The translations under genes were made by a program, and so were the position numbers. The notes beneath the pieces are model-generated. The model saw only the letters and a list, made by a program, of their open reading frames with translations. It was not told the DNA's origin and did not search any database. Positions 1 through 33,070 of a stretch of DNA of 33,070 bases are shown here, piece by piece. The DNA comes from a virus. The stretch is from UHGV virus genome UHGV-1834275. One strand, written 5' to 3'. Numbering within the stretch: position 1 is the stretch's first letter; every line of letters begins with the position of its first letter.

Positions 1-13599: not shown

Positions 13600-16500
13600 T
13601 TATTTATTCATTAGTTGTTGTACTAATGCTTTTAGTTCATCAATTTGTGATTGTTGATAATCATTATCTTTCTTCAATGATTGAACCGATCCCATTAAAT
13701 CCATAACAATTGGGTTAACATCGATAGACGGTCTATCGCGTGTTAGTTGTTCTACTATGTTTCCTTCTTCATCAAGTACTTCATCATAGATTTCTGGATT
13801 GTGTTTCACATACTGAGGTGTGTTTATTTCTGACTCTTCGGCAATAATCCCAAAACGCTGGCGTTTTTGTTCATCATCTTTATAGACAAAATTAACCATT
13901 TTTTGAGATAAAATTCTTTCTAACGCTTCGTCGGTTTTTGCTTCTACAATATCTTCTTTATAGTCTCTACCGGATGTACCTTGTAAAGCCAATGCACCAC
14001 CACCTAGCGGTAGTGAGATCCAATATTGTGGGCTTCCTGCTGCTGTGTAGGTCTGGAATCCGTAGTTGCCTACAGTTTCTGAAAAACCAGCACGGATACG
14101 TACAACACCATTTGATGCAAGATTACATGTATAAGAGGCTGAACCGTTGGAACGTAGCATAATTGCATCAGTACCAGCACTTGAACCACCACACGTAACA
14201 CGGTTGCTAGTTACATCGAATGTACCAGCACATGTAGTATTACCTAATGCAGTAATAACACCGCCGAAATTCATGGTATTAGTAGTACGTGAATAGTTGA
14301 ATAGAGCTACACCACCTGTATTATCACGGTTTAAACGGAATGATCCACCATCTGCTACAAATAGATATGTACTATCTGAGGAATCCGATTCTACAAATGA
14401 TAAACATGGGTTTGTACTGGTAATAGTTAATGGGTTTGACGCTGCGTTAGAGAATTTAGCAGTACCATTATTAGTTACGTTGATACCCGGCGTTGTAATT
14501 AGACTACTGAAATAAGAGCCACCATTACTAAAGGTCATTAAGCCCTGTCCAACGGTTGCGGAACCTTCACCAACATAGATACGTGCATCATAATCGTTTC
14601 CAGTACCGCTACTGTGAAAATCAATAAATGATCCCGCCTTTGTTGTTGTACTGCCTAATTCAAAACCTACTGTACTTGTATTTAATGTACCAACCTGTAA
14701 GCCACCAGTTTTAATAGTTTGTGACCCGTTCCATTGGTTACCACCATCTAGCGTTGGGATAGTTACACCCAATTGATCATTCGTTAGGTATTCTTTCCAT
14801 GCAGTCCACCCCGCCGTACCAGCTAATACACGTCTCCATTTACGATTACTTGCGTAGGATGTATATTCTTGTACACAAGCCTGTGCGGTTCCTGCACCAG
14901 TTGGATATACGTATAAACCGCCAGCCTCGGCAATTGGGTATTTGTTAGCAGGGGTTGCACTTGCGTTTAGTGTTTGGTAATAGAATCCAGATTGAGCCGC
15001 ACCCAATGTATCTAGGTTAACACTAGCGGCTAGTGCCGTCTGACTACGGTACATTGCCTGTAAATTATTACGGGCTGCATCTACACTATTTGCACCAGTA
15101 CCGCCCTCTGTAATTGCAAGTTTATTCGTTAGTGTTAGTACACCATTGAAATGTAAACTTGCAGCCATAATATTCATTGAACCACTACCAGCCGCCGTAG
15201 TAGAACCGCCTGTAGATTGAATACGAGAATCATAATCTACGGTACTACCGGAACTGTGAAAATCAATATAAGATGTACTAGCCGCTACTGTAGAGCCAAT
15301 TTCAATACCGCCACCTGTGGAAGAATTAGCCGCAAATCTATTTTGATTGCCGTTAAATTGTTGGTTACCAGACCATGTATTTTCTGTACTTAATAGTGGG
15401 ATTGTTGCACCAGAAGTACCAGTATTAATTACTGCTGAAGTACCTAAGCCTAAGTTTGTACGTGCGTTAGCTACGTTAGTTAAATCAGATAGGTTACTTG
15501 CCTTAATAAGATACTTACCATCCATTGCAGTACTTGTAACGATACCTAAGTTTACTTGTGCCTGTGCAACGGTACTAGCACCTGTGCCACCGTTCGCCAC
15601 TGGTACGATATCGAAAGTACCCGCCGCTTTAACGCCTAAGTTTGTACGTGCTTCTGCTGCCGTCTTAGCACCAGTACCGCCATTTGCTACCGTTAGAGCT
15701 TGACCTAAAGTTAATGATCCTGCACTTGCTACGCCTAAAGTAGAAGTAGTGGTTTTAATACTTTCACCAGTGATTGCACCAGTTGCCTCTACATCTGCAC
15801 CCGTAATTTTATTTGCAGAAATTAAGCTATTGACTTTGACATTACCGGAAAATGTTTTATTCCCTGCAATAGTCTGATCACCAGTTAGAGCTACATACTT
15901 TGTATCACCTAGATTAGTTGTTAAAATACGTTGCCATGCGGTAGTCTGGTTTTTTGCATAGATTGCAAGTGAACCTGTTTTAGTCATTGCGATAGAACTA
16001 AAAGTAGTACCATCAATTAGACCTACACCCATCATATCAGCACTGGCTGGATTACCCACTTGTGACGCTGGGATCTTGATAAAGCTGTTACCTAGTGGGC
16101 GTTCTGGTTGATACTGTGGTACATCACCACCATTACTACCTACACCATAGGAACCTTCTACTAATGCTGCACTTGCTAACGCCGTACCATCACGTGTAAT
16201 AACGTCTGTAGGTACAAAAGAATAGGTTTTCATTACTACGGTATCTTTATCACCAGATACGTTAGCTGATTGGATTTGACCATTAACCATTGAATAATTG
16301 ATTAAACCATCTTCAATATTGTAGCGTAGTGTTAATTGAAATTCTTTTTGACTCTCGGTTGCAGCATCTAAGAAAGCATGTGTTTCATCATCTGGAATAT
16401 AGTTAACAGTAATATCAATATTATCTACGTTTTGTTCTGCTGCTAGTTTAGATGAGTACTCACTATCGTATGTTTCAAGTGTTTGTATCTCACTTTCGAT

Positions 16501-16626
16501 TCCAAATGACGGCATCGCTGCCAATTCGTTTATTTCTTCGTTGCCTGCATTATCGGGAATACGGTTAGCAGTATCATTATTATAGAATAACTTAAAGTTA
16601 TTACCTGTAAAAATATCATTACTCAT
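13600..16626 (-). CDS. Tail fibre protein with an N-terminal tail-tube-like domain and a C-terminal intramolecular chaperone (peptidase S74-like) domain
   Basis: N-terminus (MSNDIFTGNNFK...VNYIPDDETH...GDKDTVVMKTYSF) parallels the 152-aa protein (MPMDIFSGANLK...VNYLPDNETH...GDKDAVVTKSFNL). Repeated fibre motifs ANGGTGAKTAAEARTNLGV, ANGGTGASTVAQAQVNLGI, EGGTGANSVDAARNNLQA and IDFHSSGSTVDYDSRI / IDFHSSGTGNDYDARI. C-terminus TSGRDYKEDIVEAK... resembles the auto-cleaving chaperone domain of endosialidase-type fibres. Confidence 0.8.
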   Translation of the reverse strand: MSNDIFTGNNFKLFYNNDTANRIPDNAGNEEINELAAMPSFGIESEIQTLETYDSEYSSKLAAEQNVDNIDITVNYIPDDETHAFLDAATESQKEFQLTLRYNIEDGLINYSMVNGQIQSANVSGDKDTVVMKTYSFVPTDVITRDGTALASAALVEGSYGVGSNGGDVPQYQPERPLGNSFIKIPASQVGNPASADMMGVGLIDGTTFSSIAMTKTGSLAIYAKNQTTAWQRILTTNLGDTKYVALTGDQTIAGNKTFSGNVKVNSLISANKITGADVEATGAITGESIKTTTSTLGVASAGSLTLGQALTVANGGTGAKTAAEARTNLGVKAAGTFDIVPVANGGTGASTVAQAQVNLGIVTSTAMDGKYLIKASNLSDLTNVANARTNLGLGTSAVINTGTSGATIPLLSTENTWSGNQQFNGNQNRFAANSSTGGGIEIGSTVAASTSYIDFHSSGSTVDYDSRIQSTGGSTTAAGSGSMNIMAASLHFNGVLTLTNKLAITEGGTGANSVDAARNNLQAMYRSQTALAASVNLDTLGAAQSGFYYQTLNASATPANKYPIAEAGGLYVYPTGAGTAQACVQEYTSYASNRKWRRVLAGTAGWTAWKEYLTNDQLGVTIPTLDGGNQWNGSQTIKTGGLQVGTLNTSTVGFELGSTTTKAGSFIDFHSSGTGNDYDARIYVGEGSATVGQGLMTFSNGGSYFSSLITTPGINVTNNGTAKFSNAASNPLTITSTNPCLSFVESDSSDSTYLFVADGGSFRLNRDNTGGVALFNYSRTTNTMNFGGVITALGNTTCAGTFDVTSNRVTCGGSSAGTDAIMLRSNGSASYTCNLASNGVVRIRAGFSETVGNYGFQTYTAAGSPQYWISLPLGGGALALQGTSGRDYKEDIVEAKTDEALERILSQKMVNFVYKDDEQKRQRFGIIAEESEINTPQYVKHNPEIYDEVLDEEGNIVEQLTRDRPSIDVNPIVMDLMGSVQSLKKDNDYQQSQIDELKALVQQLMNK

Positions 16627-16640
16627 TTCTCTATATTTCC

Positions 16641-17045
16641 TTATTGTTTTTGAGTTGCTACAATATTTATAGAGAATGATAAAGATTGATAACCAGTAGT
16701 CGGATCTGTAACTACTTCCCCATTGTCGAATGCATATGATAATAGTGTTACTGCATTATCTTTAAATTCTTTAATTGTATTTGTTTTGAAATAATCCATA
16801 ATTTCCCCGAAAATATCGGCGGGAAGTTTTACTGATGGTTCGGGTACTAACAGGAATTGAAAATCAAATGTTCCCGTTTGTCTTTGAGTACCGAAATTTG
16901 TTAGGTTATAACTCTGGTTTACACTAACTAGAATGAATAGATCCTTACCTGCCTGAATATTCATAGCCTTTCGGATTGGTTGAATATTATTCAAACTCGT
17001 AATTATCGTGGTTTGTACGTCTTTTAACAGTGCCATAATTACCAC
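16641..17045 (-). CDS. Head-tail joining or tail completion protein candidate (likely starts at ATG 17036)
   Basis: Position between capsid and tail genes; the ORF-track start is GTG; an ATG 3 codons in is 2 nt after the upstream stop, with GGGTGG upstream. Confidence 0.4.
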   Translation of the reverse strand: MVIMALLKDVQTTIITSLNNIQPIRKAMNIQAGKDLFILVSVNQSYNLTNFGTQRQTGTFDFQFLLVPEPSVKLPADIFGEIMDYFKTNTIKEFKDNAVTLLSYAFDNGEVVTDPTTGYQSLSFSINIVATQKQ

Positions 17046-17248
17046 CCATAGTTATTAATGGATGTTAGGCGTATATAGATTTCACTGATACCGCTTAAAT
17101 CATCGTATACATTACTTACTGTATAACTAACACCGCCGATACCTAGAATAGTACCTGCTGTAATATTATGCGTTTTAATATCTGCTGACTTTGCAGAAAT
17201 AAACGTTTCTACACTTTCTACTAATCCTTCAGTACCGCTATCTAACAC
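17039..17248 (-). CDS. Small hypothetical protein (GTG start in the track)
   Basis: ORF only; non-ATG start; overlaps small ORF 17242..17358. Confidence 0.3.
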   Translation of the reverse strand: MLDSGTEGLVESVETFISAKSADIKTHNITAGTILGIGGVSYTVSNVYDDLSGISEIYIRLTSINNYGW

Positions 17249-17358
17249 AACGGGCGTACATCTACTATACCCGTAAATGACGCCCCGTTAATTGTGATAG
17301 GTTCACCAAAGGCATTTAAGAAAGTAGAATCAATTTGATTACTTGTAAAATGCCTCAT
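17242..17358 (-). CDS. Small ORF (38 aa) immediately after the capsid gene; not in the supplied track
   Basis: ATG at 17358 preceded by AAGGA about 8 nt upstream, directly after the capsid stop; translation MRHFTSNQIDSTFLNAFGEPITINGASFTGIVDVRPLC. Confidence 0.3.
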   Translation of the reverse strand: MRHFTSNQIDSTFLNAFGEPITINGASFTGIVDVRPLC

Positions 17359-17367
17359 GGGTAATCC

Positions 17368-19218
17368 TTATGCTTGTAGTTTAATTTGTACGAATGCTTC
17401 CTCGTGACCGATTGCAGTGTCGAGATATTGGAAACTACGAATAGCGATAGTTTGAGCCGCACGATAAGTAGTATCGTCAAAATCTAGTTCTTGGCCTTCA
17501 TTCCAGTTAGCGAAAATTAGCTCTGAGAAGTCACCGATTAGAATGGTATCTTGTGCAACGAAAGTAGATTCAATTACACGTACTTCATCGTTTAGCCACA
17601 TGTCATAGCGATGACCTGCTACCATTGCTACGGCTGCGGTATTGCTGAGAACTGCGGTTTGACGTAGTTTTGCTAGCATTGCTGGATGCACGATAGCTAC
17701 ACAACGATTAACATCAACGTTTGCTACACCTAGTGCCTCAATTGCTTTTTGTACGTCTGCTTCGGTTACTGTACCCGCTGCTGCTGTTTCTTGTACTGGT
17801 ACTGCTAGTGCAATTTTATCAAATACTGCTTTTTCTAGACCGTTAGAGCAATGGCGTAGTAGTTCATCAGTTACATAACGTTCAGTTGCTGCATTGCTTA
17901 GTAGCATTGCTTTAGTAACTTTAATACCTGCTGCAAACATAGTAGGCTTTAGAGTGATCTTGTCGAAAGATTCAAAACCATCTACTACGGATTCATCTTC
18001 ACCGTAGAATTTCGCTACAGGGTTCATACCTTTAGCACGTGGGATAGAGAAATTACCACGACCTGCTAGGCCACCAAATACAGTAACAGGTAGTTGACCT
18101 AGTACAGTACGTGCTAGTAGTTCACGTAGATAAGAGTCGGCTAGTTGTTCTTTAACTAGACCTGCTGCGGTAACAGTAGAGGTAGTATCTGAAGTAGAAC
18201 GTACCATTGCATTTAGATCAGCACTATAACCACGTGAACCTTTATCAAAAGTTGCTAGTTGGTTATCTTCACCTTTAAGACTACGTAGACCTTCAGCGAT
18301 TAGAGATTTATTTTCCATTTGTTTGATATCCTTATCAATTGATTTATCTTTATTTAGTAGTGAGCGTTTAAATTCATCTACGCTTACACCGTTTTTAATT
18401 GCTTCTTCGGTACTAATCCCTAGTACGTTAGAAATAGATTGAAGTTCGCGTACACGCTTATCTTCTACATCTTTATTTAGTTTTTCTTGAATATTGATTT
18501 CAGTAGTTGCAATAGAACGTTCTTCTACTAGTTCCACTTCTTGAAGTGGTTCGGATACTTCTTCTTTTACTTCTTCTTCTTTCACATCTTCAGCGACTAC
18601 TACAACTTCTTCAGTAACTTCTAATTCTGGTTGTACTTCTACTTCCTGAATTTCTTCTACGGCTTCTACTTGTGGTAATTCTTGTTTTTGTTCTTCCATG
18701 ATTGGTTGATCCTCTAAAGTGATTTCTTCATTTCTATTTAGTGATCTTCCAATTCCTACTGTATTGTCTGCGGGGGTACTTACTGAACTTAATTCATATG
18801 GTTCCCATCGAGTTACATATAAATTATCACCTTCAAAGTAATAATCTTTAATGTTGTAACCTACTGATACTTTCGGGCGAATGCCTTCTAAGATCATACC
18901 GAAAATAGTTGTAGCACTTCCTAAAGCACTAAAGCGTACTGTTGCACGACATACTTTATCCATATCTACGCGGGCGTTTTCTACTATTCCAACTTGACGC
19001 ATTGCATCATGTTCTACTAGAACTGGTGCACCATCATTAAGACGGTTTAAATCTACGTTCTCTGGATTGCATAGAAGGATCTCATTAAATAGAGATCCGT
19101 TGATTTCGCGAGTTACTGGAATTTCTGAGGCAAAAGATAATTCGACGGTACGATCATTTTCATCAATAGCATTACTGATCTGTGTTAGATTGATCGCCCT
19201 CTTCTGGTTCAATTCCAT
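17368..19218 (-). CDS. Prohead protease - acidic scaffold-like linker - major capsid protein, encoded as a single ORF
   Basis: N-terminal ~160 aa resemble HK97-family prohead protease (VLVEHD...QVG; KVSVGY; YELSSVSTPADN similar to E.SLV..PA); a Glu/Val-rich linker (EEVEVQPELEVTEEVVVVAEDVKEEEVKEE); C-terminal ~300 aa of capsid-like composition. It is the only capsid candidate between portal and tail genes. Confidence 0.7.
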   Translation of the reverse strand: MELNQKRAINLTQISNAIDENDRTVELSFASEIPVTREINGSLFNEILLCNPENVDLNRLNDGAPVLVEHDAMRQVGIVENARVDMDKVCRATVRFSALGSATTIFGMILEGIRPKVSVGYNIKDYYFEGDNLYVTRWEPYELSSVSTPADNTVGIGRSLNRNEEITLEDQPIMEEQKQELPQVEAVEEIQEVEVQPELEVTEEVVVVAEDVKEEEVKEEVSEPLQEVELVEERSIATTEINIQEKLNKDVEDKRVRELQSISNVLGISTEEAIKNGVSVDEFKRSLLNKDKSIDKDIKQMENKSLIAEGLRSLKGEDNQLATFDKGSRGYSADLNAMVRSTSDTTSTVTAAGLVKEQLADSYLRELLARTVLGQLPVTVFGGLAGRGNFSIPRAKGMNPVAKFYGEDESVVDGFESFDKITLKPTMFAAGIKVTKAMLLSNAATERYVTDELLRHCSNGLEKAVFDKIALAVPVQETAAAGTVTEADVQKAIEALGVANVDVNRCVAIVHPAMLAKLRQTAVLSNTAAVAMVAGHRYDMWLNDEVRVIESTFVAQDTILIGDFSELIFANWNEGQELDFDDTTYRAAQTIAIRSFQYLDTAIGHEEAFVQIKLQA

Positions 19219-20665
19219 TTTCCATTTTTTCCTTTTGTATTTCTTCCATGACTACCGCCGGGTCATAACCCATTTCACTAATAACCATTGCTTTACTCTT
19301 AAGTCCTGAATCAATTGCAAGTACCTCAGTTTGAAGGTCTTTATATGGATCAAGTGAGATTTGGCGAGTTGGTACATATTGGGCATGAGTTAGATTATTG
19401 AAGTCACTAAAACTTAAATTGCTTAATGCACTATTATTTATCATTGCTGCTTTCAACCACGTAACATAAAGAGGCTTAAGTACAGAAACGATTAACGCAT
19501 TAGTACGAGTTTTAAATGTTGATTGTTGTAGTTTGTCCGTTAGTTTTGCTGCACTAAATGAAGCATTACTAGTATCAGAGGTTAGGGATTGTTTTGTAAT
19601 ATCAAGCCCCATTGCAATCATCATTAATTGGTTATCTACGAATTCACTAATACCATCTGTAGTTTGTGTAGGGTTAACAGTTTTAATATCCTGTCCTGCC
19701 TGTAGTTCTACGATAGCTGCCGGATTTAGATAATCTTGTTCATAGTAAGAAACATCATCACCTTTTAGTAATTCGATTTCATCACTATCTGGATTAGTAA
19801 TAAATGCCATTGCTGAAGCTGCTACTTTACGAGAAGTAATAGCCGCAACCATGAATTCTTCTAATTCTTTTAATTTATCAGTACCTGCATGTACATCTGG
19901 AATACCGCGTTGCTGTGTTGGGTAGTCCTGCTGGAATAGGTGTAGAATCTCTTCTGCTGGTACTCGTTCACGTTCACCTAAAAGGTAGTTGTACATGATA
20001 GGGTTATAGCGAGTAATCCAATATGCAACCGGGCGATTAGTATCAATATCAAATTCAATACCATTACTGATATAGTTACCTGAAGGTAGAATCTGGTTTT
20101 CATATGTACTAATTCGCATTGAGTCGATGATCTCTACCTGTGGCATACCATCACGCGTTTGGTGAATGCGGATAAAGCAATCTCCATCGATACTACGAGT
20201 ACGTTCTACAAGGCGTTGGAATGTACTGATATCAAGCGTACCGCAACGGGAAAAGGCTTTAGGATCTTCGGCCCATGCATAAAAAGCATCTTCTAACTGT
20301 TTATTCACCTGTTGGTTTACTTTGTCATCCTGTGAACTATGCGAACAAGGGCGAATATATAGACCATCTGCACCAGTAACACCCGCTGAGTTAGTCGCAA
20401 CGTACTTTTTAACGATACCGTTTTTAATAGATAGTTCACGGCTTGCCGCTACCATCACTGGTAAAGTACGATTAATAATTGCGTTAATGTTCCCGGCTTG
20501 ATTTCCTGCGGTGAATCCGAATGAAATAACAGGACTACTTGAACCTAGATTTAGGGAAGTCATAGCACGTTTCATTGGGTTGTTTTTCATTAATGCAGTT
20601 TTATGTATTTGTACTTTTGGTTTTTCTGGTTCCTGTACTTTTTTATTTTTATTCCATCCGAACAT
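19172..20665 (-). CDS. Portal protein (lambda gpB-like family)
   Basis: 497 aa, immediately downstream of terminase and the small head gene and upstream of the protease/capsid gene; acidic C-terminus; overall resemblance to lambda-family portal proteins by eye. Start overlaps the upstream stop (TAATG). Confidence 0.8.
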   Translation of the reverse strand: MFGWNKNKKVQEPEKPKVQIHKTALMKNNPMKRAMTSLNLGSSSPVISFGFTAGNQAGNINAIINRTLPVMVAASRELSIKNGIVKKYVATNSAGVTGADGLYIRPCSHSSQDDKVNQQVNKQLEDAFYAWAEDPKAFSRCGTLDISTFQRLVERTRSIDGDCFIRIHQTRDGMPQVEIIDSMRISTYENQILPSGNYISNGIEFDIDTNRPVAYWITRYNPIMYNYLLGERERVPAEEILHLFQQDYPTQQRGIPDVHAGTDKLKELEEFMVAAITSRKVAASAMAFITNPDSDEIELLKGDDVSYYEQDYLNPAAIVELQAGQDIKTVNPTQTTDGISEFVDNQLMMIAMGLDITKQSLTSDTSNASFSAAKLTDKLQQSTFKTRTNALIVSVLKPLYVTWLKAAMINNSALSNLSFSDFNNLTHAQYVPTRQISLDPYKDLQTEVLAIDSGLKSKAMVISEMGYDPAVVMEEIQKEKMENGIEPEEGDQSNTDQ

Positions 20666-21156
20666 TAACGCCCCCTATGAAATGTTGTAATAGATTTAAT
20701 AGGGCTACCTGCGTTTAGTCCTTTCATATCTGAAATTAAATCGTTTGCCCTTTTAACATAGGTAGAACGTAGGCGTAGAAGTACTTCGCTTGATTCATAA
20801 GTTAGGGCTTTATTTTGTATTGATTGACTTAGTACACCACCACCTTTAATACGGTCTAGTGTAATTTGGTCAATATCTTTTATGATCTGAATTAGATCAT
20901 TATATTCTGAGGCTTTACTAGTTGGATCAGTTACTTCAAATTGTTGTACACCGTATGCTTTAGGACTATCAATAATTGCAGTCCAGATACCCACGCCCCA
21001 CGTATTAGTATCAATATCAGGGAATGGGTAAACATAGGAAGTTTTAACACCGTTAGGATCTATCAAATCGATATTAGTTCCTTCTGGATAGTTGAAAGTA
21101 ATTGTTTCACCTTTGATAATATCGCCTTTTAAATCAACTTTGCGAACAATTGCCAT
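20665..21156 (-). CDS. Hypothetical head-module protein (start placed at internal ATG 21156)
   Basis: ORF between large terminase and portal; AAGGA about 10 nt upstream of the ATG at 21156, which lies just after the terminase stop; the track start at 21192 would overlap terminase by 23 nt. Confidence 0.5.
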   Translation of the reverse strand: MAIVRKVDLKGDIIKGETITFNYPEGTNIDLIDPNGVKTSYVYPFPDIDTNTWGVGIWTAIIDSPKAYGVQQFEVTDPTSKASEYNDLIQIIKDIDQITLDRIKGGGVLSQSIQNKALTYESSEVLLRLRSTYVKRANDLISDMKGLNAGSPIKSITTFHRGR

Positions 21157-21169
21157 TTGTTTTATTTCC

Positions 21170-23098
21170 TTATTTAAAGAATCCTCCACCACGTCTAGAC
21201 GGACGTACTACACGACCTGTTTTTACTGGTGCTGGTTCTTCTTTATTTACTTCTTTATTTAGTCCTTTCTCTTTTTGTTTGGCGTTGAATTCGCGTAGTT
21301 TGCGGAATGGCTGATTACCTAATTTAGATAGATACCAGTGGAAACATATTAAAGCGTAGTTAAGACAATCAAGCGTTTCATTCCTTGCTGAACTAATTTT
21401 CTTAACCCATACCCACGCCCCAGCTTTAATAACTCTCTTCTCACTTGATACCTGAATAAAGTAATCATCTGGTACTGAATGGCTGAAGTGTATTTGTACT
21501 TCACTACTATTACCACTATCCGATACTGCACGGTTTAATAGTTGTCTAATATTACTTTTCCCTAAGTTTACGTTTAGGTTTATTAGACTATGACCACCAG
21601 CCGTAGAGCCTTTAAAGAGTGGGTTAGTATTTGAAGTACCGCCCTTGATTGGTTTAAAGATTGTCGATGCACTACAATAGCGATATACCGTACTGGTTGC
21701 GTTACCGTTCGAACTATCTACAAAACCTGCAAGTACTTTAAGTGGTTTACCGGATACGGTTTTAAAGTTAGTTTGTGAAAATGCTGTTAGCTTATTCCAT
21801 GCGGGAGCCTCTATTTTAGTACAGTCAATGCTATGAATACTGCGATGATCGAGTACATAAAGATTCTTTTCACTTATTCCTAACGTTGTTACTTCAAGGC
21901 GGTCTAACTGTTGGTCTACACCTAGTACGATTCCTTGACAGTCATCCGGCACGGTATCTATATCTATTGAACTATCACGTAGGTTTTCAAGTAATACTAA
22001 ATCATGATCGGTATTCTCTTTATCAATATAAGGAAGTCCTAAGACGTTATTGTAGAATGAGGCTAGATCAAATGTATAATGTGCTTCGGCAAAATCCTGT
22101 ACTATTGATTTGATCGAGTTAATCGGGGAGTATAAACGGCTAATATGATACCCCATGATATCCGTTACTTCTGGTACTGTAGCTATCCATTCACCCTTAC
22201 GTACCATTCTTACACGTTCGGCTTCTGTGATTACATTATTACACTTAGGACATTGTAGTTTTGCTGTCTCTGCATCTGGAATGCGACGACGACCACCATC
22301 AATAATTTTCCAGTCGAATTTAACATTTTCAAATACTAATTCATGTGCATGATCACAATGTGGGCAAGGTACGTAGAACTTCTGTTTATTACTTTGCTCG
22401 TACTGCTGAGTGATTAAATCATTCTCATCAAGTGGTGTAGAACAAACCATAATAAGAGGGTTGCTAAAAGCCTTTGTACGCTGTTCTGCTAGCTTTAGTG
22501 GGTTCCCTTCATCACCATCTGCATCTACGTTAGATATTTCGTCAAGAAAGATACGGGGGGCTGTCAAGCCTCGCAAATTCGCACTACTACCCAATGTTAG
22601 GAAGTACGTAAAAGTACCGTCTAAGTTTTGTTGTGTCTTATCATTATTAGTATAGTTTTTATCATTCTTATTACTGACTAGATTTTTAAGTACTGCACAT
22701 GCTTCGATTACTGATTGCCATTTACCAGTACGAAACTTACTAGTAGTGCTGGCTGTTGCACCTGCGAAAATTAGATTGCTTGGATCATTTGCGAGGAAGT
22801 AGTACATACTATTCTGTAAAACTGTTGTTTTGAGAAGTTGTGCACTGCTCATCAAAACTATTTTTCTAATTCTTGGATTAGTAATGTCATTTATGGGCTT
22901 GTGCTGAAAGGAAAATAACTTTACGCGTTGTCCTTGTAGTTCCCCATCCGGGAATACTAAATTATTCTCTACCCATTCCGCTGGTAGTTGTCGCTTCGGA
23001 GGTAGGATCGACTTCGCCGCCCTCGTTAGTACCTTCATCATCTTCTGGTAGTTGTTCATCCGTGTATGTTCCTTCATATTCATAGCTACCAATTTCAT
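21170..23098 (-). CDS. Terminase large subunit, lambda GpA family
   Basis: LPAEWVENNLVFPDGELQGQRVKLFSFQ...SAQLLKTT parallels the lambda gpA N-terminus (TAVEWADANYYLP...FQ...SAR); C4 zinc-ribbon CPHCDHAHEL...CPKCNNV as in gpA (CPHCGEE...); C-terminal NETLDCLNYAL resembles gpA NEALDCFVYAL. The true start is probably an internal Met, since the ORF overlaps the small-subunit gene by up to 137 nt. Confidence 0.9.
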   Translation of the reverse strand: MKLVAMNMKEHTRMNNYQKMMKVLTRAAKSILPPKRQLPAEWVENNLVFPDGELQGQRVKLFSFQHKPINDITNPRIRKIVLMSSAQLLKTTVLQNSMYYFLANDPSNLIFAGATASTTSKFRTGKWQSVIEACAVLKNLVSNKNDKNYTNNDKTQQNLDGTFTYFLTLGSSANLRGLTAPRIFLDEISNVDADGDEGNPLKLAEQRTKAFSNPLIMVCSTPLDENDLITQQYEQSNKQKFYVPCPHCDHAHELVFENVKFDWKIIDGGRRRIPDAETAKLQCPKCNNVITEAERVRMVRKGEWIATVPEVTDIMGYHISRLYSPINSIKSIVQDFAEAHYTFDLASFYNNVLGLPYIDKENTDHDLVLLENLRDSSIDIDTVPDDCQGIVLGVDQQLDRLEVTTLGISEKNLYVLDHRSIHSIDCTKIEAPAWNKLTAFSQTNFKTVSGKPLKVLAGFVDSSNGNATSTVYRYCSASTIFKPIKGGTSNTNPLFKGSTAGGHSLINLNVNLGKSNIRQLLNRAVSDSGNSSEVQIHFSHSVPDDYFIQVSSEKRVIKAGAWVWVKKISSARNETLDCLNYALICFHWYLSKLGNQPFRKLREFNAKQKEKGLNKEVNKEEPAPVKTGRVVRPSRRGGGFFK

Positions 23099-23534
23099 TT
23101 AATTGATCATCTATTTTTTCCTGTAGTTTGATTTTTAATTCTAATGCGTCTGCTGATTCGAATAATTCAACATAACTTGACGCGGGAATACTTCTTAATA
23201 CTTGGCGTAGTTGGTAGAAGTATTGGGATAAAGTTTGCTGTACTACTGCTACTGGTATTAGCTCGCCGGATTGCTGACGTAATTCCATTTCTTTAATATC
23301 AGCTTCTGCTTCTAACTTACGTAGTGTTGCTTTTTGTATTTGGCCTTTTGTATCACCGCTTCTTAGTGGTTCGATTACGTTTGCAAGTAACCAATCGTCA
23401 ACTAATTTCTTAGGCCAGGTGATATCTAAACCTTTACCAGACCATATACGGCTAACAGTAGAATGCTCTACGCCGAAACGATCCGCGATTTCTTGCCACG
23501 TGTAGCGGGTTCCATCGTCTTTAATTTTTGCCAT
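22962..23534 (-). CDS. Terminase small subunit, Nu1-like (start placed at internal ATG 23534)
   Basis: N-terminal helix-turn-helix (WQEIADRFGVEHSTVSRIW), then Trp-containing and coiled-coil region (LVDDWLLANV...EAEADIKEMELRQQ) as in lambda Nu1; acidic C-terminus; AAGGA about 10 nt upstream of ATG 23534. Located immediately upstream of the GpA-like gene. Confidence 0.7.
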   Translation of the reverse strand: MAKIKDDGTRYTWQEIADRFGVEHSTVSRIWSGKGLDITWPKKLVDDWLLANVIEPLRSGDTKGQIQKATLRKLEAEADIKEMELRQQSGELIPVAVVQQTLSQYFYQLRQVLRSIPASSYVELFESADALELKIKLQEKIDDQLNEIGSYEYEGTYTDEQLPEDDEGTNEGGEVDPTSEATTTSGMGRE

Positions 23535-23763
23535 TTTGTTTAGTCCTTGTTTAGTACAATAAACCTGTACTTTCCTTTTATTTCGTTTTGTTTGTTTTCG
23601 ATTAGAAATCCCACGAATTTTAAATACAATTCGCGGCGAAAACTCGATTTTTTTGTTCTCAATTAGAGAACCTAAAGTTAAAACTTCACTCACGATTTTA
23701 ATTTTTGATTTGTAATAATATTTATATTATCATTGTATTATAAAGTAACAACAAGGACATGTA

Positions 23764-24702
23764 ATGAAACACATAATCCAAACCAGAAGTGTTTTTAAGG
23801 ATATCGAAGACTCTTTATTTAGTGAGTTGCATTCAGCTAAGACAAGTATCAAAATCTGTGTTGCATGGATAAACTTTGAGCTTTTTGAAAATATATTATT
23901 ATCTAAGGCTAAAGAAGGTGTTGAAGTTGAGATATTAGTTAATAATGATTATATCAATACAAAATTTCTTGATAAAATATCTGATAATATAAAACCATTA
24001 ATTAATCTAATTAAAAACCCTATTAGTAACCACTTAATGCATCATAAATTTTGTATCATTGATGATGAAGTTTTGATTACTGGCAGTTATAATTGGTCAA
24101 AAAGAGCACCATATCATTATGAAAATATAATAATCATCCGTAATGATTTCAATCTAATAATGCAATTTAAACATGAGTTTGCAGATTTAAAATACATGGG
24201 TGCAATGCCAAGTACAGAATTTAATGCATTTAAAGTAACCAAAAATCTCAATAGATTTGTTGTTGGCACATATAGTTCATCTGTGGGGATATATGAAACC
24301 GTCACATTGCAGTTATGGGAAATTGATATTAACAACTTAACTTTTGAACGACATGGCGAAATGGATATCCCTTTCTTCAATTATTTATTAGATATTAATA
24401 CTGATGATCATTATCTTATTGATGAAAAAGAAAGGTACATCGATCTATATGATCAAGAGCGTAGACAGATGGAGACTATCCAAAGTCATTTTAGAAGATT
24501 AAATTGTTCAATTCATGCTTATGGAACAGCAATAATAGCGAACGAGAGCGAATACCTTGAAGGTTATGAAGAGCCTATTCGTGTAATTCACTTCAATTGG
24601 ATAGATATGCGATTAAGCAAAGTATTACCCTCTTCTTTGCCCGCAACTATGGAACTTGAAGGATTATGGCACGAAATATATGCTCCAAATGGATATATTT
24701 AA
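23764..24702 (+). CDS. Phospholipase-D-family (single HKD) nuclease with an uncharacterised C-terminal domain
   Basis: Perfect HxK(x)4D(x)6GSxN motif: HHKFCIIDDEVLITGSYN; preceding KICVAWINFELFENILLSKAKEGVEVEILV typical of PLD/Nuc folds; ~170-residue C-terminal region without recognised motifs; AAGGA 7 nt upstream of the ATG. Confidence 0.8.
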   Translation: MKHIIQTRSVFKDIEDSLFSELHSAKTSIKICVAWINFELFENILLSKAKEGVEVEILVNNDYINTKFLDKISDNIKPLINLIKNPISNHLMHHKFCIIDDEVLITGSYNWSKRAPYHYENIIIIRNDFNLIMQFKHEFADLKYMGAMPSTEFNAFKVTKNLNRFVVGTYSSSVGIYETVTLQLWEIDINNLTFERHGEMDIPFFNYLLDINTDDHYLIDEKERYIDLYDQERRQMETIQSHFRRLNCSIHAYGTAIIANESEYLEGYEEPIRVIHFNWIDMRLSKVLPSSLPATMELEGLWHEIYAPNGYI

Positions 24703-24719
24703 ATAATATTCTATAATTA

Positions 24720-25094
24720 ATGAGGAACGGTATTATGTCTAATTATCCTATACCACTTAGCCTTGAATTTAATAGTCAAGATACTGCTAATATCATTTGT
24801 AGTTATCTAGAAAAAAATCATCAAGATTCTATTTTAAAAACCATATTAAATATAGATTTGTCTTTTATTGATTATCGTGCACAATCTTCTAATTACTTTA
24901 TAATTAATGACGTTGAATATATTGGAGATAATAATTATATTTTATATTATAAAATAAACTACTACATTTATAATCTCTGTAAAGATATGGATATTGATGA
25001 TGACTACGAGACTTCGATAAATTTTACATTGAATAATGGATTTTTAGTATTTGATATAATTGATTGTGAAAGAAATATATCAGATGAAATATAG
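24720..25094 (+). CDS. Small acidic hypothetical protein, co-transcribed with the PLD nuclease
   Basis: Starts 17 nt after the PLD stop; Asp/Ile/Tyr/Asn-rich; no recognised motif; followed by a hairpin terminator. Confidence 0.5.
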   Translation: MRNGIMSNYPIPLSLEFNSQDTANIICSYLEKNHQDSILKTILNIDLSFIDYRAQSSNYFIINDVEYIGDNNYILYYKINYYIYNLCKDMDIDDDYETSINFTLNNGFLVFDIIDCERNISDEI

Positions 25095-25158
25095 CCATAT
25101 TTAATTATCACTTAAGGATTTCAACATCAGGATTTAAATTTTAATTATATATAATAGT

Positions 25159-25190
25159 AAAAGCCTAATACTCATCAGTAATAGGCTTTT
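25159..25190. terminator. Bidirectional terminator between convergent accessory genes
   Basis: AAAAGCCTA (25159..25167) / TAGGCTTTT (25182..25190) 9-bp stem with 14-nt loop; A- and T-tracts built into the stem ends. Confidence 0.5.
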
Positions 25191-25197
25191 ACCTAAA

Positions 25198-25617
25198 TTA
25201 TAATTGATTCAATCGATAGATATTAGATGTACTTGAGCCATCGCTATACACCTCTGATATAGTCAGTTTGTTTCCATCCACTTTGTATTTTACTACACTA
25301 TCAGCCGGATCATTTCTCCAACGACCTGAGCTATCTGGATTGTTTGATGCCCACATAACTTGATCATCAATCAGTTTGCACTTGATAGCCCATCTTGTGC
25401 TGTCATCTTTACGTATGTAATGGACATAGGCTACATCAGATTGAATCTTATCAAGCTTCATTATTTTATGATCTCGCCCAAACATAGATGCAGCCGCCGC
25501 TTTGCAGATCTGACCAACATTAGCTTCCGCTGCGTAGAGTGAAGAACTGAACAATAATGGCACAATCACTAATAACTTTATCATCGCATATCGTCTCGTA
25601 GTAAAAATTAATTTCAC
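25198..25617 (-). CDS. Secreted/periplasmic protein with N-terminal signal peptide
   Basis: MIKLLVIVPLLFSSSLYAAEA has the n/h/c pattern of a Sec signal peptide with an A-x-A site; the track start is GTG at 25617 with AAGGA upstream, and ATG 25584 is an alternative. Mature part has paired Cys residues; no catalytic motif. Confidence 0.55.
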   Translation of the reverse strand: MKLIFTTRRYAMIKLLVIVPLLFSSSLYAAEANVGQICKAAAASMFGRDHKIMKLDKIQSDVAYVHYIRKDDSTRWAIKCKLIDDQVMWASNNPDSSGRWRNDPADSVVKYKVDGNKLTISEVYSDGSSTSNIYRLNQL

Positions 25618-25618
25618 C

Positions 25619-26344
25619 TTATTTCCTTAATAACTTTTTTAATTCCTCAACTGTCTTCATTTCTTTTCCAATATGAATCATTGCATGACAGTTTGCACAT
25701 AAAGGTATAAGATCTTCAATTGGGTCAATCTTATAGCGTTTACCAATAGTATGTAGTGGCACTATATGATGAACATGAATATAATTTTTTCCGTGACTTC
25801 CATACACTTCTTCAAAATTAAAACCACAGACACCACAACTCAAACCATGTTTATCGATACATTCTTTTCTAGCCTTTGGATCTCTCTCATAGTACGTAGC
25901 AATCCTTTGATGCTTTTCACCTTCATAGTATTCACTTTCTATTTCAGGTGTGAATGAATAGTAATCTTCATCGGTGGCATACCAATCTCCATCTTTTTTA
26001 GTAAGATATTTTCGTACTATTTTCTTTTCAAAATGTTTAATCCTAGCAGCACCATTTTCAGTTGTTTTCTCATGCCTAGTCTGGCTAAAGGTGAAAAGAC
26101 TATACCCTTCATGTAAAATTTTATCTATGTGTTCGATAGATTGTGTATAACCATTTTTTTTGTGTCCATTTACATTTTCACGCCAACTGCTAGCCAAGAT
26201 TAAAACTTTCTTACCATCATCTGATCTAAGATCTTCCCAAGCTCCAAAAATTATTTTTTTGTTGATCTCATCAATAAATGACCAACTCCAGTTATCATTT
26301 TTACATGTAGCACCCAAAGAACGCATGAACTCTGTTCGGGACAT
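25619..26344 (-). CDS. HNH endonuclease (McrA-type HNH) with an N-terminal domain of unknown function
   Basis: C-terminus CGVCGFNFEEVYGSHGKNYIHVHHIVPLHTIGKRYKIDPIEDLIPLCANCHAMIH matches the McrA-type HNH/zinc-ribbon pattern (C..CG...HH..PL...G....N...LC.NCH...H); N-terminal ~170 residues show no recognised motif. Confidence 0.8.
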   Translation of the reverse strand: MSRTEFMRSLGATCKNDNWSWSFIDEINKKIIFGAWEDLRSDDGKKVLILASSWRENVNGHKKNGYTQSIEHIDKILHEGYSLFTFSQTRHEKTTENGAARIKHFEKKIVRKYLTKKDGDWYATDEDYYSFTPEIESEYYEGEKHQRIATYYERDPKARKECIDKHGLSCGVCGFNFEEVYGSHGKNYIHVHHIVPLHTIGKRYKIDPIEDLIPLCANCHAMIHIGKEMKTVEELKKLLRK

Positions 26345-26382
26345 TTTTCATCCTTAAAATATGTGACCTACATCACATGAAA

Positions 26383-26463
26383 CTATCGACTGTAGGAGGT
26401 TTCTATCCTTCGTAAAGCTAACAAACCTACCCAAAGTAGATAGAAACCTCCTACAATCGATAG
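26383..26463. repeat. 25-bp inverted repeat (one mismatch) with 31-nt spacer in a divergent intergenic region
   Basis: CTATCGACTGTAGGAGGTTTCTATC (26383..26407) and GATAGAAACCTCCTACAATCGATAG (26439..26463) are reverse complements except for one position. Confidence 0.75.
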
Positions 26464-26547
26464 TGTATGTGTGTTCCTTTTGATGGTAAAGTATTAATAT
26501 AGTGTTACCTAGACTGGGTGTACATATAATCAATATTTGGGTTTGAT

Positions 26548-27258
26548 ATGCTTAATCTCACTAAATGTAATTTACTTTTGATCGGCACTGTAATAACTCT
26601 ATTACTGATAGCTATTCTTGTAGGTATAAAAATACTATTCTCCGATTCTAATCCAGATCTAGGCAGCTTAGCAGATTGGATCAGTTCTGTATCCGCAATA
26701 GGGACTCTTGGTGTTGCCTGGTTAGCTTATAGTAAAGCTGATGACTACATTGACAAAAAAGCTTCGGAAAGAGGAATTGATATCCTTGTCAATATGGTAA
26801 CTGAATCATTCGTTGCTTATTTCAACTCACTAAATGAAACTAATTTCCATGCTTCAAAACTTGAAAATAAAATGATATTGATTGGCTTGGTTGATGAAAA
26901 AGTAGATTGCAATATTGAACTACAATCATTAAGAGAAAAAATCATAACTCTCTTCGAAAATAGTCATCAAATAGACAAAGATTTTATAAAAATGAAAATA
27001 ATGAAAATATCAAAACCCAGTGATATTTTCTACGATCCAGTAACTAGCGATGATACATTGCAAGCGTTAAAATTAGCATTTCATAAACTGAACACTGAAA
27101 TTTGTGAGAATGAAAATCAATACAACATTAATAATGATTTACTTAGCGAAAATATCAACTTTATTAAAAACACTACCGAAAAGTTAGCCCATGATATTCG
27201 CAAACAGTTCTTTACCTCGCCGAATACTTATAAAGATTATTTTGGAAATCTGTCTTAA
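26548..27258 (+). CDS. Membrane protein with two N-terminal TM helices; paralogue of 779..1519
   Basis: LLLIGTVITLLLIAILVGIKILF then DLGSLADWISSVSAIGTLGVAWLAYSK; shares the GSLADW(L/I)SS loop motif with 779..1519; soluble C-terminal domain diverged. Confidence 0.6.
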   Translation: MLNLTKCNLLLIGTVITLLLIAILVGIKILFSDSNPDLGSLADWISSVSAIGTLGVAWLAYSKADDYIDKKASERGIDILVNMVTESFVAYFNSLNETNFHASKLENKMILIGLVDEKVDCNIELQSLREKIITLFENSHQIDKDFIKMKIMKISKPSDIFYDPVTSDDTLQALKLAFHKLNTEICENENQYNINNDLLSENINFIKNTTEKLAHDIRKQFFTSPNTYKDYFGNLS

Positions 27259-27303
27259 ATTATACGCTATCAAATATTCCATCAACATAAACAAGGAAAG
27301 TAG

Positions 27304-28002
27304 ATGACTACTCTCACTAGAACTTATAATTTACCAAATGAGCTAGTTGAACATTTTTCAAATAACATTGTCTATTTCGAAAAACTTTTGTCTAAGGATT
27401 TTTCTGACTTAAATGTTAATGTAGCACCAGAAGACATTAAGAAAATAGAAAAATCTTTCGAAGTATCACATAGAATACGTGATTTCGAAATCAATCTGTA
27501 TTGGCAAAGACTGAACTTCCTTTGGGCCATTACAGCATTGCTATTTGCTGGATGGGGAACATTGATCTTTAAAATCATCGAATTCAATGGAGGGGAAGCA
27601 CCTTATATTATATTTGCCGCCTTATCATTTCTCTCACTTATAGGTGGGATTGTAACTATATTCACAAGCTTTATCATTGAGGCAGGTAAGCATTGGCAAA
27701 AGGTTTGGGAGTTTCATGTTCACGCTCTTGAACCTTTTGTATCAGGTCATTTATATGCAATTCAGTTTTCTTATAAAAATAAAAAAAAGGCATCTATAAG
27801 TAGAAGCGTAGAAACTTTCAATTATGCTTTGCTGTTTCTTTGGGCATGTTCAGCAGTATTCGCCGCAATCATCCCTTCACAAATAGGGAACGGTCTTGCA
27901 GGCATTATCCAATTAGTTATTTCTCTTCTTATAGTTGGTGCTTTTGTTTATATACGCAACTCTGTTACTAAAAAGGAGTCTATTAAAATTCAGCTTGATT
28001 AA
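27304..28002 (+). CDS. Integral membrane protein (about 4 TM helices) with ~65-residue soluble N-terminus
   Basis: AAGGAAAG ribosome-binding site; hydrophobic segments LNFLWAITALLFAGWGTLIF, YIIFAALSFLSLIGGIVTIFTSFII, FNYALLFLWACSAVFAAII, LAGIIQLVISLLIVGAFVYI; 45 nt downstream of the 2TM gene, same strand; followed by a terminator. Confidence 0.6.
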   Translation: MTTLTRTYNLPNELVEHFSNNIVYFEKLLSKDFSDLNVNVAPEDIKKIEKSFEVSHRIRDFEINLYWQRLNFLWAITALLFAGWGTLIFKIIEFNGGEAPYIIFAALSFLSLIGGIVTIFTSFIIEAGKHWQKVWEFHVHALEPFVSGHLYAIQFSYKNKKKASISRSVETFNYALLFLWACSAVFAAIIPSQIGNGLAGIIQLVISLLIVGAFVYIRNSVTKKESIKIQLD

Positions 28003-28022
28003 TGTAGCATAAGGCATCTACT

Positions 28023-28232
28023 TTAAGCAGCCCCATAATGGGGCTTTCTTTTTTTAGCATTTACTTTTTGAATGCTCATAAGAATCTCACGTACCTTTGC
28101 TTCATTATCACCTGCATCATATAGTACCCCATCTTTCCAGTACTGACCCAGTAGTTCTACTTTTGGTAAGCCCGGCATTGCCCTTACTCCATCTTCGTGA
28201 TCAATATGTAATTCAAGTGATCCAATAATCAT
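28023..28232 (-). CDS. Small hypothetical protein (questionable)
   Basis: ORF only; its last ~10 codons are encoded by the plus-strand terminator hairpin and T-run. Confidence 0.3.
   Translation of the reverse strand: MIIGSLELHIDHEDGVRAMPGLPKVELLGQYWKDGVLYDAGDNEAKVREILMSIQKVNAKKRKPHYGAA
28029..28055 (+). terminator. Rho-independent terminator of the 26548..28002 membrane-protein operon
   Basis: AGCCCCA (28029..28035) / TGGGGCT (28039..28045) stem, 3-nt loop, then TTCTTTTTTT. Confidence 0.6.
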
Positions 28233-28429
28233 TGCACGAAAGTTGTTAGGGTTAATTGAAAGTATTCTGCATCGTCTGGTTGTAGTTCAGCGTAATATTC
28301 TGGTGTGCTATCAAATGTAATTTCATTATTGATCATTACGCCCTGTGTATTTACTGCATATCTACGTTGTTTCATTCGGTCAAATAATAGTATTCCTTTC
28401 ACGCGGTGATATGTTGTTAGTTCCCTCAT
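28229..28429 (-). CDS. Small hypothetical protein
   Basis: ORF with 4-nt overlaps to both neighbours (operon-like). Confidence 0.4.
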   Translation of the reverse strand: MRELTTYHRVKGILLFDRMKQRRYAVNTQGVMINNEITFDSTPEYYAELQPDDAEYFQLTLTTFVQ

Positions 28430-28689
28430 TTGGTTAGTCCTTGGTAGTAAGCCTTAGTAGCTCTGATATTGAATTCTTTGTTTAGGTGTGTATATGATGG
28501 CATATGCCCGTTATCCGTCATGTATCGCTCTATGTAGGCCGTAAGTAGTTCTAACTTGGTTGGGCTTACATCTGGTGTATCACTCAATAGAGAGCGTTTA
28601 GGGGCGTTATAGAGGCCATCACTTCGACCGCCTTGATTCTTGATATTGTGGCGTAGTGTATTCCACTTACCGGGCTTTTGTTTTGGCAT
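28426..28689 (-). CDS. Small basic hypothetical protein (start at ATG 28689 rather than track start 28755)
   Basis: AGGAG about 9 nt upstream of ATG 28689; translation begins MPKQKPGKWNTLRHNIKNQGGR; first gene downstream of the repeat-rich control region. Confidence 0.45.
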   Translation of the reverse strand: MPKQKPGKWNTLRHNIKNQGGRSDGLYNAPKRSLLSDTPDVSPTKLELLTAYIERYMTDNGHMPSYTHLNKEFNIRATKAYYQGLTK

Positions 28690-28755
28690 AGTATTGTACT
28701 CCTGTACTGGTTGATTAATTGGGGCGGCGACTCGTTCACACCTGCGGCGGTTCAC

Positions 28756-29156
28756 TGCGTGGCGACTTCAAGAGACTTTGAATAACTGACTTTCAGTAGT
28801 ATCTCTTGAGTACTTACACCTACTGGAGTGAGCGAAAGCGAGAAAAGCACGCTTGCGGGTTTTCGATGCGATAGCGAGAAAAACGCAATGTGATACCCTT
28901 ATGTGTTTTTTATAGGGATAATAGATAAGACGCTTTAGCGGATTAGCTATTATCCCTCTGAATAATAGATATGGCGTATTTTATATCTGTTTTTCATCTT
29001 TCCATTAGAAAGTAGGATAATTATAATAGGTTGGAAAGATGCCATTTTGCCCCCCATTTTAACGGTAGAATGCGGGTTTCAGGGGTGTTGTTGGCCATAT
29101 TTTCACACCATCTTTCCATCAAAGGGATTCCCACGCTAAACAGTTGGAAAGATGAT
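28756..29156. promoter_or_regulatory. Repeat-rich non-coding control region (candidate operators / iterons / attachment-type site)
   Basis: Four copies of TTGGAAAGATG or its complement in alternating orientation (28995..29004, 29032..29041, 29109..29118, 29145..29154), forming two inverted pairs with 26-27 bp spacers; perfect 10-bp inverted repeat GGGATAATAG / CTATTATCCC (28915..28924, 28947..28956); direct repeats of AGCGAGAAAA and ATAATAGATA. Confidence 0.5.
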
Positions 29157-29633
29157 TTATAGTGAATTTATGTATACCTTGATACTTCCTAAGCTAGTTC
29201 CATCCCTCATCATCTGGTGTACTTTCTTTTTTTCGTGCTGTGTTAGCTGTCGTGCATCACCCTTTAGTGCATACTTGATCATTACGCCGTGATTGTATGC
29301 CTCTAATAGTTCGTGTGCGGCCTTTACTGCAATGTTTCTATAATTATATAGCATTGACTTGTTTAGCGGCTTCTCGTTCCATTTCATGCGATTCTGGCGG
29401 CGAGTATTCACGGTATGTTGTACTTCCTCTATTCCAATCATAGGACACTCTAAAACCAGCTTTAGGATCTCTAACCTACTAACCTTAGTACGGCTAGTGG
29501 TTCCTTCAAACTCTTTAGTAATGACTTCATCAATAATATCTATTGCTTCTGGTGTAAACTGATTCAAAAACTTATAACCTGATAAAACGTTGTGTAAGTC
29601 TGTATTGTCGTATAATTTCTTTTTTCCTGCCAT
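29157..29633 (-). CDS. Hypothetical protein, possible regulator (start placed at ATG 29633)
   Basis: AAAGG about 10 nt upstream of ATG 29633; C-terminal ARQLTQHEKKKVHQMMRDGTSLGSI could be a helix-turn-helix; no firm family assignment. Confidence 0.45.
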   Translation of the reverse strand: MAGKKKLYDNTDLHNVLSGYKFLNQFTPEAIDIIDEVITKEFEGTTSRTKVSRLEILKLVLECPMIGIEEVQHTVNTRRQNRMKWNEKPLNKSMLYNYRNIAVKAAHELLEAYNHGVMIKYALKGDARQLTQHEKKKVHQMMRDGTSLGSIKVYINSL

Positions 29634-29708
29634 AATAAATACCTTTATAAAATGTGTTATGTTCCTTAATGGCGTTATGGTGTTTTCTCCCACCATAACG
29701 CCTTTTTA

Positions 29709-30194
29709 TTAGTTGTCTTTTGCAACCTTTGTATATGTCTGTCTATGTGTACTTCTATTGTACTTTTCATTCATGAATAGCGTGATATTGATACATGACA
29801 TTCCACCAGTGTATAACGCCTTTACTTCATCTTTTTGTACTGGTGTTAGACGTGGTTCATTTTGTTTCTTACGTACTGCCTTACATGAATTTTCACTATA
29901 TGTAATCCACTGCAAATTAGAAATATTGTTGTCTCGTTTATCACTATTGATATTATCTACAACTAATCTTTTATTTGTTTGGGGTTTACTTAGAAATGTT
30001 TCTGCTACGAGTCTGTGTGTCTCTATCGGATATGATTTAGATTTCCCATCCTCATAAACAGTTAAAGTAACTTTATAGTACCCATTACTTTTACTATAAC
30101 TCTGTGTTAGATAATTACCCGTTTTAGTATTGCGTACTTCTCCGTTACTACTTACTTCATAATTTACATATTGTGTTTGTTTCCATAATGTCAT
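29709..30194 (-). CDS. HNH homing-endonuclease-like protein (NUMOD4-like N-terminus plus HNH_3-like core)
   Basis: YEVSSNGEVRN...NGYYKV...HRLVAETF...VDNINSDKRDNNISNLQWITYSEN matches the phage free-standing HNH endonuclease pattern (Y.VS..G.V...G....h.lva..f.....v.H.d..k.nN...NL.w.t..eN), but with Asn where the first His is expected. Confidence 0.7.
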   Translation of the reverse strand: MTLWKQTQYVNYEVSSNGEVRNTKTGNYLTQSYSKSNGYYKVTLTVYEDGKSKSYPIETHRLVAETFLSKPQTNKRLVVDNINSDKRDNNISNLQWITYSENSCKAVRKKQNEPRLTPVQKDEVKALYTGGMSCINITLFMNEKYNRSTHRQTYTKVAKDN

Positions 30195-30272
30195 TTTCTC
30201 TTCCTTGGACTATGGGGTACTGTGCAATCCTTGCAAGTACATGAGTAATACTTTTTACGATAGTATCAAACG

Positions 30273-30494
30273 TTATTGATTTTCGATTAGTAGTTTGAAA
30301 GTTGGAAAATTCATCCTTTCAAATAGTTCTGTATGTAGTTTACGTGTTGTGTGGTAATACTTCATATCTTTATAGAAATCAGAATGGATTACCGTATTAC
30401 AGTACGTTTTACCATTTGGTTTAGATACATCTGCAATTAGTACATTGTCGGTATCGGTACGTACATTGTTAAAATGGAATTCGCCAAAGTTCAT
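30273..30494 (-). CDS. Hypothetical protein, translationally coupled to the upstream RHH ORF
   Basis: ATG overlaps the stop of the 51-aa ORF (TAATG); GGAGGA upstream; no recognised motif. Confidence 0.5.
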   Translation of the reverse strand: MNFGEFHFNNVRTDTDNVLIADVSKPNGKTYCNTVIHSDFYKDMKYYHTTRKLHTELFERMNFPTFKLLIENQ

Positions 30495-30649
30495 TACTTC
30501 TTTCCTCCTAAGATTACTTGTTGATTGAGTAGATATTGTAAAGCGGTACTCATTGATTTTGCTTTCCCTTCATCAATGATACTTTGTAGTACATTGTGTT
30601 GATGTTCGTTTAGACGTGCTGATACTTTGTATTCTTTATTTTCTTTCAT
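30494..30649 (-). CDS. Ribbon-helix-helix (Arc/MetJ/CopG-like) DNA-binding protein, 51 aa; not in the supplied track
   Basis: Translation MKENKEYKVSARLNEHQHNVLQSIIDEGKAKSMSTALQYLLNQQVILGGKK: short beta-strand (KVSARL) followed by two helices, typical of RHH repressors or antitoxins; AAGGA about 7 nt upstream of the ATG. Confidence 0.5.
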   Translation of the reverse strand: MKENKEYKVSARLNEHQHNVLQSIIDEGKAKSMSTALQYLLNQQVILGGKK

Positions 30650-30847
30650 TGATTTTCCTTTTGTCTGCAAATCCTTAAAAATTTCATGTAAAAATCACCC
30701 CGTAGGGATACGGGGTAATAACAAAATCTAAGGAGGAGGGATTTTAATATTCACACTTATTTATGAGATGAGAGCGGTCGCCCCCTTCATATACTATTAT
30801 TATATCACATTTTGCCCATTTCGTCCCAGAAATCGACAAAATCAATT

Positions 30848-31012
30848 TTAAGTGGCTGATTTATATGTATTTATTACAGAAGTCGCGATTATCGCCATAA
30901 TGCATAAGAAGAGATATACTAAAAATGCAATGTATAGATAAACTATCCACCCGGTGATCATAAACACCATACCTACCACTAATACAAAAGCACTGACTAA
31001 CCAATCTAACAT
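30848..31012 (-). CDS. Small hydrophobic membrane protein (54 aa); not in the supplied track
   Basis: ATG at 31012 preceded by AAGGGG; translation MLDWLVSAFVLVVGMVFMITGWIVYLYIAFLVYLFLCIMAIIATSVINTYKSAT (two hydrophobic helices). Confidence 0.4.
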   Translation of the reverse strand: MLDWLVSAFVLVVGMVFMITGWIVYLYIAFLVYLFLCIMAIIATSVINTYKSAT

Positions 31013-31058
31013 AGTTTCCCCTTATAATTATTATGTACAATTATTTATCAATAAGACG

Positions 31059-31097
31059 AAAAAAAGCCCCGTAATGCGACATCAATCGATACGGGGC
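31059..31097 (-). terminator. Rho-independent terminator downstream of the recombinase gene
   Basis: On the minus strand GCCCCGTA (31090..31097) / TACGGGGC (31066..31073) 8-bp stem, 16-nt loop, followed by TTTTTTT (plus-strand A7 at 31059..31065), about 75 nt after the recombinase stop. Confidence 0.6.
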
Positions 31098-31171
31098 ATA
31101 ACAACTACTACTATATTATTTTTTGTTTACGGTATTTCTAATCTACTTTCTAGGCCAAAATAAATGCCCGT

Positions 31172-33070
31172 CTAGATCTGGTCTATCCGATAACGCTCTA
31201 TGAACTCTTTACGTGTTAAACCAGTCGATTCTAATGCAGTGGCTATATCCTTTGGAACTCGACCATTCAAGGCAATACTATATGTATTGCCTTCATACAC
31301 AATGTCTACTCGATCATACTTTCCGGTATTAGGCCAGAATGAAGCCCCACTTATTTCACTATAACCAACCACTTCTAACATCTCATTAGCAGTATTGAAC
31401 AGATCTAAATAACTTTGTTCAATTTTATCAAGTTGTTCCACTGCTTTATTAAATAATGGCAGATTGCTAGTGGTAAGAAATCCTTCATCTCTGATACTTA
31501 CATTATCAACAGAAGAAAATTCAACTTTAAACGCCCAATGTGGTTTTCTATCAGTTCCACCAAAAACTAACCATTCATCTTTAAAATGATACTTTATTTT
31601 TATCGTTATACACCCATCAGTTTTATCAACTATAACACTTTCAATAATAGAACTAATTACTTTCCTTATTTTATTTCTATCCGTATCCTGCATATTTGTA
31701 AAAACCGCCCACTGAATAAGAATCATAAATTCATTTATATCGACTTCTAGAGATCCTTTACCTTTCAGTGAATATAAGCGTTCTTTTAACTTATCAACTT
31801 CCAGAACAGTCTTTTTACGTTCCATATCAAACGCATTTAGTTGAACTGCTAACGCACTAACATTAGGAGCAATTGCTATTGCTTGAGCCATGTTTGTTAT
31901 GCGAGATTCCAGATCAGTTATCAACGTTTCTTTTCTACTGAGGTCTTCTTCTATCACAGTTGTGTCAATACCATCTTTTAGTCTCTTATTCATGTAACCG
32001 ATCAGTAGTGAAATGATCGTACAGTGTTCAACTAATTGTGCTGATATAGACCAGCCAGAACAGTTTTTTTGTAAGTGAACCCCATTAGTACAAATATAGC
32101 GAGCACTGCCATGATTCATGAAAGAATGCATAGTTCCTCCACACTTGCTACACCGTAACACCTGCAACCCTGATAACAATTTAATTTCTTCTACTTTGTC
32201 TTTCTTAGCCTTGAAGTTGTTTTGCTGCTTACGTTCAGCCAAGGTTAAATACTCTGCTTCATCTTTGCATAACCATGGATAGTAGTTATCAAGTTTGTAA
32301 GTAGCACCACCAGCATTGATAGTCCTTTCACCAATCAACGCCCGATTATCACGCATCTTTTTCAATACCTGATAATCCCATTCTTTACCCTTTAAACCAT
32401 TAGGATATTTTTTATCGAGATGACGCTTTACTGTATAGATGCCATTCCCATCTAAAAACATGTCTATAGCTTCGCGAGCGATACTCCAGTAAACGGGATG
32501 TTCTTTTACTGCTTCATATTGCGAACCTGAATCATCTATCCAAAATGGATGGCGACCAACTGACTTAATGTTTACTGGCAACCCTGCTTTATGACGTTCG
32601 ACCAAGGCAACAACATTGCCTATGGTCCTGTTAGATTTCGTTTCTGATTCTTCATTGCCACGGATAAACATCAGAATAGAAATCATCAGATCAGTAGGGT
32701 TTTGTCTGATGGATTCTCTGTTATAGACCTTCCGATCCATTCCTGTGACAATCGTTAGCCCTAAACCAATCAATTCAAGGAATAAACGAAGTGCTTCATC
32801 CACCTGATCGCGTGATAGTCGGTCGAGGTTTTCACAGTAAAGCCAAGAGTCAGACGGTATAGCATTATTTTTTACGGCGTCTATGAAGTCACCCAACTTA
32901 CCCGCCCTATTTTTTCCCCTGTAAGCACTCGTGCCAGGTTCCAAAATTTCAACCATTTCAAGCCCCGCTTCTTCAGCATAGGCTTTCGCTGCCGCTACCT
33001 GCCTGTTCTTGGTTGTTCCTTTTTCTTGGCGATCACTTGACCACCTGATATAGCTATAAAGTTGCGGCAT
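31172..33070 (-). CDS. Large serine recombinase (phage integrase of the resolvase/invertase superfamily)
   Basis: N-terminus MPQLYSYIRWSSDRQ has the catalytic-serine motif (Y.R.SS..Q) of serine recombinases; 632 aa with Cys-rich region (CSKCGGTMHS...CTNGVHLQKNCSGW) and long C-terminal extension typical of large serine integrases. The start codon is at the last base of the window. Confidence 0.85.
   Translation of the reverse strand: MPQLYSYIRWSSDRQEKGTTKNRQVAAAKAYAEEAGLEMVEILEPGTSAYRGKNRAGKLGDFIDAVKNNAIPSDSWLYCENLDRLSRDQVDEALRLFLELIGLGLTIVTGMDRKVYNRESIRQNPTDLMISILMFIRGNEESETKSNRTIGNVVALVERHKAGLPVNIKSVGRHPFWIDDSGSQYEAVKEHPVYWSIAREAIDMFLDGNGIYTVKRHLDKKYPNGLKGKEWDYQVLKKMRDNRALIGERTINAGGATYKLDNYYPWLCKDEAEYLTLAERKQQNNFKAKKDKVEEIKLLSGLQVLRCSKCGGTMHSFMNHGSARYICTNGVHLQKNCSGWSISAQLVEHCTIISLLIGYMNKRLKDGIDTTVIEEDLSRKETLITDLESRITNMAQAIAIAPNVSALAVQLNAFDMERKKTVLEVDKLKERLYSLKGKGSLEVDINEFMILIQWAVFTNMQDTDRNKIRKVISSIIESVIVDKTDGCITIKIKYHFKDEWLVFGGTDRKPHWAFKVEFSSVDNVSIRDEGFLTTSNLPLFNKAVEQLDKIEQSYLDLFNTANEMLEVVGYSEISGASFWPNTGKYDRVDIVYEGNTYSIALNGRVPKDIATALESTGLTRKEFIERYRIDQI

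What the first reader, a model, noticed from the sequence alone, without database searches (positions are those of the whole stretch)
23764..25094. Single-HKD PLD nuclease with unknown C-terminal domain plus small acidic partner ORF
The sequence contains an exact HxK(x)4D(x)6GSxN motif (HHKFCIIDDEVLITGSYN) within a Nuc-like N-terminal domain of about 150 residues. A further ~170 residues have no recognisable motif and could be a sensor or specificity domain. A 124-codon acidic ORF follows 17 nt later on the same strand, which is the arrangement expected for a toxin/immunity or effector/regulator pair. Single-HKD nucleases act as dimers and occur in restriction-like systems.
Basis: partly seen in the sequence, partly recalled or inferred. 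Interest (0 to 1): 0.75.

Follow-up and report, generated by a model that had tools for sequence, protein, structure and literature searches.

The report
Prophage PLD nuclease, no true partner
A prophage carries a real, uncharacterised Nuc-like phospholipase-D-family nuclease gene fused to a domain seen nowhere else, probably a one-gene defence against foreign DNA, but the small acidic gene after it is not its conserved partner.

Summary

The toxin/immunity-pair reading is not supported. The two genes are adjacent only in the window's own clade (PLD at least 79% identical). More distant PLD homologues, in the same terminase-adjacent prophage slot or in defence islands of Pseudomonas, Vibrionaceae, Cupriavidus and others, lack the small gene. 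Small-gene homologues occur without any PLD gene. In one Citrobacter genome an IS remnant splits the small ORF while the PLD gene stays intact.

The C-terminal domain occurs only in this fixed architecture: 60 clusters among 1.84 billion representatives. It is acidic. It has a CCCH site in 71% of 65 aligned members, lost in this clade, and only a weak RNase-H-like topology.

Best reading: a stand-alone, dimeric, metal-independent nuclease whose unique C-terminal domain gates or targets it. It is prophage cargo acting as a restriction-like, single-gene defence. This is a new variant of a known kind, untested experimentally.

The parts
23705..23733 (+). Weak sigma-70-like promoter candidate (TTGATT-17-TATCAT) in the 70-nt divergent intergenic region between the TerS-like gene and the PLD gene. 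AAGGA (23753-23757) lies 6 nt before the ATG.
   Evidence: 9 of 12 match; promoter-like sites are not enriched over shuffles, so this is only a candidate; sequence read.
23764..24702 (+). PLD-family gene, 312 aa, cytoplasmic (no signal peptide or TM segment seen in the sequence).
   Evidence: dN/dS 0.13-0.21 against L005/L008.
23818..24186 (+). Nuc-like single-HKD PLD catalytic domain (aa 19-141).
24040..24093 (+). Catalytic motif H93-x-K95-x4-D100-x6-G107-S108-x-N110.
   Evidence: Read directly; all six residues invariant in 65 homologues.
24205..24699 (+). Family-specific C-terminal domain (aa 148-312). Alpha/beta, order b1-b2-b3-helix-b4-helix-b5, acidic (pI 4.7). Conserved G175, W185, R233, A252, G254, W279, K286, P289. 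The CCCH site present in 71% of the 65 aligned members is replaced here by K157, K160, D188, T193.
24735..25094 (+). Small acidic ORF, 119 aa (alternative start 24720 gives 124 aa). A real gene of a small, Enterobacterales-only prophage family with invariant YYIYNLCKDMDI. Not a conserved partner of the PLD gene.
   Evidence: phrog_13663 (unknown function) E=6e-5. No Pfam, PADLOC, NCBIfam or PDB match.
25157..25192 (.). Hairpin flanked by an A-run and a T-run between the convergent small ORF and the 139-aa gene; a likely bidirectional terminator ending the PLD/small-ORF transcript.
   Evidence: RNAfold -17.6 kcal/mol; sequence. It was not picked up by the simple terminator scan.
26548..27258 (+). 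Context: 236-aa protein with an N-terminal TM segment. Members of this fast-diverging family lie on the same strand directly after, or one gene after, small-ORF homologues in other prophages. It is therefore a more recurrent neighbour of the small ORF than the PLD gene is.
   Evidence: 28-44% identity to L103, L104 and L012 proteins.
27304..28002 (+). Context: 8xMP octameric membrane protein (PF24838). A 49%-identical copy lies in the small-ORF cluster of Enterobacter cloacae L104.

Best explanation
The 312-aa protein is a stand-alone, cytoplasmic member of the PLD superfamily with one HKD motif. Like Nuc, it should dimerise through the N-terminal domain to build one active site and cut phosphodiester bonds without metal ions, through a covalent phospho-histidine intermediate. 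Its most probable substrate is nucleic acid. The 165-residue C-terminal domain occurs only in this family. It has no conserved catalytic acids and is net acidic, so I infer it is a regulatory or target-selecting module that decides when or what the nuclease cuts, not a second enzyme. The gene is divergently transcribed cargo in the accessory slot beside the small-terminase gene of a gpA-terminase prophage of Pseudocitrobacter faecalis. It most likely protects the lysogen against incoming phages or other foreign DNA, as a one-gene, methyltransferase-less, restriction-like defence. The 119-aa acidic ORF downstream is a real but separate prophage cargo gene. Shown here: gene, motif, fold, family limits, contexts, and lack of co-conservation. 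Inferred: dimerisation, nuclease substrate, defence role, and the role of the C-terminal domain.

For: Stand-alone status: immediate neighbours differ in every lineage examined.

C-terminal domain: a profile search of 1.84 billion representatives finds 60 clusters, all with the same ~300-325-aa architecture or fragments of it. There is no invariant acidic residue, and the median pI is 5.1 across the family.

Defence context: 119 neighbours of 13 diverse family loci hit SIR2/ThsA/Dsr1 (3), TIR/bSEFIR (2), LmuA, AriA, AbiLi, type I and IIG R-M, mads, PDC-S02/06/25/54, Cas8f/Csy3, KAP NTPase and DUF6119. In the window it lies beside an HNH protein with a type-IV-restriction-like HNH domain. It sits in a low-GC (28.5%) cargo block between TerS and the serine recombinase.

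Precedent: END nucleases are single-gene PLD nucleases whose C-terminal domain sets specificity, and PADLOC and DefenseFinder also missed them (PMC12191111).

Against the pair.
Against: No experiment exists for any member. An acidic C-terminal domain is not what a DNA-reading module usually looks like. No solved structure resembles it, so its role is a guess. The PLD gene has diverged about as much as the terminase in the related prophages (PLD 41-52% against TerL 44-49%), so it may be an old resident that serves the phage itself. Within the window clade the PLD and small genes are always adjacent, 32 nt apart, have no terminator between them, and have diverged to a similar degree (79% and 77% in L008). 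A clade-specific functional link is therefore not excluded. PLD enzymes also act on lipids and other phosphodiesters.
Confidence: 0.5

Rival explanations
1. Two-gene module. In this clade the acidic 119-aa protein binds and restrains the PLD nuclease, acting as an immunity or regulator protein or as a DNA-mimic inhibitor. It releases the nuclease on infection.
For: Same strand, 32-nt gap, no terminator between the genes and a shared hairpin terminator after them. Always adjacent in the window clade, with similar divergence. The protein is very acidic (pI 4.05). There is a precedent for a PLD nuclease that is toxic alone and tamed by a partner: AgaP with pAgo (PMC11442185).
Against: There is no co-conservation beyond about 79% identity. 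At least ten PLD lineages lack the small gene, including five related prophages that use the same slot. At least four small-ORF lineages lack the PLD gene. An IS remnant splits the small ORF in L102 while the PLD gene remains intact. A promoter-like site (10 of 12) lies just upstream of the small ORF.
Confidence: 0.12
2. The PLD gene serves the phage's own cycle rather than the lysogen. Examples are degrading host or competitor DNA after induction, nucleotide scavenging, or processing DNA ends near packaging.
For: It occupies the same terminase-adjacent slot in six prophage lineages, with divergence tracking TerL. Nuc-like enzymes are non-specific nucleases (established knowledge of Nuc).
Against: It is transcribed divergently from the late structural operon and has its own intergenic region. 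About half of the sampled family lies outside prophages, in chromosomal defence islands. The family is essentially absent from 50,697 sequenced phage genomes; only two weak hits to the N-terminal domain were found.
Confidence: 0.15
3. It is not a nucleic-acid nuclease. Instead it is a PLD-type phosphodiesterase acting on another substrate, such as cardiolipin or other phospholipids (as first proposed for MitoPLD), or on nucleotide second messengers. That would make it a membrane effector or a signal-degrading enzyme.
For: The best sequence match among solved structures is annotated 'mitochondrial cardiolipin hydrolase'. There are weak NCBIfam matches to cardiolipin synthase. Membrane-protein genes lie nearby.
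Against: Those cardiolipin-synthase matches are far below their cut-offs (16 bits against 290). The closest folds are Nuc and NucT, and the Zucchini structures hit here are, to my knowledge, of a single-strand-specific nuclease. The protein has no membrane segment or lipid-binding element.
Confidence: 0.08
4. The small ORF belongs functionally with the downstream membrane-protein genes (the 236-aa TM family and 8xMP). It is adjacent to the PLD gene only because cargo cassettes are packed together; the convergent 139-aa/HNH cassette lies between the small ORF and the TM236 gene in this clade.
For: In Buttiauxella L103 and E. cloacae L104-106 the small ORF is followed after 9-10 nt by a TM-family gene. 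In Enterobacter L012-016 a 143-aa ORF follows after 10 nt and the TM-family gene comes next. These TM proteins are homologous to window 26548-27258. In L104 there is also an 8xMP gene 49% identical to the window's.
Against: L012, L103 and L104 share one prophage backbone, so they are not independent observations. Proteus L017 has the small ORF next to a RelA/SpoT-domain gene and no TM-family gene. L107 has the TM-family gene without the small ORF. L101 has the small ORF without TM236 or 8xMP.
Confidence: 0.15

Closest known systems
Nuc (IncN plasmid pKM101 endonuclease, PDB 1byr/1bys) and NucT of Helicobacter pylori
   Different: Nuc and NucT are ~155-180-aa single-domain proteins. Nuc is exported, from my knowledge of the family. 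The window protein has no signal peptide and carries an extra 165-aa domain. NCBIfam NucT models score 37 bits against cut-offs of 211-351, so it is not an orthologue.
END nucleases (END-PaCF1 and relatives; PMC12191111)
   Same: [quoted passage not shown] Found in defence islands and missed by PADLOC and DefenseFinder. This is the best functional analogue.
BfiI and R.NgoAVII (type IIS restriction enzymes, PDB 2c1l, 4rct)
   Same: An N-terminal PLD nuclease dimer plus a C-terminal specificity domain of similar total size (345-358 aa).
Zucchini / MitoPLD (PDB 4ggj, 4gel)
   Different: It is a eukaryotic, membrane-anchored piRNA-biogenesis nuclease with no counterpart of the C-terminal domain.
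PLD components of multi-gene defence systems (MkoC/MkoB of Mokosh, DrmC of DISARM, DpdK; AgaP of pAgo systems)
   Same: PLD-domain effectors in anti-phage systems. PADLOC domain-level hits are 1.9e-8 to 6.5e-5. AgaP shows that a PLD nuclease can need a partner (PMC11442185).
   Different: The matches cover the PLD domain only. None of the helicase, methylase, Dpd or Argonaute partner genes is present near the gene in the window or in homologous loci.

Membership tests
PLD superfamily, single-HKD Nuc-like nucleases | HxK(x)4D(x)6GSxN motif with all catalytic residues | tested here: met
   H93, K95, D100, G107, S108, N110; invariant in 65 homologues.
PLD superfamily, single-HKD Nuc-like nucleases | PLD alpha/beta fold of about 150 residues | tested here: met
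PLD superfamily, single-HKD Nuc-like nucleases | Homodimer forming one active site; metal-independent nuclease activity | not testable with these tools
   No multimer prediction or biochemistry is available here; inferred from Nuc and BfiI.
NucT / Nuc orthologues (NCBIfam equivalogs) | Score above the curated equivalog cut-off | tested here: not met
   20-37 bits against cut-offs of 211-351.
BfiI/NgoAVII-type IIS restriction enzymes | C-terminal B3-like pseudobarrel DNA-binding domain | tested here: not met
BfiI/NgoAVII-type IIS restriction enzymes | Adjacent cognate methyltransferase | tested here: not met
   No methyltransferase domain in the flanking genes 21170-33070.
END nucleases | C-terminal inactivated EndoIII/OGG1-like (HhH-GPD) domain | tested here: not met
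END nucleases | Single gene, no methyltransferase, defence-island location | tested here: met
   This is a resemblance in organisation only.
Mokosh / DISARM / Dpd (PLD-containing multi-gene systems) | Presence of the other system genes (RNA helicase; DrmA/B/MTase; Dpd cluster) | tested here: not met
   PADLOC hits are confined to the PLD domain, and neighbours carry none of these genes.
Toxin-immunity / toxin-antitoxin gene pair | The two genes are co-inherited across the family's diversity | tested here: not met
   Adjacency only at PLD identity of 79% or more. Each gene occurs without the other in several lineages. An IS-split small ORF sits beside an intact PLD gene in L102.
Toxin-immunity / toxin-antitoxin gene pair | Toxicity of one product neutralised by direct binding of the other | not testable with these tools
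   Needs expression and interaction assays.
RNase H-like fold (for the C-terminal domain) | b1-b2-b3-helix-b4-helix-b5 core with significant structural similarity | tested here: inconclusive
RNase H-like fold (for the C-terminal domain) | Conserved carboxylate catalytic residues | tested here: not met
   No acidic column is invariant or near-invariant. The best are E232 at 85% and position 173 at 63%, which is S in the window protein.

The most novel reading that the evidence does not exclude
This is the founding example of an undescribed single-gene anti-phage nuclease family. It combines a Nuc-like PLD dimer with a private, acidic C-terminal sensor domain of a new or extremely diverged fold; that domain is Zn-stapled in most members and Zn-free in the enterobacterial prophage clade. 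The domain would keep the nuclease off until it meets a phage-derived cue, which could be a protein, a modified DNA or a DNA end. The family has been kept for a long time in the terminase-adjacent cargo slot of one prophage lineage and scattered through defence islands of Proteobacteria.
Probability: 0.45. Interest if true: 0.55.

Novelty: new variant of a known kind. Interest (0 to 1): 0.45.

Why it matters
If confirmed, it would add one more sensor module to the growing class of modular, methyltransferase-less PLD restriction nucleases (BfiI, SauUSI, END). Current defence finders miss this family. The C-terminal domain has no significant match in the PDB or in the predicted viral protein structures (BFVD). 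It is restricted to one fixed architecture, so solving what it recognises would define a new trigger or specificity principle. The natural pair of Zn-site-containing and Zn-site-free variants is a ready-made structure-function comparison. The work also removes a false lead: the neighbouring acidic gene should not be annotated as the nuclease's immunity protein on adjacency alone.

Tried and rejected
- DNA searches of the 1.6-kb region against 50,697 phage genomes (blastn) and all complete E. coli genomes (megablast) found no match. The source was instead identified as Pseudocitrobacter faecalis DSM 27453 through the genome-contig scan.
- Protein search of phage genomes found only two weak hits to the PLD N-terminal domain and none for the small ORF.
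- PDB profile searches with the C-terminal domain and with the small-ORF family found nothing, even at E<=10.
- Foldseek against AFDB50 for the C-terminal domain was not possible because the library was unavailable. BFVD gave nothing significant.
The full-length alignment was used instead.
- I considered a SIR2-like or ~420-438-aa neighbour as the real partner in Pseudomonas (L003, L023, L026). I rejected it: only two of the neighbours are homologous to each other, their orientation and position differ, and other lineages lack them.
- I considered it as an active RNase-H-like nuclease. I rejected it for lack of conserved carboxylates.
- The small protein's structure was not predicted.
- Literature searches found no paper on this family.

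Full report
**1. What is in the sequence**

The two ORFs are exactly where the finding puts them: 23764-24702 (+, 312 aa) and 24720-25094 (+, 124 aa). Residues 93-110, HHKFCIIDDEVLITGSYN, fit HxK(x)4D(x)6GSxN. This is not a chance motif:
- Pfam PLDc_2 matches aa 19-141 at E=5e-20, 72 bits against a cut-off of 27.
- H93, K95, D100, G107, S108 and N110 are invariant in an alignment of 65 full-length homologues.
- An AlphaFold2 model built on that alignment is confident (mean pLDDT 91.7, pTM 0.88).
- A profile search of PDB sequences gives the same list: Zucchini/MitoPLD 1.7e-21, NucT 2.4e-13, Nuc 1.7e-11.

The second ORF is acidic (pI 4.05). It is conserved down to 39% identity in Enterobacterales and is under purifying selection, with dN/dS 0.12-0.18; the PLD gene gives 0.13-0.21. 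Its start is more likely ATG 24735 (119 aa). GAGGA lies 8 nt upstream of that ATG, nothing similar precedes 24720, and most homologues (9 of the 12 clusters) are 119 aa. A strong hairpin (25157-25192, -17.6 kcal/mol), flanked by an A-run and a T-run, follows it.

**2. Where the window comes from**

The window is a prophage of Pseudocitrobacter faecalis DSM 27453 (L018), also catalogued in IMG/VR (L109).
- The minus strand carries lambda-type structural genes: tail tip, a tail-fibre/tailspike-like protein, capsid, portal, gpA terminase and a TerS-like gene.
- From 23764 to about 30200 lies a low-GC cargo block, 28.5% GC at 24-25 kb.
- In order, that block holds the PLD gene, the small ORF, a convergent 139-aa exported protein, and a 241-aa HNH protein whose HNH domain resembles type IV restriction enzymes (PADLOC 1.6e-9).
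- It continues with a 236-aa protein bearing an N-terminal TM segment, an 8xMP membrane protein, small ORFs, a NUMOD4-HNH_3 endonuclease and a large serine recombinase.

**3. Is the small ORF the nuclease's partner?**

Comparative genomics says no.
- The two genes are adjacent only in the window's own clade, where the PLD protein is 79-100% identical: L005-L009, L018, L098-L102, L109. There the whole TerS-to-HNH region is syntenic, so these are not independent observations.
- At PLD identities of 41-55%, five further prophage lineages with gpA terminases (TerL 44-49% identical where measured) carry the PLD gene in the same TerS-adjacent, divergently transcribed slot. None has the small ORF: L010/11, L107, L110, L111, L112.
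- K. michiganensis (54%) has only the PLD gene. So do the 28-35% homologues in Photobacterium, Marinomonas, Campylobacterales, Cupriavidus, Pseudomonas, Achromobacter, Azospirillum and Moraxella. Their immediate neighbours are unrelated to one another and often lie on the opposite strand.
- The small-ORF family has about 20 clusters, all from Enterobacterales. It occurs without any PLD gene in Enterobacter roggenkampii (L012-016), E. cloacae (L104-106), Buttiauxella (L103) and Proteus (L017) prophages.
- In Buttiauxella and E. cloacae the small ORF is followed after 9-10 nt by proteins with an N-terminal TM segment that are homologous to window 26548-27258. In E. roggenkampii a 143-aa ORF follows after 10 nt and the TM-family gene comes next. 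L104 also has an 8xMP gene 49% identical to the window's. In Proteus the downstream gene, about 260 nt away, encodes a 382-aa RelA/SpoT-domain protein.
- In Citrobacter freundii L102 a ~1.05-kb IS5-like remnant splits the small ORF near codon 27, while the 95%-identical PLD gene is intact.

None of this excludes a clade-specific interaction. It does remove the main argument for a pair, which was adjacency.

**4. The C-terminal domain**

- Modelled alone (aa 145-312, pLDDT 85.9), it has the order b1-b2-b3, helix, long helix, b4, helix, b5, helix.
- The weak tails of both structural searches are dominated by RNase H-like and ASKHA folds: EndoV, RuvC, Cas12/Cas9/IscB RuvC domains, PIWI, terminase nuclease, integrase, glucokinase and exopolyphosphatase. 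That fits the strand order, but I rate it as a hint only.
- The domain has no conserved carboxylates. Its near-invariant residues are G175, W185, A252, G254, W279, K286 and P289, with R233 at 86%. It is net acidic throughout the family: median pI 5.1 and median net charge -10.
- In 71% of the 65 aligned members, C-C-C-H residues link the inter-domain linker to the b2-b3 hairpin, a probable structural zinc site. In the enterobacterial prophage clade these are K157, K160, D188 and T193.
- A profile of the domain searched against 1.84 billion cluster representatives finds only 60 clusters. All have the same 300-325-aa PLD-plus-domain architecture or are fragments of it. The domain is private to this family and has never been shuffled onto another effector, as far as HMMER can see.

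**5. Context of the family**

I scanned 119 neighbours (within 6 kb on either side) of 13 diverse family loci against PADLOC and Pfam. They hit the following:
- SIR2/ThsA/Dsr1 (3 proteins) and TIR/bSEFIR (2);
- LmuA, AriA and AbiLi;
- type I and type IIG restriction-modification genes;
- mads genes and PDC-S02/S06/S25/S54;
- Cas8f/Csy3, KAP NTPase, PD-(D/E)XK nucleases, NERD and DUF6119.

The family therefore lives in defence islands and in prophage cargo slots. PADLOC itself recognises the protein only at the level of the PLD domain (MkoC 1.9e-8, DpdK, DrmC, MkoB). NCBIfam NucT models score far below their cut-offs. Every named homologue is annotated as 'phospholipase D-like domain-containing protein' or 'hypothetical protein'. 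I found no paper describing the family.

**6. Mechanism**

Shown here: an intact Nuc-like catalytic domain under strong constraint, a private non-catalytic C-terminal domain, stand-alone inheritance and a defence-type context.

Inferred from Nuc and BfiI: dimerisation through the PLD domain to form one active site, and EDTA-resistant cleavage through a phospho-histidine intermediate.

Inferred from context and from the END-nuclease precedent (a single-gene PLD nuclease whose C-terminal domain sets specificity; PMC12191111): a restriction-like, methyltransferase-less defence in which the C-terminal domain decides when or what is cut. Because the domain is acidic, I think it more likely gates the enzyme or senses a protein than acts as a classical DNA reader. 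That step is speculative.

Rivals, with my estimates:
- A phage-serving nuclease (0.15). This is favoured by the apparent co-divergence with the terminase.
- A clade-specific PLD/small-protein module (0.12).
- A non-nucleic-acid substrate (0.08).
- Separately, the small ORF may belong with the membrane-protein genes (0.15).

**7. Comparison with known systems and verdict**

The protein works like, and structurally belongs to, the single-HKD nuclease branch of the PLD superfamily.
- It is not a Nuc or NucT orthologue.
- It is not a BfiI/NgoAVII-type enzyme: there is no B3 domain and no methyltransferase.
- It is not an END nuclease: there is no EndoIII-like domain.
- It is not part of Mokosh, DISARM, Dpd or pAgo systems: none of their partner genes is present.

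It is best called a new variant of a known kind, meaning a modular PLD nuclease with a previously undescribed C-terminal module. The finding is real and moderately interesting. Its most eye-catching claim, the toxin/immunity pair, is the part the evidence does not support.

Noticed in passing
window 25619-26344 (-) and 25198-25617 (-): A 241-aa protein whose C-terminal HNH domain resembles type IV methyl-directed restriction enzymes (PADLOC mREase_IV 1.6e-9; Pfam HNH 3.6e-8), with an unassigned N-terminal 140 residues. The start of a 139-aa protein with a signal-peptide-like N-terminus lies 1 nt beyond its stop on the same strand. Possibly a second defence gene in the same cargo block. The cassette is conserved at 88-100% in the clade (89% HNH in L101).
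   Followed up: partly
window 26548-27258 (+) and 27304-28002 (+); L005, L008, L103, L104, L107: The 236-aa protein with an N-terminal TM segment diverges very fast (98%, 50% and 32% identity in phages whose flanking genes are 82-100% identical). The adjacent 8xMP membrane protein (PF24838) stays at 82-100%. TM-family genes recur next to small-ORF homologues and next to PLD homologues in other prophages. This looks like a diversifying membrane module, perhaps for superinfection exclusion.
   Followed up: partly
L017 6001-7769 (Proteus sp. prophage): A 60%-identical homologue of the small acidic ORF lies 260 nt upstream of a 382-aa protein with an N-terminal RelA/SpoT domain (PF04607, 2.4e-23). 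Its size and layout recall fused toxSAS defence proteins such as CapRel. It sits between the tail-fibre genes and the integrase.
   Followed up: no
L102 2913-4075 (Citrobacter freundii): A ~1.05-kb IS5-like transposase remnant is inserted into the small ORF near codon 27. The two halves match at 81% and 88%, and the upstream PLD gene is left intact. This is a natural disruption allele.
   Followed up: partly
PLD family alignment A1, columns 199, 214, 245, 251 (window residues K157, K160, D188, T193): A CCCH tetrad, a probable structural zinc site, is present in 71% of the 65 aligned members. It has been replaced by Lys/Lys/Asp/Thr in the enterobacterial prophage clade, possibly a salt-bridge substitute for the metal.
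   Followed up: partly
window 22962-23693 (-) against 21170-23098 (-): The longest reading of the TerS-like ORF (243 aa, GTG start) overlaps the start of the terminase large-subunit ORF by 137 nt. Gene calls in related contigs give 175-190 aa for TerS and 560-651 aa for TerL, so the true starts of both genes are uncertain.
   Followed up: no
window 29709-30194 (-): A NUMOD4 + HNH_3 homing-endonuclease-like gene (161 aa) lies in the cargo/early region between the membrane-protein genes and the large serine recombinase (31172-33070).
   Followed up: no
L023 4238-5497 and L026 7755-9071 (Pseudomonas): A 419-438-aa protein with no Pfam match (63% identical between the two loci) lies near the PLD homologue in both. 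It is on different sides and strands in the two loci. It is unrelated to the SIR2_2 protein found beside the PLD homologue in L003.
   Followed up: partly

What the first reader, a model, noticed from the sequence alone, without database searches (positions are those of the whole stretch)
25198..26344. McrA-type HNH endonuclease fused to an unrecognised N-terminal domain, followed by a signal-peptide protein
The C-terminal ~55 residues carry a complete HNH/zinc-ribbon signature (CGVCG...HVHHIVPL...LCANCHAMIH) very like the catalytic module of modification-dependent (type IV) restriction enzymes. The N-terminal ~170 residues, where such enzymes carry their modified-base reader, match nothing I recognise. 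The downstream gene starts 1 nt after the HNH stop with its ribosome-binding site inside the HNH coding end, and encodes an exported protein. A cytoplasmic nuclease coupled to a periplasmic protein is an unusual pairing.
Basis: partly seen in the sequence, partly recalled or inferred. Interest (0 to 1): 0.65.

Follow-up and report, generated by a model that had tools for sequence, protein, structure and literature searches.

The report
Prophage restriction nuclease with unclassified reader
A prophage gene encodes what is most likely a one-protein restriction enzyme that cuts chemically modified foreign DNA, built from a familiar HNH cutting module and an N-terminal sensor domain that no database has classified; the exported protein next to it is an unrelated passenger gene.

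Summary
The HNH gene is real: 25619-26344, minus strand, 241 aa. It has a complete McrA-type HNH/zinc-finger module and a compact N-terminal domain of about 125 aa. That domain matches no Pfam, NCBIfam, PADLOC or PHROG model and no PDB sequence.

The best reading is a prophage-carried, single-gene type IV restriction enzyme with an unclassified reader. Its target modification is unknown.

The claimed coupling to the exported protein is not supported:
- That gene most likely starts at ATG 25584, 34 nt after the HNH stop.
- Its family occurs without any HNH gene in Yersinia, Morganella and Pantoea.
- HNH homologues at 70% identity or less lack it.

This is a new variant of a known kind, of moderate interest.

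The parts
25619..26344 (-). Gene for the 241-aa reader-HNH protein, a putative single-chain type IV restriction endonuclease
   Evidence: ORF. Pfam HNH. PADLOC mREase_IV, C-terminal part only. Full-length homologues in many phyla.
25970..26344 (-). Codons 1-125: compact N-terminal alpha/beta domain, the putative modified-DNA reader. Invariant residues are T13, C14, S20, W21, S22, F23, F33, G34, A35, W36, I49, W54, Q68, H72, Y81, L83, F86 and A123.
25895..25969 (-).
   Evidence: pLDDT below 50 at residues 133-138 and 146-150. The recombination joint with L090 lies just upstream; the last difference is at nt 342, codon 114.
25622..25894 (-). Codons 151-241: McrA-type HNH (beta-beta-alpha-Me) cassette with a CX2C...CX2C zinc site and a preceding YERxxxAR helix
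26382..26464 (-). Long hairpin (26-nt arms, 31-nt loop) in the presumed 5' leader of the HNH mRNA
   Evidence: Inverted repeat, 96% complementary. RNA fold of -59 kcal/mol, z -7.9. Nine pairs kept by double changes among four loci.
26351..26355 (-). AAGGA ribosome-binding site, 6 nt before the HNH ATG
   Evidence: Read directly from the sequence.
25198..25584 (-). 128-aa exported protein of unknown function (signal peptide MIKLLVIVPLLFSSSLYA|AE). It may be transcribed with the HNH gene but is an independent cargo gene.
   Evidence: Gene calls. Family alignment with a conserved signal peptide and two invariant Cys. Independent occurrences. Start-codon test.
25157..25193 (.). Hairpin between the convergent gene pairs, a probable two-way terminator
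   Evidence: RNA fold of -23 kcal/mol, z -5.9, followed by a U-rich run.

Best explanation
The 241-aa protein is most likely a stand-alone, prophage-carried type IV (modification-dependent) restriction endonuclease. Its N-terminal domain of about 125 aa, a family no database has classified, would bind a modified nucleotide in incoming DNA, possibly by flipping the base into an aromatic-lined pocket as SRA domains do. A flexible linker then lets the C-terminal zinc-stabilised HNH module cut nearby. This would protect the lysogen from phages with modified genomes. The host escapes damage because its own DNA lacks the target mark, so no methyltransferase is needed.

Shown here:
- the intact nuclease motifs;
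- the two-domain build;
- the stand-alone distribution;
- the reuse of the N-terminal domain with other nucleases and known readers.

Inferred:
- DNA binding by the N-terminal domain;
- dependence on modification;
- the identity of the mark;
- the defence phenotype.

The exported 128-aa protein downstream is a separate passenger gene that merely shares the cassette in the closest relatives.
For: 1. Nuclease. Pfam HNH E 3.6e-8. Alignment to the EcoKMcrA catalytic domain. Catalytic His and zinc Cys invariant in 43 sequences.

2. Stand-alone gene. In an all-against-all comparison of the ORFs of about 70 loci (full-length genome loci plus encoding contigs of closer homologues), no neighbour family recurs in more than 6 loci. 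The recurring ones include transposases and serine recombinases.

3. The N-terminal domain is portable. An exhaustive profile search found 312 cluster representatives at E<=1e-3. Architectures include:
- EVE + domain + HNH (P0250, P0262, P0205);
- domain + NOV_C (P0219, P0259);
- domain + DUF3427 + NOV_C (P0254), the layout of the characterised enzyme YenY4I, whose catalytic domain PMC6765204 labels DUF3883; NOV_C and DUF3883 being the same family is my own knowledge;
- domain + MUG113 (P0265).

4. The HNH cassette is portable. Cassettes 50-62% identical are fused to EVE, DUF3427, Mrr_N and DUF6009.

6. Location. A low-GC cargo slot of a prophage beside other nuclease and membrane cargo genes. 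The same slot holds SMODS+SLATT in an E. coli relative.

7. Allele swap. It is then identical through the nuclease and beyond.
Against: - No experiment exists on any family member that I could find.
- Foldseek finds nothing significant; the best hit is AbaSI, E 0.087, TM 0.41.
- The secondary-structure order alpha-beta-beta-beta-alpha-beta would also fit a degenerate PD-(D/E)XK core.
- There is no profile similarity to EVE and no Pfam SRA hit.
- The enterobacterial host probably has Dam and Dcm methylation (my own knowledge, not tested here), so the target cannot simply be any 5mC or 6mA.
- The domain also occurs after a VWA domain (P0271), which is not a restriction-enzyme layout.
Confidence: 0.62

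Rival explanations
1. A nuclease that does not read DNA modification. The N-terminal domain binds a DNA sequence or structure, or senses a phage protein or small molecule. The HNH module then acts as an abortive-infection or toxin-like effector rather than a type IV restriction enzyme.
Against: No conserved partner that could make a signal or act as an antitoxin was found in about 70 loci. The domain's fusion partners are the nuclease and reader set typical of modification-dependent enzymes. A constitutive, non-specific nuclease with no immunity gene should be lethal.
Confidence: 0.2
2. A two-gene system in which the cytoplasmic HNH nuclease works with the exported 128-aa protein, for example with the envelope protein sensing infection.
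For: The two genes are adjacent and co-oriented, with no terminator-like site predicted between them and a single hairpin after the second gene. The pair travels together into at least two different phage backgrounds. A different signal-peptide ORF follows the 72%-identical homologue in L092.
Against: The exported family occurs without the HNH gene: after a 520-aa gene in Yersinia, after a tail-fibre gene in a Morganella prophage, and between GST genes in Pantoea. HNH homologues at 70% and 67% identity lack it, as do about 60 distant loci. The likely start leaves a 34-nt spacer.
Confidence: 0.05
3. A phage housekeeping HNH: either a packaging accessory that helps terminase cut cos sites (HK97 gp74 type) or a homing endonuclease.
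For: The gene lies about 2 kb from the terminase genes, on the same strand, in a prophage.
Against: The large terminase is lambda GpA-like with its own nuclease domain. A two-gene cassette on the opposite strand separates the HNH gene from terS. Family members occur mostly outside phage packaging modules, in many phyla, and no terminase neighbour is conserved. No deposited phage genome carries the full protein. The 125-aa extra domain shares fusion partners with restriction enzymes.
Confidence: 0.05

Closest known systems
SRA-HNH type IV restriction endonucleases (TagI, PDB 6ghs; ScoA3IV/Sco5333)
   Same: Both are single chains of about 240-290 aa with an N-terminal reader, a linker and a C-terminal zinc-containing HNH module, and neither has a methyltransferase partner (PMC6765204). 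TagI and other SRA domains are among the best structural matches to the N-terminal domain.
EcoKMcrA (PDB 6ghc), encoded by the e14 prophage of E. coli K-12 (prophage origin from my own knowledge)
EVE-HNH enzymes (VcaM4I/TspA15I) and YenY4I (reader + DUF3427 + DUF3883 PD-(D/E)XK)
   Same: HNH cassettes 56-59% identical to the window's are fused to EVE (L078 type).
   Different: The window's reader shows no profile similarity to EVE (hhalign probability 0.2%). In some proteins it occurs together with EVE, so it is a distinct module.
ScoMcrA (PDB 5zmm/5zmn), a phosphorothioate- and 5mC-dependent SBD-SRA-HNH enzyme

Membership tests
Reader-HNH type IV (modification-dependent) restriction endonucleases | C-terminal beta-beta-alpha-Me HNH nuclease with an intact catalytic His and a CX2C...CX2C zinc site | tested here: met
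   Pfam HNH E 3.6e-8. Alignment to 6ghc. Invariant H193, N218, H220, H224, C170, C173, C216, C219.
Reader-HNH type IV (modification-dependent) restriction endonucleases | A separate domain that recognises modified DNA | tested here: inconclusive
Reader-HNH type IV (modification-dependent) restriction endonucleases | Stand-alone gene with no obligatory methyltransferase or other partner | tested here: met
   No neighbour family recurs in more than 6 of about 70 loci, and no methyltransferase family was identified among the recurring ones.
Reader-HNH type IV (modification-dependent) restriction endonucleases | Cleavage or phage restriction that depends on a DNA modification | not testable with these tools
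   Needs enzyme assays or plaque assays.
SRA-HNH subfamily (TagI, ScoA3IV) | N-terminal domain recognisable as SRA by sequence models | tested here: not met
   None of 33 N-terminal domains hits the Pfam SRA model even at E<=10. A profile search of PDB sequences finds no SRA chain.
SRA-HNH subfamily (TagI, ScoA3IV) | SRA fold of the reader domain | tested here: inconclusive
EcoKMcrA family in the strict sense | McrA-type N-terminal 5mC-binding domain | tested here: not met
Phage packaging HNH (HK97 gp74 type) | Conserved linkage to terminase genes | tested here: not met
   No terminase neighbour is conserved across the loci. The terminase here is GpA-type with its own nuclease.
Hypothetical HNH + exported-partner two-gene system | Conserved co-occurrence of the two genes | tested here: not met
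   Homologues of the exported protein were found next to the HNH gene only where the HNH is 89% identical or more. At 72% identity the downstream ORF is an unrelated exported protein. Each gene occurs without the other.

The most novel reading that the evidence does not exclude
The N-terminal domain is a previously unrecognised class of modified-DNA reader. It would be either a new fold or an SRA derivative diverged beyond sequence recognition. Its target would be a mark other than plain 5mC or 5hmC, for example a hypermodified phage base or a backbone modification. It would be used as an interchangeable specificity module by several nuclease types across many phyla.
Probability: 0.3. Interest if true: 0.65.

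Novelty: new variant of a known kind. Interest (0 to 1): 0.45.

Why it matters
Modification-dependent nucleases are phage-defence genes and also laboratory tools for mapping DNA modifications. A widespread reader domain has escaped Pfam and the defence-system catalogues. It combines with at least three predicted nuclease domain families and with the readers EVE and DUF3427. It could add a new specificity to that toolbox and would let many genes now labelled only 'HNH endonuclease' be annotated properly. The finding is not a new principle, because the architecture and logic are those of known type IV enzymes.

Tried and rejected
- **Sequence family for the N-terminal domain.** Pfam, PADLOC, NCBIfam and PHROGs on the whole protein, Pfam at E<=10 on 33 isolated domains and a profile search of PDB sequences (best hit ribosomal protein S6, E 0.29, judged chance) all gave nothing.
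- **Relation to EVE.** hhalign of the domain profile against an EVE profile built from session sequences gave probability 0.2%.
- **Foldseek against the PDB.** No significant hit.
- **SRA-like middle domain in P0264.** I suspected one from a remembered motif. Neither Pfam nor the PDB sequence search confirmed it, so I dropped the claim.
- **Similar phage genomes.** Megablast found nothing for the window. tblastn found only HNH-cassette matches.
- **Rfam on the whole window.** No family reached threshold.
- **Consensus terminator scan.** It found nothing in 25000-26700. The hairpin after the exported gene was found by folding instead.
- **Exported protein.** Only sub-threshold Pfam hits (DarA_N E 0.031, Lipocalin_4 E 0.098), treated as noise.
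- **L092 downstream ORF.** BLASTP against the window's exported protein gave E 2.5, so the two are unrelated.

Full report
**Setting**

The window is a low-GC prophage (36.9% GC).
- It carries a serine-recombinase integrase (31172-33070), lambda GpA-type large terminase, portal and capsid genes.
- The HNH locus matches Pseudocitrobacter faecalis DSM 27453 at 100% amino-acid identity.
- The identical HNH protein is listed in 114 blocks of the public assembly collection.
- The finding lies in a cargo island at 28-34% GC, between the small-terminase gene (22962-23693) and the early genes.
- The island holds four units:
  - a PLD/NucT-like nuclease (23764-24702) with a 124-aa partner on the plus strand;
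  - the HNH gene with the exported-protein gene on the minus strand;
  - a 236-aa membrane protein;
  - an 8xMP membrane protein.

**Observation**

The ORF at 25619-26344 (-) encodes 241 aa.
- Pfam HNH matches residues 170-224 (E 3.6e-8).
- PADLOC's type IV model mREase_IV matches only its C-terminal part.
- Residues 146-234 align with residues 193-276 of EcoKMcrA, 6ghc (E 4.4e-8), including the HVHH and CxNCH...H motifs.
- In 43 homologues C170, C173, H192, H193, C216, N218, C219, H220 and H224 are invariant, so the catalytic module is intact.
- The AlphaFold model (pLDDT 83) shows a compact N-terminal domain (residues 1-125), a low-confidence linker (126-150) and the HNH module.
- The unassigned part is therefore about 125 aa, not 170.

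**The family**

Full-length homologues at 40-99% identity are numerous (285 clusters with E<=1e-3). In one-genome-per-species data they occur in Proteobacteria, Verrucomicrobiota, Planctomycetota, Bacteroidota, Chlorobiota, Armatimonadota and others.

The N-terminal domain is as conserved as the nuclease. It carries an aromatic-rich signature: GATCKNWxWSWSF, IIFGAW[DE], W54, GYxQSxEH, Y81.

I compared all ORFs of about 70 loci against each other. These were the full-length genome loci plus encoding contigs of closer homologues. No neighbour family recurred in more than 6 loci. The small recurring groups include transposases and serine recombinases. The gene is therefore autonomous and often sits on mobile DNA.

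**What the N-terminal domain is**

By sequence it belongs to nothing described.
- None of 33 isolated domains has a consistent Pfam hit at E<=10.
- There is no PDB sequence relative.
- There is no profile similarity to EVE.

The domain-only model is confident (pLDDT 89, pTM 0.83). The structure searches disagree.
- Foldseek finds nothing significant; the best hit is AbaSI with E 0.087 and TM 0.41.
- I rate the fold as SRA-like but unproven. EcoKMcrA's own N-terminal domain is not among the hits, so the protein is not an McrA orthologue.

**Domain shuffling**

This is the stronger argument. An exhaustive profile search with the N-terminal domain found 312 cluster representatives at E<=1e-3. Besides the roughly 245-aa form, the domain occurs in these layouts:

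| Layout | Examples |
|---|---|
| EVE + domain + HNH | P0250, P0262, P0205 |
| domain + NOV_C | P0219, P0259 |
| domain + DUF3427 + NOV_C | P0254 |
| domain + MUG113 | P0265 |
| VWA + domain | P0271 |

- NOV_C is the family formerly called DUF3883 (my own knowledge). PMC6765204 gives DUF3883 as the PD-(D/E)XK catalytic domain of YenY4I.
- P0254 therefore has the layout of YenY4I, a characterised 5mC/5hmC-preferring enzyme.
- MUG113 is a GIY-YIG-related nuclease family (my own knowledge).
- The VWA layout (P0271) is the one that does not fit a restriction enzyme.

The converse also holds. HNH cassettes 50-62% identical to the window's are fused to EVE, DUF3427, Mrr_N and DUF6009. EVE, SRA and DUF3427 are established or proposed modification sensors (PMC6765204). 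Winged-helix sensors of 6mA are described in PMC11037411. Mrr_N being a winged helix is my own knowledge. A reader-like module that swaps nucleases, joined to a nuclease cassette that swaps known readers, is the signature of modification-dependent restriction enzymes.

**Micro-evolution agrees**

Locus L090 differs from the window at 80 positions, all within nt 1-342 of the gene (the reader domain). It is then identical through the nuclease cassette and the exported gene, and it stays near-identical for more than 2 kb beyond. The upstream DNA is unrelated.

**The exported protein**

The longest ORF (GTG 25617) does start 1 nt after the HNH stop. Three lines of evidence favour ATG 25584 instead.
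- Gene callers choose it (128 aa).
- Most aligned family members begin at the equivalent Met.
- Against L007, the 11 codons upstream carry 3 non-synonymous and 0 synonymous changes. The next 120 codons carry 0 non-synonymous and 5 synonymous changes.

The family is restricted to Enterobacterales. It has a conserved signal peptide, an A-x-A site and two invariant cysteines, so export is plausible.

The family is independent of the HNH gene.
- It follows a 520-aa gene in a Yersinia island that also holds GmrSD.
- It follows a tail-fibre gene in Morganella prophages.
- It sits between GST genes in Pantoea.
- HNH homologues at 70% and 67% identity have no such neighbour.
- About 60 distant loci have no homologue within about 5 kb.
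- In L092 a different, unrelated signal-peptide ORF follows the 72%-identical HNH gene.

The pairing is a local cassette, not a system.

**Expression signals**

- An AAGGA site lies 6 nt before the HNH ATG.
- The leader contains a 26-bp-arm hairpin at 26382-26464. Nine of its pairs are maintained by double changes among four loci.
- The hairpin is absent upstream of the E. coli homologues.
- A strong hairpin at 25157-25193 follows the exported gene.
- Nothing in Rfam matches.

**Conclusion**

Independent evidence has strengthened it. The idea of a nuclease coupled to a periplasmic partner does not stand.

The system works like the SRA-HNH and EVE-HNH enzymes. It fails the sequence-level test for membership in the SRA-HNH subfamily and the test for the McrA family. 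I found no paper describing this domain, and no deposited phage genome carries it.

I file it as a new variant of a known kind. The target modification is unknown, and the defence function is inferred rather than shown.

Noticed in passing
window 26382-26464 (also L007, L090, L092 upstream of the HNH gene): A 26-nt-arm inverted repeat lies in the presumed 5' leader of the HNH mRNA (RNA fold z -7.9). Among four loci the arm sequences differ but pairing is kept at 9 positions by double changes, while the loop is conserved. It is absent upstream of the 70% and 67% identical E. coli homologues. It may be a processing or attenuation element that limits nuclease expression.
   Followed up: partly
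L090/L091 compared with window 25198-26344: There is a recombination joint inside the HNH gene. All 80 nucleotide differences fall in nt 1-342 (the reader domain). The nuclease cassette and the exported gene are then identical, and the next 2 kb are near-identical. The upstream DNA is unrelated.
   Followed up: yes
window 23764-25094 (+): A PLD-family (NucT/DpdK/DrmC-like) 312-aa protein is followed 17 nt later by a 124-aa protein (PHROG 13663, unknown function). This looks like a second nuclease-type cargo cassette convergent with the HNH cassette.
   Followed up: no
window 26548-28002 (+): Two membrane-protein genes are divergent from the HNH gene. One is a 236-aa protein with no family. The other is a 232-aa 8xMP (octameric membrane protein) family member with a weak SLATT_5 hit. 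In some otherwise identical prophages the 8xMP gene is truncated (L003, 112 aa).
   Followed up: no
L093 (E. coli homologue, 70% identity): The same prophage slot, just upstream of the terminase genes, holds the HNH gene next to a SMODS + SLATT pair instead of the PLD cassette. This suggests the slot is a hot spot for swapping defence-type cargo.
   Followed up: no
L092 5745-6158: A 137-aa ORF with a clear signal peptide follows the 72%-identical HNH gene by 15 nt. It has no detectable similarity to the window's exported protein (BLASTP E 2.5). Two unrelated exported proteins in the same position may be coincidence or may hint at a preferred insertion point.
   Followed up: partly
L095-L097 (Yersinia enterocolitica): A homologue of the exported protein (74% identity) lies 55 nt after an uncharacterised 520-aa gene. 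The island also contains GmrSD, a Cap4-like nuclease and an AAA/SEC-C protein.
   Followed up: no
window 29709-30194 (-), and L001 compared with L002: A NUMOD4/HNH_3 homing-type endonuclease gene is present in this prophage variant. In otherwise near-identical prophages a 645-aa ORF replaces it.
   Followed up: no

Follow-up and report, generated by a model that had tools for sequence, protein, structure and literature searches.

The long inverted repeat that precedes the HNH endonuclease gene of this prophage is one member of an uncatalogued family of hairpins, which combine variable stems with one common 13-base loop and a promoter-like site and which head add-on, mostly defence-type, genes in related prophages of enterobacteria. 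These hairpins are probably a shared control signal at the start of accessory-gene transcripts. In our preferred explanation, to which we give as a whole a probability of roughly 0.4, the repeat forms the stem of a hairpin in the promoter-proximal leader of the HNH operon, and its loop is an antiterminator signal. The two parts of this explanation differ in strength: the promoter plus leader hairpin of the HNH operon is likely, and antitermination is a tentative, rather doubtful addition to it.

Genomic context and geometry of the repeat

The window analysed, i.e. the whole stretch of 33,070 nucleotides, is a compact prophage-like element with ~37% G+C. A serine recombinase (serine integrase) gene, the sole recombinase gene seen in the element, occupies one of its ends, and the lysis genes lie near the opposite end. 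The minus strand carries lambda-type small and large terminase genes, and then those for portal, capsid and tail. Between the recombinase side and the small terminase gene extends an accessory-gene island. The same prophage occurs in Pseudocitrobacter faecalis DSM 27453 and in many assemblies (locus L016 in our comparisons is this same prophage).

Besides a PLD-family nuclease, the accessory island encodes a pair of membrane proteins, which includes one of the 8xMP family, and the HNH protein, a putative type IV, McrA-like restriction nuclease. In addition to the Pfam HNH domain, the latter matches the PADLOC mREase_IV model (1.6e-09) and, over its C-terminal HNH region only, McrA (PDB 6ghc, 4.4e-08). 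The gene for a small protein with a hydrophobic leader lies downstream and is probably co-transcribed with HNH, whose homologues it adjoins in both gene orders. This transcription unit likely ends at the hairpin of the convergent junction, where a terminator scan detected no canonical terminator. On its other side, the HNH gene is separated from a divergent membrane-protein gene by a gap of 203 bp, which holds the repeat (Table 1).

The earlier note on this DNA had described a near-perfect 25-bp inverted repeat with one mismatch and a 31-nt gap, placed 5' of both flanking genes. The repeat is real and in fact one base longer on each side: the repeat finder delimited two arms of 26 nt with 1 mismatch (96% complementary) and a 31-nt spacer, lying between the start of HNH on the minus strand and that of the membrane-protein gene on the plus strand. 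The arm at the lower coordinates has the sequence ACTATCGACTGTAGGAGGTTTCTATC. When searched with up to 3 mismatches, it retrieved only two sites in the 33-kb window, which are the two arms themselves, and no match in 100 dinucleotide-preserving shuffles, the repeat being far above chance. The folding energies that the note had proposed to calculate proved far more stable than those of shuffled sequences on both strands (z of about -11 to -12), with -46.7 kcal/mol for the plus strand (z = -11.8) and -56.2 kcal/mol for the minus strand (z = -10.9), on which the sole stem mismatch is a G.U pair.

Table 1. Features of the promoter-hairpin module and of its surroundings in the window (position 1 is the first nucleotide).
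Feature	Coordinates	Strand	Remarks
-35-like hexamer TTTACC	26485..26490	-	within the conserved block ACTTTACCAY
-10-like hexamer TACACT	26462..26467	-	overlaps the first 3 nt of the 5' arm
5' arm	26439..26464	-	contains the predicted transcription start (~26454-26457)
Apical loop, 31 nt	26408..26438	-	in alignments, 5' half conserved and 3' half variable
Loop core TTGGGTAGGTTTGTT, 15 nt	26420..26434	-	invariant in 7 HNH-linked variants
3' arm	26382..26407	-	pairs with the 5' arm
Small palindrome TGTGA-N6-TCACA	26362..26377		between the hairpin and the HNH ribosome-binding site
Shine-Dalgarno-like AAGGAT of HNH	26350..26355	-	kept by every HNH-linked relative
HNH endonuclease gene, 241 aa	25619-26344	-	Pfam HNH, 3.6e-08
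Small-protein gene, 128-139 aa	25198..25617	-	downstream of HNH; hydrophobic N-terminal leader
16-bp hairpin, 4-nt loop	25157..25192		convergent junction; followed on the HNH-sense strand by UAUUAUAUAUAAUU
PLD-family nuclease gene	23764-24702	+	accessory island
Promoter-like site of small terminase gene	23765-23737		good quality, directly 5' of the gene
Membrane-protein gene, 236 aa	26548-27258	+	divergent from HNH
Serine recombinase gene	31172-33070		end of the element

Selection for stem pairing at the HNH loci

HNH proteins 72–93% identical to that of the window are preceded by a long hairpin at the same place, 37–42 nt before the start codon. Its stem has been largely rewritten between orthologues (for example, from ACTATCGATTGTAGGAGGTTTCTATC to ATATCGCTTGCGGTGTTCCTG), with the other arm changed to match, while the loop segment TTGGGTAGGTTTGTT remained unchanged, being identical in all seven HNH-linked stem variants. 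Since MAFFT, applied to the whole family, placed the 3' arms wrongly, we measured covariation only on the orthologous set, that is, seven distinct hairpins with HNH proteins 72–100% identical, and handled the whole family by custom scripts and a covariance model. Standard pairs occupied 94% of the cells of the orthologous alignment, and 9 of the 28 pairs had changed on both sides. The covariation score was 0.316, as compared with 0.164 in shuffles, none of 500 shuffles reaching the observed value, and when partner columns were slid by 1–3 positions only 34–49% of the cells paired. Pairing of the stem is thus under selection at the HNH loci.

The hairpin is not a general trait of the HNH family. 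It is absent from HNH homologues with ≤70% identity, among them those of E. coli and Erwinia, L121, L122 and 79 genome loci (L016, the window prophage, apart). The L097 stem has lost its outer half to decay and retains 12–15 bp. A separate case is L064, which has an unrelated inverted repeat of similar geometry.

The gene upstream of the HNH hairpin differs in L013, L099 and L117, which assigns the element to the HNH half of the divergent gap. Where the upstream neighbours differ, the homology of HNH loci starts ~10 nt upstream of the -35 hexamer. The intact hairpin of L009 has beside it, between the -35 and the -10, an IS903-like element with its 9-bp target duplication.

These comparisons also bear on the suggestion, made in the earlier note, that the repeat could be an operator for a dimeric regulator. 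Arm sequences differ to nearly their full extent between relatives and between family members, and in the orthologues (ACTATCGATTGTAGGAGG... versus ATATCGCTTGCGGTG...) only the pairing is kept; it is the unpaired loop that is conserved instead. An operator of this kind is accordingly left without support. The half-site centres of the two arms are 57 bp apart.

A family of hairpins defined by the loop

We scanned public viral and metagenome contigs for the core of the loop instead of the stem, and found the core GGGTAGGTTTGTT in the apical loop of ~30 distinct hairpins, with unrelated stems of 9–30 bp and loops of ~19–35 nt. The score of the flanking stem was bimodal among occurrences of the 15-mer, with values of 2–7 for chance occurrences and ~9–26 for hairpin members. 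Two extra scans in which the first two core bases were varied (AAGGG and ATGGG) enlarged the family. As members were found by exact-core scans, the invariance of GGGTAGGTTTGTT is partly by construction. A relaxed search of the TT-form of the core (≤3 substitutions) in the loci gathered by then added only the AAGGG and ATGGG variants, and a later covariance-model search added one more, degenerate, copy. The dispersed family shares only the loop and the promoter-like site, and it is invisible from the window sequence alone, where the loop core occurs once even when 2 mismatches are allowed.

All members are located in the accessory-gene region of related prophages, typically 1.5–3.6 kb upstream of the small terminase gene, and the neighbours of many are the very membrane-protein or 8xMP genes found in the window. 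They occupy gene junctions of every arrangement (divergent, tandem and convergent), with the core on the terminase strand wherever that gene is in view (the window, L117, L144, L187, L189, L201, L230 and E. coli 55989). Some of the loci with an HNH hairpin possess a further one, for instance at 2679-2750 in L099 (24-bp stem) and at 238-301 in L117 (14-bp stem). An E. coli variant is found in a prophage remnant of strain 55989 and in 87 other genomes (88 in total), and in four records the module and its downstream gene have been captured between two IS1 copies. In L108, the hairpin follows a cI-like repressor gene, 10 nt beyond its stop codon, and is directed into the 3' end of this gene, and the module of L227 points into an antisense gene of 103 aa. 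As several modules face antisense genes in this way, their transcripts would be untranslated there.

Linkage of the hairpins to a promoter-like site

Almost every hairpin has a sigma70-like promoter directly 5' of it, on the strand of the core. The -35 hexamer is often contained in a ACTTTACCA(Y) block and is otherwise TATACA, TTAACA or TTGAAC; the -10 follows 16–18 nt after it as TACACT, TACAAT, TAAACT, TATACT or TATAAT. In many members, the ACTTTACCA(Y) motif lies 17–18 nt upstream of the TAnAnT hexamer. A promoter-like site defined by at least 8 of 12 matches to sigma70 and a -10 ending 18–30 nt 5' of the core accompanied 33 of 40 hairpins, as opposed to 23 of the 212 sites where the core occurs by chance (Fisher p ~1e-19). 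The best-scoring -10 ends 19–29 nt before the core although stem length varies threefold. Because this distance is independent of stem length, the -10 lies inside the 5' arm in members with long stems; in those with short stems it is found 5–8 nt upstream of the stem.

The corresponding site in the window, TTTACC-17-TACACT, matches 8 of the 12 consensus positions, one fewer than the 9 of 12 that the scan tool requires, and the exact 10-mer around TTTACC occurs only once in the window. We infer a promoter function for this site from its sequence. With the usual spacing of ~7 nt after the -10, transcription would start at ~26454-26457, and in the predicted fold of an RNA starting at 26457 a 19-bp stem engages the 5' end completely, with a small stem-loop and then the ribosome-binding site coming after it. 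The ribosome-binding site and start codon of HNH come 37 nt after the hairpin, with only the small palindrome in between. The latter, kept as (T)GTGA-N6-TCACA in L013, L014, L096, L097 and L099, looks like a CRP site, or might fold into a small stem-loop in the RNA; a 7-bp stem is what the leader fold predicts. The 6-bp complementarity between the upstream TTTACC and GGTAGG in the loop might suggest a pseudoknot. However, we treated it as a coincidence, since it is absent in members with other -35 hexamers.

Comparison with known classes of elements

The earlier note had taken spread in many genomic copies as the mark of a generic repeat, and had proposed a search for such copies. That search turned up a single copy in the window and none elsewhere: the 261-bp region 26300-26560 matched none of 5,426 E. 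coli genomes and none of 50,697 phage records, and a 21-mer of the arm was found only in one IMG/VR contig, at the same locus. A MITE, REP or other generic repeat was discarded on these grounds. Known RNAs and tRNAs were excluded as well: Rfam 15 gave no matches over the whole window at gathering thresholds, a permissive Rfam search yielded only generic microRNA-precursor models (best score 27.3 bits, versus a threshold of 72), and ARAGORN found no tRNA.

An intrinsic terminator is contradicted by the 31-nt loop, by the lack of a T-run on either strand and by the position 5' of both genes, and no terminator-like sites were detected in 25100-26700. An arrangement like lambda pR'-tR', with a terminator behind each hairpin, is not general in the family either, as no consistent terminator follows soon after the hairpins and only weak candidates appeared in L201 and L099.

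Integron attC sites resemble these hairpins in that their structure is kept while their sequence varies, and in that they are co-oriented at gene-cassette boundaries. However, attC conservation resides at the base of the stem (RYYYAAC and GTTRRRY), with extrahelical bases, whereas here it resides in the loop and a promoter is attached. Integron cores RYYYAAC/GTTRRRY were absent from the stem ends in the window and in its relatives, with no integron integrase nearby, and the hairpin ends bore neither direct repeats nor target duplications. We also discarded an IS relic, the ends of the IS903-like element of L009 being unrelated to the arms. These observations leave without support another reading of the earlier note, that of a relic recombination site; yet family members do sit at accessory-cassette junctions.

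A target in trans for the loop was ruled out within the window, which contains no complement of the loop elsewhere. Our search of the literature for the core sequence gave no matches, and that on 8xMP, morons with hairpins and defence hotspots gave nothing relevant. The element fails the testable defining features of each known family with which we compared it. We regard it as a new cis-acting leader hairpin of mobile-element cargo genes, absent from Rfam. In its working, it would be most like the promoter-proximal antitermination or leader signals (ops, nut and put) and the 5' stabilising hairpins. The RNA processing or stability element also proposed in the earlier note stands to this extent: an RNA-level cis element fits best, in view of the compensatory stem and of the sigma70-like promoter directed toward HNH, and processing and stabilisation are weighed below among the alternatives.

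A proposed leader signal for transcription elongation

In our preferred explanation, a minus-strand promoter of the sigma70 type would abut the 5' arm and drive the HNH operon. As the promoter abuts the arm, with the start predicted at the positions given in Table 1, the RNA would begin paired, in a stem of ~16–19 bp. The invariant G/T-rich core GGGTAGGTTTGTT would come ~15–35 nt after this start, on the sense strand. The module would accordingly be a portable promoter plus leader, the stem hiding the 5' end of the transcript and the loop providing a common recognition or pause signal for an elongation factor, either as non-template DNA or as an RNA loop. The version that we prefer is the loading of a processive antiterminator, in the manner of RfaH at ops, lambda nut or HK022 put. 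Antitermination would allow transcripts to run through the AT-rich accessory DNA, partly antisense and untranslated, toward the late genes. We favour an elongation signal because several modules would drive transcription of antisense, untranslated DNA while all point to the terminase-to-lysis array, and because the core resembles ops, the RfaH site. Nevertheless, as the small terminase gene has a promoter-like site of its own, the late genes may not depend on the hairpin module.

The nut (whose boxB is bound by N) and put elements are structured RNAs located just downstream of phage promoters, which act in cis on the polymerase. They are recognised via unpaired nucleotides, and their stems can vary. 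However, boxB is a 5-bp stem with a pentaloop beside boxA, and put consists of two stem-loops, whereas the module has one stem of 9–30 bp and a loop of ~20–35 nt, with no boxA and no N-like protein identified. In the window, the 26-bp stem and 31-nt loop do not correspond to a lambda-type nut, we did not see a boxA-like CGCTCTTA in the leader, and a PHROGs scan of 20 proteins of the window revealed no NusG-, Q- or N-like one.

The ops (JUMPStart) element is the site of RfaH recruitment in the leaders of long horizontally acquired operons of Enterobacteriaceae. Its consensus is the 12-nt sequence GGCGGTAGCGTG, with the 8-bp core GGCGGTAG (PMC11880322, PMC5995543), it acts on a promoter-proximal leader's non-template strand (PMC11880322), and the substitutions most harmful to RfaH function affect G4, G5, T6, A7, G8 and T11 (PMC5995543). 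When aligned on GGTAG, our core TTGGGTAGGTTTG and ops are identical at 6 of 12 positions, which are G4, G5, T6, A7, G8 and T11. The core nevertheless departs from the 12-nt consensus at positions 1–3 and 12 (TTG for GGC, and T for G); as C3 is replaced by G, there is no C3:G8 pair. With the start predicted here, the core would share with ops a promoter-proximal position on the non-template strand, and each occurs in acquired, AT-rich enterobacterial DNA. The core would also fit a G(-10)...Y(-1)G(+1) pause pattern. However, ops has no long inverted repeat around it and its recruitment needs none, whereas the core studied here sits in one. The probability of GGTAGnnT in a random 13-mer is ~0.0015, before allowing for the number of motifs with which it could have been compared, and the likeness to ops may serve as a lead and not as a test. 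That the loop is an ops-like loading or pause site for RfaH, or for an element-borne paralogue of the NusG type, making the module an 'anti-silencing leader', seems to us improbable in so specific a form.

With a start inside the 5' arm, the outer 7–10 bp of the long stems are left unexplained by the local RNA, even though the outer stem of long members is complementary in most relatives. Possible answers are read-through RNA cut by RNase III, variable start sites or template-switch mutation. Among isolated non-Watson-Crick pairs, an unbiased count gave 9 G.T versus 4 A.C (p = 0.27), a non-significant asymmetry that is no proof of an HNH-sense RNA. Wobble counts do not settle whether the element acts as RNA or as DNA, or on which strand.

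Alternative explanations

The best of the alternatives, which we hold to be somewhat unlikely, is a 5'-terminal stabiliser that would counter 5'-end-dependent decay, the loop docking one protein or small RNA that would set how stable, or how well translated, all the cassettes of an RNA-level regulon are. In nearly all members, the start is predicted at the stem base or within it, which would give a paired 5' end. This is the geometry that stabilises mRNAs such as ompA, where, as here, the hairpin starts at or encloses the first base (a predicted one in our case) with no single-stranded 5' tail. A loop common to unrelated stems and downstream genes likewise suggests one common partner. However, ompA-type stabilisers have no conserved loop and need none, and they do not form dispersed families tied to one promoter type. 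Besides, the loop has no complementary partner in the window, no candidate binding protein was identified, and several modules face antisense genes, with no gene to translate.

Processing by RNase III would instead make use of the longest stems: those of 24–30 bp would be cut in read-through RNA from the terminase strand, separating or destabilising polycistronic segments with antisense stretches. The stems of the window, L096, L099 and L165 are near-perfect duplexes of 23–30 bp, long enough for this enzyme, and read-through RNA would explain why the outer stem, which lies upstream of the predicted local start, is complementary. Yet many members have stems of only 9–16 bp, no conserved loop is required for such cleavage, and the tight linkage to a promoter is left unexplained, all of which makes this a distinctly unlikely account.

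We see an equally small chance for an element acting at the DNA level, be it a site for recombination of the folded strand or cruciform, a cassette boundary, or the operator or self-immunity site of a defence protein. Accessory-cassette junctions of all arrangements harbour members, which share one orientation in the element; part of the outer stem is DNA probably untranscribed from the local promoter; and the wobble counts give RNA no significant favour. The aba element of BstA prophages is an example of a functional short stretch of DNA where a prophage defence gene begins; it spans 63 bp, has terminal direct repeats, overlaps the coding start and acts as DNA, with one cognate protein (PMC8585504). 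The repeat shares with aba its shortness, its lack of coding and its place at the 5' end of a defence gene carried by a prophage. However, aba is cognate to one protein whereas the hairpin family heads unrelated genes, and, since the genes next to it vary from member to member, the hairpin is accompanied by no cognate protein. A site for recombination is opposed by the lack of attC-type cores, direct repeats and target duplications at the hairpin ends, and by the sole recombinase gene seen being the serine integrase at the end of the element. Spacers of 20–31 nt, such as those of these hairpins, disfavour cruciform extrusion.

The position of a promoter directly at the base of a long hairpin is also reminiscent of a stand-alone small RNA comparable to the RNA-OUT of IS10, the loop of which would seed target pairing, or which would be antisense to the opposite neighbour, as the members of L108 and L227 that point into the 3' end of an antisense gene might suggest. 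The loop contains UUGG, which fits the YUNR U-turn motif of antisense recognition loops. We nonetheless judge it very unlikely, given that no U-tract or terminator follows the hairpins, that the HNH ribosome-binding site and start codon come within 37 nt in the window, and that the loop has no target within the window. Lastly, a quasipalindrome without function, kept or lengthened by template-switch mutation (which can change both arms together without selection) or left by a decayed mobile-element end (an IS903-like element has inserted close beside the repeat in L009), is scarcely credible in the face of ~30 independent stems around one invariant loop with a promoter at fixed distance, IS903 ends unrelated to the arms, and one copy per window with identical copies absent elsewhere.

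Significance for prophage accessory genes

Accessory genes of prophages, many of them directed against other phages, need to be expressed from AT-rich foreign DNA that is prone to silencing or termination by the host. A compact, reusable promoter-hairpin occurs before unrelated cassettes in many related prophages, and also in the remnant that 88 E. coli genomes carry, which points to one control point that such genes share. If the reading as an anti-silencing leader were true, the module would let AT-rich defence and other accessory cassettes escape Rho-dependent termination and be read toward the late genes, even across antisense genes. A loop serving as a factor-loading or pause signal would be a new example of how mobile elements secure the transcription of their cargo, and a part for expression design. 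Even if the element were only a stabilising hairpin, it would still be a new, searchable marker of cassette starts in this group of prophages.

The probable HNH leader and its neighbours

Between the hairpin and the HNH gene, the predicted leader contains a palindrome that, judged from its sequence, has the form of a CRP site, and (T)GTGA-N6-TCACA is conserved across all HNH-linked relatives. The placement of this palindrome, ~25 nt upstream of the HNH start codon, would fit repression or an RNA stem, not activation. In L009, whose prophage is otherwise identical to that of the window, an IS903-like element (322-aa DDE transposase; target duplication of 9 bp) splits the predicted HNH promoter, lying between its -35 and -10 boxes. 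The hairpin is intact there, and the HNH operon of this prophage may be silenced by the insertion.

A gene for a protein of ~128-139 aa, whose N-terminal leader is hydrophobic, adjoins the HNH homologues in either order, being downstream of HNH in the window and upstream in two other loci (L122 and L123). Since the adjacency holds in both gene orders, it suggests that this protein and HNH form a functional pair and are not chance neighbours. In a Nitrospiraceae genome (L064), the gene of a distantly related HNH protein is preceded, 30 nt before its start codon, by an inverted repeat of 22 bp whose arms are 32 nt apart. Its geometry is like that of the window hairpin, but its sequence is unrelated and one arm includes TTGACT.

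Coordinates of the features in the window and in related loci
Locus	Feature	Position	Remark
Window	Transposase fragment	8-310	
Window	PLD-family nuclease gene	23764-24702	312 aa
Window	Gene of the ~128-139-aa protein	25198-25617	
Window	TGTGA-N6-TCACA	26362-26377	Perfect palindrome between hairpin and HNH ribosome-binding site
Window	Site equivalent to L009 insertion	~26468-26484	
Window	Membrane-protein/8xMP gene pair	26548-28002	
L009	IS903-like element	8790-9860	
L064	Inverted repeat	~2380-2470	
L108	ORF-poor DNA	7950-8936	~1 kb
L108	Family hairpin	8936-8988	9-bp stem
L122	Gene of the ~128-139-aa protein	1034-1420	
L235	Hairpin module and 103-aa gene	828-1279	
L236	Prophage remnant	19900-27600	
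L236	Hairpin module	22990-23055	Intact
L236	Hairpin module	24144-24211	Degenerate

Hairpin modules in other genomic contexts

On an E. coli plasmid (NZ_CP159696.1, L235), a hairpin module lies with a downstream 103-aa gene between two IS1A copies, an arrangement found in four records comprising resistance plasmids and one chromosome. The IS1A-flanked unit resembles a composite transposon with the module and its gene as captured cargo. In E. coli 55989 (L236), a prophage remnant with two modules also encodes SMODS and SLATT proteins and a terminase whose gene is cut by IS100; among 5,426 complete genomes of E. coli, 88 contain the sequence of its intact hairpin.

In L108, a cI-like repressor gene is followed, 10 nt past its stop codon, by a family hairpin whose promoter-like site is directed into that gene; as read from this orientation, the module would produce an antisense transcript over that gene. 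The ORF-poor DNA beside the repressor gene had no match in an Rfam search, and parts of it match, at 74-90% identity, unannotated non-coding regions of jumbo phages (Xanthomonas XaC1, Serratia BF, Salmonella 7t3 and Munch, and Yersinia fHe-Yen9). It may be a mobile non-coding element of unknown type.

Gene content of the window element

Among the genes scanned (a subset of the ORFs of window 1-33070), we found integrase, accessory, packaging, head, tail and lysis genes and no recognisable repressor or replication genes. A defective prophage is one possibility for it, an unusual compact element another. The accessory island of the window includes a gene pair, one member encoding a single-pass membrane protein of 236 aa and the other a protein of the 8xMP family. 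Several divergent versions of this pair recur beside family hairpins in many prophages. No PADLOC or PHROG family matched it, and the pair is a candidate for an accessory or defence system of unknown kind. The PLD-family nuclease has a C-terminal half without any family match and an N-terminal domain weakly similar to the defence proteins MkoC, DpdK and DrmC, and is probably a further stand-alone defence nuclease in the island of the HNH gene.

Follow-up and report, generated by a model that had tools for sequence, protein, structure and literature searches.

What function is served by two small genes for predicted membrane proteins that lie side by side in a virus genome and are read against the direction of the genes on either side? 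The question is raised by UHGV-1834275, a stretch of 33,070 nucleotides that was analysed as a whole and is called the window in what follows. A preliminary description had picked out the two genes, here gene A and gene B, as a possible abortive-infection or superinfection-exclusion unit. The reading that we favour, tentatively, is that they form a prophage-borne anti-phage module composed of a membrane-tethered specificity subunit and an oligomeric membrane effector.

The gene pair and its prophage setting

Gene A (positions 26548 to 27258, plus strand, 236 amino acids) and gene B (27304 to 28002, plus strand, 232 amino acids) are open reading frames in the same orientation separated by a spacer of 45 nt, exactly as had been described. 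To judge by their homologues, both are genuine genes and not chance ORFs, because gene B reaches 61.1 bits for the Pfam family PF24838, where the cut-off is 30, and gene A has 123 representative relatives. Of the ribosome-binding sites initially attributed to both genes, that of gene B is good, with the Shine-Dalgarno sequence AAGGA (27293 to 27297, plus strand) read directly from the DNA 6 nt 5' of the ATG, and that of gene A is only a weak GGGT (26539 to 26542). The two-gene unit is closed, again as first proposed, by an intrinsic-terminator-like hairpin, AGCCCCATAATGGGGCT, with its T-run (28029 to 28055, plus strand). Its stem of 7 bp, five of them G-C pairs, occupies positions 28029 to 28045, lies 27 nt past the stop codon of gene B and is followed by TTCTTTTTTT. 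On the other side, a divergent intergenic region upstream of gene A (26345 to 26547) contains an inverted repeat of 26 nt (26382 to 26407 and 26439 to 26464) and a TATAAT (26525 to 26530); a promoter scan detected no sigma-70 promoter for gene A.

The pair is cargo of a temperate phage of enterobacteria. Near-identical copies are found in E. coli, Shigella sonnei and Pseudocitrobacter, and searches of GenBank phages and of complete E. coli genomes brought up no close DNA relatives. Both genes are on the strand opposite to the late genes that flank them on the left and to the small early-region genes on the right, and they lie inside a low-GC stretch between 23.5 and 28 kb (GC 0.29–0.33 versus 0.37–0.42 for the structural genes). 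In related prophages the same position holds different cargo. The neighbours of the pair include a PLD-like nuclease with weak matches to the PADLOC models MkoC, DpdK and DrmC, and an HNH protein with a weak match to the PADLOC model for type IV restriction. In qualitative terms, the pair thus occupies a variable slot of a mobile element in the company of defence-type genes. At the protein level neither gene A nor gene B has a match in 50,697 sequenced phage genomes, and there is therefore no phenotype to borrow from a studied phage.

The two proteins and their families

Gene A was expected to encode two N-terminal transmembrane helices and a soluble domain of about 170 residues, and this layout is borne out. 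Helix 1 (residues 9–31) is strongly hydrophobic by hydropathy analysis; helix 2 (residues 44–61) is rich in Ser, Thr and Gly, with a Kyte-Doolittle value of about 1.2 by hand calculation, under the cut-off of 1.5 used in the hydropathy scan. The two are joined into a hairpin by an acidic loop with the signature GSLADW. In the AlphaFold2 model (pLDDT 86.6) helix 2 continues into a long helix spanning residues 38–114, and three further helices complete a four-helix bundle. This soluble part comprises about 175 residues (about 62–236) and is predicted to be cytoplasmic; the charge bias fits a topology with both termini inside.

Among 1.84 billion proteins, relatives of gene A are represented by 123 clusters at E <= 1e-3. 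Their conservation is concentrated mainly in the first ~85 residues, where the family signature GS-x-S-D-W ... KAPEW marks the hairpin, and residues G39, D43, A57, A60 and W67 each reach 90 % conservation or more across 105 family sequences. The loop DLGSLADWISS, singled out at the outset as conserved, coincides with the family's best-conserved signature and includes two of these residues, G39 and D43. Some members possess two helices and others one. The remainder of the protein is far more variable, with a mean column entropy of 3.3 bits in the C-terminal domain versus 1.7 bits in helix 2, and as many as four paralogues can follow one another in tandem. Gene A is matched by none of the models of Pfam, NCBIfam, PHROG or PADLOC, and its family members have no Pfam family in common. 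In UniRef the P. faecalis orthologue is labelled "Phage abortive infection protein". By sequence comparison, gene A appears to found an undescribed and fast-diversifying protein family that is absent from every library searched.

The window itself contains a second, solitary member of this family (779 to 1519, minus strand, 246 amino acids) at the opposite end of the prophage. It is recognised by the family HMM with E = 6e-34 and carries the same GSLADW hairpin signature. Its identity to gene A amounts to 29 % and is confined in BLASTP to residues 24–85; the C-terminal domain differs. This paralogue lies at the end of the late operon, where it comes immediately after a holin-like gene.

A comparison of loci with closely related gene B alleles reveals an exchange of gene A. 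Orthologues of gene B that are 78–93 % identical adjoin gene A alleles that share 42–50 % identity in their first 85 residues and only 17–22 % in the C-terminal bundle. DNA homology to one such locus (L056) ends at position 26496 and restarts at 27322, and homology to another (L001) begins at 27293, which puts the left boundary of the exchanged segment at about 26497. DNA homology thus breaks exactly around gene A, and the gene is swapped as a cassette. A hypervariable, cassette-swapped soluble domain is what would be expected of a specificity or sensor part.

Gene B is, by its profile score, a clear member of PF24838, the 8xMP family. The match (E = 1.3e-16) covers profile positions 3–134 of 136, and the same model is matched by 20 of 20 diverse gene B relatives. 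Its subfamily is divergent, as seen from the 61 bits of gene B versus 124–146 bits for 8xMP members on plasmids. NCBI and UniRef give homologues of gene B the name "RipA family octameric membrane protein". With respect to known families the two proteins hence part company, gene B belonging to the named RipA/8xMP family and gene A to none that was searched. Against PHROG, gene B yields no significant match (only families of unknown function, E 0.04–0.09), and a single NCBIfam match is likewise non-significant. At least 400 relatives and more of PF24838 were counted in one metagenome scan; in a broad 8xMP profile search, the matches listed were exclusively enterobacterial proteins. A literature search for the 8xMP or octameric membrane protein family returned nothing relevant.

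The topology announced for gene B, a soluble N-terminus of about 65 residues and four transmembrane helices, is recovered by hydropathy and in the AlphaFold2 model of the monomer (pLDDT 70.4). The N-terminus comprises about 69 residues, is helical and predicted to be cytoplasmic; the hydrophobic helices span approximately residues 70–94, 98–128, 171–195 and 196–222. The segments conserved throughout the 8xMP family are both present, FEIxLYWxR before TM1 and GKxWQxxWExH...LExxxSG after TM2, the latter reading GKHWQxVWExHxxxLEPxxSG in gene B. From charge bias and regional conservation, these two best-conserved parts of gene B are predicted to lie in the cytoplasm, and the same charge bias places the conserved soluble part of gene A there as well. 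Searches by sequence and by fold found no solved structure related to gene B, and none in the PDB that supports a pore.

Linkage, genomic company and competing explanations

Are gene A and gene B partners, or do they merely share an address? Members of the two families are co-oriented neighbours at loci of the window type and at L001, L015, L016, L019/L020, L022, L030, L037, L043, L056, L058 and L060. The association extends to distant metagenomic loci (L074, L084, L098, L106), at which a gene A relative stands beside an 8xMP protein only 28–36 % identical to gene B. In several pairs stop and start codons overlap, and at one locus (L054) a single ORF of 445 amino acids reads as an 8xMP::gene-A fusion. 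However, among 35 viral loci anchored on gene A, an 8xMP gene is present at 7 and absent at 28, with 16 loci carrying a solitary gene A relative and 12 an array of gene A paralogues only. Direct adjacency to 8xMP concerns 18 of 80 unique gene A relatives, and of 79 metagenomic 8xMP genes most stand alone or beside genes of another kind. The linkage is recurrent but facultative. An obligate form of the sensor–effector layout raised in the first interpretation of the locus does not agree with the 28 of 35 gene A loci that are devoid of 8xMP, nor with the predominance of 8xMP genes without a gene A neighbour.

These numbers bear on the possibility that gene A and gene B are independent single-gene exclusion or Abi factors, gene A resembling AbiC or AbiP and gene B acting as a stand-alone factor, which became neighbours only through a shared cargo slot of the prophage. 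The many solitary genes of both families speak for this explanation, and the window offers an example of its own in the paralogue at 779–1519. The gene A alleles linked to 8xMP do not form a separate clade and are phylogenetically intermixed with the solitary ones (nearest-neighbour concordance 0.60 versus 0.56 by chance); moreover, AbiC and AbiP are single-gene systems of like architecture (PMC13064643). Nevertheless, chance cohabitation accounts poorly for an adjacency that recurs across distantly related lineages, on a common strand, with short gaps or overlapping genes and in one ORF apparently as a fusion, or for the single terminator that the pair shares in the window. We consider independence unlikely, though it deserves to be taken seriously.

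The genomic company of the two families suggests a role in host defence against other phages. Among the neighbourhoods of Pfam-confirmed 8xMP members, one 8xMP gene is found within a type I restriction operon (hsdR-hsdM-8xMP-GIY-YIG-hsdS-AAA_21), another comes after the genes for an AAA_15/21 ATPase and for an HNH nuclease in a Septu-like order, and further ones have PLD-like, Mrr, Vsr, SIR2, patatin, reverse-transcriptase and DUF2971 genes as neighbours. Since approximately 30 of 50 tight 8xMP neighbours are without a Pfam match, this defence signal comes from a minority of neighbours. PADLOC models match neither gene A nor gene B at E <= 1.

On plasmids, 8xMP genes sit among toxin-antitoxin genes and insertion sequences, and on an IncHI1 plasmid a Hok toxin gene lies close to gene A relatives. 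Two small, co-transcribed, predicted membrane proteins on a mobile element could serve as an addiction or toxin-antitoxin pair that keeps the prophage stable, one being a membrane-damaging toxin and the other its restrainer, with any anti-phage effect secondary. Against this speaks the frequency with which either partner occurs alone, a state that would not be tolerable for a toxin gene. In addition, the hypervariability of gene A and its paralogue arrays better fit a range of varied foreign targets than one conserved partner. An addiction function is, in our judgement, improbable.

The family name of gene B leads to yet another explanation. [quoted passage not shown] It is described as an envelope and virulence factor linked to LpxA and to intracellular growth, in accounts that make no mention of phages (PMC4322802, PMC12444477). 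By analogy, gene B could act on lipid A or envelope biosynthesis through LpxA and alter the surface or the stress tolerance of the lysogen, with gene A as a modulator. The homo-oligomer at the membrane and the two cytoplasmic domains of RipA agree with the predicted layout of gene B, whose two best-conserved parts are likewise cytoplasmic. However, kinship between gene B and Francisella RipA, and with it the place of the latter in PF24838, rests on the names that NCBI and UniRef give to gene B homologues, and RipA is encoded by a chromosomal gene whereas gene B is prophage cargo. Furthermore, 8xMP genes are accompanied by genes for restriction, SIR2, patatin and reverse transcriptase and not by genes of envelope biosynthesis, and membrane composition is not measurably affected in the ripA mutant (PMC12444477). 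Lysogenic conversion of the envelope is decidedly improbable as the function of the pair.

Finally, a role in the phage's own life cycle, be it lysis timing in the manner of a holin or antiholin or a membrane step of assembly or genome entry, appears very improbable: both products are predicted small inner-membrane proteins and the second gene A paralogue follows a holin-like gene, but the pair opposes the late genes in orientation, has its own terminator and an atypically low GC content, gives way to different cargo in related prophages and lacks counterparts in the 50,697 sequenced phages, and members of both families are also encountered on plasmids and within restriction operons.

The proposed module and known exclusion systems

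The anti-phage module that we favour would function as follows. The two-gene operon of the temperate enterobacterial phage, presumably expressed in the lysogen, would most likely shield its host from other phages. The product of gene B probably assembles into a homo-oligomer, reportedly an octamer, in the inner membrane, with four transmembrane helices per subunit, and is taken to be the effector. Gene A would be anchored in the same membrane by its conserved hairpin and expose its hypervariable four-helix bundle to the cytoplasm as specificity or sensor subunit. The trigger would be a component of an infecting phage that the bundle recognises; the signal would then travel through the gene A hairpin to the gene B assembly, which supposes a contact between the two proteins. 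In response, the assembly would either permeabilise the membrane, presumably as a pore, and cause abortive infection, or stop genome entry at that site and bring about exclusion. Alternatively, gene A may be a self-sufficient AbiC/AbiP-like protein that is able to act alone.

The original proposal of an abortive-infection or exclusion pair thereby survives in part. The architecture, the cargo island, the defence-type neighbourhoods, the hypervariability of gene A and the UniRef name of its orthologue speak for it; matches to SLATT, PADLOC and PHROG models and an obligate pairing do not materialise, and the namesake of the gene B family is an envelope and virulence factor. A bolder generalisation, rather unlikely in its full extent, would make the gene A relatives and 8xMP an unrecognised form of modular membrane immunity. 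Its receptor would be a swappable four-helix bundle anchored by the hairpin, often kept in paralogue arrays, that recognises phage components and gates, or works beside, an octameric assembly of four-helix subunits; RipA/8xMP would be a defence effector at its root and Francisella RipA a domesticated descendant.

If the defence reading is correct, it would provide a function for the widespread PF24838 family, the sole studied namesake of which is a poorly understood virulence factor of Francisella. It would also add a new family of prophage proteins in which a conserved hairpin and a swappable cytoplasmic bundle resemble a natural specificity cassette, and modules of this type would shape the phage susceptibility of clinically relevant Enterobacteriaceae. 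The reading is directly testable because the unit measures only 1.7 kb and nature itself supplies swaps of gene A next to gene B alleles that are almost identical.

How does the pair compare with systems already known? The likeness drawn at the outset, in architecture only, was to exclusion systems such as Rex, whose membrane protein is considered to cause depolarisation of the infected cell. Like RexA/RexB of lambda, the pair is a two-gene unit of a prophage in which the gene for a sensor, a putative one in the case of gene A, precedes the gene for a membrane protein with four transmembrane helices. RexA, in contrast, is soluble whereas gene A is membrane-anchored, RexB is smaller than gene B, which has conserved cytoplasmic segments, and the pairing of gene A with 8xMP is facultative, both families often being found alone. 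Compared indirectly through the PADLOC (E <= 1) and PHROGs libraries, the two systems exhibit no sequence similarity.

A relationship to SLATT proteins, the small helical membrane effectors with two transmembrane segments of conflict systems such as CBASS and related nucleotide-signalling pathways, had likewise been raised. The likeness comes down to one weak match of gene B to SLATT_5, which is below threshold (E = 0.025, 14.4 bits versus a cut-off of 29.5) and recurs in only 1 of 20 family members, and SLATT membership of gene B was consequently rejected. No cyclase, SMODS, SLOG or other nucleotide-signalling partner is encoded in the window or among the 50 tight 8xMP neighbours.

For gene A, the nearest architectural parallels are the lactococcal abortive-infection proteins AbiC and AbiP, which are encoded by single genes on mobile elements and carry two and one N-terminal transmembrane helices, respectively, ahead of an extramembrane domain of some 200 residues (PMC13064643). 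The gene A family also combines one or two N-terminal helices with an extramembrane domain, a likeness of architecture only. In the HMM search against Abi families proposed for the locus, the PADLOC AbiC model missed gene A (E <= 1) and 105 of 105 family members (1e-3), and there is no Pfam match either. Moreover, the domain of AbiP binds nucleic acid, whereas that of gene A is modelled as a plain four-helix bundle.

Exclusion at the inner membrane is exemplified by SieA of P22, a protein expressed from the prophage that blocks genome delivery at this membrane and exists in highly divergent sequence types (PMC10883804). However, SieA acts on ejection proteins in the periplasm and membrane, and for the variable part of gene A a cytoplasmic position is predicted. 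In the PHROG comparison, neither gene A nor gene B has a significant match. As a unit of two adjacent prophage genes, a precedent is gp30/gp31 of mycobacteriophage Butters, which defends against heterotypic phages and the products of which, as hinted by co-immunoprecipitation, may interact (PMC7542560). In Butters, gp31 has predicted transmembrane domains and gp30 has none (PMC7542560), whereas here both partners are predicted membrane proteins, and the host belongs to an unrelated phylum.

Layout of the pair and its two protein families

The two open reading frames of the membrane-protein pair, gene A (26548-27258, plus strand, 236 aa) and gene B (27304-28002, plus strand, 232 aa), are 45 nt apart and lie exactly where the preliminary description had placed them. 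It had also given both genes a ribosome-binding site. This holds for gene B, which has a good Shine-Dalgarno match (AAGGA) 6 nt 5' of its ATG, but not for gene A, which shows a weak GGGT only. The strong terminator proposed after gene B corresponds to a terminator-like hairpin at 28029-28045 on the plus strand (7 bp with 5 G-C pairs) followed by a T-run. Scanning the sequence upstream of gene A detected no consensus sigma-70 promoter; a TATAAT is present at 26525-26530. Between gene A and the divergent HNH gene lies a 26-nt inverted repeat (26382-26464; 96 % complementary, 31-nt loop), which as RNA folds with -57.2 kcal/mol (z = -6.0 versus shuffles) and is confined to the prophage type of this window. 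At the comparison locus L006 an insertion sequence is found directly past its right arm, and homology breaks at about 26476-26486. The repeat may serve as an operator or RNA element, or be a remnant.

The gene A protein begins with a strongly hydrophobic helix (residues 9-31), followed by an acidic loop and a second helix (44-61) rich in Ser, Thr and Gly. In a confident AlphaFold2 model built from 105 family sequences (pLDDT 86.6, pTM 0.72), helix 2 extends into one long helix (38-114) against which three further helices complete a four-helix bundle. Neither gene A nor any of 105 relatives scanned singly matches a model in Pfam, NCBIfam, PHROGs or PADLOC. Relatives do exist: HMMER, run exhaustively against 1.84 billion representative proteins, found 123 clusters at E <= 1e-3, of which 22 reach E <= 1e-10. 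Those with names all come from Enterobacteriaceae and are called hypothetical, except for one UniRef entry from P. faecalis titled 'Phage abortive infection protein', a name not recovered for the family with Pfam, NCBIfam, PHROGs or PADLOC models. The likeness is concentrated in residues 1 to ~85 and centres on the signature [FM]E[WL]GS[VL][ST]DW[IVL]S[SA]LST[LF]GTLx[VI]AxxAYxKAP[DE]WxxQK, of which gene A itself carries the variant DLGSLADW...AYSKADDY. Some relatives lack the first transmembrane helix because their sequence begins at the signature. The bundle is nevertheless homologous, albeit very divergent, since the full-length family HMM matches the entire protein length (E = 1e-45 to 1e-80); pairwise identity averages 0.32 over the N-terminal region versus 0.14 in the bundle, and column entropy 1.7 bits in helix 2 versus 3.3 bits in the bundle.

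In gene B, ~69 soluble, helical residues at the N-terminus precede four hydrophobic helices (structure model pLDDT 70.4). The architecture first described for the pair survives. The protein belongs to the octameric membrane protein family 8xMP (Pfam PF24838; 61.1 bits against a cut-off of 30), and its homologues are titled 'RipA family octameric membrane protein' in NCBI and UniRef. Two elements are conserved: a helix ending in FEIxLYWxR directly before TM1, and GKxWQxxWExHxxxLExxxSG directly after TM2. The SLATT families to which the first reading pointed were rejected, as the weak SLATT_5 match of gene B is below threshold (E = 0.025) and is seen in only one of 20 relatives. The 8xMP family is large and taxonomically wide, with more than 402 relatives among the matches listed from one metagenome scan, and against the Pfam model, members carried by Bacillus, Sphingobium, Raoultella, Klebsiella and Pantoea plasmids reach 124-146 bits. 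Francisella RipA is reported to be a homo-oligomeric protein of the cytoplasmic membrane in which two cytoplasmic domains are essential (PMC4322802); the layout of gene B fits this description, the likeness resting on the description and on homologue names. Charge distribution fits an N-in, C-in topology for both families, which would make the gene A bundle and the conserved soluble segments of gene B cytoplasmic.

Facultative linkage and exchange of gene A

Genes of the two families lie side by side in the same orientation, with short gaps or overlaps, in roughly twelve distinct prophage contexts of enterobacteria. They do so as well at four distant metagenomic loci, whose 8xMP proteins share just 28-36 % identity with gene B. 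In three-gene forms, gene A is either enclosed by two 8xMP genes or followed by a short paralogue of itself and then by 8xMP. At L054 (4170-5507), a single 445-aa ORF joins an 8xMP part to a gene-A-type hairpin and short bundle, between gene A paralogues of 231 and 234 aa; this reflects either a genuine fusion, or a lost stop codon or sequencing error. Tandem 8xMP genes (232 and 326 aa) are seen at L013 (5001-6774) and L009 (8-1781), preceded by a 190-aa protein with one TM helix that gave no match to the gene A HMM.

The link is facultative, and the obligate sensor-effector pair initially envisaged has to be given up. Among 35 viral loci found with the gene A profile, an 8xMP gene is present in 7, a lone gene A relative in 16, and in the other 12 gene A relatives alone form arrays with as many as four copies; 18 of 80 unique relatives directly adjoin an 8xMP gene, and linked and solitary alleles are phylogenetically intermixed. 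Most of the 79 8xMP genes from metagenomes stand alone or beside genes of other kinds. These counts suit the main rival explanation, in which gene A and gene B are independent single-gene factors in a shared hotspot; on the other side stands the recurrence of the co-oriented arrangement.

Gene B orthologues 78-93 % identical to the window copy adjoin gene A alleles that share 42-50 % identity over the first 85 residues and 17-22 % in the bundle. At the DNA level, homology with L056 runs through the HNH gene to 26496, is absent across gene A and returns at 27322 within gene B; with L001 it is limited to 27293-28077. Gene A is therefore swapped as a unit, with conserved sequence on either side. 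Together with the paralogue arrays, this is as expected for a part that recognises variable foreign targets.

Prophage setting and 8xMP neighbourhoods

The window is a prophage. Its capsid, portal and GpA-type terminase genes form a long minus-strand block, and a large serine recombinase lies at the right end beside a host radical-SAM gene. The region is 99.3 % identical to a Pseudocitrobacter faecalis DSM 27453 locus and 98.4 % to E. coli assemblies, and a Shigella sonnei copy exists. A plus-strand transposase/integrase core-domain fragment at the extreme left (8-310) probably marks the prophage edge or an adjacent insertion sequence. Also at the left end, in a stretch of GC 0.30, a solitary 246-aa gene A paralogue (779-1519, minus strand) is found immediately downstream of a holin-like gene of 97 aa (1580-1873).

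The pair, encoded on the strand opposite to both flanks, occupies a low-GC stretch (0.29-0.33; structural genes 0.37-0.42) with the terminase genes on one side and the early region on the other. Related prophages carry other cargo in this slot, which is the pattern of an accessory (moron) hotspot. The same stretch holds a PLD-like nuclease of 312 aa (PLDc_2, 72 bits) with a 124-aa gene 17 nt downstream (23764-25094, plus strand); the nuclease weakly matches NucT and the PLD domains of PADLOC MkoC, DpdK and DrmC, and the two genes are a candidate defence pair. A 241-aa HNH protein (25619-26344, minus strand), also encoded in this stretch, weakly matches a PADLOC type IV methyl-directed restriction model (E = 1.6e-9). 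In other prophages (L021, L026, L050, L056), homologues of it (MNRKQFIQSHGATCSNWTWSWSF...) repeatedly lie beside gene A relatives. The 139-aa product of 25198-25617 (minus strand), whose N-terminus, read from an internal Met (MIKLLVIVPLLFSSSLYAAEA), resembles a signal peptide and which has no significant family match, is possibly a secreted or lipoprotein moron. In a mobile context different from the terminase-proximal slot, solitary gene A relatives are flanked by umuD/umuC-like genes on one side and a convergent SRAP/YedK-like gene on the other (L040, L044 and L048, about 3100-6500). A further upstream partner of ~396 aa recurs at L026 and on a Salmonella IncHI1 plasmid (L147).

Elsewhere, on the Sphingobium yanoikuyae plasmid pKN1, a type I restriction operon whose genes overlap at their boundaries harbours an 8xMP gene (L062, 4920-5717; 124 bits), in the order hsdR-hsdM-8xMP-GIY-YIG-hsdS-AAA_21. 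In Bacillus thuringiensis the genes ahead of 8xMP encode an AAA_15/AAA_21 ATPase and an HNH nuclease, a Septu-like arrangement, and on a B. subtilis plasmid 8xMP is upstream of a PLD-like protein. When 50 genes that lie tightly beside metagenomic 8xMP genes, in the same orientation, were scanned with Pfam, ~30 had no match; those with a match gave Mrr (twice), an HsdM-type methylase, Vsr, SIR2, patatin, reverse transcriptase, DUF2971, a trypsin-like protease and GIY-YIG-type domains. As a qualitative listing rather than an enrichment figure, this has the flavour of defence islands. DUF2971 genes are immediately upstream of 8xMP in two unrelated loci (L014, 4106-5708; L068, 639-2280) and near a gene A/8xMP cluster in a third (L019, 1975-2748), which suggests an alternative partner of 8xMP.

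Interpretation and known systems

The best-supported reading, drawn from genomic evidence, sees in the pair prophage cargo that would act in conflicts with other phages, and at this level the original idea of a phage exclusion or abortive-infection pair survives. Gene B would be an oligomeric membrane effector and gene A a membrane-tethered specificity subunit, whose recognition of a target may lead to membrane permeabilisation or a block of genome entry. Gene A could perhaps also act alone, rather like lactococcal AbiC (two TM helices) or AbiP (one TM helix) (PMC13064643).

After independent action of the two genes, the other explanations are lesser ones. A membrane toxin-antitoxin pair would agree with two small membrane proteins encoded together on a mobile element, less so with the frequent occurrence of either gene alone. 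RipA-like envelope remodelling draws on the co-precipitation of Francisella RipA with LpxA (PMC4322802; PMC12444477), and a function in lysis or assembly of the phage itself sits poorly with a slot of changing cargo.

The case for the pair as conflict cargo is well grounded in genomic data and directly testable. Membrane defence or exclusion encoded by prophages is already known, for instance from RexAB. SieA (PMC10883804) and Butters gp30/gp31 (PMC7542560) are further examples. What is new here is the gene A family itself, absent from every library searched, its recurrent coupling to the RipA/8xMP family, the natural cassette swapping of gene A, and a defence-type context for RipA/8xMP, a family known only via a Francisella virulence factor.

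Follow-up and report, generated by a model that had tools for sequence, protein, structure and literature searches.

The DNA analysed here, referred to as the window (33,070 nucleotides), was found to be 98.6% identical to a stretch of the chromosome of Pseudocitrobacter faecalis DSM 27453, and a scan of species-representative genomes gave P. faecalis as the only match. The strain is available from a public culture collection. In its chromosome a host radical-SAM gene directly adjoins the start of the integrase gene, from which it follows that the element is an integrated prophage. The integrase start adjoins a host radical-SAM gene in L007 and L011, and msyB in L010. The family to which the prophage belongs, with a serine integrase and a lambda-type terminase, is so far undescribed; its members come from Pseudocitrobacter, Enterobacter, Citrobacter, Salmonella and E. 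coli. Nearly all genes of the window lie on the minus strand. The first of them encodes a large serine recombinase with Resolvase, Recombinase and Zn-ribbon domains (33070-31172), and it is followed, in gene direction, by genes for a small membrane protein, an RHH-like protein of 51 aa, a 73-aa protein and a NUMOD4/HNH endonuclease. The gene of an orphan protein of 158 aa (29157..29633) comes directly before a long non-coding gap. Past the gap there are three small genes, with that of an 87-aa protein (28426..28689), which is not conserved in every relative, as the first gene past the gap, then plus-strand cargo genes including one for an 8xMP membrane protein, and a second HNH gene. After these come the small and large terminase subunits (TerS and TerL), portal, protease-capsid fusion, tail genes and lysis genes. 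TerL could be aligned over its full length with gpA of lambda (23% identity), and TerS with gpNu1 through the N-terminal winged-helix segment; the true start of TerS is most likely the ATG at 23534. Neither a replication gene nor a cI-type repressor was recognised in the prophage of about 32 kb, and searches of Pfam, PHROGs and NCBIfam returned no match for the 158-aa, 87-aa, 73-aa and 139-aa proteins.

The gap extends from 28690 to 29156 and is flanked by two minus-strand genes. A non-coding region of 400 bp had been reported here by the first-pass annotation. Its non-coding nature held, but the region is in fact 467 bp long: the most likely start codon of the downstream gene is the ATG at 28689, served by an AGGAG ribosome-binding site, rather than the GTG at 28755. 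No match was obtained in the gap with Rfam, at either the gathering threshold or a permissive E-value, or in a tRNA scan, and a nucleotide search of a phage collection with the region was also without a match. The 10-mer TGGAAAGATG is present in the gap in four exact copies within 160 bp, and a fifth, intragenic copy was found at 28130-28139. When up to one mismatch was allowed, the window contained nine matches to the motif against 2.16 expected, and none of 100 shuffled sequences reached nine. On the plus strand the 11-mer TTGGAAAGATG occurs twice exactly, at 29031-29041 and 29144-29154, and the opposite-strand copies read ATGGAAAGATG, at 28995-29005 and 29109-29119. The alternating arrangement of four copies noticed in the first pass was thus borne out, as were the spacers given for the two inverted pairs, which measure 27 nt (28995-29004 and 29032-29041) and 26 nt (29109-29118 and 29145-29154). 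Read in gene direction, on the minus strand, the left arm of pair 1 (M1, CATCTTTCCA) occupies 29145..29154, 3 nt past the stop of the 158-aa gene, and its right arm (TGGAAAGATG) lies 26 nt away at 29109..29118. The left arm of pair 2 (M2) occupies 29032..29041 and has a TATAAT 6 nt downstream, and the right arm of pair 2 follows 27 nt from M2, at 28995..29004. The two inner arms (29032-41 and 29109-18) form a perfect 10-bp inverted repeat of each other, and they enclose an inter-pair segment of 67 nt (29042..29108) whose content differs among lineages.

Further repeats surround the pairs. The spacer of pair 2 contains an AT-rich, near-palindromic core, TAATTATAAT (29019..29027), which offers a TATAAT on both strands, and directly past pair 2 lies an AT-rich imperfect inverted repeat (28962..28990) with 13-bp arms in L010. 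An additional inverted repeat, AGGGATAATAG-22 nt-CTATTATCCCT, is located at 28914..28957, its arms being 28914-28924 and 28947-28957. This repeat had been annotated as a perfect 10-bp one at 28915..28956; it is real and perfect, but 11 bp long. Both of its arms are changed in L010 (AGGGGTAATAG and CTATTACCCCT), and in L008 and L141 the changes are confined to one arm. Short direct repeats had also been pointed out, and they were found as GCGAAAGCGAGAAAA and GCGATAGCGAGAAAA at 28832 and 28868 and as ATAATAGATAAGACG and ATAATAGATATGGCG at 28918 and 28962.

Sequences resembling promoters coincide with pair 2. On the plus strand a sigma-70-like match, TTTCCA-17-TATAAT, agrees with the consensus at 10 of 12 positions (28999..29027; a consensus match only); one arm of the pair provides its -35 hexamer, and the other arm contains the start predicted for it, near 29034. 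On the minus strand the TATAAT 6 nt past M2, with a predicted start near 29012, has no good -35. A motif copy beside a TATAAT-like hexamer was also seen, on reading the sequences by eye, in L010, L011, L145 and L150, so that M2 has such a neighbour in most lineages read. In most of eleven lineages the 40-mer richest in AT within the gap begins at M2 or beside it. The number of promoter-like matches in the region, three against 4.1 by shuffling, is not above expectation. Between the pairs lies a 22-mer, AACGGTAGAATGCGGGTTTCAG (29061..29082, plus strand), with TAGAAT as a -10-like hexamer and a predicted start near 29078. Its orientation in the window is toward the 3' end of the 158-aa gene, to which it is therefore antisense.

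The loci of eleven lineages were compared. Most of them share one layout: the serine recombinase gene lies at the host junction, an RHH gene and a small gene or two usually come next, and the 158-aa homologue is then followed by a non-coding gap of 400-800 bp and by variable genes. A gpNu1/gpA terminase lies several kb past the gap where the sequence of the relative extends far enough. Both inverted pairs were present at the same positions in eight lineages (the window, L002, L008, L142, L141, L010, L011 and L003), among which the 158-aa homologues are 49-99% identical. In these eight the first arm begins 1-3 nt past the stop codon of the homologue, the spacer of pair 1 is 26 nt in every one, and that of pair 2 varies from 26 to 28 nt. 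The search for the motif across relatives that the first-pass annotation had suggested thus showed the copies to be conserved in position. In the Salmonella lineage L003, where a fifth motif copy is present, all four or five copies read GTTTTTCCA in place of CATCTTTCCA, and the complementary arms are altered accordingly. In L145, L148 and L150 other 10-mers occupy the position of M1. In the E. coli lineage L145 the same stretch holds a different 10-mer, (C/T)ATTAGCCC(A/C), in at least six copies, and the last of these precedes a TATAAT by 6 nt, just as M2 does in the window; the 158-aa homologue of this lineage is 23% identical (pairwise E 6e-6). L148 and L150, with homologues of 28% and 24% identity, carry the motif AATTAGGG[CT]AAC in just two direct copies, 141 nt apart in L148 and 122 nt apart in L150, with no inverted partner; one copy lies at the stop codon and the other beside a TATAAT-like stretch. 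Probably, then, M1 and M2 are the ancestral elements common to the lineages, and on this comparison the inverted partners are an elaboration in some of them. Copies that are alike within a genome and are replaced wholesale between lineages form the pattern expected of a single, lineage-specific reader protein. Judged by such comparative criteria, the TGGAAAGATG copies are real conserved sites and are functional.

The likely reader was sought among the proteins of the prophage by exclusion, which the mosaic make-up of the relatives allows. The protein of 158 aa is always present, always next to the motif array, and its divergence parallels that of the motif: homologues of at least 49% identity go with a retained motif, and those of 23-28% identity with a replaced one. 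The match between protein divergence and motif change has a basis of about five independent lineage groups. Two candidate binders had been named in the first pass, the product of 29157..29633 and the RHH protein; the former tracks the motif, but the latter does not. In L011, which has the same motif, no RHH gene was found between the integrase and the 155-aa gene, which disfavours RHH as the binder. The RHH protein of L145 is 46% identical to that of the window, and those of the same-motif lineages are 40-49% identical. TerS was rejected because in L145 it is 88% identical and has the same winged-helix segment, yet the motif is different; the integrase because it is only about 25% identical in L141, whose motif is that of the window; and the 87-aa protein because its gene has no match in L010 or L011. 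The binder is thus most likely the adjacent 158-aa orphan protein, to judge from its co-variation with the sites. Its family is very small, with nine clusters in a word-indexed search and 19 matches at E <=0.001 in a full HMMER scan of 1.84 billion representative proteins, and the search of the protein against phage records gave no match. An AlphaFold2 model was all-helical with a mean pLDDT of 81 and had no significant neighbour in the PDB, and the family profile gave noise only against PDB sequences. The protein has a basic N-terminus and a pair of helices at its C-terminus (residues 132-157). More distant homologues are encoded in a T7-like early region or as neighbours of baseplate or lysis genes, and a long non-coding gap is missing from these contexts, so the family may not be a DNA binder at all.

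We tentatively propose, as a reading with somewhat less than an even chance of being right, that the TGGAAAGATG copies are sites in double-stranded DNA for a prophage-encoded protein, most likely that of 158 aa, and serve the control of promoters at the junction of early and late genes. The gene and its sites travel together as one cassette, with M1 at the stop codon and M2 about 92-141 bp downstream, beside the AT-rich TATAAT core; in the lineage of the window M1 and M2 each have an inverted partner 26-28 bp away. Once bound, the protein would mask both the -35-like hexamer of the plus-strand promoter match in pair 2 and the start predicted for that match, as well as the region immediately before the minus-strand TATAAT, which lacks a good -35, so that it could occlude the plus-strand promoter, substitute for the missing -35 on the minus strand, or do both. 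The -10-like 22-mer, too, has two of the four sites on either side of it. Sites that cover or bracket promoter elements in this way suggest that the array is a switch between the short early operon, from the integrase to the 158-aa gene, and a long leader, which would precede the cargo, terminase and structural genes. Binding by the 158-aa protein, firing of the predicted promoters, and activation as opposed to repression are what we infer from these positions. Operators for a dimeric repressor, origin iterons and an attachment-type site had been offered as three possible explanations of the array, and the comparative evidence favoured the first of these, since the copies are conserved and change together and one arm forms a -35-like hexamer. 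The spacing of the half-sites, 36-37 bp from centre to centre, is unusual for a dimeric regulator.

Several known systems share parts of this arrangement. The operators of the C repressors of phages P2 and W-phi consist of half-sites that flank promoter elements, and here too a small phage protein would use sites two to three or more helical turns apart that flank a core promoter, with lineage-specific specificity. Unlike those operators, the partners are inverted in most lineages rather than direct, with 36-37 bp between centres, two units lie about 113 bp apart, and the putative binder is unrelated and has a fold without known neighbour. Protein p4 of phi29 recognises CTTTTT-15 bp-AAAATG in the region of the early/late switch; the likeness lies in a small phage protein with a number of inverted half-sites, set far apart, between and over promoters that are switched from early to late expression or back, but the spacers here are 26-28 nt instead of 15 bp, the host group is another, and no similarity in sequence or predicted structure was detected. 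The Q protein of lambda has its binding element within the PR' promoter. As with Q, the last gene of the early operon stands directly upstream of the late control region, and M2 lies just upstream of a -10 without a good -35, and a long untranslated leader comes after it. In contrast to lambda, the PDB matches of the 158-aa protein include no solved Q protein, and the extra copies and inverted partners have no lambda counterpart; no terminator was found in the leader.

Alternatively, the arms could act as RNA, either as hairpins or through the alternative pairings L1:R1, R1:L2 and L2:R2, and would then be located in a read-through or leader transcript or in a short RNA made from the 22-mer (compare the immunity systems of P4, P1 or lambda OOP, which use antisense or leader RNA). 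Any left arm is complementary to any right arm, the folds of the stems reach z-scores of -2.5 to -3.0, and the 22-mer, in either orientation, is followed by one of the pairs. In L003 both arms of pair 1 are changed at three positions, and in L010 and L141 an A-to-G change in the left arm keeps a G-U pair in an RNA of gene direction, where the stem reaches 12 bp. These changes are compatible with RNA, but they are equally expected of a symmetric protein site. Three single-arm changes in pair 2 are uncompensated, the minimum-energy fold of L003 leaves the arms of pair 2 unused, and 10-bp stems closing unstructured loops of 26-27 nt yield only -11 to -17 kcal/mol. In most lineages the pairs are not followed by a U-tract terminator, a terminator scan was empty at the pairs, and there was no Rfam match. 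The fixed spacer of 26 nt is a better fit to protein geometry than to a loop, and L148 and L150 carry direct copies only, at the same positions, so a hairpin cannot be the shared function. We consider a role as RNA unlikely. As origin iterons, the second of the earlier suggestions, the copies would be bound by the 158-aa protein as initiator, and the AT-rich stretch past pair 2 would be the unwinding element. The prophage has no recognisable replication gene, the 158-aa gene and the sites are adjacent and co-inherited, and the most AT-rich 40-mer, at or next to M2 in most lineages, is followed by about 100 AT-rich bp. Iteron origins have three or more phased direct repeats beside an AT-rich unwinding element, usually with sites for DnaA, IHF or both. 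Against this, the copies are neither phased nor tandem: they alternate in orientation or, in some lineages, number only two, 122-141 bp apart. Scans with DnaA box and IHF consensus sequences gave nothing conserved. The 158-aa protein is small and without an initiator-like fold, and T7-like and other lytic phages encode homologues of it by an early gene that stands singly. An origin at this place thus gained little from the comparison and seems distinctly unlikely.

The promoter-like element between the inner arms raised the question of an invertible switch, in which site-specific recombination at the arms would flip the 67-nt segment and direct transcription to the early or to the late genes. 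The inner arms, a perfect 10-bp inverted repeat, do flank a segment with the -10-like 22-mer. This element is kept in the window, L002, L008 and L142 and is reversed in L003, where it points toward the downstream genes; the 22-mer plus 13 nt is identical between the window and L003 at about 31 of 34 positions, in opposite orientation relative to the flanking genes. It is absent from L010 and L141, which carry different DNA in the slot, and two Salmonella draft contigs end within the segment. The invertible promoters of fimS, hin and the Bacteroides invertons resemble the locus in having a promoter-like element within short inverted repeats, both orientations among relatives and a recombinase gene in the element, but here the segment measures only 67 bp, very little for synapsis, the recombinase belongs to the large serine integrases and sits at the end of the element, and the difference in orientation is known between lineages only, unlike that of invertons, which is found within a population. 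No pair of near-identical genomes with opposite orientations was found, all three Salmonella contigs have the same orientation, the flanks of the 22-mer in the segment are not simple reverse complements between lineages, and a single ancient inversion would explain the data equally well. We regard such a switch as improbable, with a slight chance at best. A related idea, to which we give a small chance, is that the slot between the pairs is a tiny, orientation-switchable promoter cassette built on a recurrent and possibly mobile 22-nt element, and gated or flipped via the sites of the 158-aa protein; if this is true, the 22-mer cassette would be a new kind of switch for lysis and lysogeny or for early and late expression. 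Among relatives only the third base of its TAnAAT hexamer varies (G, A or T). The 22-mer was also met far beyond the prophage family, in unrelated metagenome and viral contigs, in several control regions of unrelated phages and mobile elements, and in identical form in high-copy MITE-like repeats of seemingly filamentous cyanobacteria. No protein family common to the unrelated 22-mer loci was found, and a literature search on the 22-mer and on MITE end sequences yielded nothing relevant. The motif copies could also be sites for the small terminase subunit in a cos of lambda type, comparable to R3-I1-R2 of cosB. TerL is homologous to gpA of lambda and TerS to gpNu1, pair 2 resembles R3-I1-R2 (within the R3-I1-R2-R1 series) in its inverted TTTCC-type sites around an AT-rich spacer, and 262 bp separate the nearest copy from a candidate cosN-like GC island with 10 nt of the lambda cohesive end. 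The motif fails to follow TerS, however: in L145 TerS is 88% identical with an identical winged-helix segment, and the repeat motif is completely different. A cosB of lambda type adjoins cosN and stands directly before the gene of the small terminase subunit; here TerS lies 5 kb away, past the variable cargo region, and there is no IHF consensus. On account of the mismatch in L145 the motif was rejected as cosB, and we hold this role for it to be very improbable; a cos in the downstream half of the gap is unaffected by this. The last of the earlier suggestions, an attachment-type site of the serine integrase, was refuted. The attP sites of large serine recombinases are imperfect dyads of about 40-50 bp around a central crossover dinucleotide, with symmetry also in the inner part for the recombinase domain. 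The pairs agree in total length, 46-47 bp, and in their 10-bp inverted outer arms; the inner 26-27 nt of the spacers have no symmetry. L141 shares the motif of the window but has an integrase of only about 25% identity. Integration would split an attP into attL and attR, yet in every lineage the prophage contains both pairs unbroken. Comparison with the prophage ends, as the first-pass annotation had advised, showed an integrase-side junction without the motif and the pairs 4 kb inside the prophage, which leaves this explanation with a negligible chance.

The array therefore appears best filed as a cognate protein-site regulatory cassette, a variant of the familiar operator or switch region of phages. 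An orphan gene of 158 aa together with its putative DNA sites would form a portable cassette at the control point of a prophage family. If the 158-aa protein does bind these sites, it would represent a new DNA-binding fold with an unusual half-site geometry of 36-37 bp, and the natural motif variants (CATCTTTCCA, GTTTTTCCA, the ATTAGCCC type and the AATTAGGG type) offer exchanges of specificity that experiments can use as they are.

In its conservation the downstream half of the gap goes with other genes than the upstream half. Its best-conserved block, which is also that of the whole gap, is a module of the form TTGCGTTTTTCTCGCTATCGC...CCCGCAAGCG...CTCGCTTTCGCTCA (28807..28891, minus strand), and it holds the direct repeats at 28832 and 28868. 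The module is 82% identical at the nucleotide level in the E. coli lineage L145, in which TerS is 88% and the 158-aa homologue only 23% identical, and CTCGCTTTCGCTCA is also kept in L148 and L150. Beyond the module, repeats of the words TACTAC and CAAAGT (28768..28806, minus strand) are followed by a GC island with degenerate GAGTCGCC(A/G)C repeats (28718..28767). With 70% GC against about 37% overall, the island is the only non-coding GC-rich island of the prophage, and this block is 95% identical in E. coli remnants. Positions 28722-28731 read GGGCGGCGAC, the first 10 nt of the lambda cohesive end. The module, the word repeats and the island are all conserved along with the terminase and not with the 158-aa protein. 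This conservation, together with the GC island and its GGGCGGCGAC, provides a lead that the downstream half (28700-28900) may be a cos or a late leader, and gives a position for cos that can be tested. A lambda-like 11-mer, GCGGGTTTTCG, at 28855-65 is unconserved among the relatives and so is probably a coincidence, and a role of the island as a C-rich tract for Rho loading was dropped because the gene-direction strand of L145 is G-rich. The start of the DCP80 record was unusable as a clue to a genome end, because in it T4-like genes are joined on to a late module of lambda type. Directly upstream of its gpA-like terminase the same record has a non-coding stretch of 1.3 kb, in which TTCGCTTCGCTCA, similar to CTCGCTTTCGCTCA, occurs twice, and which also contains two inverted pairs, 120 nt apart.

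Neither a replication gene nor a cI/Cro-type repressor was recognised in the prophage of about 32 kb (window 1-33070), and, apart from two HNH endonucleases and cargo genes on the plus strand, the interval from the integrase to the terminase holds nothing but small orphan genes. Part of this cargo is an 8xMP membrane protein (27304-28002, plus strand), and the same position in relatives is occupied by a GTPase, a DUF3800 protein or other cargo. The reading frame listed for the small terminase subunit, TerS (region 22962-23763), begins with a GTG at 23693. Its start is more probably an ATG at 23534, as indicated by a ribosome-binding site as well as by the gpNu1-like winged helix. The 229-bp stretch upstream of TerS carries inverted repeats GTTTTCG / CGAAAAC. 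Homology between the window and the related locus L006 breaks off right at the start codon of TerS, so the 5 kb separating TerS from the non-coding gap is a variable cargo slot. Among the late genes, a single frame of 616 aa (17368-19218) matches both the major head protein and the head-protease families (phrog_617 and phrog_4523), which suggests a fused protease-capsid gene.

The gap itself contains the sole non-coding GC-rich island of the prophage (28718-28767), which is a possible candidate for cosN. Positions 28722-28731 read GGGCGGCGAC, the same 10 nt with which the lambda cohesive end begins, and this lambda-like sequence occurs in a phage whose terminase is of the gpA/gpNu1 type. A similar sequence, GGGGCGGCGGC, is present on the other strand in E. 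coli locus L145. In another E. coli locus, L144, a remnant keeping only the GC-island module adjoins an IS3-family element. Besides the four copies of the 10-mer in the array, a fifth exact copy (TGGAAAGATG) was found 0.9 kb downstream of it, on the minus strand at 28130-28139, within a gene for 69 aa (28023-28232).

The 22-mer lying between the two inverted pairs (29061-29082, plus strand; pattern AACGGTAnAATGCGGnTTnCAG) recurs in loci L013-L137. A pattern scan matched it exactly more than 120 times in metagenome contigs, a lower bound, and 4 times in viral contigs beyond the prophage family of the window. In about 93 loci among the matches listed, it lies inside a MITE-like unit in 1-3 tandem copies with a 44-nt period, and TCCGGACAGTTTT / AAAACTGTCCGGA form an inverted repeat on either side. 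One contig with this unit encodes WD40, TIR and CHAT proteins, a set typical of filamentous cyanobacteria. Further unrelated loci, at least four in number (L021, L059, L096 and L124), have the identical 22-mer too; in L096 an RHH gene starts about 40 nt past it, with a palindrome between the two. In the Salmonella lineage (L003, about 506-553) the 22-mer and the 13 nt following it are identical to the window segment (29042-29108) at about 31 of 34 positions, but this block faces the other way with respect to the genes on either side. Contig ends fall inside this segment in two Salmonella drafts (L139 and L140).

Drafts of two lineages (L003 and L138-L140; L002/L006) have their contig start at the extreme 5' end of the 158-aa gene, at codon 5 in Salmonella and at the start codon in L002, suggesting a repeat or variable element just upstream. 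Past the lysis genes, at the window's far end, lies a transposase fragment (phrog_157, 8-310), which is probably either not part of the prophage or a sign that the prophage end has decayed.

The public record of Escherichia phage DCP80 (PQ671644.1, 1-45000; loci L157/L158) looks chimeric. A lambda-terminase late module of about 26 kb, with a large terminase subunit 36% identical to that of the window, is joined there to the T4-like genes motA, ndd and rIIA. The initial 1.3 kb of the record is non-coding and contains two CATCTGGCATT-10 nt-AATGCCAGATG pairs, which lie 120 nt from each other, as well as many small hairpins of the UUCG/GAAG type.

Follow-up and report, generated by a model that had tools for sequence, protein, structure and literature searches.

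The window examined here is the whole stretch of 33,070 nucleotides of the virus genome UHGV-1834275, and it contains a siphovirus-like prophage with genes for a lambda-type GpA terminase, a portal protein, a major head protein, a tape measure protein and a J-like central tail fibre. Its minus strand encodes, at positions 29709..30194, a 161-amino-acid (aa) HNH protein resembling I-HmuI and built of a NUMOD4 region, an HNH_3 core and a C-terminal helical domain, as judged from its open reading frame, Pfam, PHROGs and PDB matches and an AF2 model. The gene starts with ATG, preceded by the Shine-Dalgarno-like sequence AAGGAAG, and its product carries asparagine at residue 81 (the N81 allele). 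A large serine recombinase of 632 aa (31172..33070, minus strand) is encoded about 1 kb away; its Pfam Resolvase and Recombinase domains and the gene order identify it as the prophage integrase, and in related loci its gene adjoins the host gene rimO. A literature search found no earlier account of a prophage that uses a serine recombinase to integrate beside rimO. Since the large terminase subunit is at best 36% identical in amino acid sequence to those of sequenced phages, no named phage group was assigned. Near-identity DNA searches gave no match in the phage collection and only a 50-nt match among complete E. coli genomes.

The integrase gene is separated from the HNH gene by several small features. 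A 54-aa membrane ORF (30848-31012) is followed by a hairpin (30694-30719, minus strand) that resembles a terminator, its T-run being on the gene strand, and then by a small ORF of approximately 51-58 aa (30494..30670, minus strand), whose homologues are 42-49% identical across the prophage family and always lie upstream of the position, or slot, occupied here by the HNH gene. The hairpin suggests that the small ORF, orf73 and the HNH gene form a transcription unit of their own. The small ORF matched no profile, and its sequence pattern may be read as ribbon-helix-helix-like. On the other side of the HNH gene lies a gene for a protein of 158 aa counted from its MAGKKK start (29157..29633, minus strand; start codon placed by the N-termini of homologues), which matched no known family and is only 15-24% identical between prophages whose HNH genes share 61-98%. 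In the early region, about 7.5 kb long, no gene could be recognised as serving replication or as encoding a repressor, and a promoter scan returned nine candidates against 11.3 expected from shuffled sequences, i.e. at or below chance.

The packaging genes are situated further away. The large terminase gene, of GpA type, occupies positions 21170-23098 and the small terminase gene (phrog_57) positions 22962-23693, approximately 6 kb from the HNH gene, and the stretch separating the two includes genes of the opposite orientation. A second, unrelated HNH protein of 241 aa (25619..26344, minus strand; PF01844, Pfam E value 3.6e-8, with matches to PHROGs HNH families) is encoded about 2 kb from the small terminase gene. 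The initial annotation of the HNH gene at 29709-30194 had suggested a domesticated DNA-binding derivative, for example a packaging or regulatory cofactor; the packaging role was rejected in view of the integrase-proximal location of the gene in the early region and of the separate PF01844 protein near the small terminase. The PF01844 protein is the better candidate for a packaging-associated HNH, a role presumed rather than observed. Terminase-associated HNH proteins of the GVE2 HNHE type (PF01844) are likewise phage-encoded members of the HNH superfamily, but the protein studied here belongs to HNH_3, gave no PF01844 match in Pfam, and its gene is not adjacent to terminase or portal genes.

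Two oppositely oriented gene pairs (23764-25094 and 26548-28002, both on the plus strand) lie between the early and the packaging genes. One comprises a PLDc_2 protein (312 aa) and a 124-aa ORF, the other a 236-aa ORF and an 8xMP octameric membrane protein (232 aa). Both pairs look like moron or defence-type cargo, and the cargo at the same position differs in related prophages, e.g. a GTPase-like gene is present in locus L009.

The NUMOD4 region of the HNH protein covers residues 11-45 (30060..30164, minus strand; PF07463, E value 1.3e-8, 35.4 bits against a gathering cut-off of 23.4) and forms beta strands in the AF2 model, while the beta-beta-alpha-metal core covers residues 59-103 (29886..30020, minus strand; PF13392, 32.3 bits against a cut-off of 24.8) and is also delimited by the I-HmuI alignment and the model. 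Both domains thus score above the Pfam cut-offs, and the assignment to the phage HNH type made in the initial annotation was correct. Thirteen PHROGs families match the protein, with E values down to 2e-26, and 12 of them are annotated as HNH endonuclease. In a sequence search of the PDB the sole match was I-HmuI (1u3e, E value 7.9e-9), and Foldseek returned the same entry as the top and only significant PDB match of the AF2 model (E value 3.2e-7, probability 1.00), over an alignment of 129 columns in which the C-terminal domain matched only partially. The model itself, calculated from 48 homologues, has a pLDDT of 92.8 and predicts the beta-beta-alpha unit as strands 77-81 and 94-98 and helix 99-105.

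The C-terminal domain (residues 118-159; 29718..29843, minus strand) is modelled with high pLDDT as three helices (118-129, 134-144 and 151-159). It is kept across orthologues of about 150-172 aa and, although no Pfam domain is called in these residues, it is presumed to be a DNA-binding module by analogy with the C-terminal domain of I-HmuI. The closest described relatives are I-HmuI and I-BasI, the intron-encoded HNH nicking homing endonucleases of the Bacillus phages SPO1 and Bastille. The window protein and I-HmuI share the same order of parts, i.e. a beta domain at the N-terminus, then the beta-beta-alpha-metal core and, at the C-terminus, a helical domain; they differ in that identity is only about 29% and in that the window gene is free-standing in a prophage early region, whereas the I-HmuI gene lies within a group I intron.

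The two proteins also differ at a single catalytic position. Residues 79-90 of the window protein read VDNINSDKRDNN, and in the PDB alignment the I-HmuI segment 71-96, LVVDHKDGNKDNNLSTNLRWVTQKIN, pairs with LVVDNINSDKRDNNISNLQWITYSEN. Within this ungapped stretch, counted back from residue 96 of the I-HmuI chain, D74, H75, N87 and N96 of I-HmuI stand opposite D80, N81, N93 and N102 of the HNH protein. The catalytic residues of I-HmuI are D74, H75 and N96 (PMC12724721); the general-base histidine is consequently the only one of the mapped residues that is changed, to asparagine, while D80, N93 and N102 are kept, the latter two being invariant across the homologue alignment. Codon 81 is AAT in the window (29952..29954, minus strand) and CAT in sister prophage copies, in both DNA and protein alignments, and in the model the first beta strand of the beta-beta-alpha unit ends at N81. 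The replacement of the first catalytic histidine, noticed in the initial annotation from the sequence pattern, is thus confirmed, and it concerns the general base.

A catalytic histidine at a shifted position, the alternative considered in that annotation, was rejected. The His and Asn alleles align without gaps and are one base apart, and protein P0078 of Shigella sonnei aligns ungapped with the window protein and differs from it only at residue 81. The other conserved histidine, H60 (in the motif HRLVA), is equally kept in homologues that have the catalytic one.

The distribution of the substitution indicates its age. Each of the 47 other homologues in the alignment (26-86% identity) has histidine in this column. 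The same holds for 477 of 499 aligned modules from 230 proteins, among which the only single-module proteins that are devoid of it belong to the allele group of the window; the underlying library search returned 150 representatives. Asn81 is confined to one allele group at least 97% identical to the window protein. Within the corresponding 90%-identity cluster histidine is found in P0078, as well as in P0074, P0076, P0077 and P0080. At the DNA level, nucleotide 241 of the gene is A in the window, L001, L003 and L013-L015, and C in L007-L010, and the HNH gene of the Shigella copies L007 and L008 is one base away from that of the window, at this very nucleotide (CAT against AAT). From these alignments, H81N is a very recent C-to-A point mutation, present in some and absent from others of the near-identical copies of one prophage. 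The substitution is therefore not clade-wide, as an anciently domesticated derivative would require. The intact N81 protein was indexed in 56 collection blocks, versus 23 contigs read for the commonest His allele; that N81 is the most often sampled form in its close allele group could reflect selection rather than the sampling of common host lineages.

A derivative of the N81 allele has accumulated a further defect. In L013-L015 the N81 codon is accompanied by C22T, which converts Q8 into a TAA stop, and by A126T. This Q8stop form was found on eight contigs, another host species included. Of its carriers, L013 (CP126295.1) is only a remnant, in which the prophage DNA past the large terminase gene is missing and host bssR/yliI follows directly, and L015 (CP133814.1) contains an additional insertion, approximately 1.2 kb long, on the downstream side of the early genes. 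The prophage DNA is highly uniform, being at least 99.86% identical over 9 kb among the N81 copies compared and approximately 99.7% identical in the His-bearing copy L016 of Pseudocitrobacter faecalis.

The neighbouring host DNA is much more variable. While rimO differs by 0.4-1.3% among the E. coli/Shigella copies, its identity is 84.5% for L015 and 83.9% for L016, and 85.8% between these two. Prophages at least 99.7% identical to each other thus reside in three host backgrounds, i.e. E. coli/Shigella, Pseudocitrobacter faecalis and a third enterobacterium (CP133814.1), and the allele combining the stop at codon 8 with N81 is common to two of the three (L013 and L014 in E. coli, and the species of L015). 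Because phages with a null allele still reached new hosts, the HNH protein would be dispensable for infection and integration and, judging from these sequences, its gene appears dispensable for the spread of the phage. The rise and spread of Q8stop on the N81 background is what relaxed constraint, and not domestication, would be expected to produce.

The HNH gene occupies a well-delimited position, whose edges are conserved independently of its content. The upstream edge is a conserved non-coding element (30195..30272, minus strand) shared by related loci and containing GATACTATCGTAAAAAGTATTA and an imperfect palindrome; it is common to L020, L062, L073 and L075-L089, though the proteins that fill the slot are unrelated. 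This element may be an operator, a promoter or a nuclease target. It carries TTGATACTATCGTAAAAAGTATTA, and the imperfect palindrome reads GTACTTGCAAGGATTGCACAGTAC.

The downstream edge is a hairpin with a perfect 12-bp stem directly 3' of the HNH stop codon (29671..29702, not assigned to either strand). Its structure, though not its sequence, is kept in L020, L023, L025 and L027; in L062 and L073, where the occupant is unrelated, the hairpin after it is almost unchanged. In the window the arrangement after the occupant's stop is TAATAA and the hairpin, and in every family member it is TAA(A)n and a GC-rich hairpin, as seen in the window, L009, L020, L023, L025, L027, L062 and L073. The T-run is present only on the antisense (plus) strand, so the hairpin would be an intrinsic terminator for antisense transcription only; it could be a putative binding or target site. 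Further downstream, the leader and start region of the next gene, CATTTTATAAAGGTATTTATTATGGCA (29628..29654, minus strand), is conserved in the alignment as a stretch of about 27 nt running into the ATG of that gene in most family members. A single copy of the leader motif was found in each of 21 out of 28 loci, as in the window.

A 22-mer of the upstream element retrieved 18 loci from IMG/VR and metagenomes, and in each of them the slot was filled. Its occupants were (i) members of the NUMOD4/HNH_3 family in five loci, with histidine present in the four where the position was covered, (ii) a distant 171-aa HNH_3-like protein with this histidine in one locus, a 181-aa relative of which fills the slot of L027, and (iii) an unrelated 161-171-aa family with the motif W[DE][VI]DKD, here called type B, in the remaining 12. 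Searches with two conserved flank motifs in IMG/VR, and with one in metagenomes, found no empty slot; the shorter downstream motif matched mostly unrelated contigs.

Type B proteins, 161-216 aa long in the wider set (L017:8549-9199, L062:602-1093, L073:4908-5399, L075, L076, L080, L081 and L084-L089), share the invariant motifs W..DKD, YS, VP..N.LF and GV…T..(E)AH and have no invariant histidine near DKD. They match PHROG 953/374, annotated as 'HNH endonuclease', and gave no match to Pfam and NCBIfam models. No distant relationship to NUMOD4/HNH_3 was found: hhalign against the homologue alignment, run twice, was negative, and a PDB profile search produced only non-significant AP2/ERF matches in the C-terminus (E values 0.34 to 1.1). 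From these patterns, type B may be an HNH-AP2-type protein without an invariant histidine at the DKD motif.

The same downstream gene types pair with either type of occupant, which argues that the occupant is exchanged independently of its flanks. In L009 the HNH protein is 97.5% identical to that of the window, but the product of the downstream gene is only 15% identical; the two loci are 98% identical from the integrase through the HNH gene, and the similarity collapses about 40-90 nt after the HNH stop codon. Orthologues with 61-70% identity reside at the same position, each after an ORF of about 50 aa, in prophages of Kluyvera, Serratia and another E. coli/Enterobacter prophage. In the first two the HNH gene is followed by a 'MA.KK' protein of approximately 155-180 aa, and in the third by an unrelated 465-aa protein. 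With these identities the HNH protein is the best conserved early protein of the family, its neighbours reaching 15-49% (integrases 21-25%, the small ORF 42-49% and the downstream protein 15-24%).

Taking these observations into account, we consider it reasonably probable that the gene is a free-standing I-HmuI-type nuclease cassette, of which the window contains a recent loss-of-catalysis allele at the start of its decay and not an anciently re-purposed protein. According to this model, the prophage is a temperate, siphovirus-like element of Enterobacteriaceae with rimO as its neighbour after integration, and the gene would be a cassette of its early region that can be exchanged. By homology with I-HmuI, His81 of the ancestral form would activate the water molecule for cleavage of one DNA strand, close to a long recognition site. 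In the window copy a very recent change of one base, C to A, would then have converted His81 into asparagine. To judge from general-base mutants of other HNH enzymes, the resulting protein would still fold and probably bind DNA, and would no longer cut it. A derived lineage would have added the stop at codon 8, and the continued spread of its carriers between hosts would mean that the nuclease is dispensable for the phage life cycle.

The loss of activity is predicted from the substitution of the general base, which makes the N81 protein probably not an active nuclease. In the first-His mutants GVE2 HNHE H93A, ColE7 H545A and EheA H116A cleavage is abolished, and the CD spectrum of GVE2 H93A is described by the authors as unchanged (PMC5304195). 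To judge from the titles of PDB entries, the general-base mutants H98A and H98Q of I-PpoI were crystallised on DNA. By analogy, the N81 protein is expected to fold without cutting, with DNA binding probably retained. Thus the initial annotation stands in so far as it described an I-HmuI-like protein with a degenerate site, probably inactive as a nuclease; its further step to a domesticated DNA-binding derivative is not supported, since histidine is kept in all of the other homologues and in near-identical prophage copies, and a nonsense allele has already arisen and spread on the N81 background.

The slot protein may have a useful role, as a nickase or as a DNA-binding factor. None of the 18 loci fished had an empty slot, and no other early protein of the family is as well conserved as the HNH protein; a useful phage function fits these two facts at least as well as a purely selfish element would. 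Two other readings start from here. One, which we regard as unlikely, is that the N81 protein is a binding-only variant kept by selection, e.g. for regulating the early operon or for shielding the target site of the protein itself. It would account for the intact N81 ORF in most of the sampled copies and for the high frequency with which this allele was sampled, as well as for the preservation of all other active-site and fold-defining residues in a confident model; type B, with its invariant DKD, no invariant histidine nearby and a weakly AP2-like C-terminus, also hints that the slot may supply DNA binding rather than cutting. On the other hand, N81 shows no compensatory or additional changes and is one residue away from P0078, which leaves no time for adaptation. 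Moreover, orthologues at 45-86% identity all keep the histidine, and the nonsense allele on the N81 background has spread to another host species.

The other reading, in our estimate quite unlikely, holds that the slot protein is a working phage component, such as a site-specific nickase or a DNA-binding factor acting in early control or at the start of replication, and that N81 marks defective or hypomorphic, 'grounded' prophages. A filled slot in every related locus examined, a conservation of the HNH protein above that of the integrase and of the products of the small upstream ORF and the downstream gene, and the lack of recognisable replication or repressor genes in the early region are all in its favour, and some carriers of N81 with the stop are visibly degraded, i.e. 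by the deletion in L013 and the insertion in L015. However, phages with the null allele reached a host whose rimO is about 85% identical, so the protein is not essential for infection and integration, and the replacement of one family by an unrelated one in the same slot is typical of mobile nuclease genes (PMC12724721).

A related possibility, which we consider decidedly improbable, is that the slot between the small upstream ORF and the 'MAGKK' gene is obligatorily filled. Unrelated proteins derived from homing endonucleases, i.e. I-HmuI-like ones with an intact site and 'DKD'/AP2-like ones without an invariant histidine at that motif, would be interchangeable in it, their sequence-specific DNA binding having been taken over by the phage to control the early operon or to recognise an origin at the conserved flanking palindromes or hairpin. 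N81 would then be a naturally nuclease-dead but functional version. It is very unlikely that the N81 enzyme is still active, with the asparagine, a neighbouring residue or a metal-bound hydroxide replacing the general base: D80 and N102, the metal ligands, are indeed intact, as is the structural N93, and GVE2 HNHE variants N109A and H118A keep partial activity at high Mn2+ (PMC5304195), but the first-His mutants of GVE2 HNHE, ColE7 and EheA were inactive at all Mn2+ concentrations tested (PMC5304195), and the predominance of histidine among the aligned modules also speaks against it. A sequencing or assembly artefact, or a chance ORF, can practically be dismissed, because the identical protein, with its ORF intact, is encoded on 24 contigs that were assembled independently and come from various samples and sources (ENA, Logan and NCBI) and has strong profile and structure matches.

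The favoured reading, a nuclease cassette entering decay, has parallels in other phages. The free-standing I-HmuI-like HNH genes of the lactococcal Skunavirus are likewise small and located at fixed insertion sites (PMC12724721); different HNH genes can share one site there, truncated or incomplete copies are common, and the catalytic triad of I-HmuI serves as the reference for them too (PMC12724721). Those phages, however, are virulent, infect Gram-positive hosts and vary by presence or absence of the genes, whereas the prophage studied here is temperate and enterobacterial, its slot was occupied in every locus recovered, and its defect consists of one missense change. Nuclease genes have also been described at boundaries where phages exchange DNA (Barth, Dunham and Seed 2023, PMC10448857), and the HNH gene lies exactly at the mosaic junction revealed by the comparison of the window with L009. 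That work concerns mainly T5orf172 and other HEG families of lytic phages.

The protein family, its fold, its mechanism and the pattern of decay were already known, and N81 is a new allele. A missense change of the catalytic histidine in a phage HNH gene is predicted by the known cycle of gain, decay and loss of selfish nuclease genes, and H81N is of little importance taken alone. Its value lies in the clean natural series to which it belongs: almost identical phage copies carry three forms of the gene, i.e. with the active site intact, with His81Asn, and with His81Asn and an early stop. The series constitutes ready isogenic material for studies of the role of an I-HmuI-like nuclease in a temperate phage and of DNA binding after the loss of catalysis, and it also bears on whether drive or function keeps the slot filled. 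It calls for some caution in annotation as well, in that NCBI names the protein 'HNH endonuclease' or 'HNH endonuclease signature motif containing protein', though the N81 form probably cannot cut.

The strand opposite to the HNH gene contains a 114-aa ORF (29713-30057, plus strand), which is most likely spurious. Many of the top matches in the library search (among proteins P0084-P0230) were large proteins of 300-966 aa with two to six tandem NUMOD4-HNH_3 modules, and in these tandem proteins the catalytic histidine is missing from some of the modules.

What the first reader, a model, noticed from the sequence alone, without database searches (positions are those of the whole stretch)
30273..30649. 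Unannotated RHH protein translationally coupled to a 73-aa protein (repressor pair or toxin-antitoxin-like module)
A 51-codon ORF with a ribbon-helix-helix-like sequence and a good ribosome-binding site overlaps the start of the next ORF by one base (TAATG). Small RHH proteins act as phage immunity repressors (Arc/Mnt-type) or as antitoxins, and either role would matter for the lysogeny or defence biology of this element. The partner has no recognised toxin motif.
Basis: partly seen in the sequence, partly recalled or inferred. Interest (0 to 1): 0.45.

Follow-up and report, generated by a model that had tools for sequence, protein, structure and literature searches.

The report
Small RHH regulator heading a prophage early operon
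The 51-codon gene encodes a genuine ribbon-helix-helix DNA-binding protein that is always the first gene of the early/replication operon in an undescribed group of enterobacterial prophages. Its 73-codon neighbour is an optional passenger gene, not a toxin partner.

Summary
Both ORFs exist on the minus strand: RHH 30494..30649 and the 73-aa ORF 30273..30494. They share one base (TAATG) and each has a Shine-Dalgarno sequence.

In about 45 related loci the gene sits in one slot: large serine recombinase, ~50-aa membrane ORF, promoter plus leader terminator, RHH, then replication genes.

The gene after the RHH varies. It is an unrelated small ORF, an HNH endonuclease, or the replication protein itself. 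The 73-aa protein occurs in only one sublineage. It is under purifying selection and matches no toxin family or known fold. The RHH has no tail that could neutralise a toxin, so a toxin-antitoxin reading is not supported.

RHH identity does not track integrase identity, which argues against an excision factor.

My best reading is inference: a CopG/Arc/Cro-like autorepressor of the early promoter, which carries a 34-bp palindrome over its -35 region.

Conserved flanking RNA-like elements (a leader terminator with a CU-rich box, and a GGA-loop hairpin) are the more unusual observations.

The parts
30494..30649 (-). 51-aa ribbon-helix-helix protein gene, first cistron of the early operon
30273..30494 (-). 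73-aa accessory ORF, start overlapping the RHH stop by 1 nt. Function unknown; predicted beta-rich.
30799..30828 (-). Promoter-like site TGGGAC-N18-TATAAT with TG at -15/-14. It is the only such site in the window and the putative early promoter.
   Evidence: 1 match against 0.05 expected. The same box and spacing occur upstream of the RHH in most related loci. The generic sigma-70 scan did not flag it because the -35 is non-canonical.
30809..30842 (.). 34-bp palindrome (14-nt arms, 12/14 complementary, 6-nt centre TGGGAC) over the -35 region. Candidate operator.
   Evidence: I3. One search gives z = 3.7 against shuffles of the same promoter fragment. L014 has a perfect 8-bp-arm variant. Binding by the RHH is inferred, not shown.
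30689..30719 (-). Intrinsic-terminator-like hairpin (11 pairs) plus T-run in the leader, 45-70 nt upstream of the RHH ATG
   Evidence: A hairpin plus T-run at the same distance was detected in all 27 distinct leaders extracted, though not all by the stricter scan. Stem sequences differ between lineages.
30727..30740 (-). C/U-rich box CCCTCCTCCTTAGA just 5' of the leader terminator
   Evidence: A family-wide box (A)ATCTCCTCCAAG lies at -72..-99 from the RHH ATG. It tends to pair with a purine box 3' of the terminator: mean z -1.16 over 27 leaders, not phylogenetically independent. In the window it is also the best complement in 4 kb to the SD region of the 73-aa gene, at -19.8 kcal/mol.
30217..30240 (-). 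Hairpin GTACTTGCA-AGGAT-TGCACAGTAC with GGA in the loop. The loop GGA lies 36 nt before the HNH start, and a second GGA in that gene's SD (30204..30202) lies 26 nt downstream.
   Evidence: It is present in 15 of 24 lineages examined, in front of whatever gene follows the RHH unit. The three inner pairs are canonical in 11/11 sequences, with 2-4 pair types each.
30848..31012 (-). 54-aa hydrophobic ORF conserved between the integrase and the RHH leader
31172..33070 (-). Large serine recombinase (prophage integrase), followed by its own terminator at 31059..31097
   Evidence: Pfam Resolvase, Recombinase and Zn_ribbon_recom. Inverted repeat I14.

Best explanation
The 51-aa protein is a minimal ribbon-helix-helix DNA-binding protein: beta-strand about residues 7-13, helices 15-26 and 33-46, and no extra domain. 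It is the invariant first cistron of the early (replication) operon of an uncharacterised lineage of ~30-35 kb temperate phages of Enterobacteriaceae. These phages integrate with large serine recombinases. I propose that the RHH dimerises and binds the palindrome over the -35 region of the strong promoter about 150 nt upstream of its own gene. That would give negative feedback on the operon that goes on to encode the replication functions. This is the logic of CopG-repB on pMV158, ORF56-ORF904 on pRN1, Arc-ant in P22 and cro in lambda. An intrinsic terminator in the leader further limits read-through into the RHH gene. The 73-aa gene is a lineage-specific early passenger gene that borrows the RHH cistron's ribosomes through the TAATG overlap. 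It is not a partner of the RHH. Shown here: the genes are real, the fold is RHH, the position is conserved, the partner is variable, and the RHH is independent of the integrase type and of the replication-module type. Inferred: DNA binding, the identity of the operator, and repression.
For: Fold: with weaker sequence support. Nearly invariant K5, Q17, G28 (inter-helix loop) and Q38, and an alternating x-[VI]-[STGA]-[VAL]-[RK]-[LI] strand. Conserved slot: every locus with enough upstream sequence has a serine recombinase 270-1470 nt upstream. The genes downstream are helicase- or primase-like proteins of 458-1020 aa, or a ~160-180-aa protein plus repeats. In L041/L042 the RHH stop overlaps the start of the 665-aa replication protein itself. 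RHH, promoter and leader travel as one cassette. They are identical or near-identical in the window, the E. coli loci and L014, while the integrase (about 15% identity x coverage) and the replication module differ. A significant palindrome lies over the -35, and this is the only such promoter in the window. No CI-type or HTH repressor gene was found in the ORFs scanned against Pfam and PHROG (27 kb onward plus selected others).
Against: No binding or expression data exist. Palindromes at the promoter are significant in only some lineages (window, L014, L015, L020). The family-wide mean z is only 0.8, so the operator assignment is weak. No recognisable promoter lies between the leader terminator and the RHH ATG, so the RHH is made only by read-through. 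It is unclear how that feeds into the circuit. Pfam RHH models do not reach threshold for this protein. If this is the only regulator, how lysogeny is maintained remains unexplained.
Confidence: 0.55

Rival explanations
1. The RHH is the prophage's master immunity (lysogeny-maintenance) repressor, like Mnt in P22 or F55 in SSV1. It would be made at low level by read-through of the leader terminator and would shut its own strong promoter, and hence all early genes.
For: No other repressor candidate was found in the ORFs scanned. The RHH plus promoter cassette is mosaic and diversified, with variable DNA-facing strand residues, as immunity regions usually are. There is a palindrome over the -35.
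Against: The gene is co-directional with the replication genes and upstream of them, in one case translationally coupled to them. Any expression of the repressor would therefore also express lytic functions. No terminator-like site was flagged on that strand in the window between the 73-aa gene and the HNH gene (covering 28000..31300), and the GGA-loop hairpin there has no T-run. No sensor or cleavage domain for induction is present.
Confidence: 0.2
2. The RHH is the recombination directionality factor (excisionase) of the adjacent large serine integrase.
For: It is a small basic protein encoded near int and placed in the early operon, as small serine-integrase RDFs are (from my own knowledge of TP901-1 Orf7 and SPbeta SprB; not tested here).
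Against: RHH identity does not follow integrase identity. The window and L014 have 100% identical RHH proteins but integrases with about 15% identity x coverage and different insertion sites (next to a radical-SAM/TRAM gene versus the yegD/HSP70 gene). Spearman correlation is 0.17 over 300 pairs.
Confidence: 0.08
3. The RHH and the 73-aa protein form a type II toxin-antitoxin or abortive-infection pair.
For: There are two small genes with an RHH first and a 1-nt overlap.
Against: The pair is not conserved. In 24 distinct lineages examined, only the one sublineage that shares the identical RHH cassette (window/E. coli/L014 type) carries the 73-aa gene. The RHH has no C-terminal extension. There are no toxin-family hits by sequence and no fold hit. 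The operon continues into replication genes.
Confidence: 0.03
4. The RHH is an accessory DNA-binding factor for replication-origin, partition or relaxosome-like functions rather than a transcription regulator.
For: It lies next to replication genes. A few family members give weak Pfam hits to NikA-like, MobC_2 and ParG-like families.
Against: The same RHH protein is combined with two unrelated replication modules. One is the 645-aa protein. The other is HNH plus a 179-aa protein plus repeats. No relaxase or partition ATPase was found in the ORFs scanned.
Confidence: 0.07

Closest known systems
CopG (pMV158) and ORF56 (Sulfolobus plasmid pRN1) copy-control repressors
   Different: This one sits in an integrating phage rather than a plasmid. 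A promoter-proximal leader terminator and variable passenger genes lie between the elements. There is no sequence-level membership of Pfam RHH_1/CopG. Autorepression is untested.
Arc repressor of phage P22 (immI: Pant-arc-ant)
Lambda Cro, and P2 Cox or 186 Apl (functional analogues)
   Same: [quoted passage not shown]
   Different: A different fold (HTH or winged helix against RHH). No divergent repressor gene or lysogenic promoter is visible here.
RHH antitoxins (ParD, Rv0298, VapB12, CopA_SO, HicB)
   Different: There is no toxin-binding C-terminal region, no conserved partner, and no recognisable toxin.
Viral RHH regulators SvtR (SIRV1) and F55 (SSV1)
   Different: Those are archaeal viruses. 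Sequence identity is 4%, and the genomic context is unrelated.

Membership tests
Ribbon-helix-helix (MetJ/Arc) superfamily, by fold | N-terminal beta-strand followed by two helices joined by a short Gly-containing turn | tested here: met
Ribbon-helix-helix (MetJ/Arc) superfamily, by fold | Obligate dimer forming a two-stranded antiparallel ribbon that enters the major groove | not testable with these tools
   Only a monomer could be modelled. DSSP shows no strand in the monomer, as expected.
Pfam RHH_1 / CopG family (PF01402) | HMM score above the gathering threshold | tested here: not met
   No Pfam hit at E<=1 for the window protein. Only 5 of 55 family members give weak RHH_1 hits, best E 0.002.
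Type II toxin-antitoxin module | The antitoxin carries a toxin-neutralising region besides its DNA-binding domain | tested here: not met
   The protein ends about 5 residues after helix 2.
Type II toxin-antitoxin module | Toxin and antitoxin genes co-occur as a conserved pair | tested here: not met
   The 73-aa gene is present only in the sublineage that carries the identical RHH cassette (window, E. coli loci, L014). Other lineages have unrelated ORFs, an HNH gene or the replication gene after the RHH.
Type II toxin-antitoxin module | The toxin belongs to a known toxin fold or family, or is toxic when expressed alone | tested here: inconclusive
Arc/Mnt-type repressor pair | Two RHH repressors acting on one immunity region | tested here: not met
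   The 73-aa protein is predicted to be mostly beta (strands 3-13, 19-24, 30-36, 65-71) and has no RHH signature.
Serine-integrase recombination directionality factor | Specific partnership, and hence co-variation, with its integrase | tested here: not met
   Identical RHH proteins occur with integrases of about 15% identity x coverage. Spearman correlation is 0.17.
CopG/ORF56-like replication-operon autorepressor | Encoded upstream of the replication gene and co-oriented with it, in one operon | tested here: met
   There is a direct stop/start overlap with the 665-aa replication protein in L041/L042.
CopG/ORF56-like replication-operon autorepressor | Binds and represses its own promoter | not testable with these tools
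   The only support is a candidate palindrome over the -35.

The most novel reading that the evidence does not exclude
These prophages have no CI-type repressor, and the RHH is one part of an unconventional early-operon switch. A strong constitutive promoter would make a ~105-nt terminated leader RNA. Its CU-rich (anti-SD-like) box pairs with purine boxes or ribosome-binding sites on read-through transcripts. In the window the best complement is the 73-aa gene's SD. The gene after the RHH unit would be held off by a GGA-loop hairpin plus a GGA-containing SD, of the kind bound by host CsrA. Lysogeny and early expression would then be set mainly by RNA-level and termination control tied to host physiology, as in P4 CI RNA, P1 c4 or lambda sib/tI, with the RHH giving transcriptional feedback.
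Probability: 0.15. Interest if true: 0.7.

Novelty: new member of a known kind. Interest (0 to 1): 0.35.

Why it matters
The result assigns a fold and a likely role to a protein family that no Pfam, PHROG or NCBIfam model covers. It identifies that family as the one invariant small gene at the head of the early operon in a widespread but uncharacterised lineage of serine-integrase prophages. These occur in E. coli, Citrobacter and Pseudocitrobacter. The best large-terminase match to any isolated phage is 36%. It removes a tempting but unsupported toxin-antitoxin or defence annotation. It also shows that whatever controls lysogeny here lies in a ~650-bp cassette that is now defined well enough for direct tests. 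The cassette comprises the promoter palindrome, the leader terminator with its CU box, the RHH gene and the GGA-loop hairpin.

Tried and rejected
- Sequence libraries. Pfam, PHROG, NCBIfam and PADLOC scans of both proteins gave no meaningful hit. phmmer against PDB sequences gave none.
- Public genome collections. Megablast of the region against phage and plasmid collections gave none. tblastn of the RHH against phages gave none.
- Rfam. A scan at E<=1 over 28000..31300 gave only a spurious histone stem-loop.
- Homology among the coupled ORFs. hhalign of the 73-aa family against the 87/91-aa coupled ORFs of other lineages gave probability 0.1%, so no homology can be shown.
- A promoter for the RHH alone. 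I looked between the leader terminator and the ATG. A recurrent TTTACA overlaps the T-run, but no usable -10 follows it, so I rejected this (sequence inspection).
- A family-wide operator palindrome. It is significant only in some lineages, with mean z 0.8.
- The CU box as a conserved anti-SD for the RHH's own ribosome-binding site. The RHH translation-initiation region ranks poorly as a target in most loci.
- A second GGA in the RHH 5'UTR as a CsrA dual site. GGA is not enriched once the SD is discounted.
- A small ORF antisense to the leader. It is present in L007, L020, L025 and L030 but absent in the window, L014 and L050, so I rejected it.
- Consensus RNA folding. RNAalifold on a MAFFT alignment of the leaders gave no consensus structure because stems of unequal length were misaligned. 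MAFFT also misaligned the GGA hairpins, so I counted pairs on a gapless, loop-centred alignment instead.

Full report
**Observation**

Both ORFs lie on the minus strand.
- The 51-codon ORF runs from ATG 30649 to TAA 30496..30494.
- The 73-codon ORF runs from ATG 30494 to TAA 30275..30273.
- The two share one base in TAATG.
- AAGGA lies 6 nt before the first ATG, and AGGAGG lies 9 nt before the second.
- An in-frame TTG at 30670 would add 7 residues. It has no SD, and the family alignment begins at MKE.

**Where the window comes from**

The window is a ~33-kb prophage with GC about 37%. Its layout on the minus strand, unless noted, is as follows.
- A large serine recombinase lies at the right end, 31172..33070.
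- A 54-aa hydrophobic ORF follows, and then the two ORFs in question.
- Next come a NUMOD4/HNH_3 endonuclease, a 179-aa ORF and a repeat-rich gap at 28756..29156.
- Next come small ORFs, and then plus-strand cargo genes (an 8xMP family protein, a 236-aa ORF and a PLD-like protein).
- Finally come the small terminase, a GpA-type large terminase and the structural genes.

Public matches:
- The best match is Pseudocitrobacter faecalis DSM 27453, at 99.6% over 8.6 kb.
- E. coli draft genomes carry 96.5-98% identical prophages next to a radical-SAM/TRAM gene.
- Nothing similar is in the phage or plasmid collections.
- The large terminase is at most 36% identical to that of any isolated phage.

**Is the 51-aa protein an RHH?**

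Library HMMs and PDB sequences give nothing for the single sequence. An exhaustive profile search of 1.84 billion representatives found 56 proteins at E<=1e-3. Nearly all are 46-72 aa long.

Their alignment has the consensus MKExKxxxVxVRLNExQxxxLxKLIxxGKAKxxSxAIQYLIN. K5, Q17, G28 and Q38 are nearly invariant. The N-terminal stretch alternates polar and hydrophobic residues.

Evidence for the fold:
- The family profile weakly hits the NikR RHH domain (E 0.003), ParD and MazE9.
- Five members weakly hit Pfam RHH_1.
- With this alignment AlphaFold gives pLDDT 91. The model has an extended N-terminus and helices 15-26 and 33-46.

I accept the RHH fold. The dimer could not be modelled.

**Context across relatives**

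I gathered about 45 loci and located the RHH gene in each with an HMM. Every locus with enough upstream sequence has a large serine recombinase 270-1470 nt upstream. A ~50-aa hydrophobic ORF usually lies in between.

What follows the RHH varies.
- A start codon overlapping or abutting the RHH stop leads into a 73-aa ORF in the window, E. coli and L014 types.
- In other lineages the coupled ORF is unrelated: 87/91 aa, 96/101 aa or 198 aa.
- In L041/L042 the coupled gene is the 665-aa replication protein itself.
- Elsewhere a gap of 57-132 nt precedes an HNH endonuclease or a 650-1020-aa replication protein.

The Citrobacter relatives, whose RHH is 77% identical, have no 73-aa gene. The RHH is therefore the constant feature and its neighbour is interchangeable. 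Translational coupling is a property of the slot, not of this pair.

**The 73-aa protein**

It is a real gene. Pairwise dN/dS is 0.2-0.5. Against the E. coli allele, the differences are confined to codons 24-62, between flanks that are identical at the nucleotide level. That is a mosaic pattern.

It has no family, toxin or defence hit. The model is of low confidence (pLDDT 62, mostly beta) and has no significant structural neighbour. Its function remains unknown.

**Toxin-antitoxin and repressor-pair readings**

Several points argue against them.
- The pair is not conserved.
- The RHH has no tail beyond helix 2.
- No toxin signature is present.
- The operon runs on into replication genes.
- The partner is not an RHH.

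I give the TA reading about 3%.

**Excisionase (RDF) reading**

The window and L014 encode identical RHH proteins. Their integrases share only about 15% identity x coverage and use different insertion sites. Across 300 locus pairs the two identities are barely correlated, with Spearman 0.17. An integrase-specific RDF would not behave this way.

**What travels with the RHH**

Its upstream region travels with it. The window, the E. coli loci, L011 and L014 share a nearly identical ~200-bp region. The integrase differs between them, and so does the replication module (window 28669..30272 is replaced in the E. coli loci, where a 645-aa gene sits).

The region contains three elements.
- A promoter-like site TGGGAC-N18-TATAAT with a TG extension, at 30828..30799. 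It is the only one in the window (1 found, 0.05 expected). The TTGGGAC box, its spacing and TATAAT recur in most lineages.
- A 34-bp palindrome centred on that box, at 30809..30842, with 12 of 14 arm positions complementary. It scores z = 3.7 against shuffles.
- A leader of about 100 nt that ends in a strong intrinsic-terminator hairpin plus T-run, at 30719..30689.

A hairpin plus T-run starts 52-78 nt upstream of the RHH ATG in the lineages scanned, and one was detected in all 27 distinct leaders extracted. The stem sequences differ between lineages. I found no usable promoter between the terminator and the RHH start.

**Mechanism proposed**

This is inference from anatomy and from the known behaviour of minimal RHH proteins (CopG, ORF56, Arc). 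The RHH dimer, or dimer of dimers, binds the palindrome over the -35 and represses the promoter that drives its own operon. That would buffer expression of the replication genes. The leader terminator sets a low read-through level.

The same facts also fit a role as the immunity repressor, because no CI-like gene was found in the ORFs I scanned. However, co-transcription with lytic genes argues against that role. I rate the two readings 0.55 and 0.20.

**Other conserved elements in the same cassette**

These were noticed and only partly followed.

1. A C/U-rich box lies just 5' of the leader terminator.
   - In the window it reads CCCTCCTCCTTAGA, at 30740..30727. The family consensus is AATCTCCTCCAAG.
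   - The box tends to pair with a purine box 3' of the terminator. Mean z is -1.16 over 27 leaders and the t-test gives p about 1e-5, but the sequences are not independent.
   - In the window its best complement within 4 kb is the SD region of the 73-aa gene, at -19.8 kcal/mol. No common target appears across the lineages.

2. A strand-specific box TGATAAATAA lies only in the region between the integrase gene and the RHH gene, in 21 of the 32 loci held at that point.
   - The window copies are at 31050..31041 and, as TCATAAATAA, at 30766..30757.
   - It is unexplained.

3. A hairpin with an N-GGA-N pentaloop lies between the RHH unit and the next gene.
   - It was found in 15 of 24 lineages examined.
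   - The loop GGA lies 31-36 nt before the start codon in 12 of the 15, and 21-23 nt before it in the other three.
   - In 13 of the 15, a second GGA in that gene's SD lies 20-26 nt downstream (10 nt in one case).
   - In the window the hairpin is at 30240..30217 and the SD GGA is at 30204..30202.
   - The three inner stem pairs are canonical in 11 of 11 sequences, with 2-4 pair types each. Sliding the partner by 1-2 nt drops pairing from 0.67 to 0.24-0.41.
   - GGA in hairpin loops, together with a site at the SD, is the usual recognition pattern of CsrA (PMC11052181, PMC13443453). The match of these loops to the CsrB repeat or the SELEX consensus is from my memory only.
   - This stretch explains the 50-bp, 90% match to six complete E. 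coli genomes. There it lies after a 46-aa RHH homologue annotated 'hypothetical protein', in a prophage inserted in yegD.

**Verdict**

The pairing with the 73-aa protein is incidental, and the TA and defence readings are not supported.

This is a new, unannotated family of a well-known kind of protein, in an uncharacterised prophage lineage. The surrounding RNA-like elements and the apparent lack of a classical repressor are the parts most worth experimental follow-up.

Noticed in passing
window 30689..30847 (minus strand): A strong promoter-like site is followed by a ~100-nt leader. The leader ends in a C/U-rich box (CCCTCCTCCTTAGA) and an intrinsic terminator just upstream of the RHH gene. 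The same layout occurs in nearly all of 27 distinct related leaders. There is no Rfam match. It could be a terminated small RNA or an attenuator. The CU box tends to pair with a purine box 3' of the terminator.
   Followed up: partly
window 30217..30240, with SD at 30202..30204 (minus strand): A conserved hairpin with GGA in a pentaloop lies 31-36 nt before the start of the gene that follows the RHH unit in 12 of the 15 lineages that carry it, and 21-23 nt before it in the other three. In 13 of the 15 a second GGA sits in that gene's SD. The stem shows compensatory changes across lineages. This is the pattern typical of CsrA-bound mRNAs. The surrounding 50 bp are 90% identical in six complete E. 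coli genomes.
   Followed up: partly
window 31041..31050 and 30757..30766 (minus strand); 21 of the 32 loci then held: A strand-specific 10-mer, TGATAAATAA (TCATAAATAA in the leader copy), is found only in the region between the integrase gene and the RHH gene, in one or two copies per locus. It lies sometimes upstream and sometimes downstream of the promoter. Its function is unknown.
   Followed up: partly
window 28669..30272: This is a module swap. In otherwise 96.5-98% identical E. coli prophages the block is replaced by a 645-aa gene with no Pfam hit, which is probably a replication protein. In the window the block holds an HNH endonuclease, a 179-aa ORF, the repeat region and the 5' part of the 109-aa ORF. 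Citrobacter relatives have the HNH plus ~160-aa arrangement.
   Followed up: partly
window 28994..29155: There are four copies of CATCTTTCCA/TGGAAAGATG, arranged as two inverted pairs about 114 nt apart. There are further direct repeats and a 38-nt imperfect palindrome at 28897..28974. The region looks like an origin and lies after the 179-aa ORF.
   Followed up: no
window 30273..30494, codons 24-62: All differences between the window's 73-aa gene and the E. coli allele fall in the middle of the gene, between flanks that are identical at the nucleotide level. This suggests a recombined or rapidly diversifying segment.
   Followed up: partly
ORFs scanned: 27 kb onward plus selected others: No CI-like or HTH repressor gene was found among the ORFs scanned. 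The only plus-strand genes are cargo-like. They are an 8xMP membrane protein (27304..28002) with a 236-aa partner (26548..27258), a PLD-like nuclease (23764..24702) with a 124-aa ORF, and a lysozyme (3244..3696). Citrobacter relatives carry an OLD-family nuclease in the same slot.
   Followed up: partly
window 30848..31012 (minus strand): A 54-aa hydrophobic ORF is conserved between the integrase and the RHH leader in almost all relatives. It lies between the integrase's terminator upstream and the leader terminator downstream. Its role is unknown.
   Followed up: no
window 30727..30740 versus 30497..30513: The leader CU box is complementary to the SD region of the 73-aa gene (AAUCUUAGGAGGA). 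At -19.8 kcal/mol it is the best duplex within 4 kb. In L017 the best target of the equivalent box also lies at the 3' end of the RHH gene.
   Followed up: partly

Follow-up and report, generated by a model that had tools for sequence, protein, structure and literature searches.

The question raised by this locus is where the phage that carries it integrates and how far the integrated element extends, considering that the available sequence stops at the integrase gene itself. The stretch of DNA analysed here, hereafter the window, comprises 33,070 nucleotides of UHGV virus genome UHGV-1834275, and its last part is occupied by an open reading frame (ORF) of 632 aa (31172..33070, minus strand) whose ATG corresponds to the final three bases of the window. 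A preliminary description, made from the sequence alone, had read this gene as a large serine recombinase serving as integrase, had predicted a short, non-tRNA attachment site placed either just beyond position 33070 or among two hairpins near the gene, and had asked whether an insertion sequence (IS) at the opposite end lay inside or outside the element. Comparison with near-identical copies in public assemblies indicated that the ORF very probably encodes the large serine integrase of a prophage, siphovirus-like and 33,794 bp long, inserted in the 5′ coding end of E. coli rimO, the gene of the ribosomal protein S12 methylthiotransferase.

Identification of the integrase

The product of the 31172..33070 gene was characterized by means of Pfam, PHROGs and an AlphaFold model, and PHROGs assigned it to phrog_95, 'integrase', with an E value of 1.6e-45. 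Its domains, all encoded on the minus strand, begin with a resolvase-type catalytic domain that includes the long helix E (aa 5-150, 32621..33058; PF00239, E 1e-12), followed by the core of the recombinase domain (aa 195-267, 32270..32488; PF07508, 29 bits against a cut-off of 21.1) and by a zinc ribbon (aa 304-349, 32024..32161), which reached 22.4 bits with PF13408 (Zn_ribbon_recom), just below the cut-off of 25.3. Several relatives of the integrase passed this zinc-ribbon model, and an alignment of 20 integrase homologues (38-86% identity) revealed that C307, C310, C327 and C337 were invariant, the four cysteine ligands of a zinc ribbon being present despite the sub-cut-off score. A predicted coiled-coil motif (aa 371-437, 31760..31960) was recognised from the secondary structure of the model as two long antiparallel helices, at aa 371-400 and 405-437, in the position expected for the coiled coil that is inserted in the zinc ribbon of these enzymes. 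The remaining C-terminal region (aa 476-632, 31175..31645) was delimited by the homologue alignment and the model, and its last ~50 aa were present in a subset of the aligned relatives only.

The alignment also preserved the catalytic residues, with D83, R84 and R87 invariant and Y7, R9, S11 and Q15 nearly so among the 20 homologues. The predicted nucleophile is Ser11, encoded by the TCA codon at 33038..33040 (minus strand) in the protein context ...YIRWSSDRQ. It paired with the Ser of YLRFSDPKQ in the integrase of Burkholderia phage JC1 and with S10 of gamma-delta resolvase. The catalytic serine on which the preliminary description had made its reading depend was thus found by alignment.

The AlphaFold model had a mean pLDDT of 79, and its best structural matches were full-length PhiC31, Bxb1 and other serine integrase complexes, with E values from 1e-15 to 1e-13. 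A fold match was also obtained with the N-terminal and recombinase domains of PhiC31 (4bqq, E 3.6e-7), and the full-length fold matches spanned the zinc ribbon, within which the model has beta strands at aa 305-343. PDB sequences were searched with three queries, the complete protein, the family profile and the isolated catalytic domain, and no integrase was returned, the sole matches of the family profile being designed coiled coils over the aa 371-437 stretch. Only the comparison of folds matched the protein to solved integrases. As in the PhiC31 and Bxb1 integrases, the catalytic domain is followed by the recombinase domain, the zinc ribbon and the coiled coil, and the att sites are short, with a central dinucleotide that is not palindromic. 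The protein differs from them in an identity of only 13-16% in structural alignments, PDB sequence searches missing them altogether, in its att sites and in the extra C-terminal region. Domain content, conservation of the catalytic residues and the predicted fold all identify the protein as a large serine recombinase, in agreement with what had been proposed from the sequence.

Prophage junctions and attachment sites

The integrase start codon closes the window, which contains neither junction with the host, and both junctions were taken from near-identical copies. The exact integrase protein was found in 58 blocks of public assemblies, and the copies preserved 99.7-100% identity to the window across 5.9-11.9 kb. 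The strain of CP126295.1 is one of the lysogens. In all 10 of 10 loci, a divergent gene was found 43 bp upstream of the integrase start, coding for a 435-aa radical-SAM protein with UPF0004, Radical_SAM and TRAM domains, which corresponds to rimO, and the host neighbourhood on this side was gsiABCD-pdeI-dgcI-rimO of E. coli. At the far end, IS-free copies retrieved by a look-up with the protein of that end presented a 237-aa gene and a DUF2188 gene, followed by bssR, yliI and gstB. These last three are the genes normally placed after rimO. Because rimO and its normal followers flank opposite ends, the element was interpreted as having inserted between rimO and the promoter region of that gene. 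At the far junction, beside bssR, the native codons 1-17 of rimO were joined to phage DNA in 6/6 IS-free loci.

The att sites were derived by comparing both prophage junctions with the empty rimO-bssR locus. Read in the direction of rimO, the integrase-side junction comprised the complement of the integrase start codon, the 43-bp spacer and ATGTCTAAGATTGGTTTTATATCATTAGGG TG TCCGAAAAACCTTG..., and the far junction read ...ATGAGCAAAGTAACTCCCCAGCCGAAAATCGGCTTTGTTTCCCTTGGC TG CCCTAAGAATCAAGAAATAAAG.... The host arms, once joined (800 nt), were 100% identical to uninterrupted E. coli rimO-bssR loci, and therefore attB and attP were fixed: the reconstructed attB is ...CCCTTGGC-TG-TCCGAAAAACC..., with the core GGC TG TCC, and the reconstructed attP is ...ATCATTAGGG-TG-CCCTAAGAATC..., with the core GGG TG CCC. 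The predicted junction of the circle formed by the excised phage would read ...CATTAGGGTGCCCTAAGAAT.... The half-sites of attP were dyad-symmetric at 16 of 26 positions (shuffle p ~0.0008), and attB presented little symmetry. The P′ arm of attP carries the motif AATCAAGAAATA.

The bases that flank the TG differ between attP and attB, to its left as well as to its right, and at both junctions they are those expected from the parental sites; since the parental sequence thus switches across the TG, the crossover is confined to this dinucleotide. As read from these junctions, the pattern is the signature of the 2-bp staggered cut of serine recombinases. The crossover TG is placed at +74/+75 beyond window base 33070, inside rimO, where it supplies bases 1 and 2 of the Cys codon (codon 17) in the GCPKN motif of RimO. 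In methylthiotransferases, this residue is the first conserved cysteine of the UPF0004 domain. The comparison with an uninterrupted host locus, which the preliminary description had proposed as a check, hence supplied both junctions and the core dinucleotide, and it bore out the expectation of a site just beyond 33070, with the crossover 74-75 nt past the window end, and of a short site unrelated to tRNA genes, both junctions being recombinant products of such a site. In fact, no tRNA genes were found in the window, nor any Rfam match in 28000..33070. According to the mechanism known for this family, dimers of the integrase would bind attP and attB and synapse, Ser11 would cleave both sites at the TG, the subunits would rotate and the strands would be religated, and excision would need a directionality factor.

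The search for a free attP junction with an exact 20-mer gave 0 matches in viral contigs, and a 25-mer with four degenerate positions gave 0 matches in metagenome contigs. A looser pattern retrieved 21 matches, all of them rimO homologues or a lysogen junction, with no free or circular form; this pattern catches rimO homologues because attP encodes ISLGCPKN as rimO does. Two contigs of ~37 kb were considered as candidate free phage genomes and were rejected as such, since they also end in rimO and so represent integrated copies.

The second placement offered by the preliminary description, with the att site at one of the hairpins at 30698..30715 or 31066..31097, drew on the CCCCGTA/TACGGGG core common to both; it would put the integrase outside the element or at another of its edges. 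This core was present where described, the arms being 30694-30704/30709-30719 and 31066-31073/31090-31097. The hairpin that follows the integrase gene (31059..31097, minus strand), ~75 nt past its stop codon, consists of an 8-bp GC-rich stem followed by U7 (-18.9 kcal/mol, z -3.57), and the other (30689..30719, minus strand) follows the next small ORF, of 54 aa (30848..31012), with a folding energy of -16.1 kcal/mol (z -3.66) and a subsequent U-run. In comparison with shuffled sequence, 0/200 shuffles folded as well as either hairpin, and a terminator scan flagged the second one, as the same element at 12352-12377 of locus L003. On account of their GC-rich stems, U-runs and position after stop codons, both were identified as Rho-independent terminators on the integrase strand. 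Besides presenting this terminator form, the hairpins have phage DNA, conserved in all copies, on both sides, and phage/host switches were found at two places only, 33,794 bp apart: the TG in rimO and the TG near bssR. The hairpins were consequently rejected as att sites, and the probability of that placement is vanishingly small.

Extent of the prophage and the IS at its far end

The assignment of the att sites to the two TGs fixes the boundaries of the prophage, which extends 74-75 nt past the window on the integrase side and 996 bp past the IS insertion on the bssR side. The TG-to-TG distance was 33,794 bp in one IS-free scaffold. The element has 37% GC; its portal and terminase genes are lambda-like, and it also carries a tail-tube gene. 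A near-identity DNA search against 50,697 phage records gave no match.

The window opens with the end of the IS (1..347, plus strand), which carries the C-terminus of a transposase at 8..310 with rve/rve_3 domains (Pfam rve_3, E 1e-16). The identity of the window to IS-free copies begins at base 348, and comparison with these copies revealed that 348..486 (minus strand) is the 5′ stump of the 237-aa phage gene broken by the IS. The same insertion was found in locus L016, where two IS genes have HTH_Tnp_1 and HTH_21/rve/rve_3 domains. In the IS-free copies, a further 996 bp of phage DNA lie between the point of the IS insertion and the far att junction. Because phage DNA continues for these 996 bp, the comparison of copies places the IS inside the element as a secondary insertion, which answers the question posed at the outset. 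The prophage of the window itself may be impaired by the IS in a phage gene.

The small ORFs beside the integrase gene belonged to no significant family, and no directionality factor or repressor was recognisable among them. The small early ORFs encode 54, 58, 73, 87, 66 and 69 aa. Such unannotated neighbours, with no recognisable repressor or replication gene, and the different neighbour genes that accompany the integrase module in relatives would suit a recombinase belonging to a small integrative element of its own, lodged beside a prophage whose integrase is, or once was, a different one. This arrangement is extremely improbable, given that only one pair of recombinant junctions exists, with the entire 33.8-kb element between them, integrase at one side and lysis and tail region at the other, and that a related prophage in E. 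coli GF3-3 is arranged alike from end to end. Moreover, no Phage_integrase (PF00589-type) domain was found in any called gene across the element or in the scanned ORFs, nor any second recombinase domain, the only other recombinase being the IS transposase; the tyrosine integrase that the preliminary description had named as a possible competitor was thus absent from the called genes.

Replacement of the rimO start

Integration as the prophage's own serine integrase would perform it interrupts rimO and at the same time supplies it with a new beginning. The phage start MSKIGFISLGC takes the place of the native 17 residues of RimO, and the protein of the lysogen starts MSKIGFISLGCPKN..., in frame, with 435 aa against 441 aa in the native form. 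In terms of DNA, the native promoter and the first 16 codons of rimO are replaced by a phage TATAAT and 10 phage codons (MSKIGFISLG). The repair of an interrupted gene by a phage is biologically routine.

The spacer between the two divergent starts measured 43-47 bp and carried TATAAT or TATACT at 3-5 nt from the integrase start in 10/10 relatives with the rimO layout, and a conserved TGTACAAAAAAATG preceded the surrogate rimO start in the spacer of relatives. This TATAAT overlaps the translation-initiation region of the integrase. A consensus scan revealed TAGCTA-17-TATAAT facing rimO, which we infer to be the putative rimO promoter in lysogens. For the integrase, no convincing sigma-70 candidate was found in the attP or in the prophage configuration. 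The candidate TTGATT-18-TATAAA, lying across attP, was rejected, as its –10 hexamer is without the final T and a hybrid match just as weak can be read at the prophage junction; the candidate also has no counterpart in the JC1 sequence as read.

These observations allow a further reading, an unlikely one, in which integration may not be neutral to the host: S12 methylthiolation would come under phage control, and transcription of the integrase would depend on the state of the junction or be opposed by the rimO transcript. Phage control was considered because rimO is moved from its native promoter and 16 codons to a position behind the phage TATAAT, and a tie between integrase transcription and junction state because the transcript must start inside or beyond the att site. 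The conservation of TATAAT/TATACT in the spacer of 10/10 relatives fits a selected function.

Distribution of the integrase and related systems

The search for relatives, in which one genome per species was scanned, recovered 20 related integrase loci, and rimO was found divergent and directly upstream in 11/20 of them. The rimO-adjacent loci belonged to Pseudocitrobacter, Pseudescherichia, Enterobacter, Silvania, Edaphovirga, Serratia, Kosakonia, Scandinavium and Aeromonas rivuli, and 2/11 had a longer surrogate N-terminus. All full-length matches with at least 48% identity adjoined rimO, and none of those with 43% or less did so. E. coli GF3-3 carried a 70%-identical integrase in a 33-kb prophage whose junctions are at the same TG and whose layout is the same from end to end, with a partly different gene set. 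The integrase was also found beside a different early region with a CI-like repressor.

Pseudocitrobacter faecalis DSM 27453 carried an identical integrase and a 99.66%-identical prophage, also at rimO. The presence of the same phage at rimO in another genus points to independent and recent integrations. This case bears on the possibility that the prophage is fixed, with a protein that no longer integrates or excises and a shared location due to vertical inheritance only, as might be suggested by the IS in a phage gene of the window's copy and by the failure to find an excised attP form in public contigs. Such a fossil state is very improbable, since the ORF is full length with conserved catalytic residues, and since the near-identical prophage of P. 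faecalis occupies the same site. In addition, the flanks differ among the E. coli backgrounds, both in SNPs and in a RelE/HTH pair that only some of them have, and the empty rimO locus was intact in 5417/5426 complete E. coli genomes, so that insertion appears sporadic and recent. A related integrase was found in only 7/5426 of these genomes.

An active integrase at this site would thus find attB intact in nearly every E. coli genome, with a core pinned by the codons of an invariant motif. Being near-universal and codon-pinned, this attB suggests that the integrase could serve as a one-step tool for integration into E. coli, without an engineered landing pad.

The closest known system is that of Burkholderia phage JC1, for which experiments demonstrated integration at the 5′ end of rimO, where an ATG supplied by the phage preserves the reading frame of RimO (PMC9144972). 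The two integrases are 31% identical over 372 aa (E 5e-46), and the features of the JC1 type were all found in the present element, namely homology, a crossover within the first ~20 codons of rimO and a phage start codon in frame. The likeness extends to the target gene, which is entered at the same point of its Gly-Cys-Pro codons, to an int gene that adjoins, in divergent orientation, a surrogate rimO start of phage origin by which the RimO frame is maintained, and to the palindromic flanks of the TG (CTCGGG-TG-CCCGAG in JC1 and TTAGGG-TG-CCCTAA here). On the other hand, JC1 is a 61-kb podovirus of 65% GC with a host among the Betaproteobacteria, whereas the present element has 33.8 kb, 37% GC and a host among the Enterobacterales. 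The JC1 integrase has 551 aa, without the C-terminal extension, its surrogate start keeps the length of RimO, which is here 6 aa shorter, and its junctions were determined experimentally, whereas those described here were obtained by genome comparison only. The design was therefore already known from JC1, and the present integrase is a further, ordinary example of it. In the searchable literature, no description was found of an enterobacterial or Aeromonas clade targeting rimO, and the present loci extend the rimO-targeting serine integrases from Betaproteobacteria to a clade across Enterobacterales and Aeromonas.

Similar choices of target were reported for other elements. The dusA-specific tyrosine integrases of prophages and islands insert into the 5′ end of a non-essential gene for RNA or ribosome modification, and rimO was listed as the target of a Polaromonas mobile element (PMC4482086). 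The dusA integrases differ from the present one in belonging to an unrelated recombinase family, the tyrosine recombinases, with another mechanism and another target gene. Prophage pp_2 of Variovorax boronicumulans J1 appears in a table entry as a siphovirus-type element with a serine recombinase and a RimO site (PMC9658991); the att core given in that entry, GTCGCCGGTCTTGGCG, is unlike the present site, and its host is betaproteobacterial.

Relatedness and spread of the prophage

Sequence comparison indicated that the prophage (window 348..33070; GC content of 36.9%) is without a close described relative. Its integrase end (30400..33070) gave no megablast match among 50,697 phage records, and the best identities to any phage record reached at most 36% for the large terminase and 34% for the integrase. 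In the 23.7-31.2 kb region of the window, no repressor or replication gene was recognisable with Pfam or PHROGs.

In the host flank beyond the window, an HTH_3/RelE toxin-antitoxin pair was found between dgcI and rimO in some E. coli lysogens and was absent from others (host flank at 7719-8424 of L001 and 3782-4418 of L008, two loci in public assemblies), and therefore more than one host background carries the prophage. Moreover, as seen at loci L020 (Pseudocitrobacter faecalis DSM 27453), L005 and L009, another genus harbored at rimO an identical integrase within a prophage end 99.66% identical to the window, in a flank devoid of pdeI and dgcI. The presence of such an identical integrase and nearly identical prophage end at the rimO gene of another genus implies a recent cross-genus spread of the element.

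Variable and unusual gene content

A variable cargo slot was placed on the plus strand, opposite to its surroundings, with the small terminase on one side and the early genes on the other (23764..25094); here the window carried a 312-aa PLDc_2 nuclease-like protein and a 124-aa ORF. The same slot was occupied by SLATT and SMODS genes in the E. coli GF3-3 relative, a prophage with a 70%-identical integrase (L041 38319-39619), which suggests that this position is a defence-gene hotspot.

This 33.8-kb temperate element also carried three homing-endonuclease-like genes, two HNH, one of them with NUMOD4, and one GIY-YIG SegE-like, all on the minus strand (29709..30194, 25619..26344 and 2769..3206). 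The first of these (29709..30194) was missing or truncated in some copies that were otherwise identical. Additionally, a 1008-aa ORF on the minus strand (13600..16626), ending in a C-terminal Peptidase_S74 (endosialidase chaperone) domain, was flanked by head genes and the tail-tube gene, which is an unusual place for a fibre-like protein.

Terminator-like elements

A third GC-stem hairpin, AAAAAAGCCCGTATTCGGCTACGGGCTTTTATT, was located between convergent ORFs (745..775); its stem resembles those of the two hairpins near the integrase, and it is probably a bidirectional terminator. At the far junction, next to bssR and outside the window (L013 12060-12120), the sequence indicated that the native rimO promoter was left with a 27-aa peptide only. 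A palindrome resembling a terminator, AAAAGAGGCCTCGAGCCTCTTTTTTTT, follows about 50 nt beyond this peptide and would keep host transcription out of the prophage.
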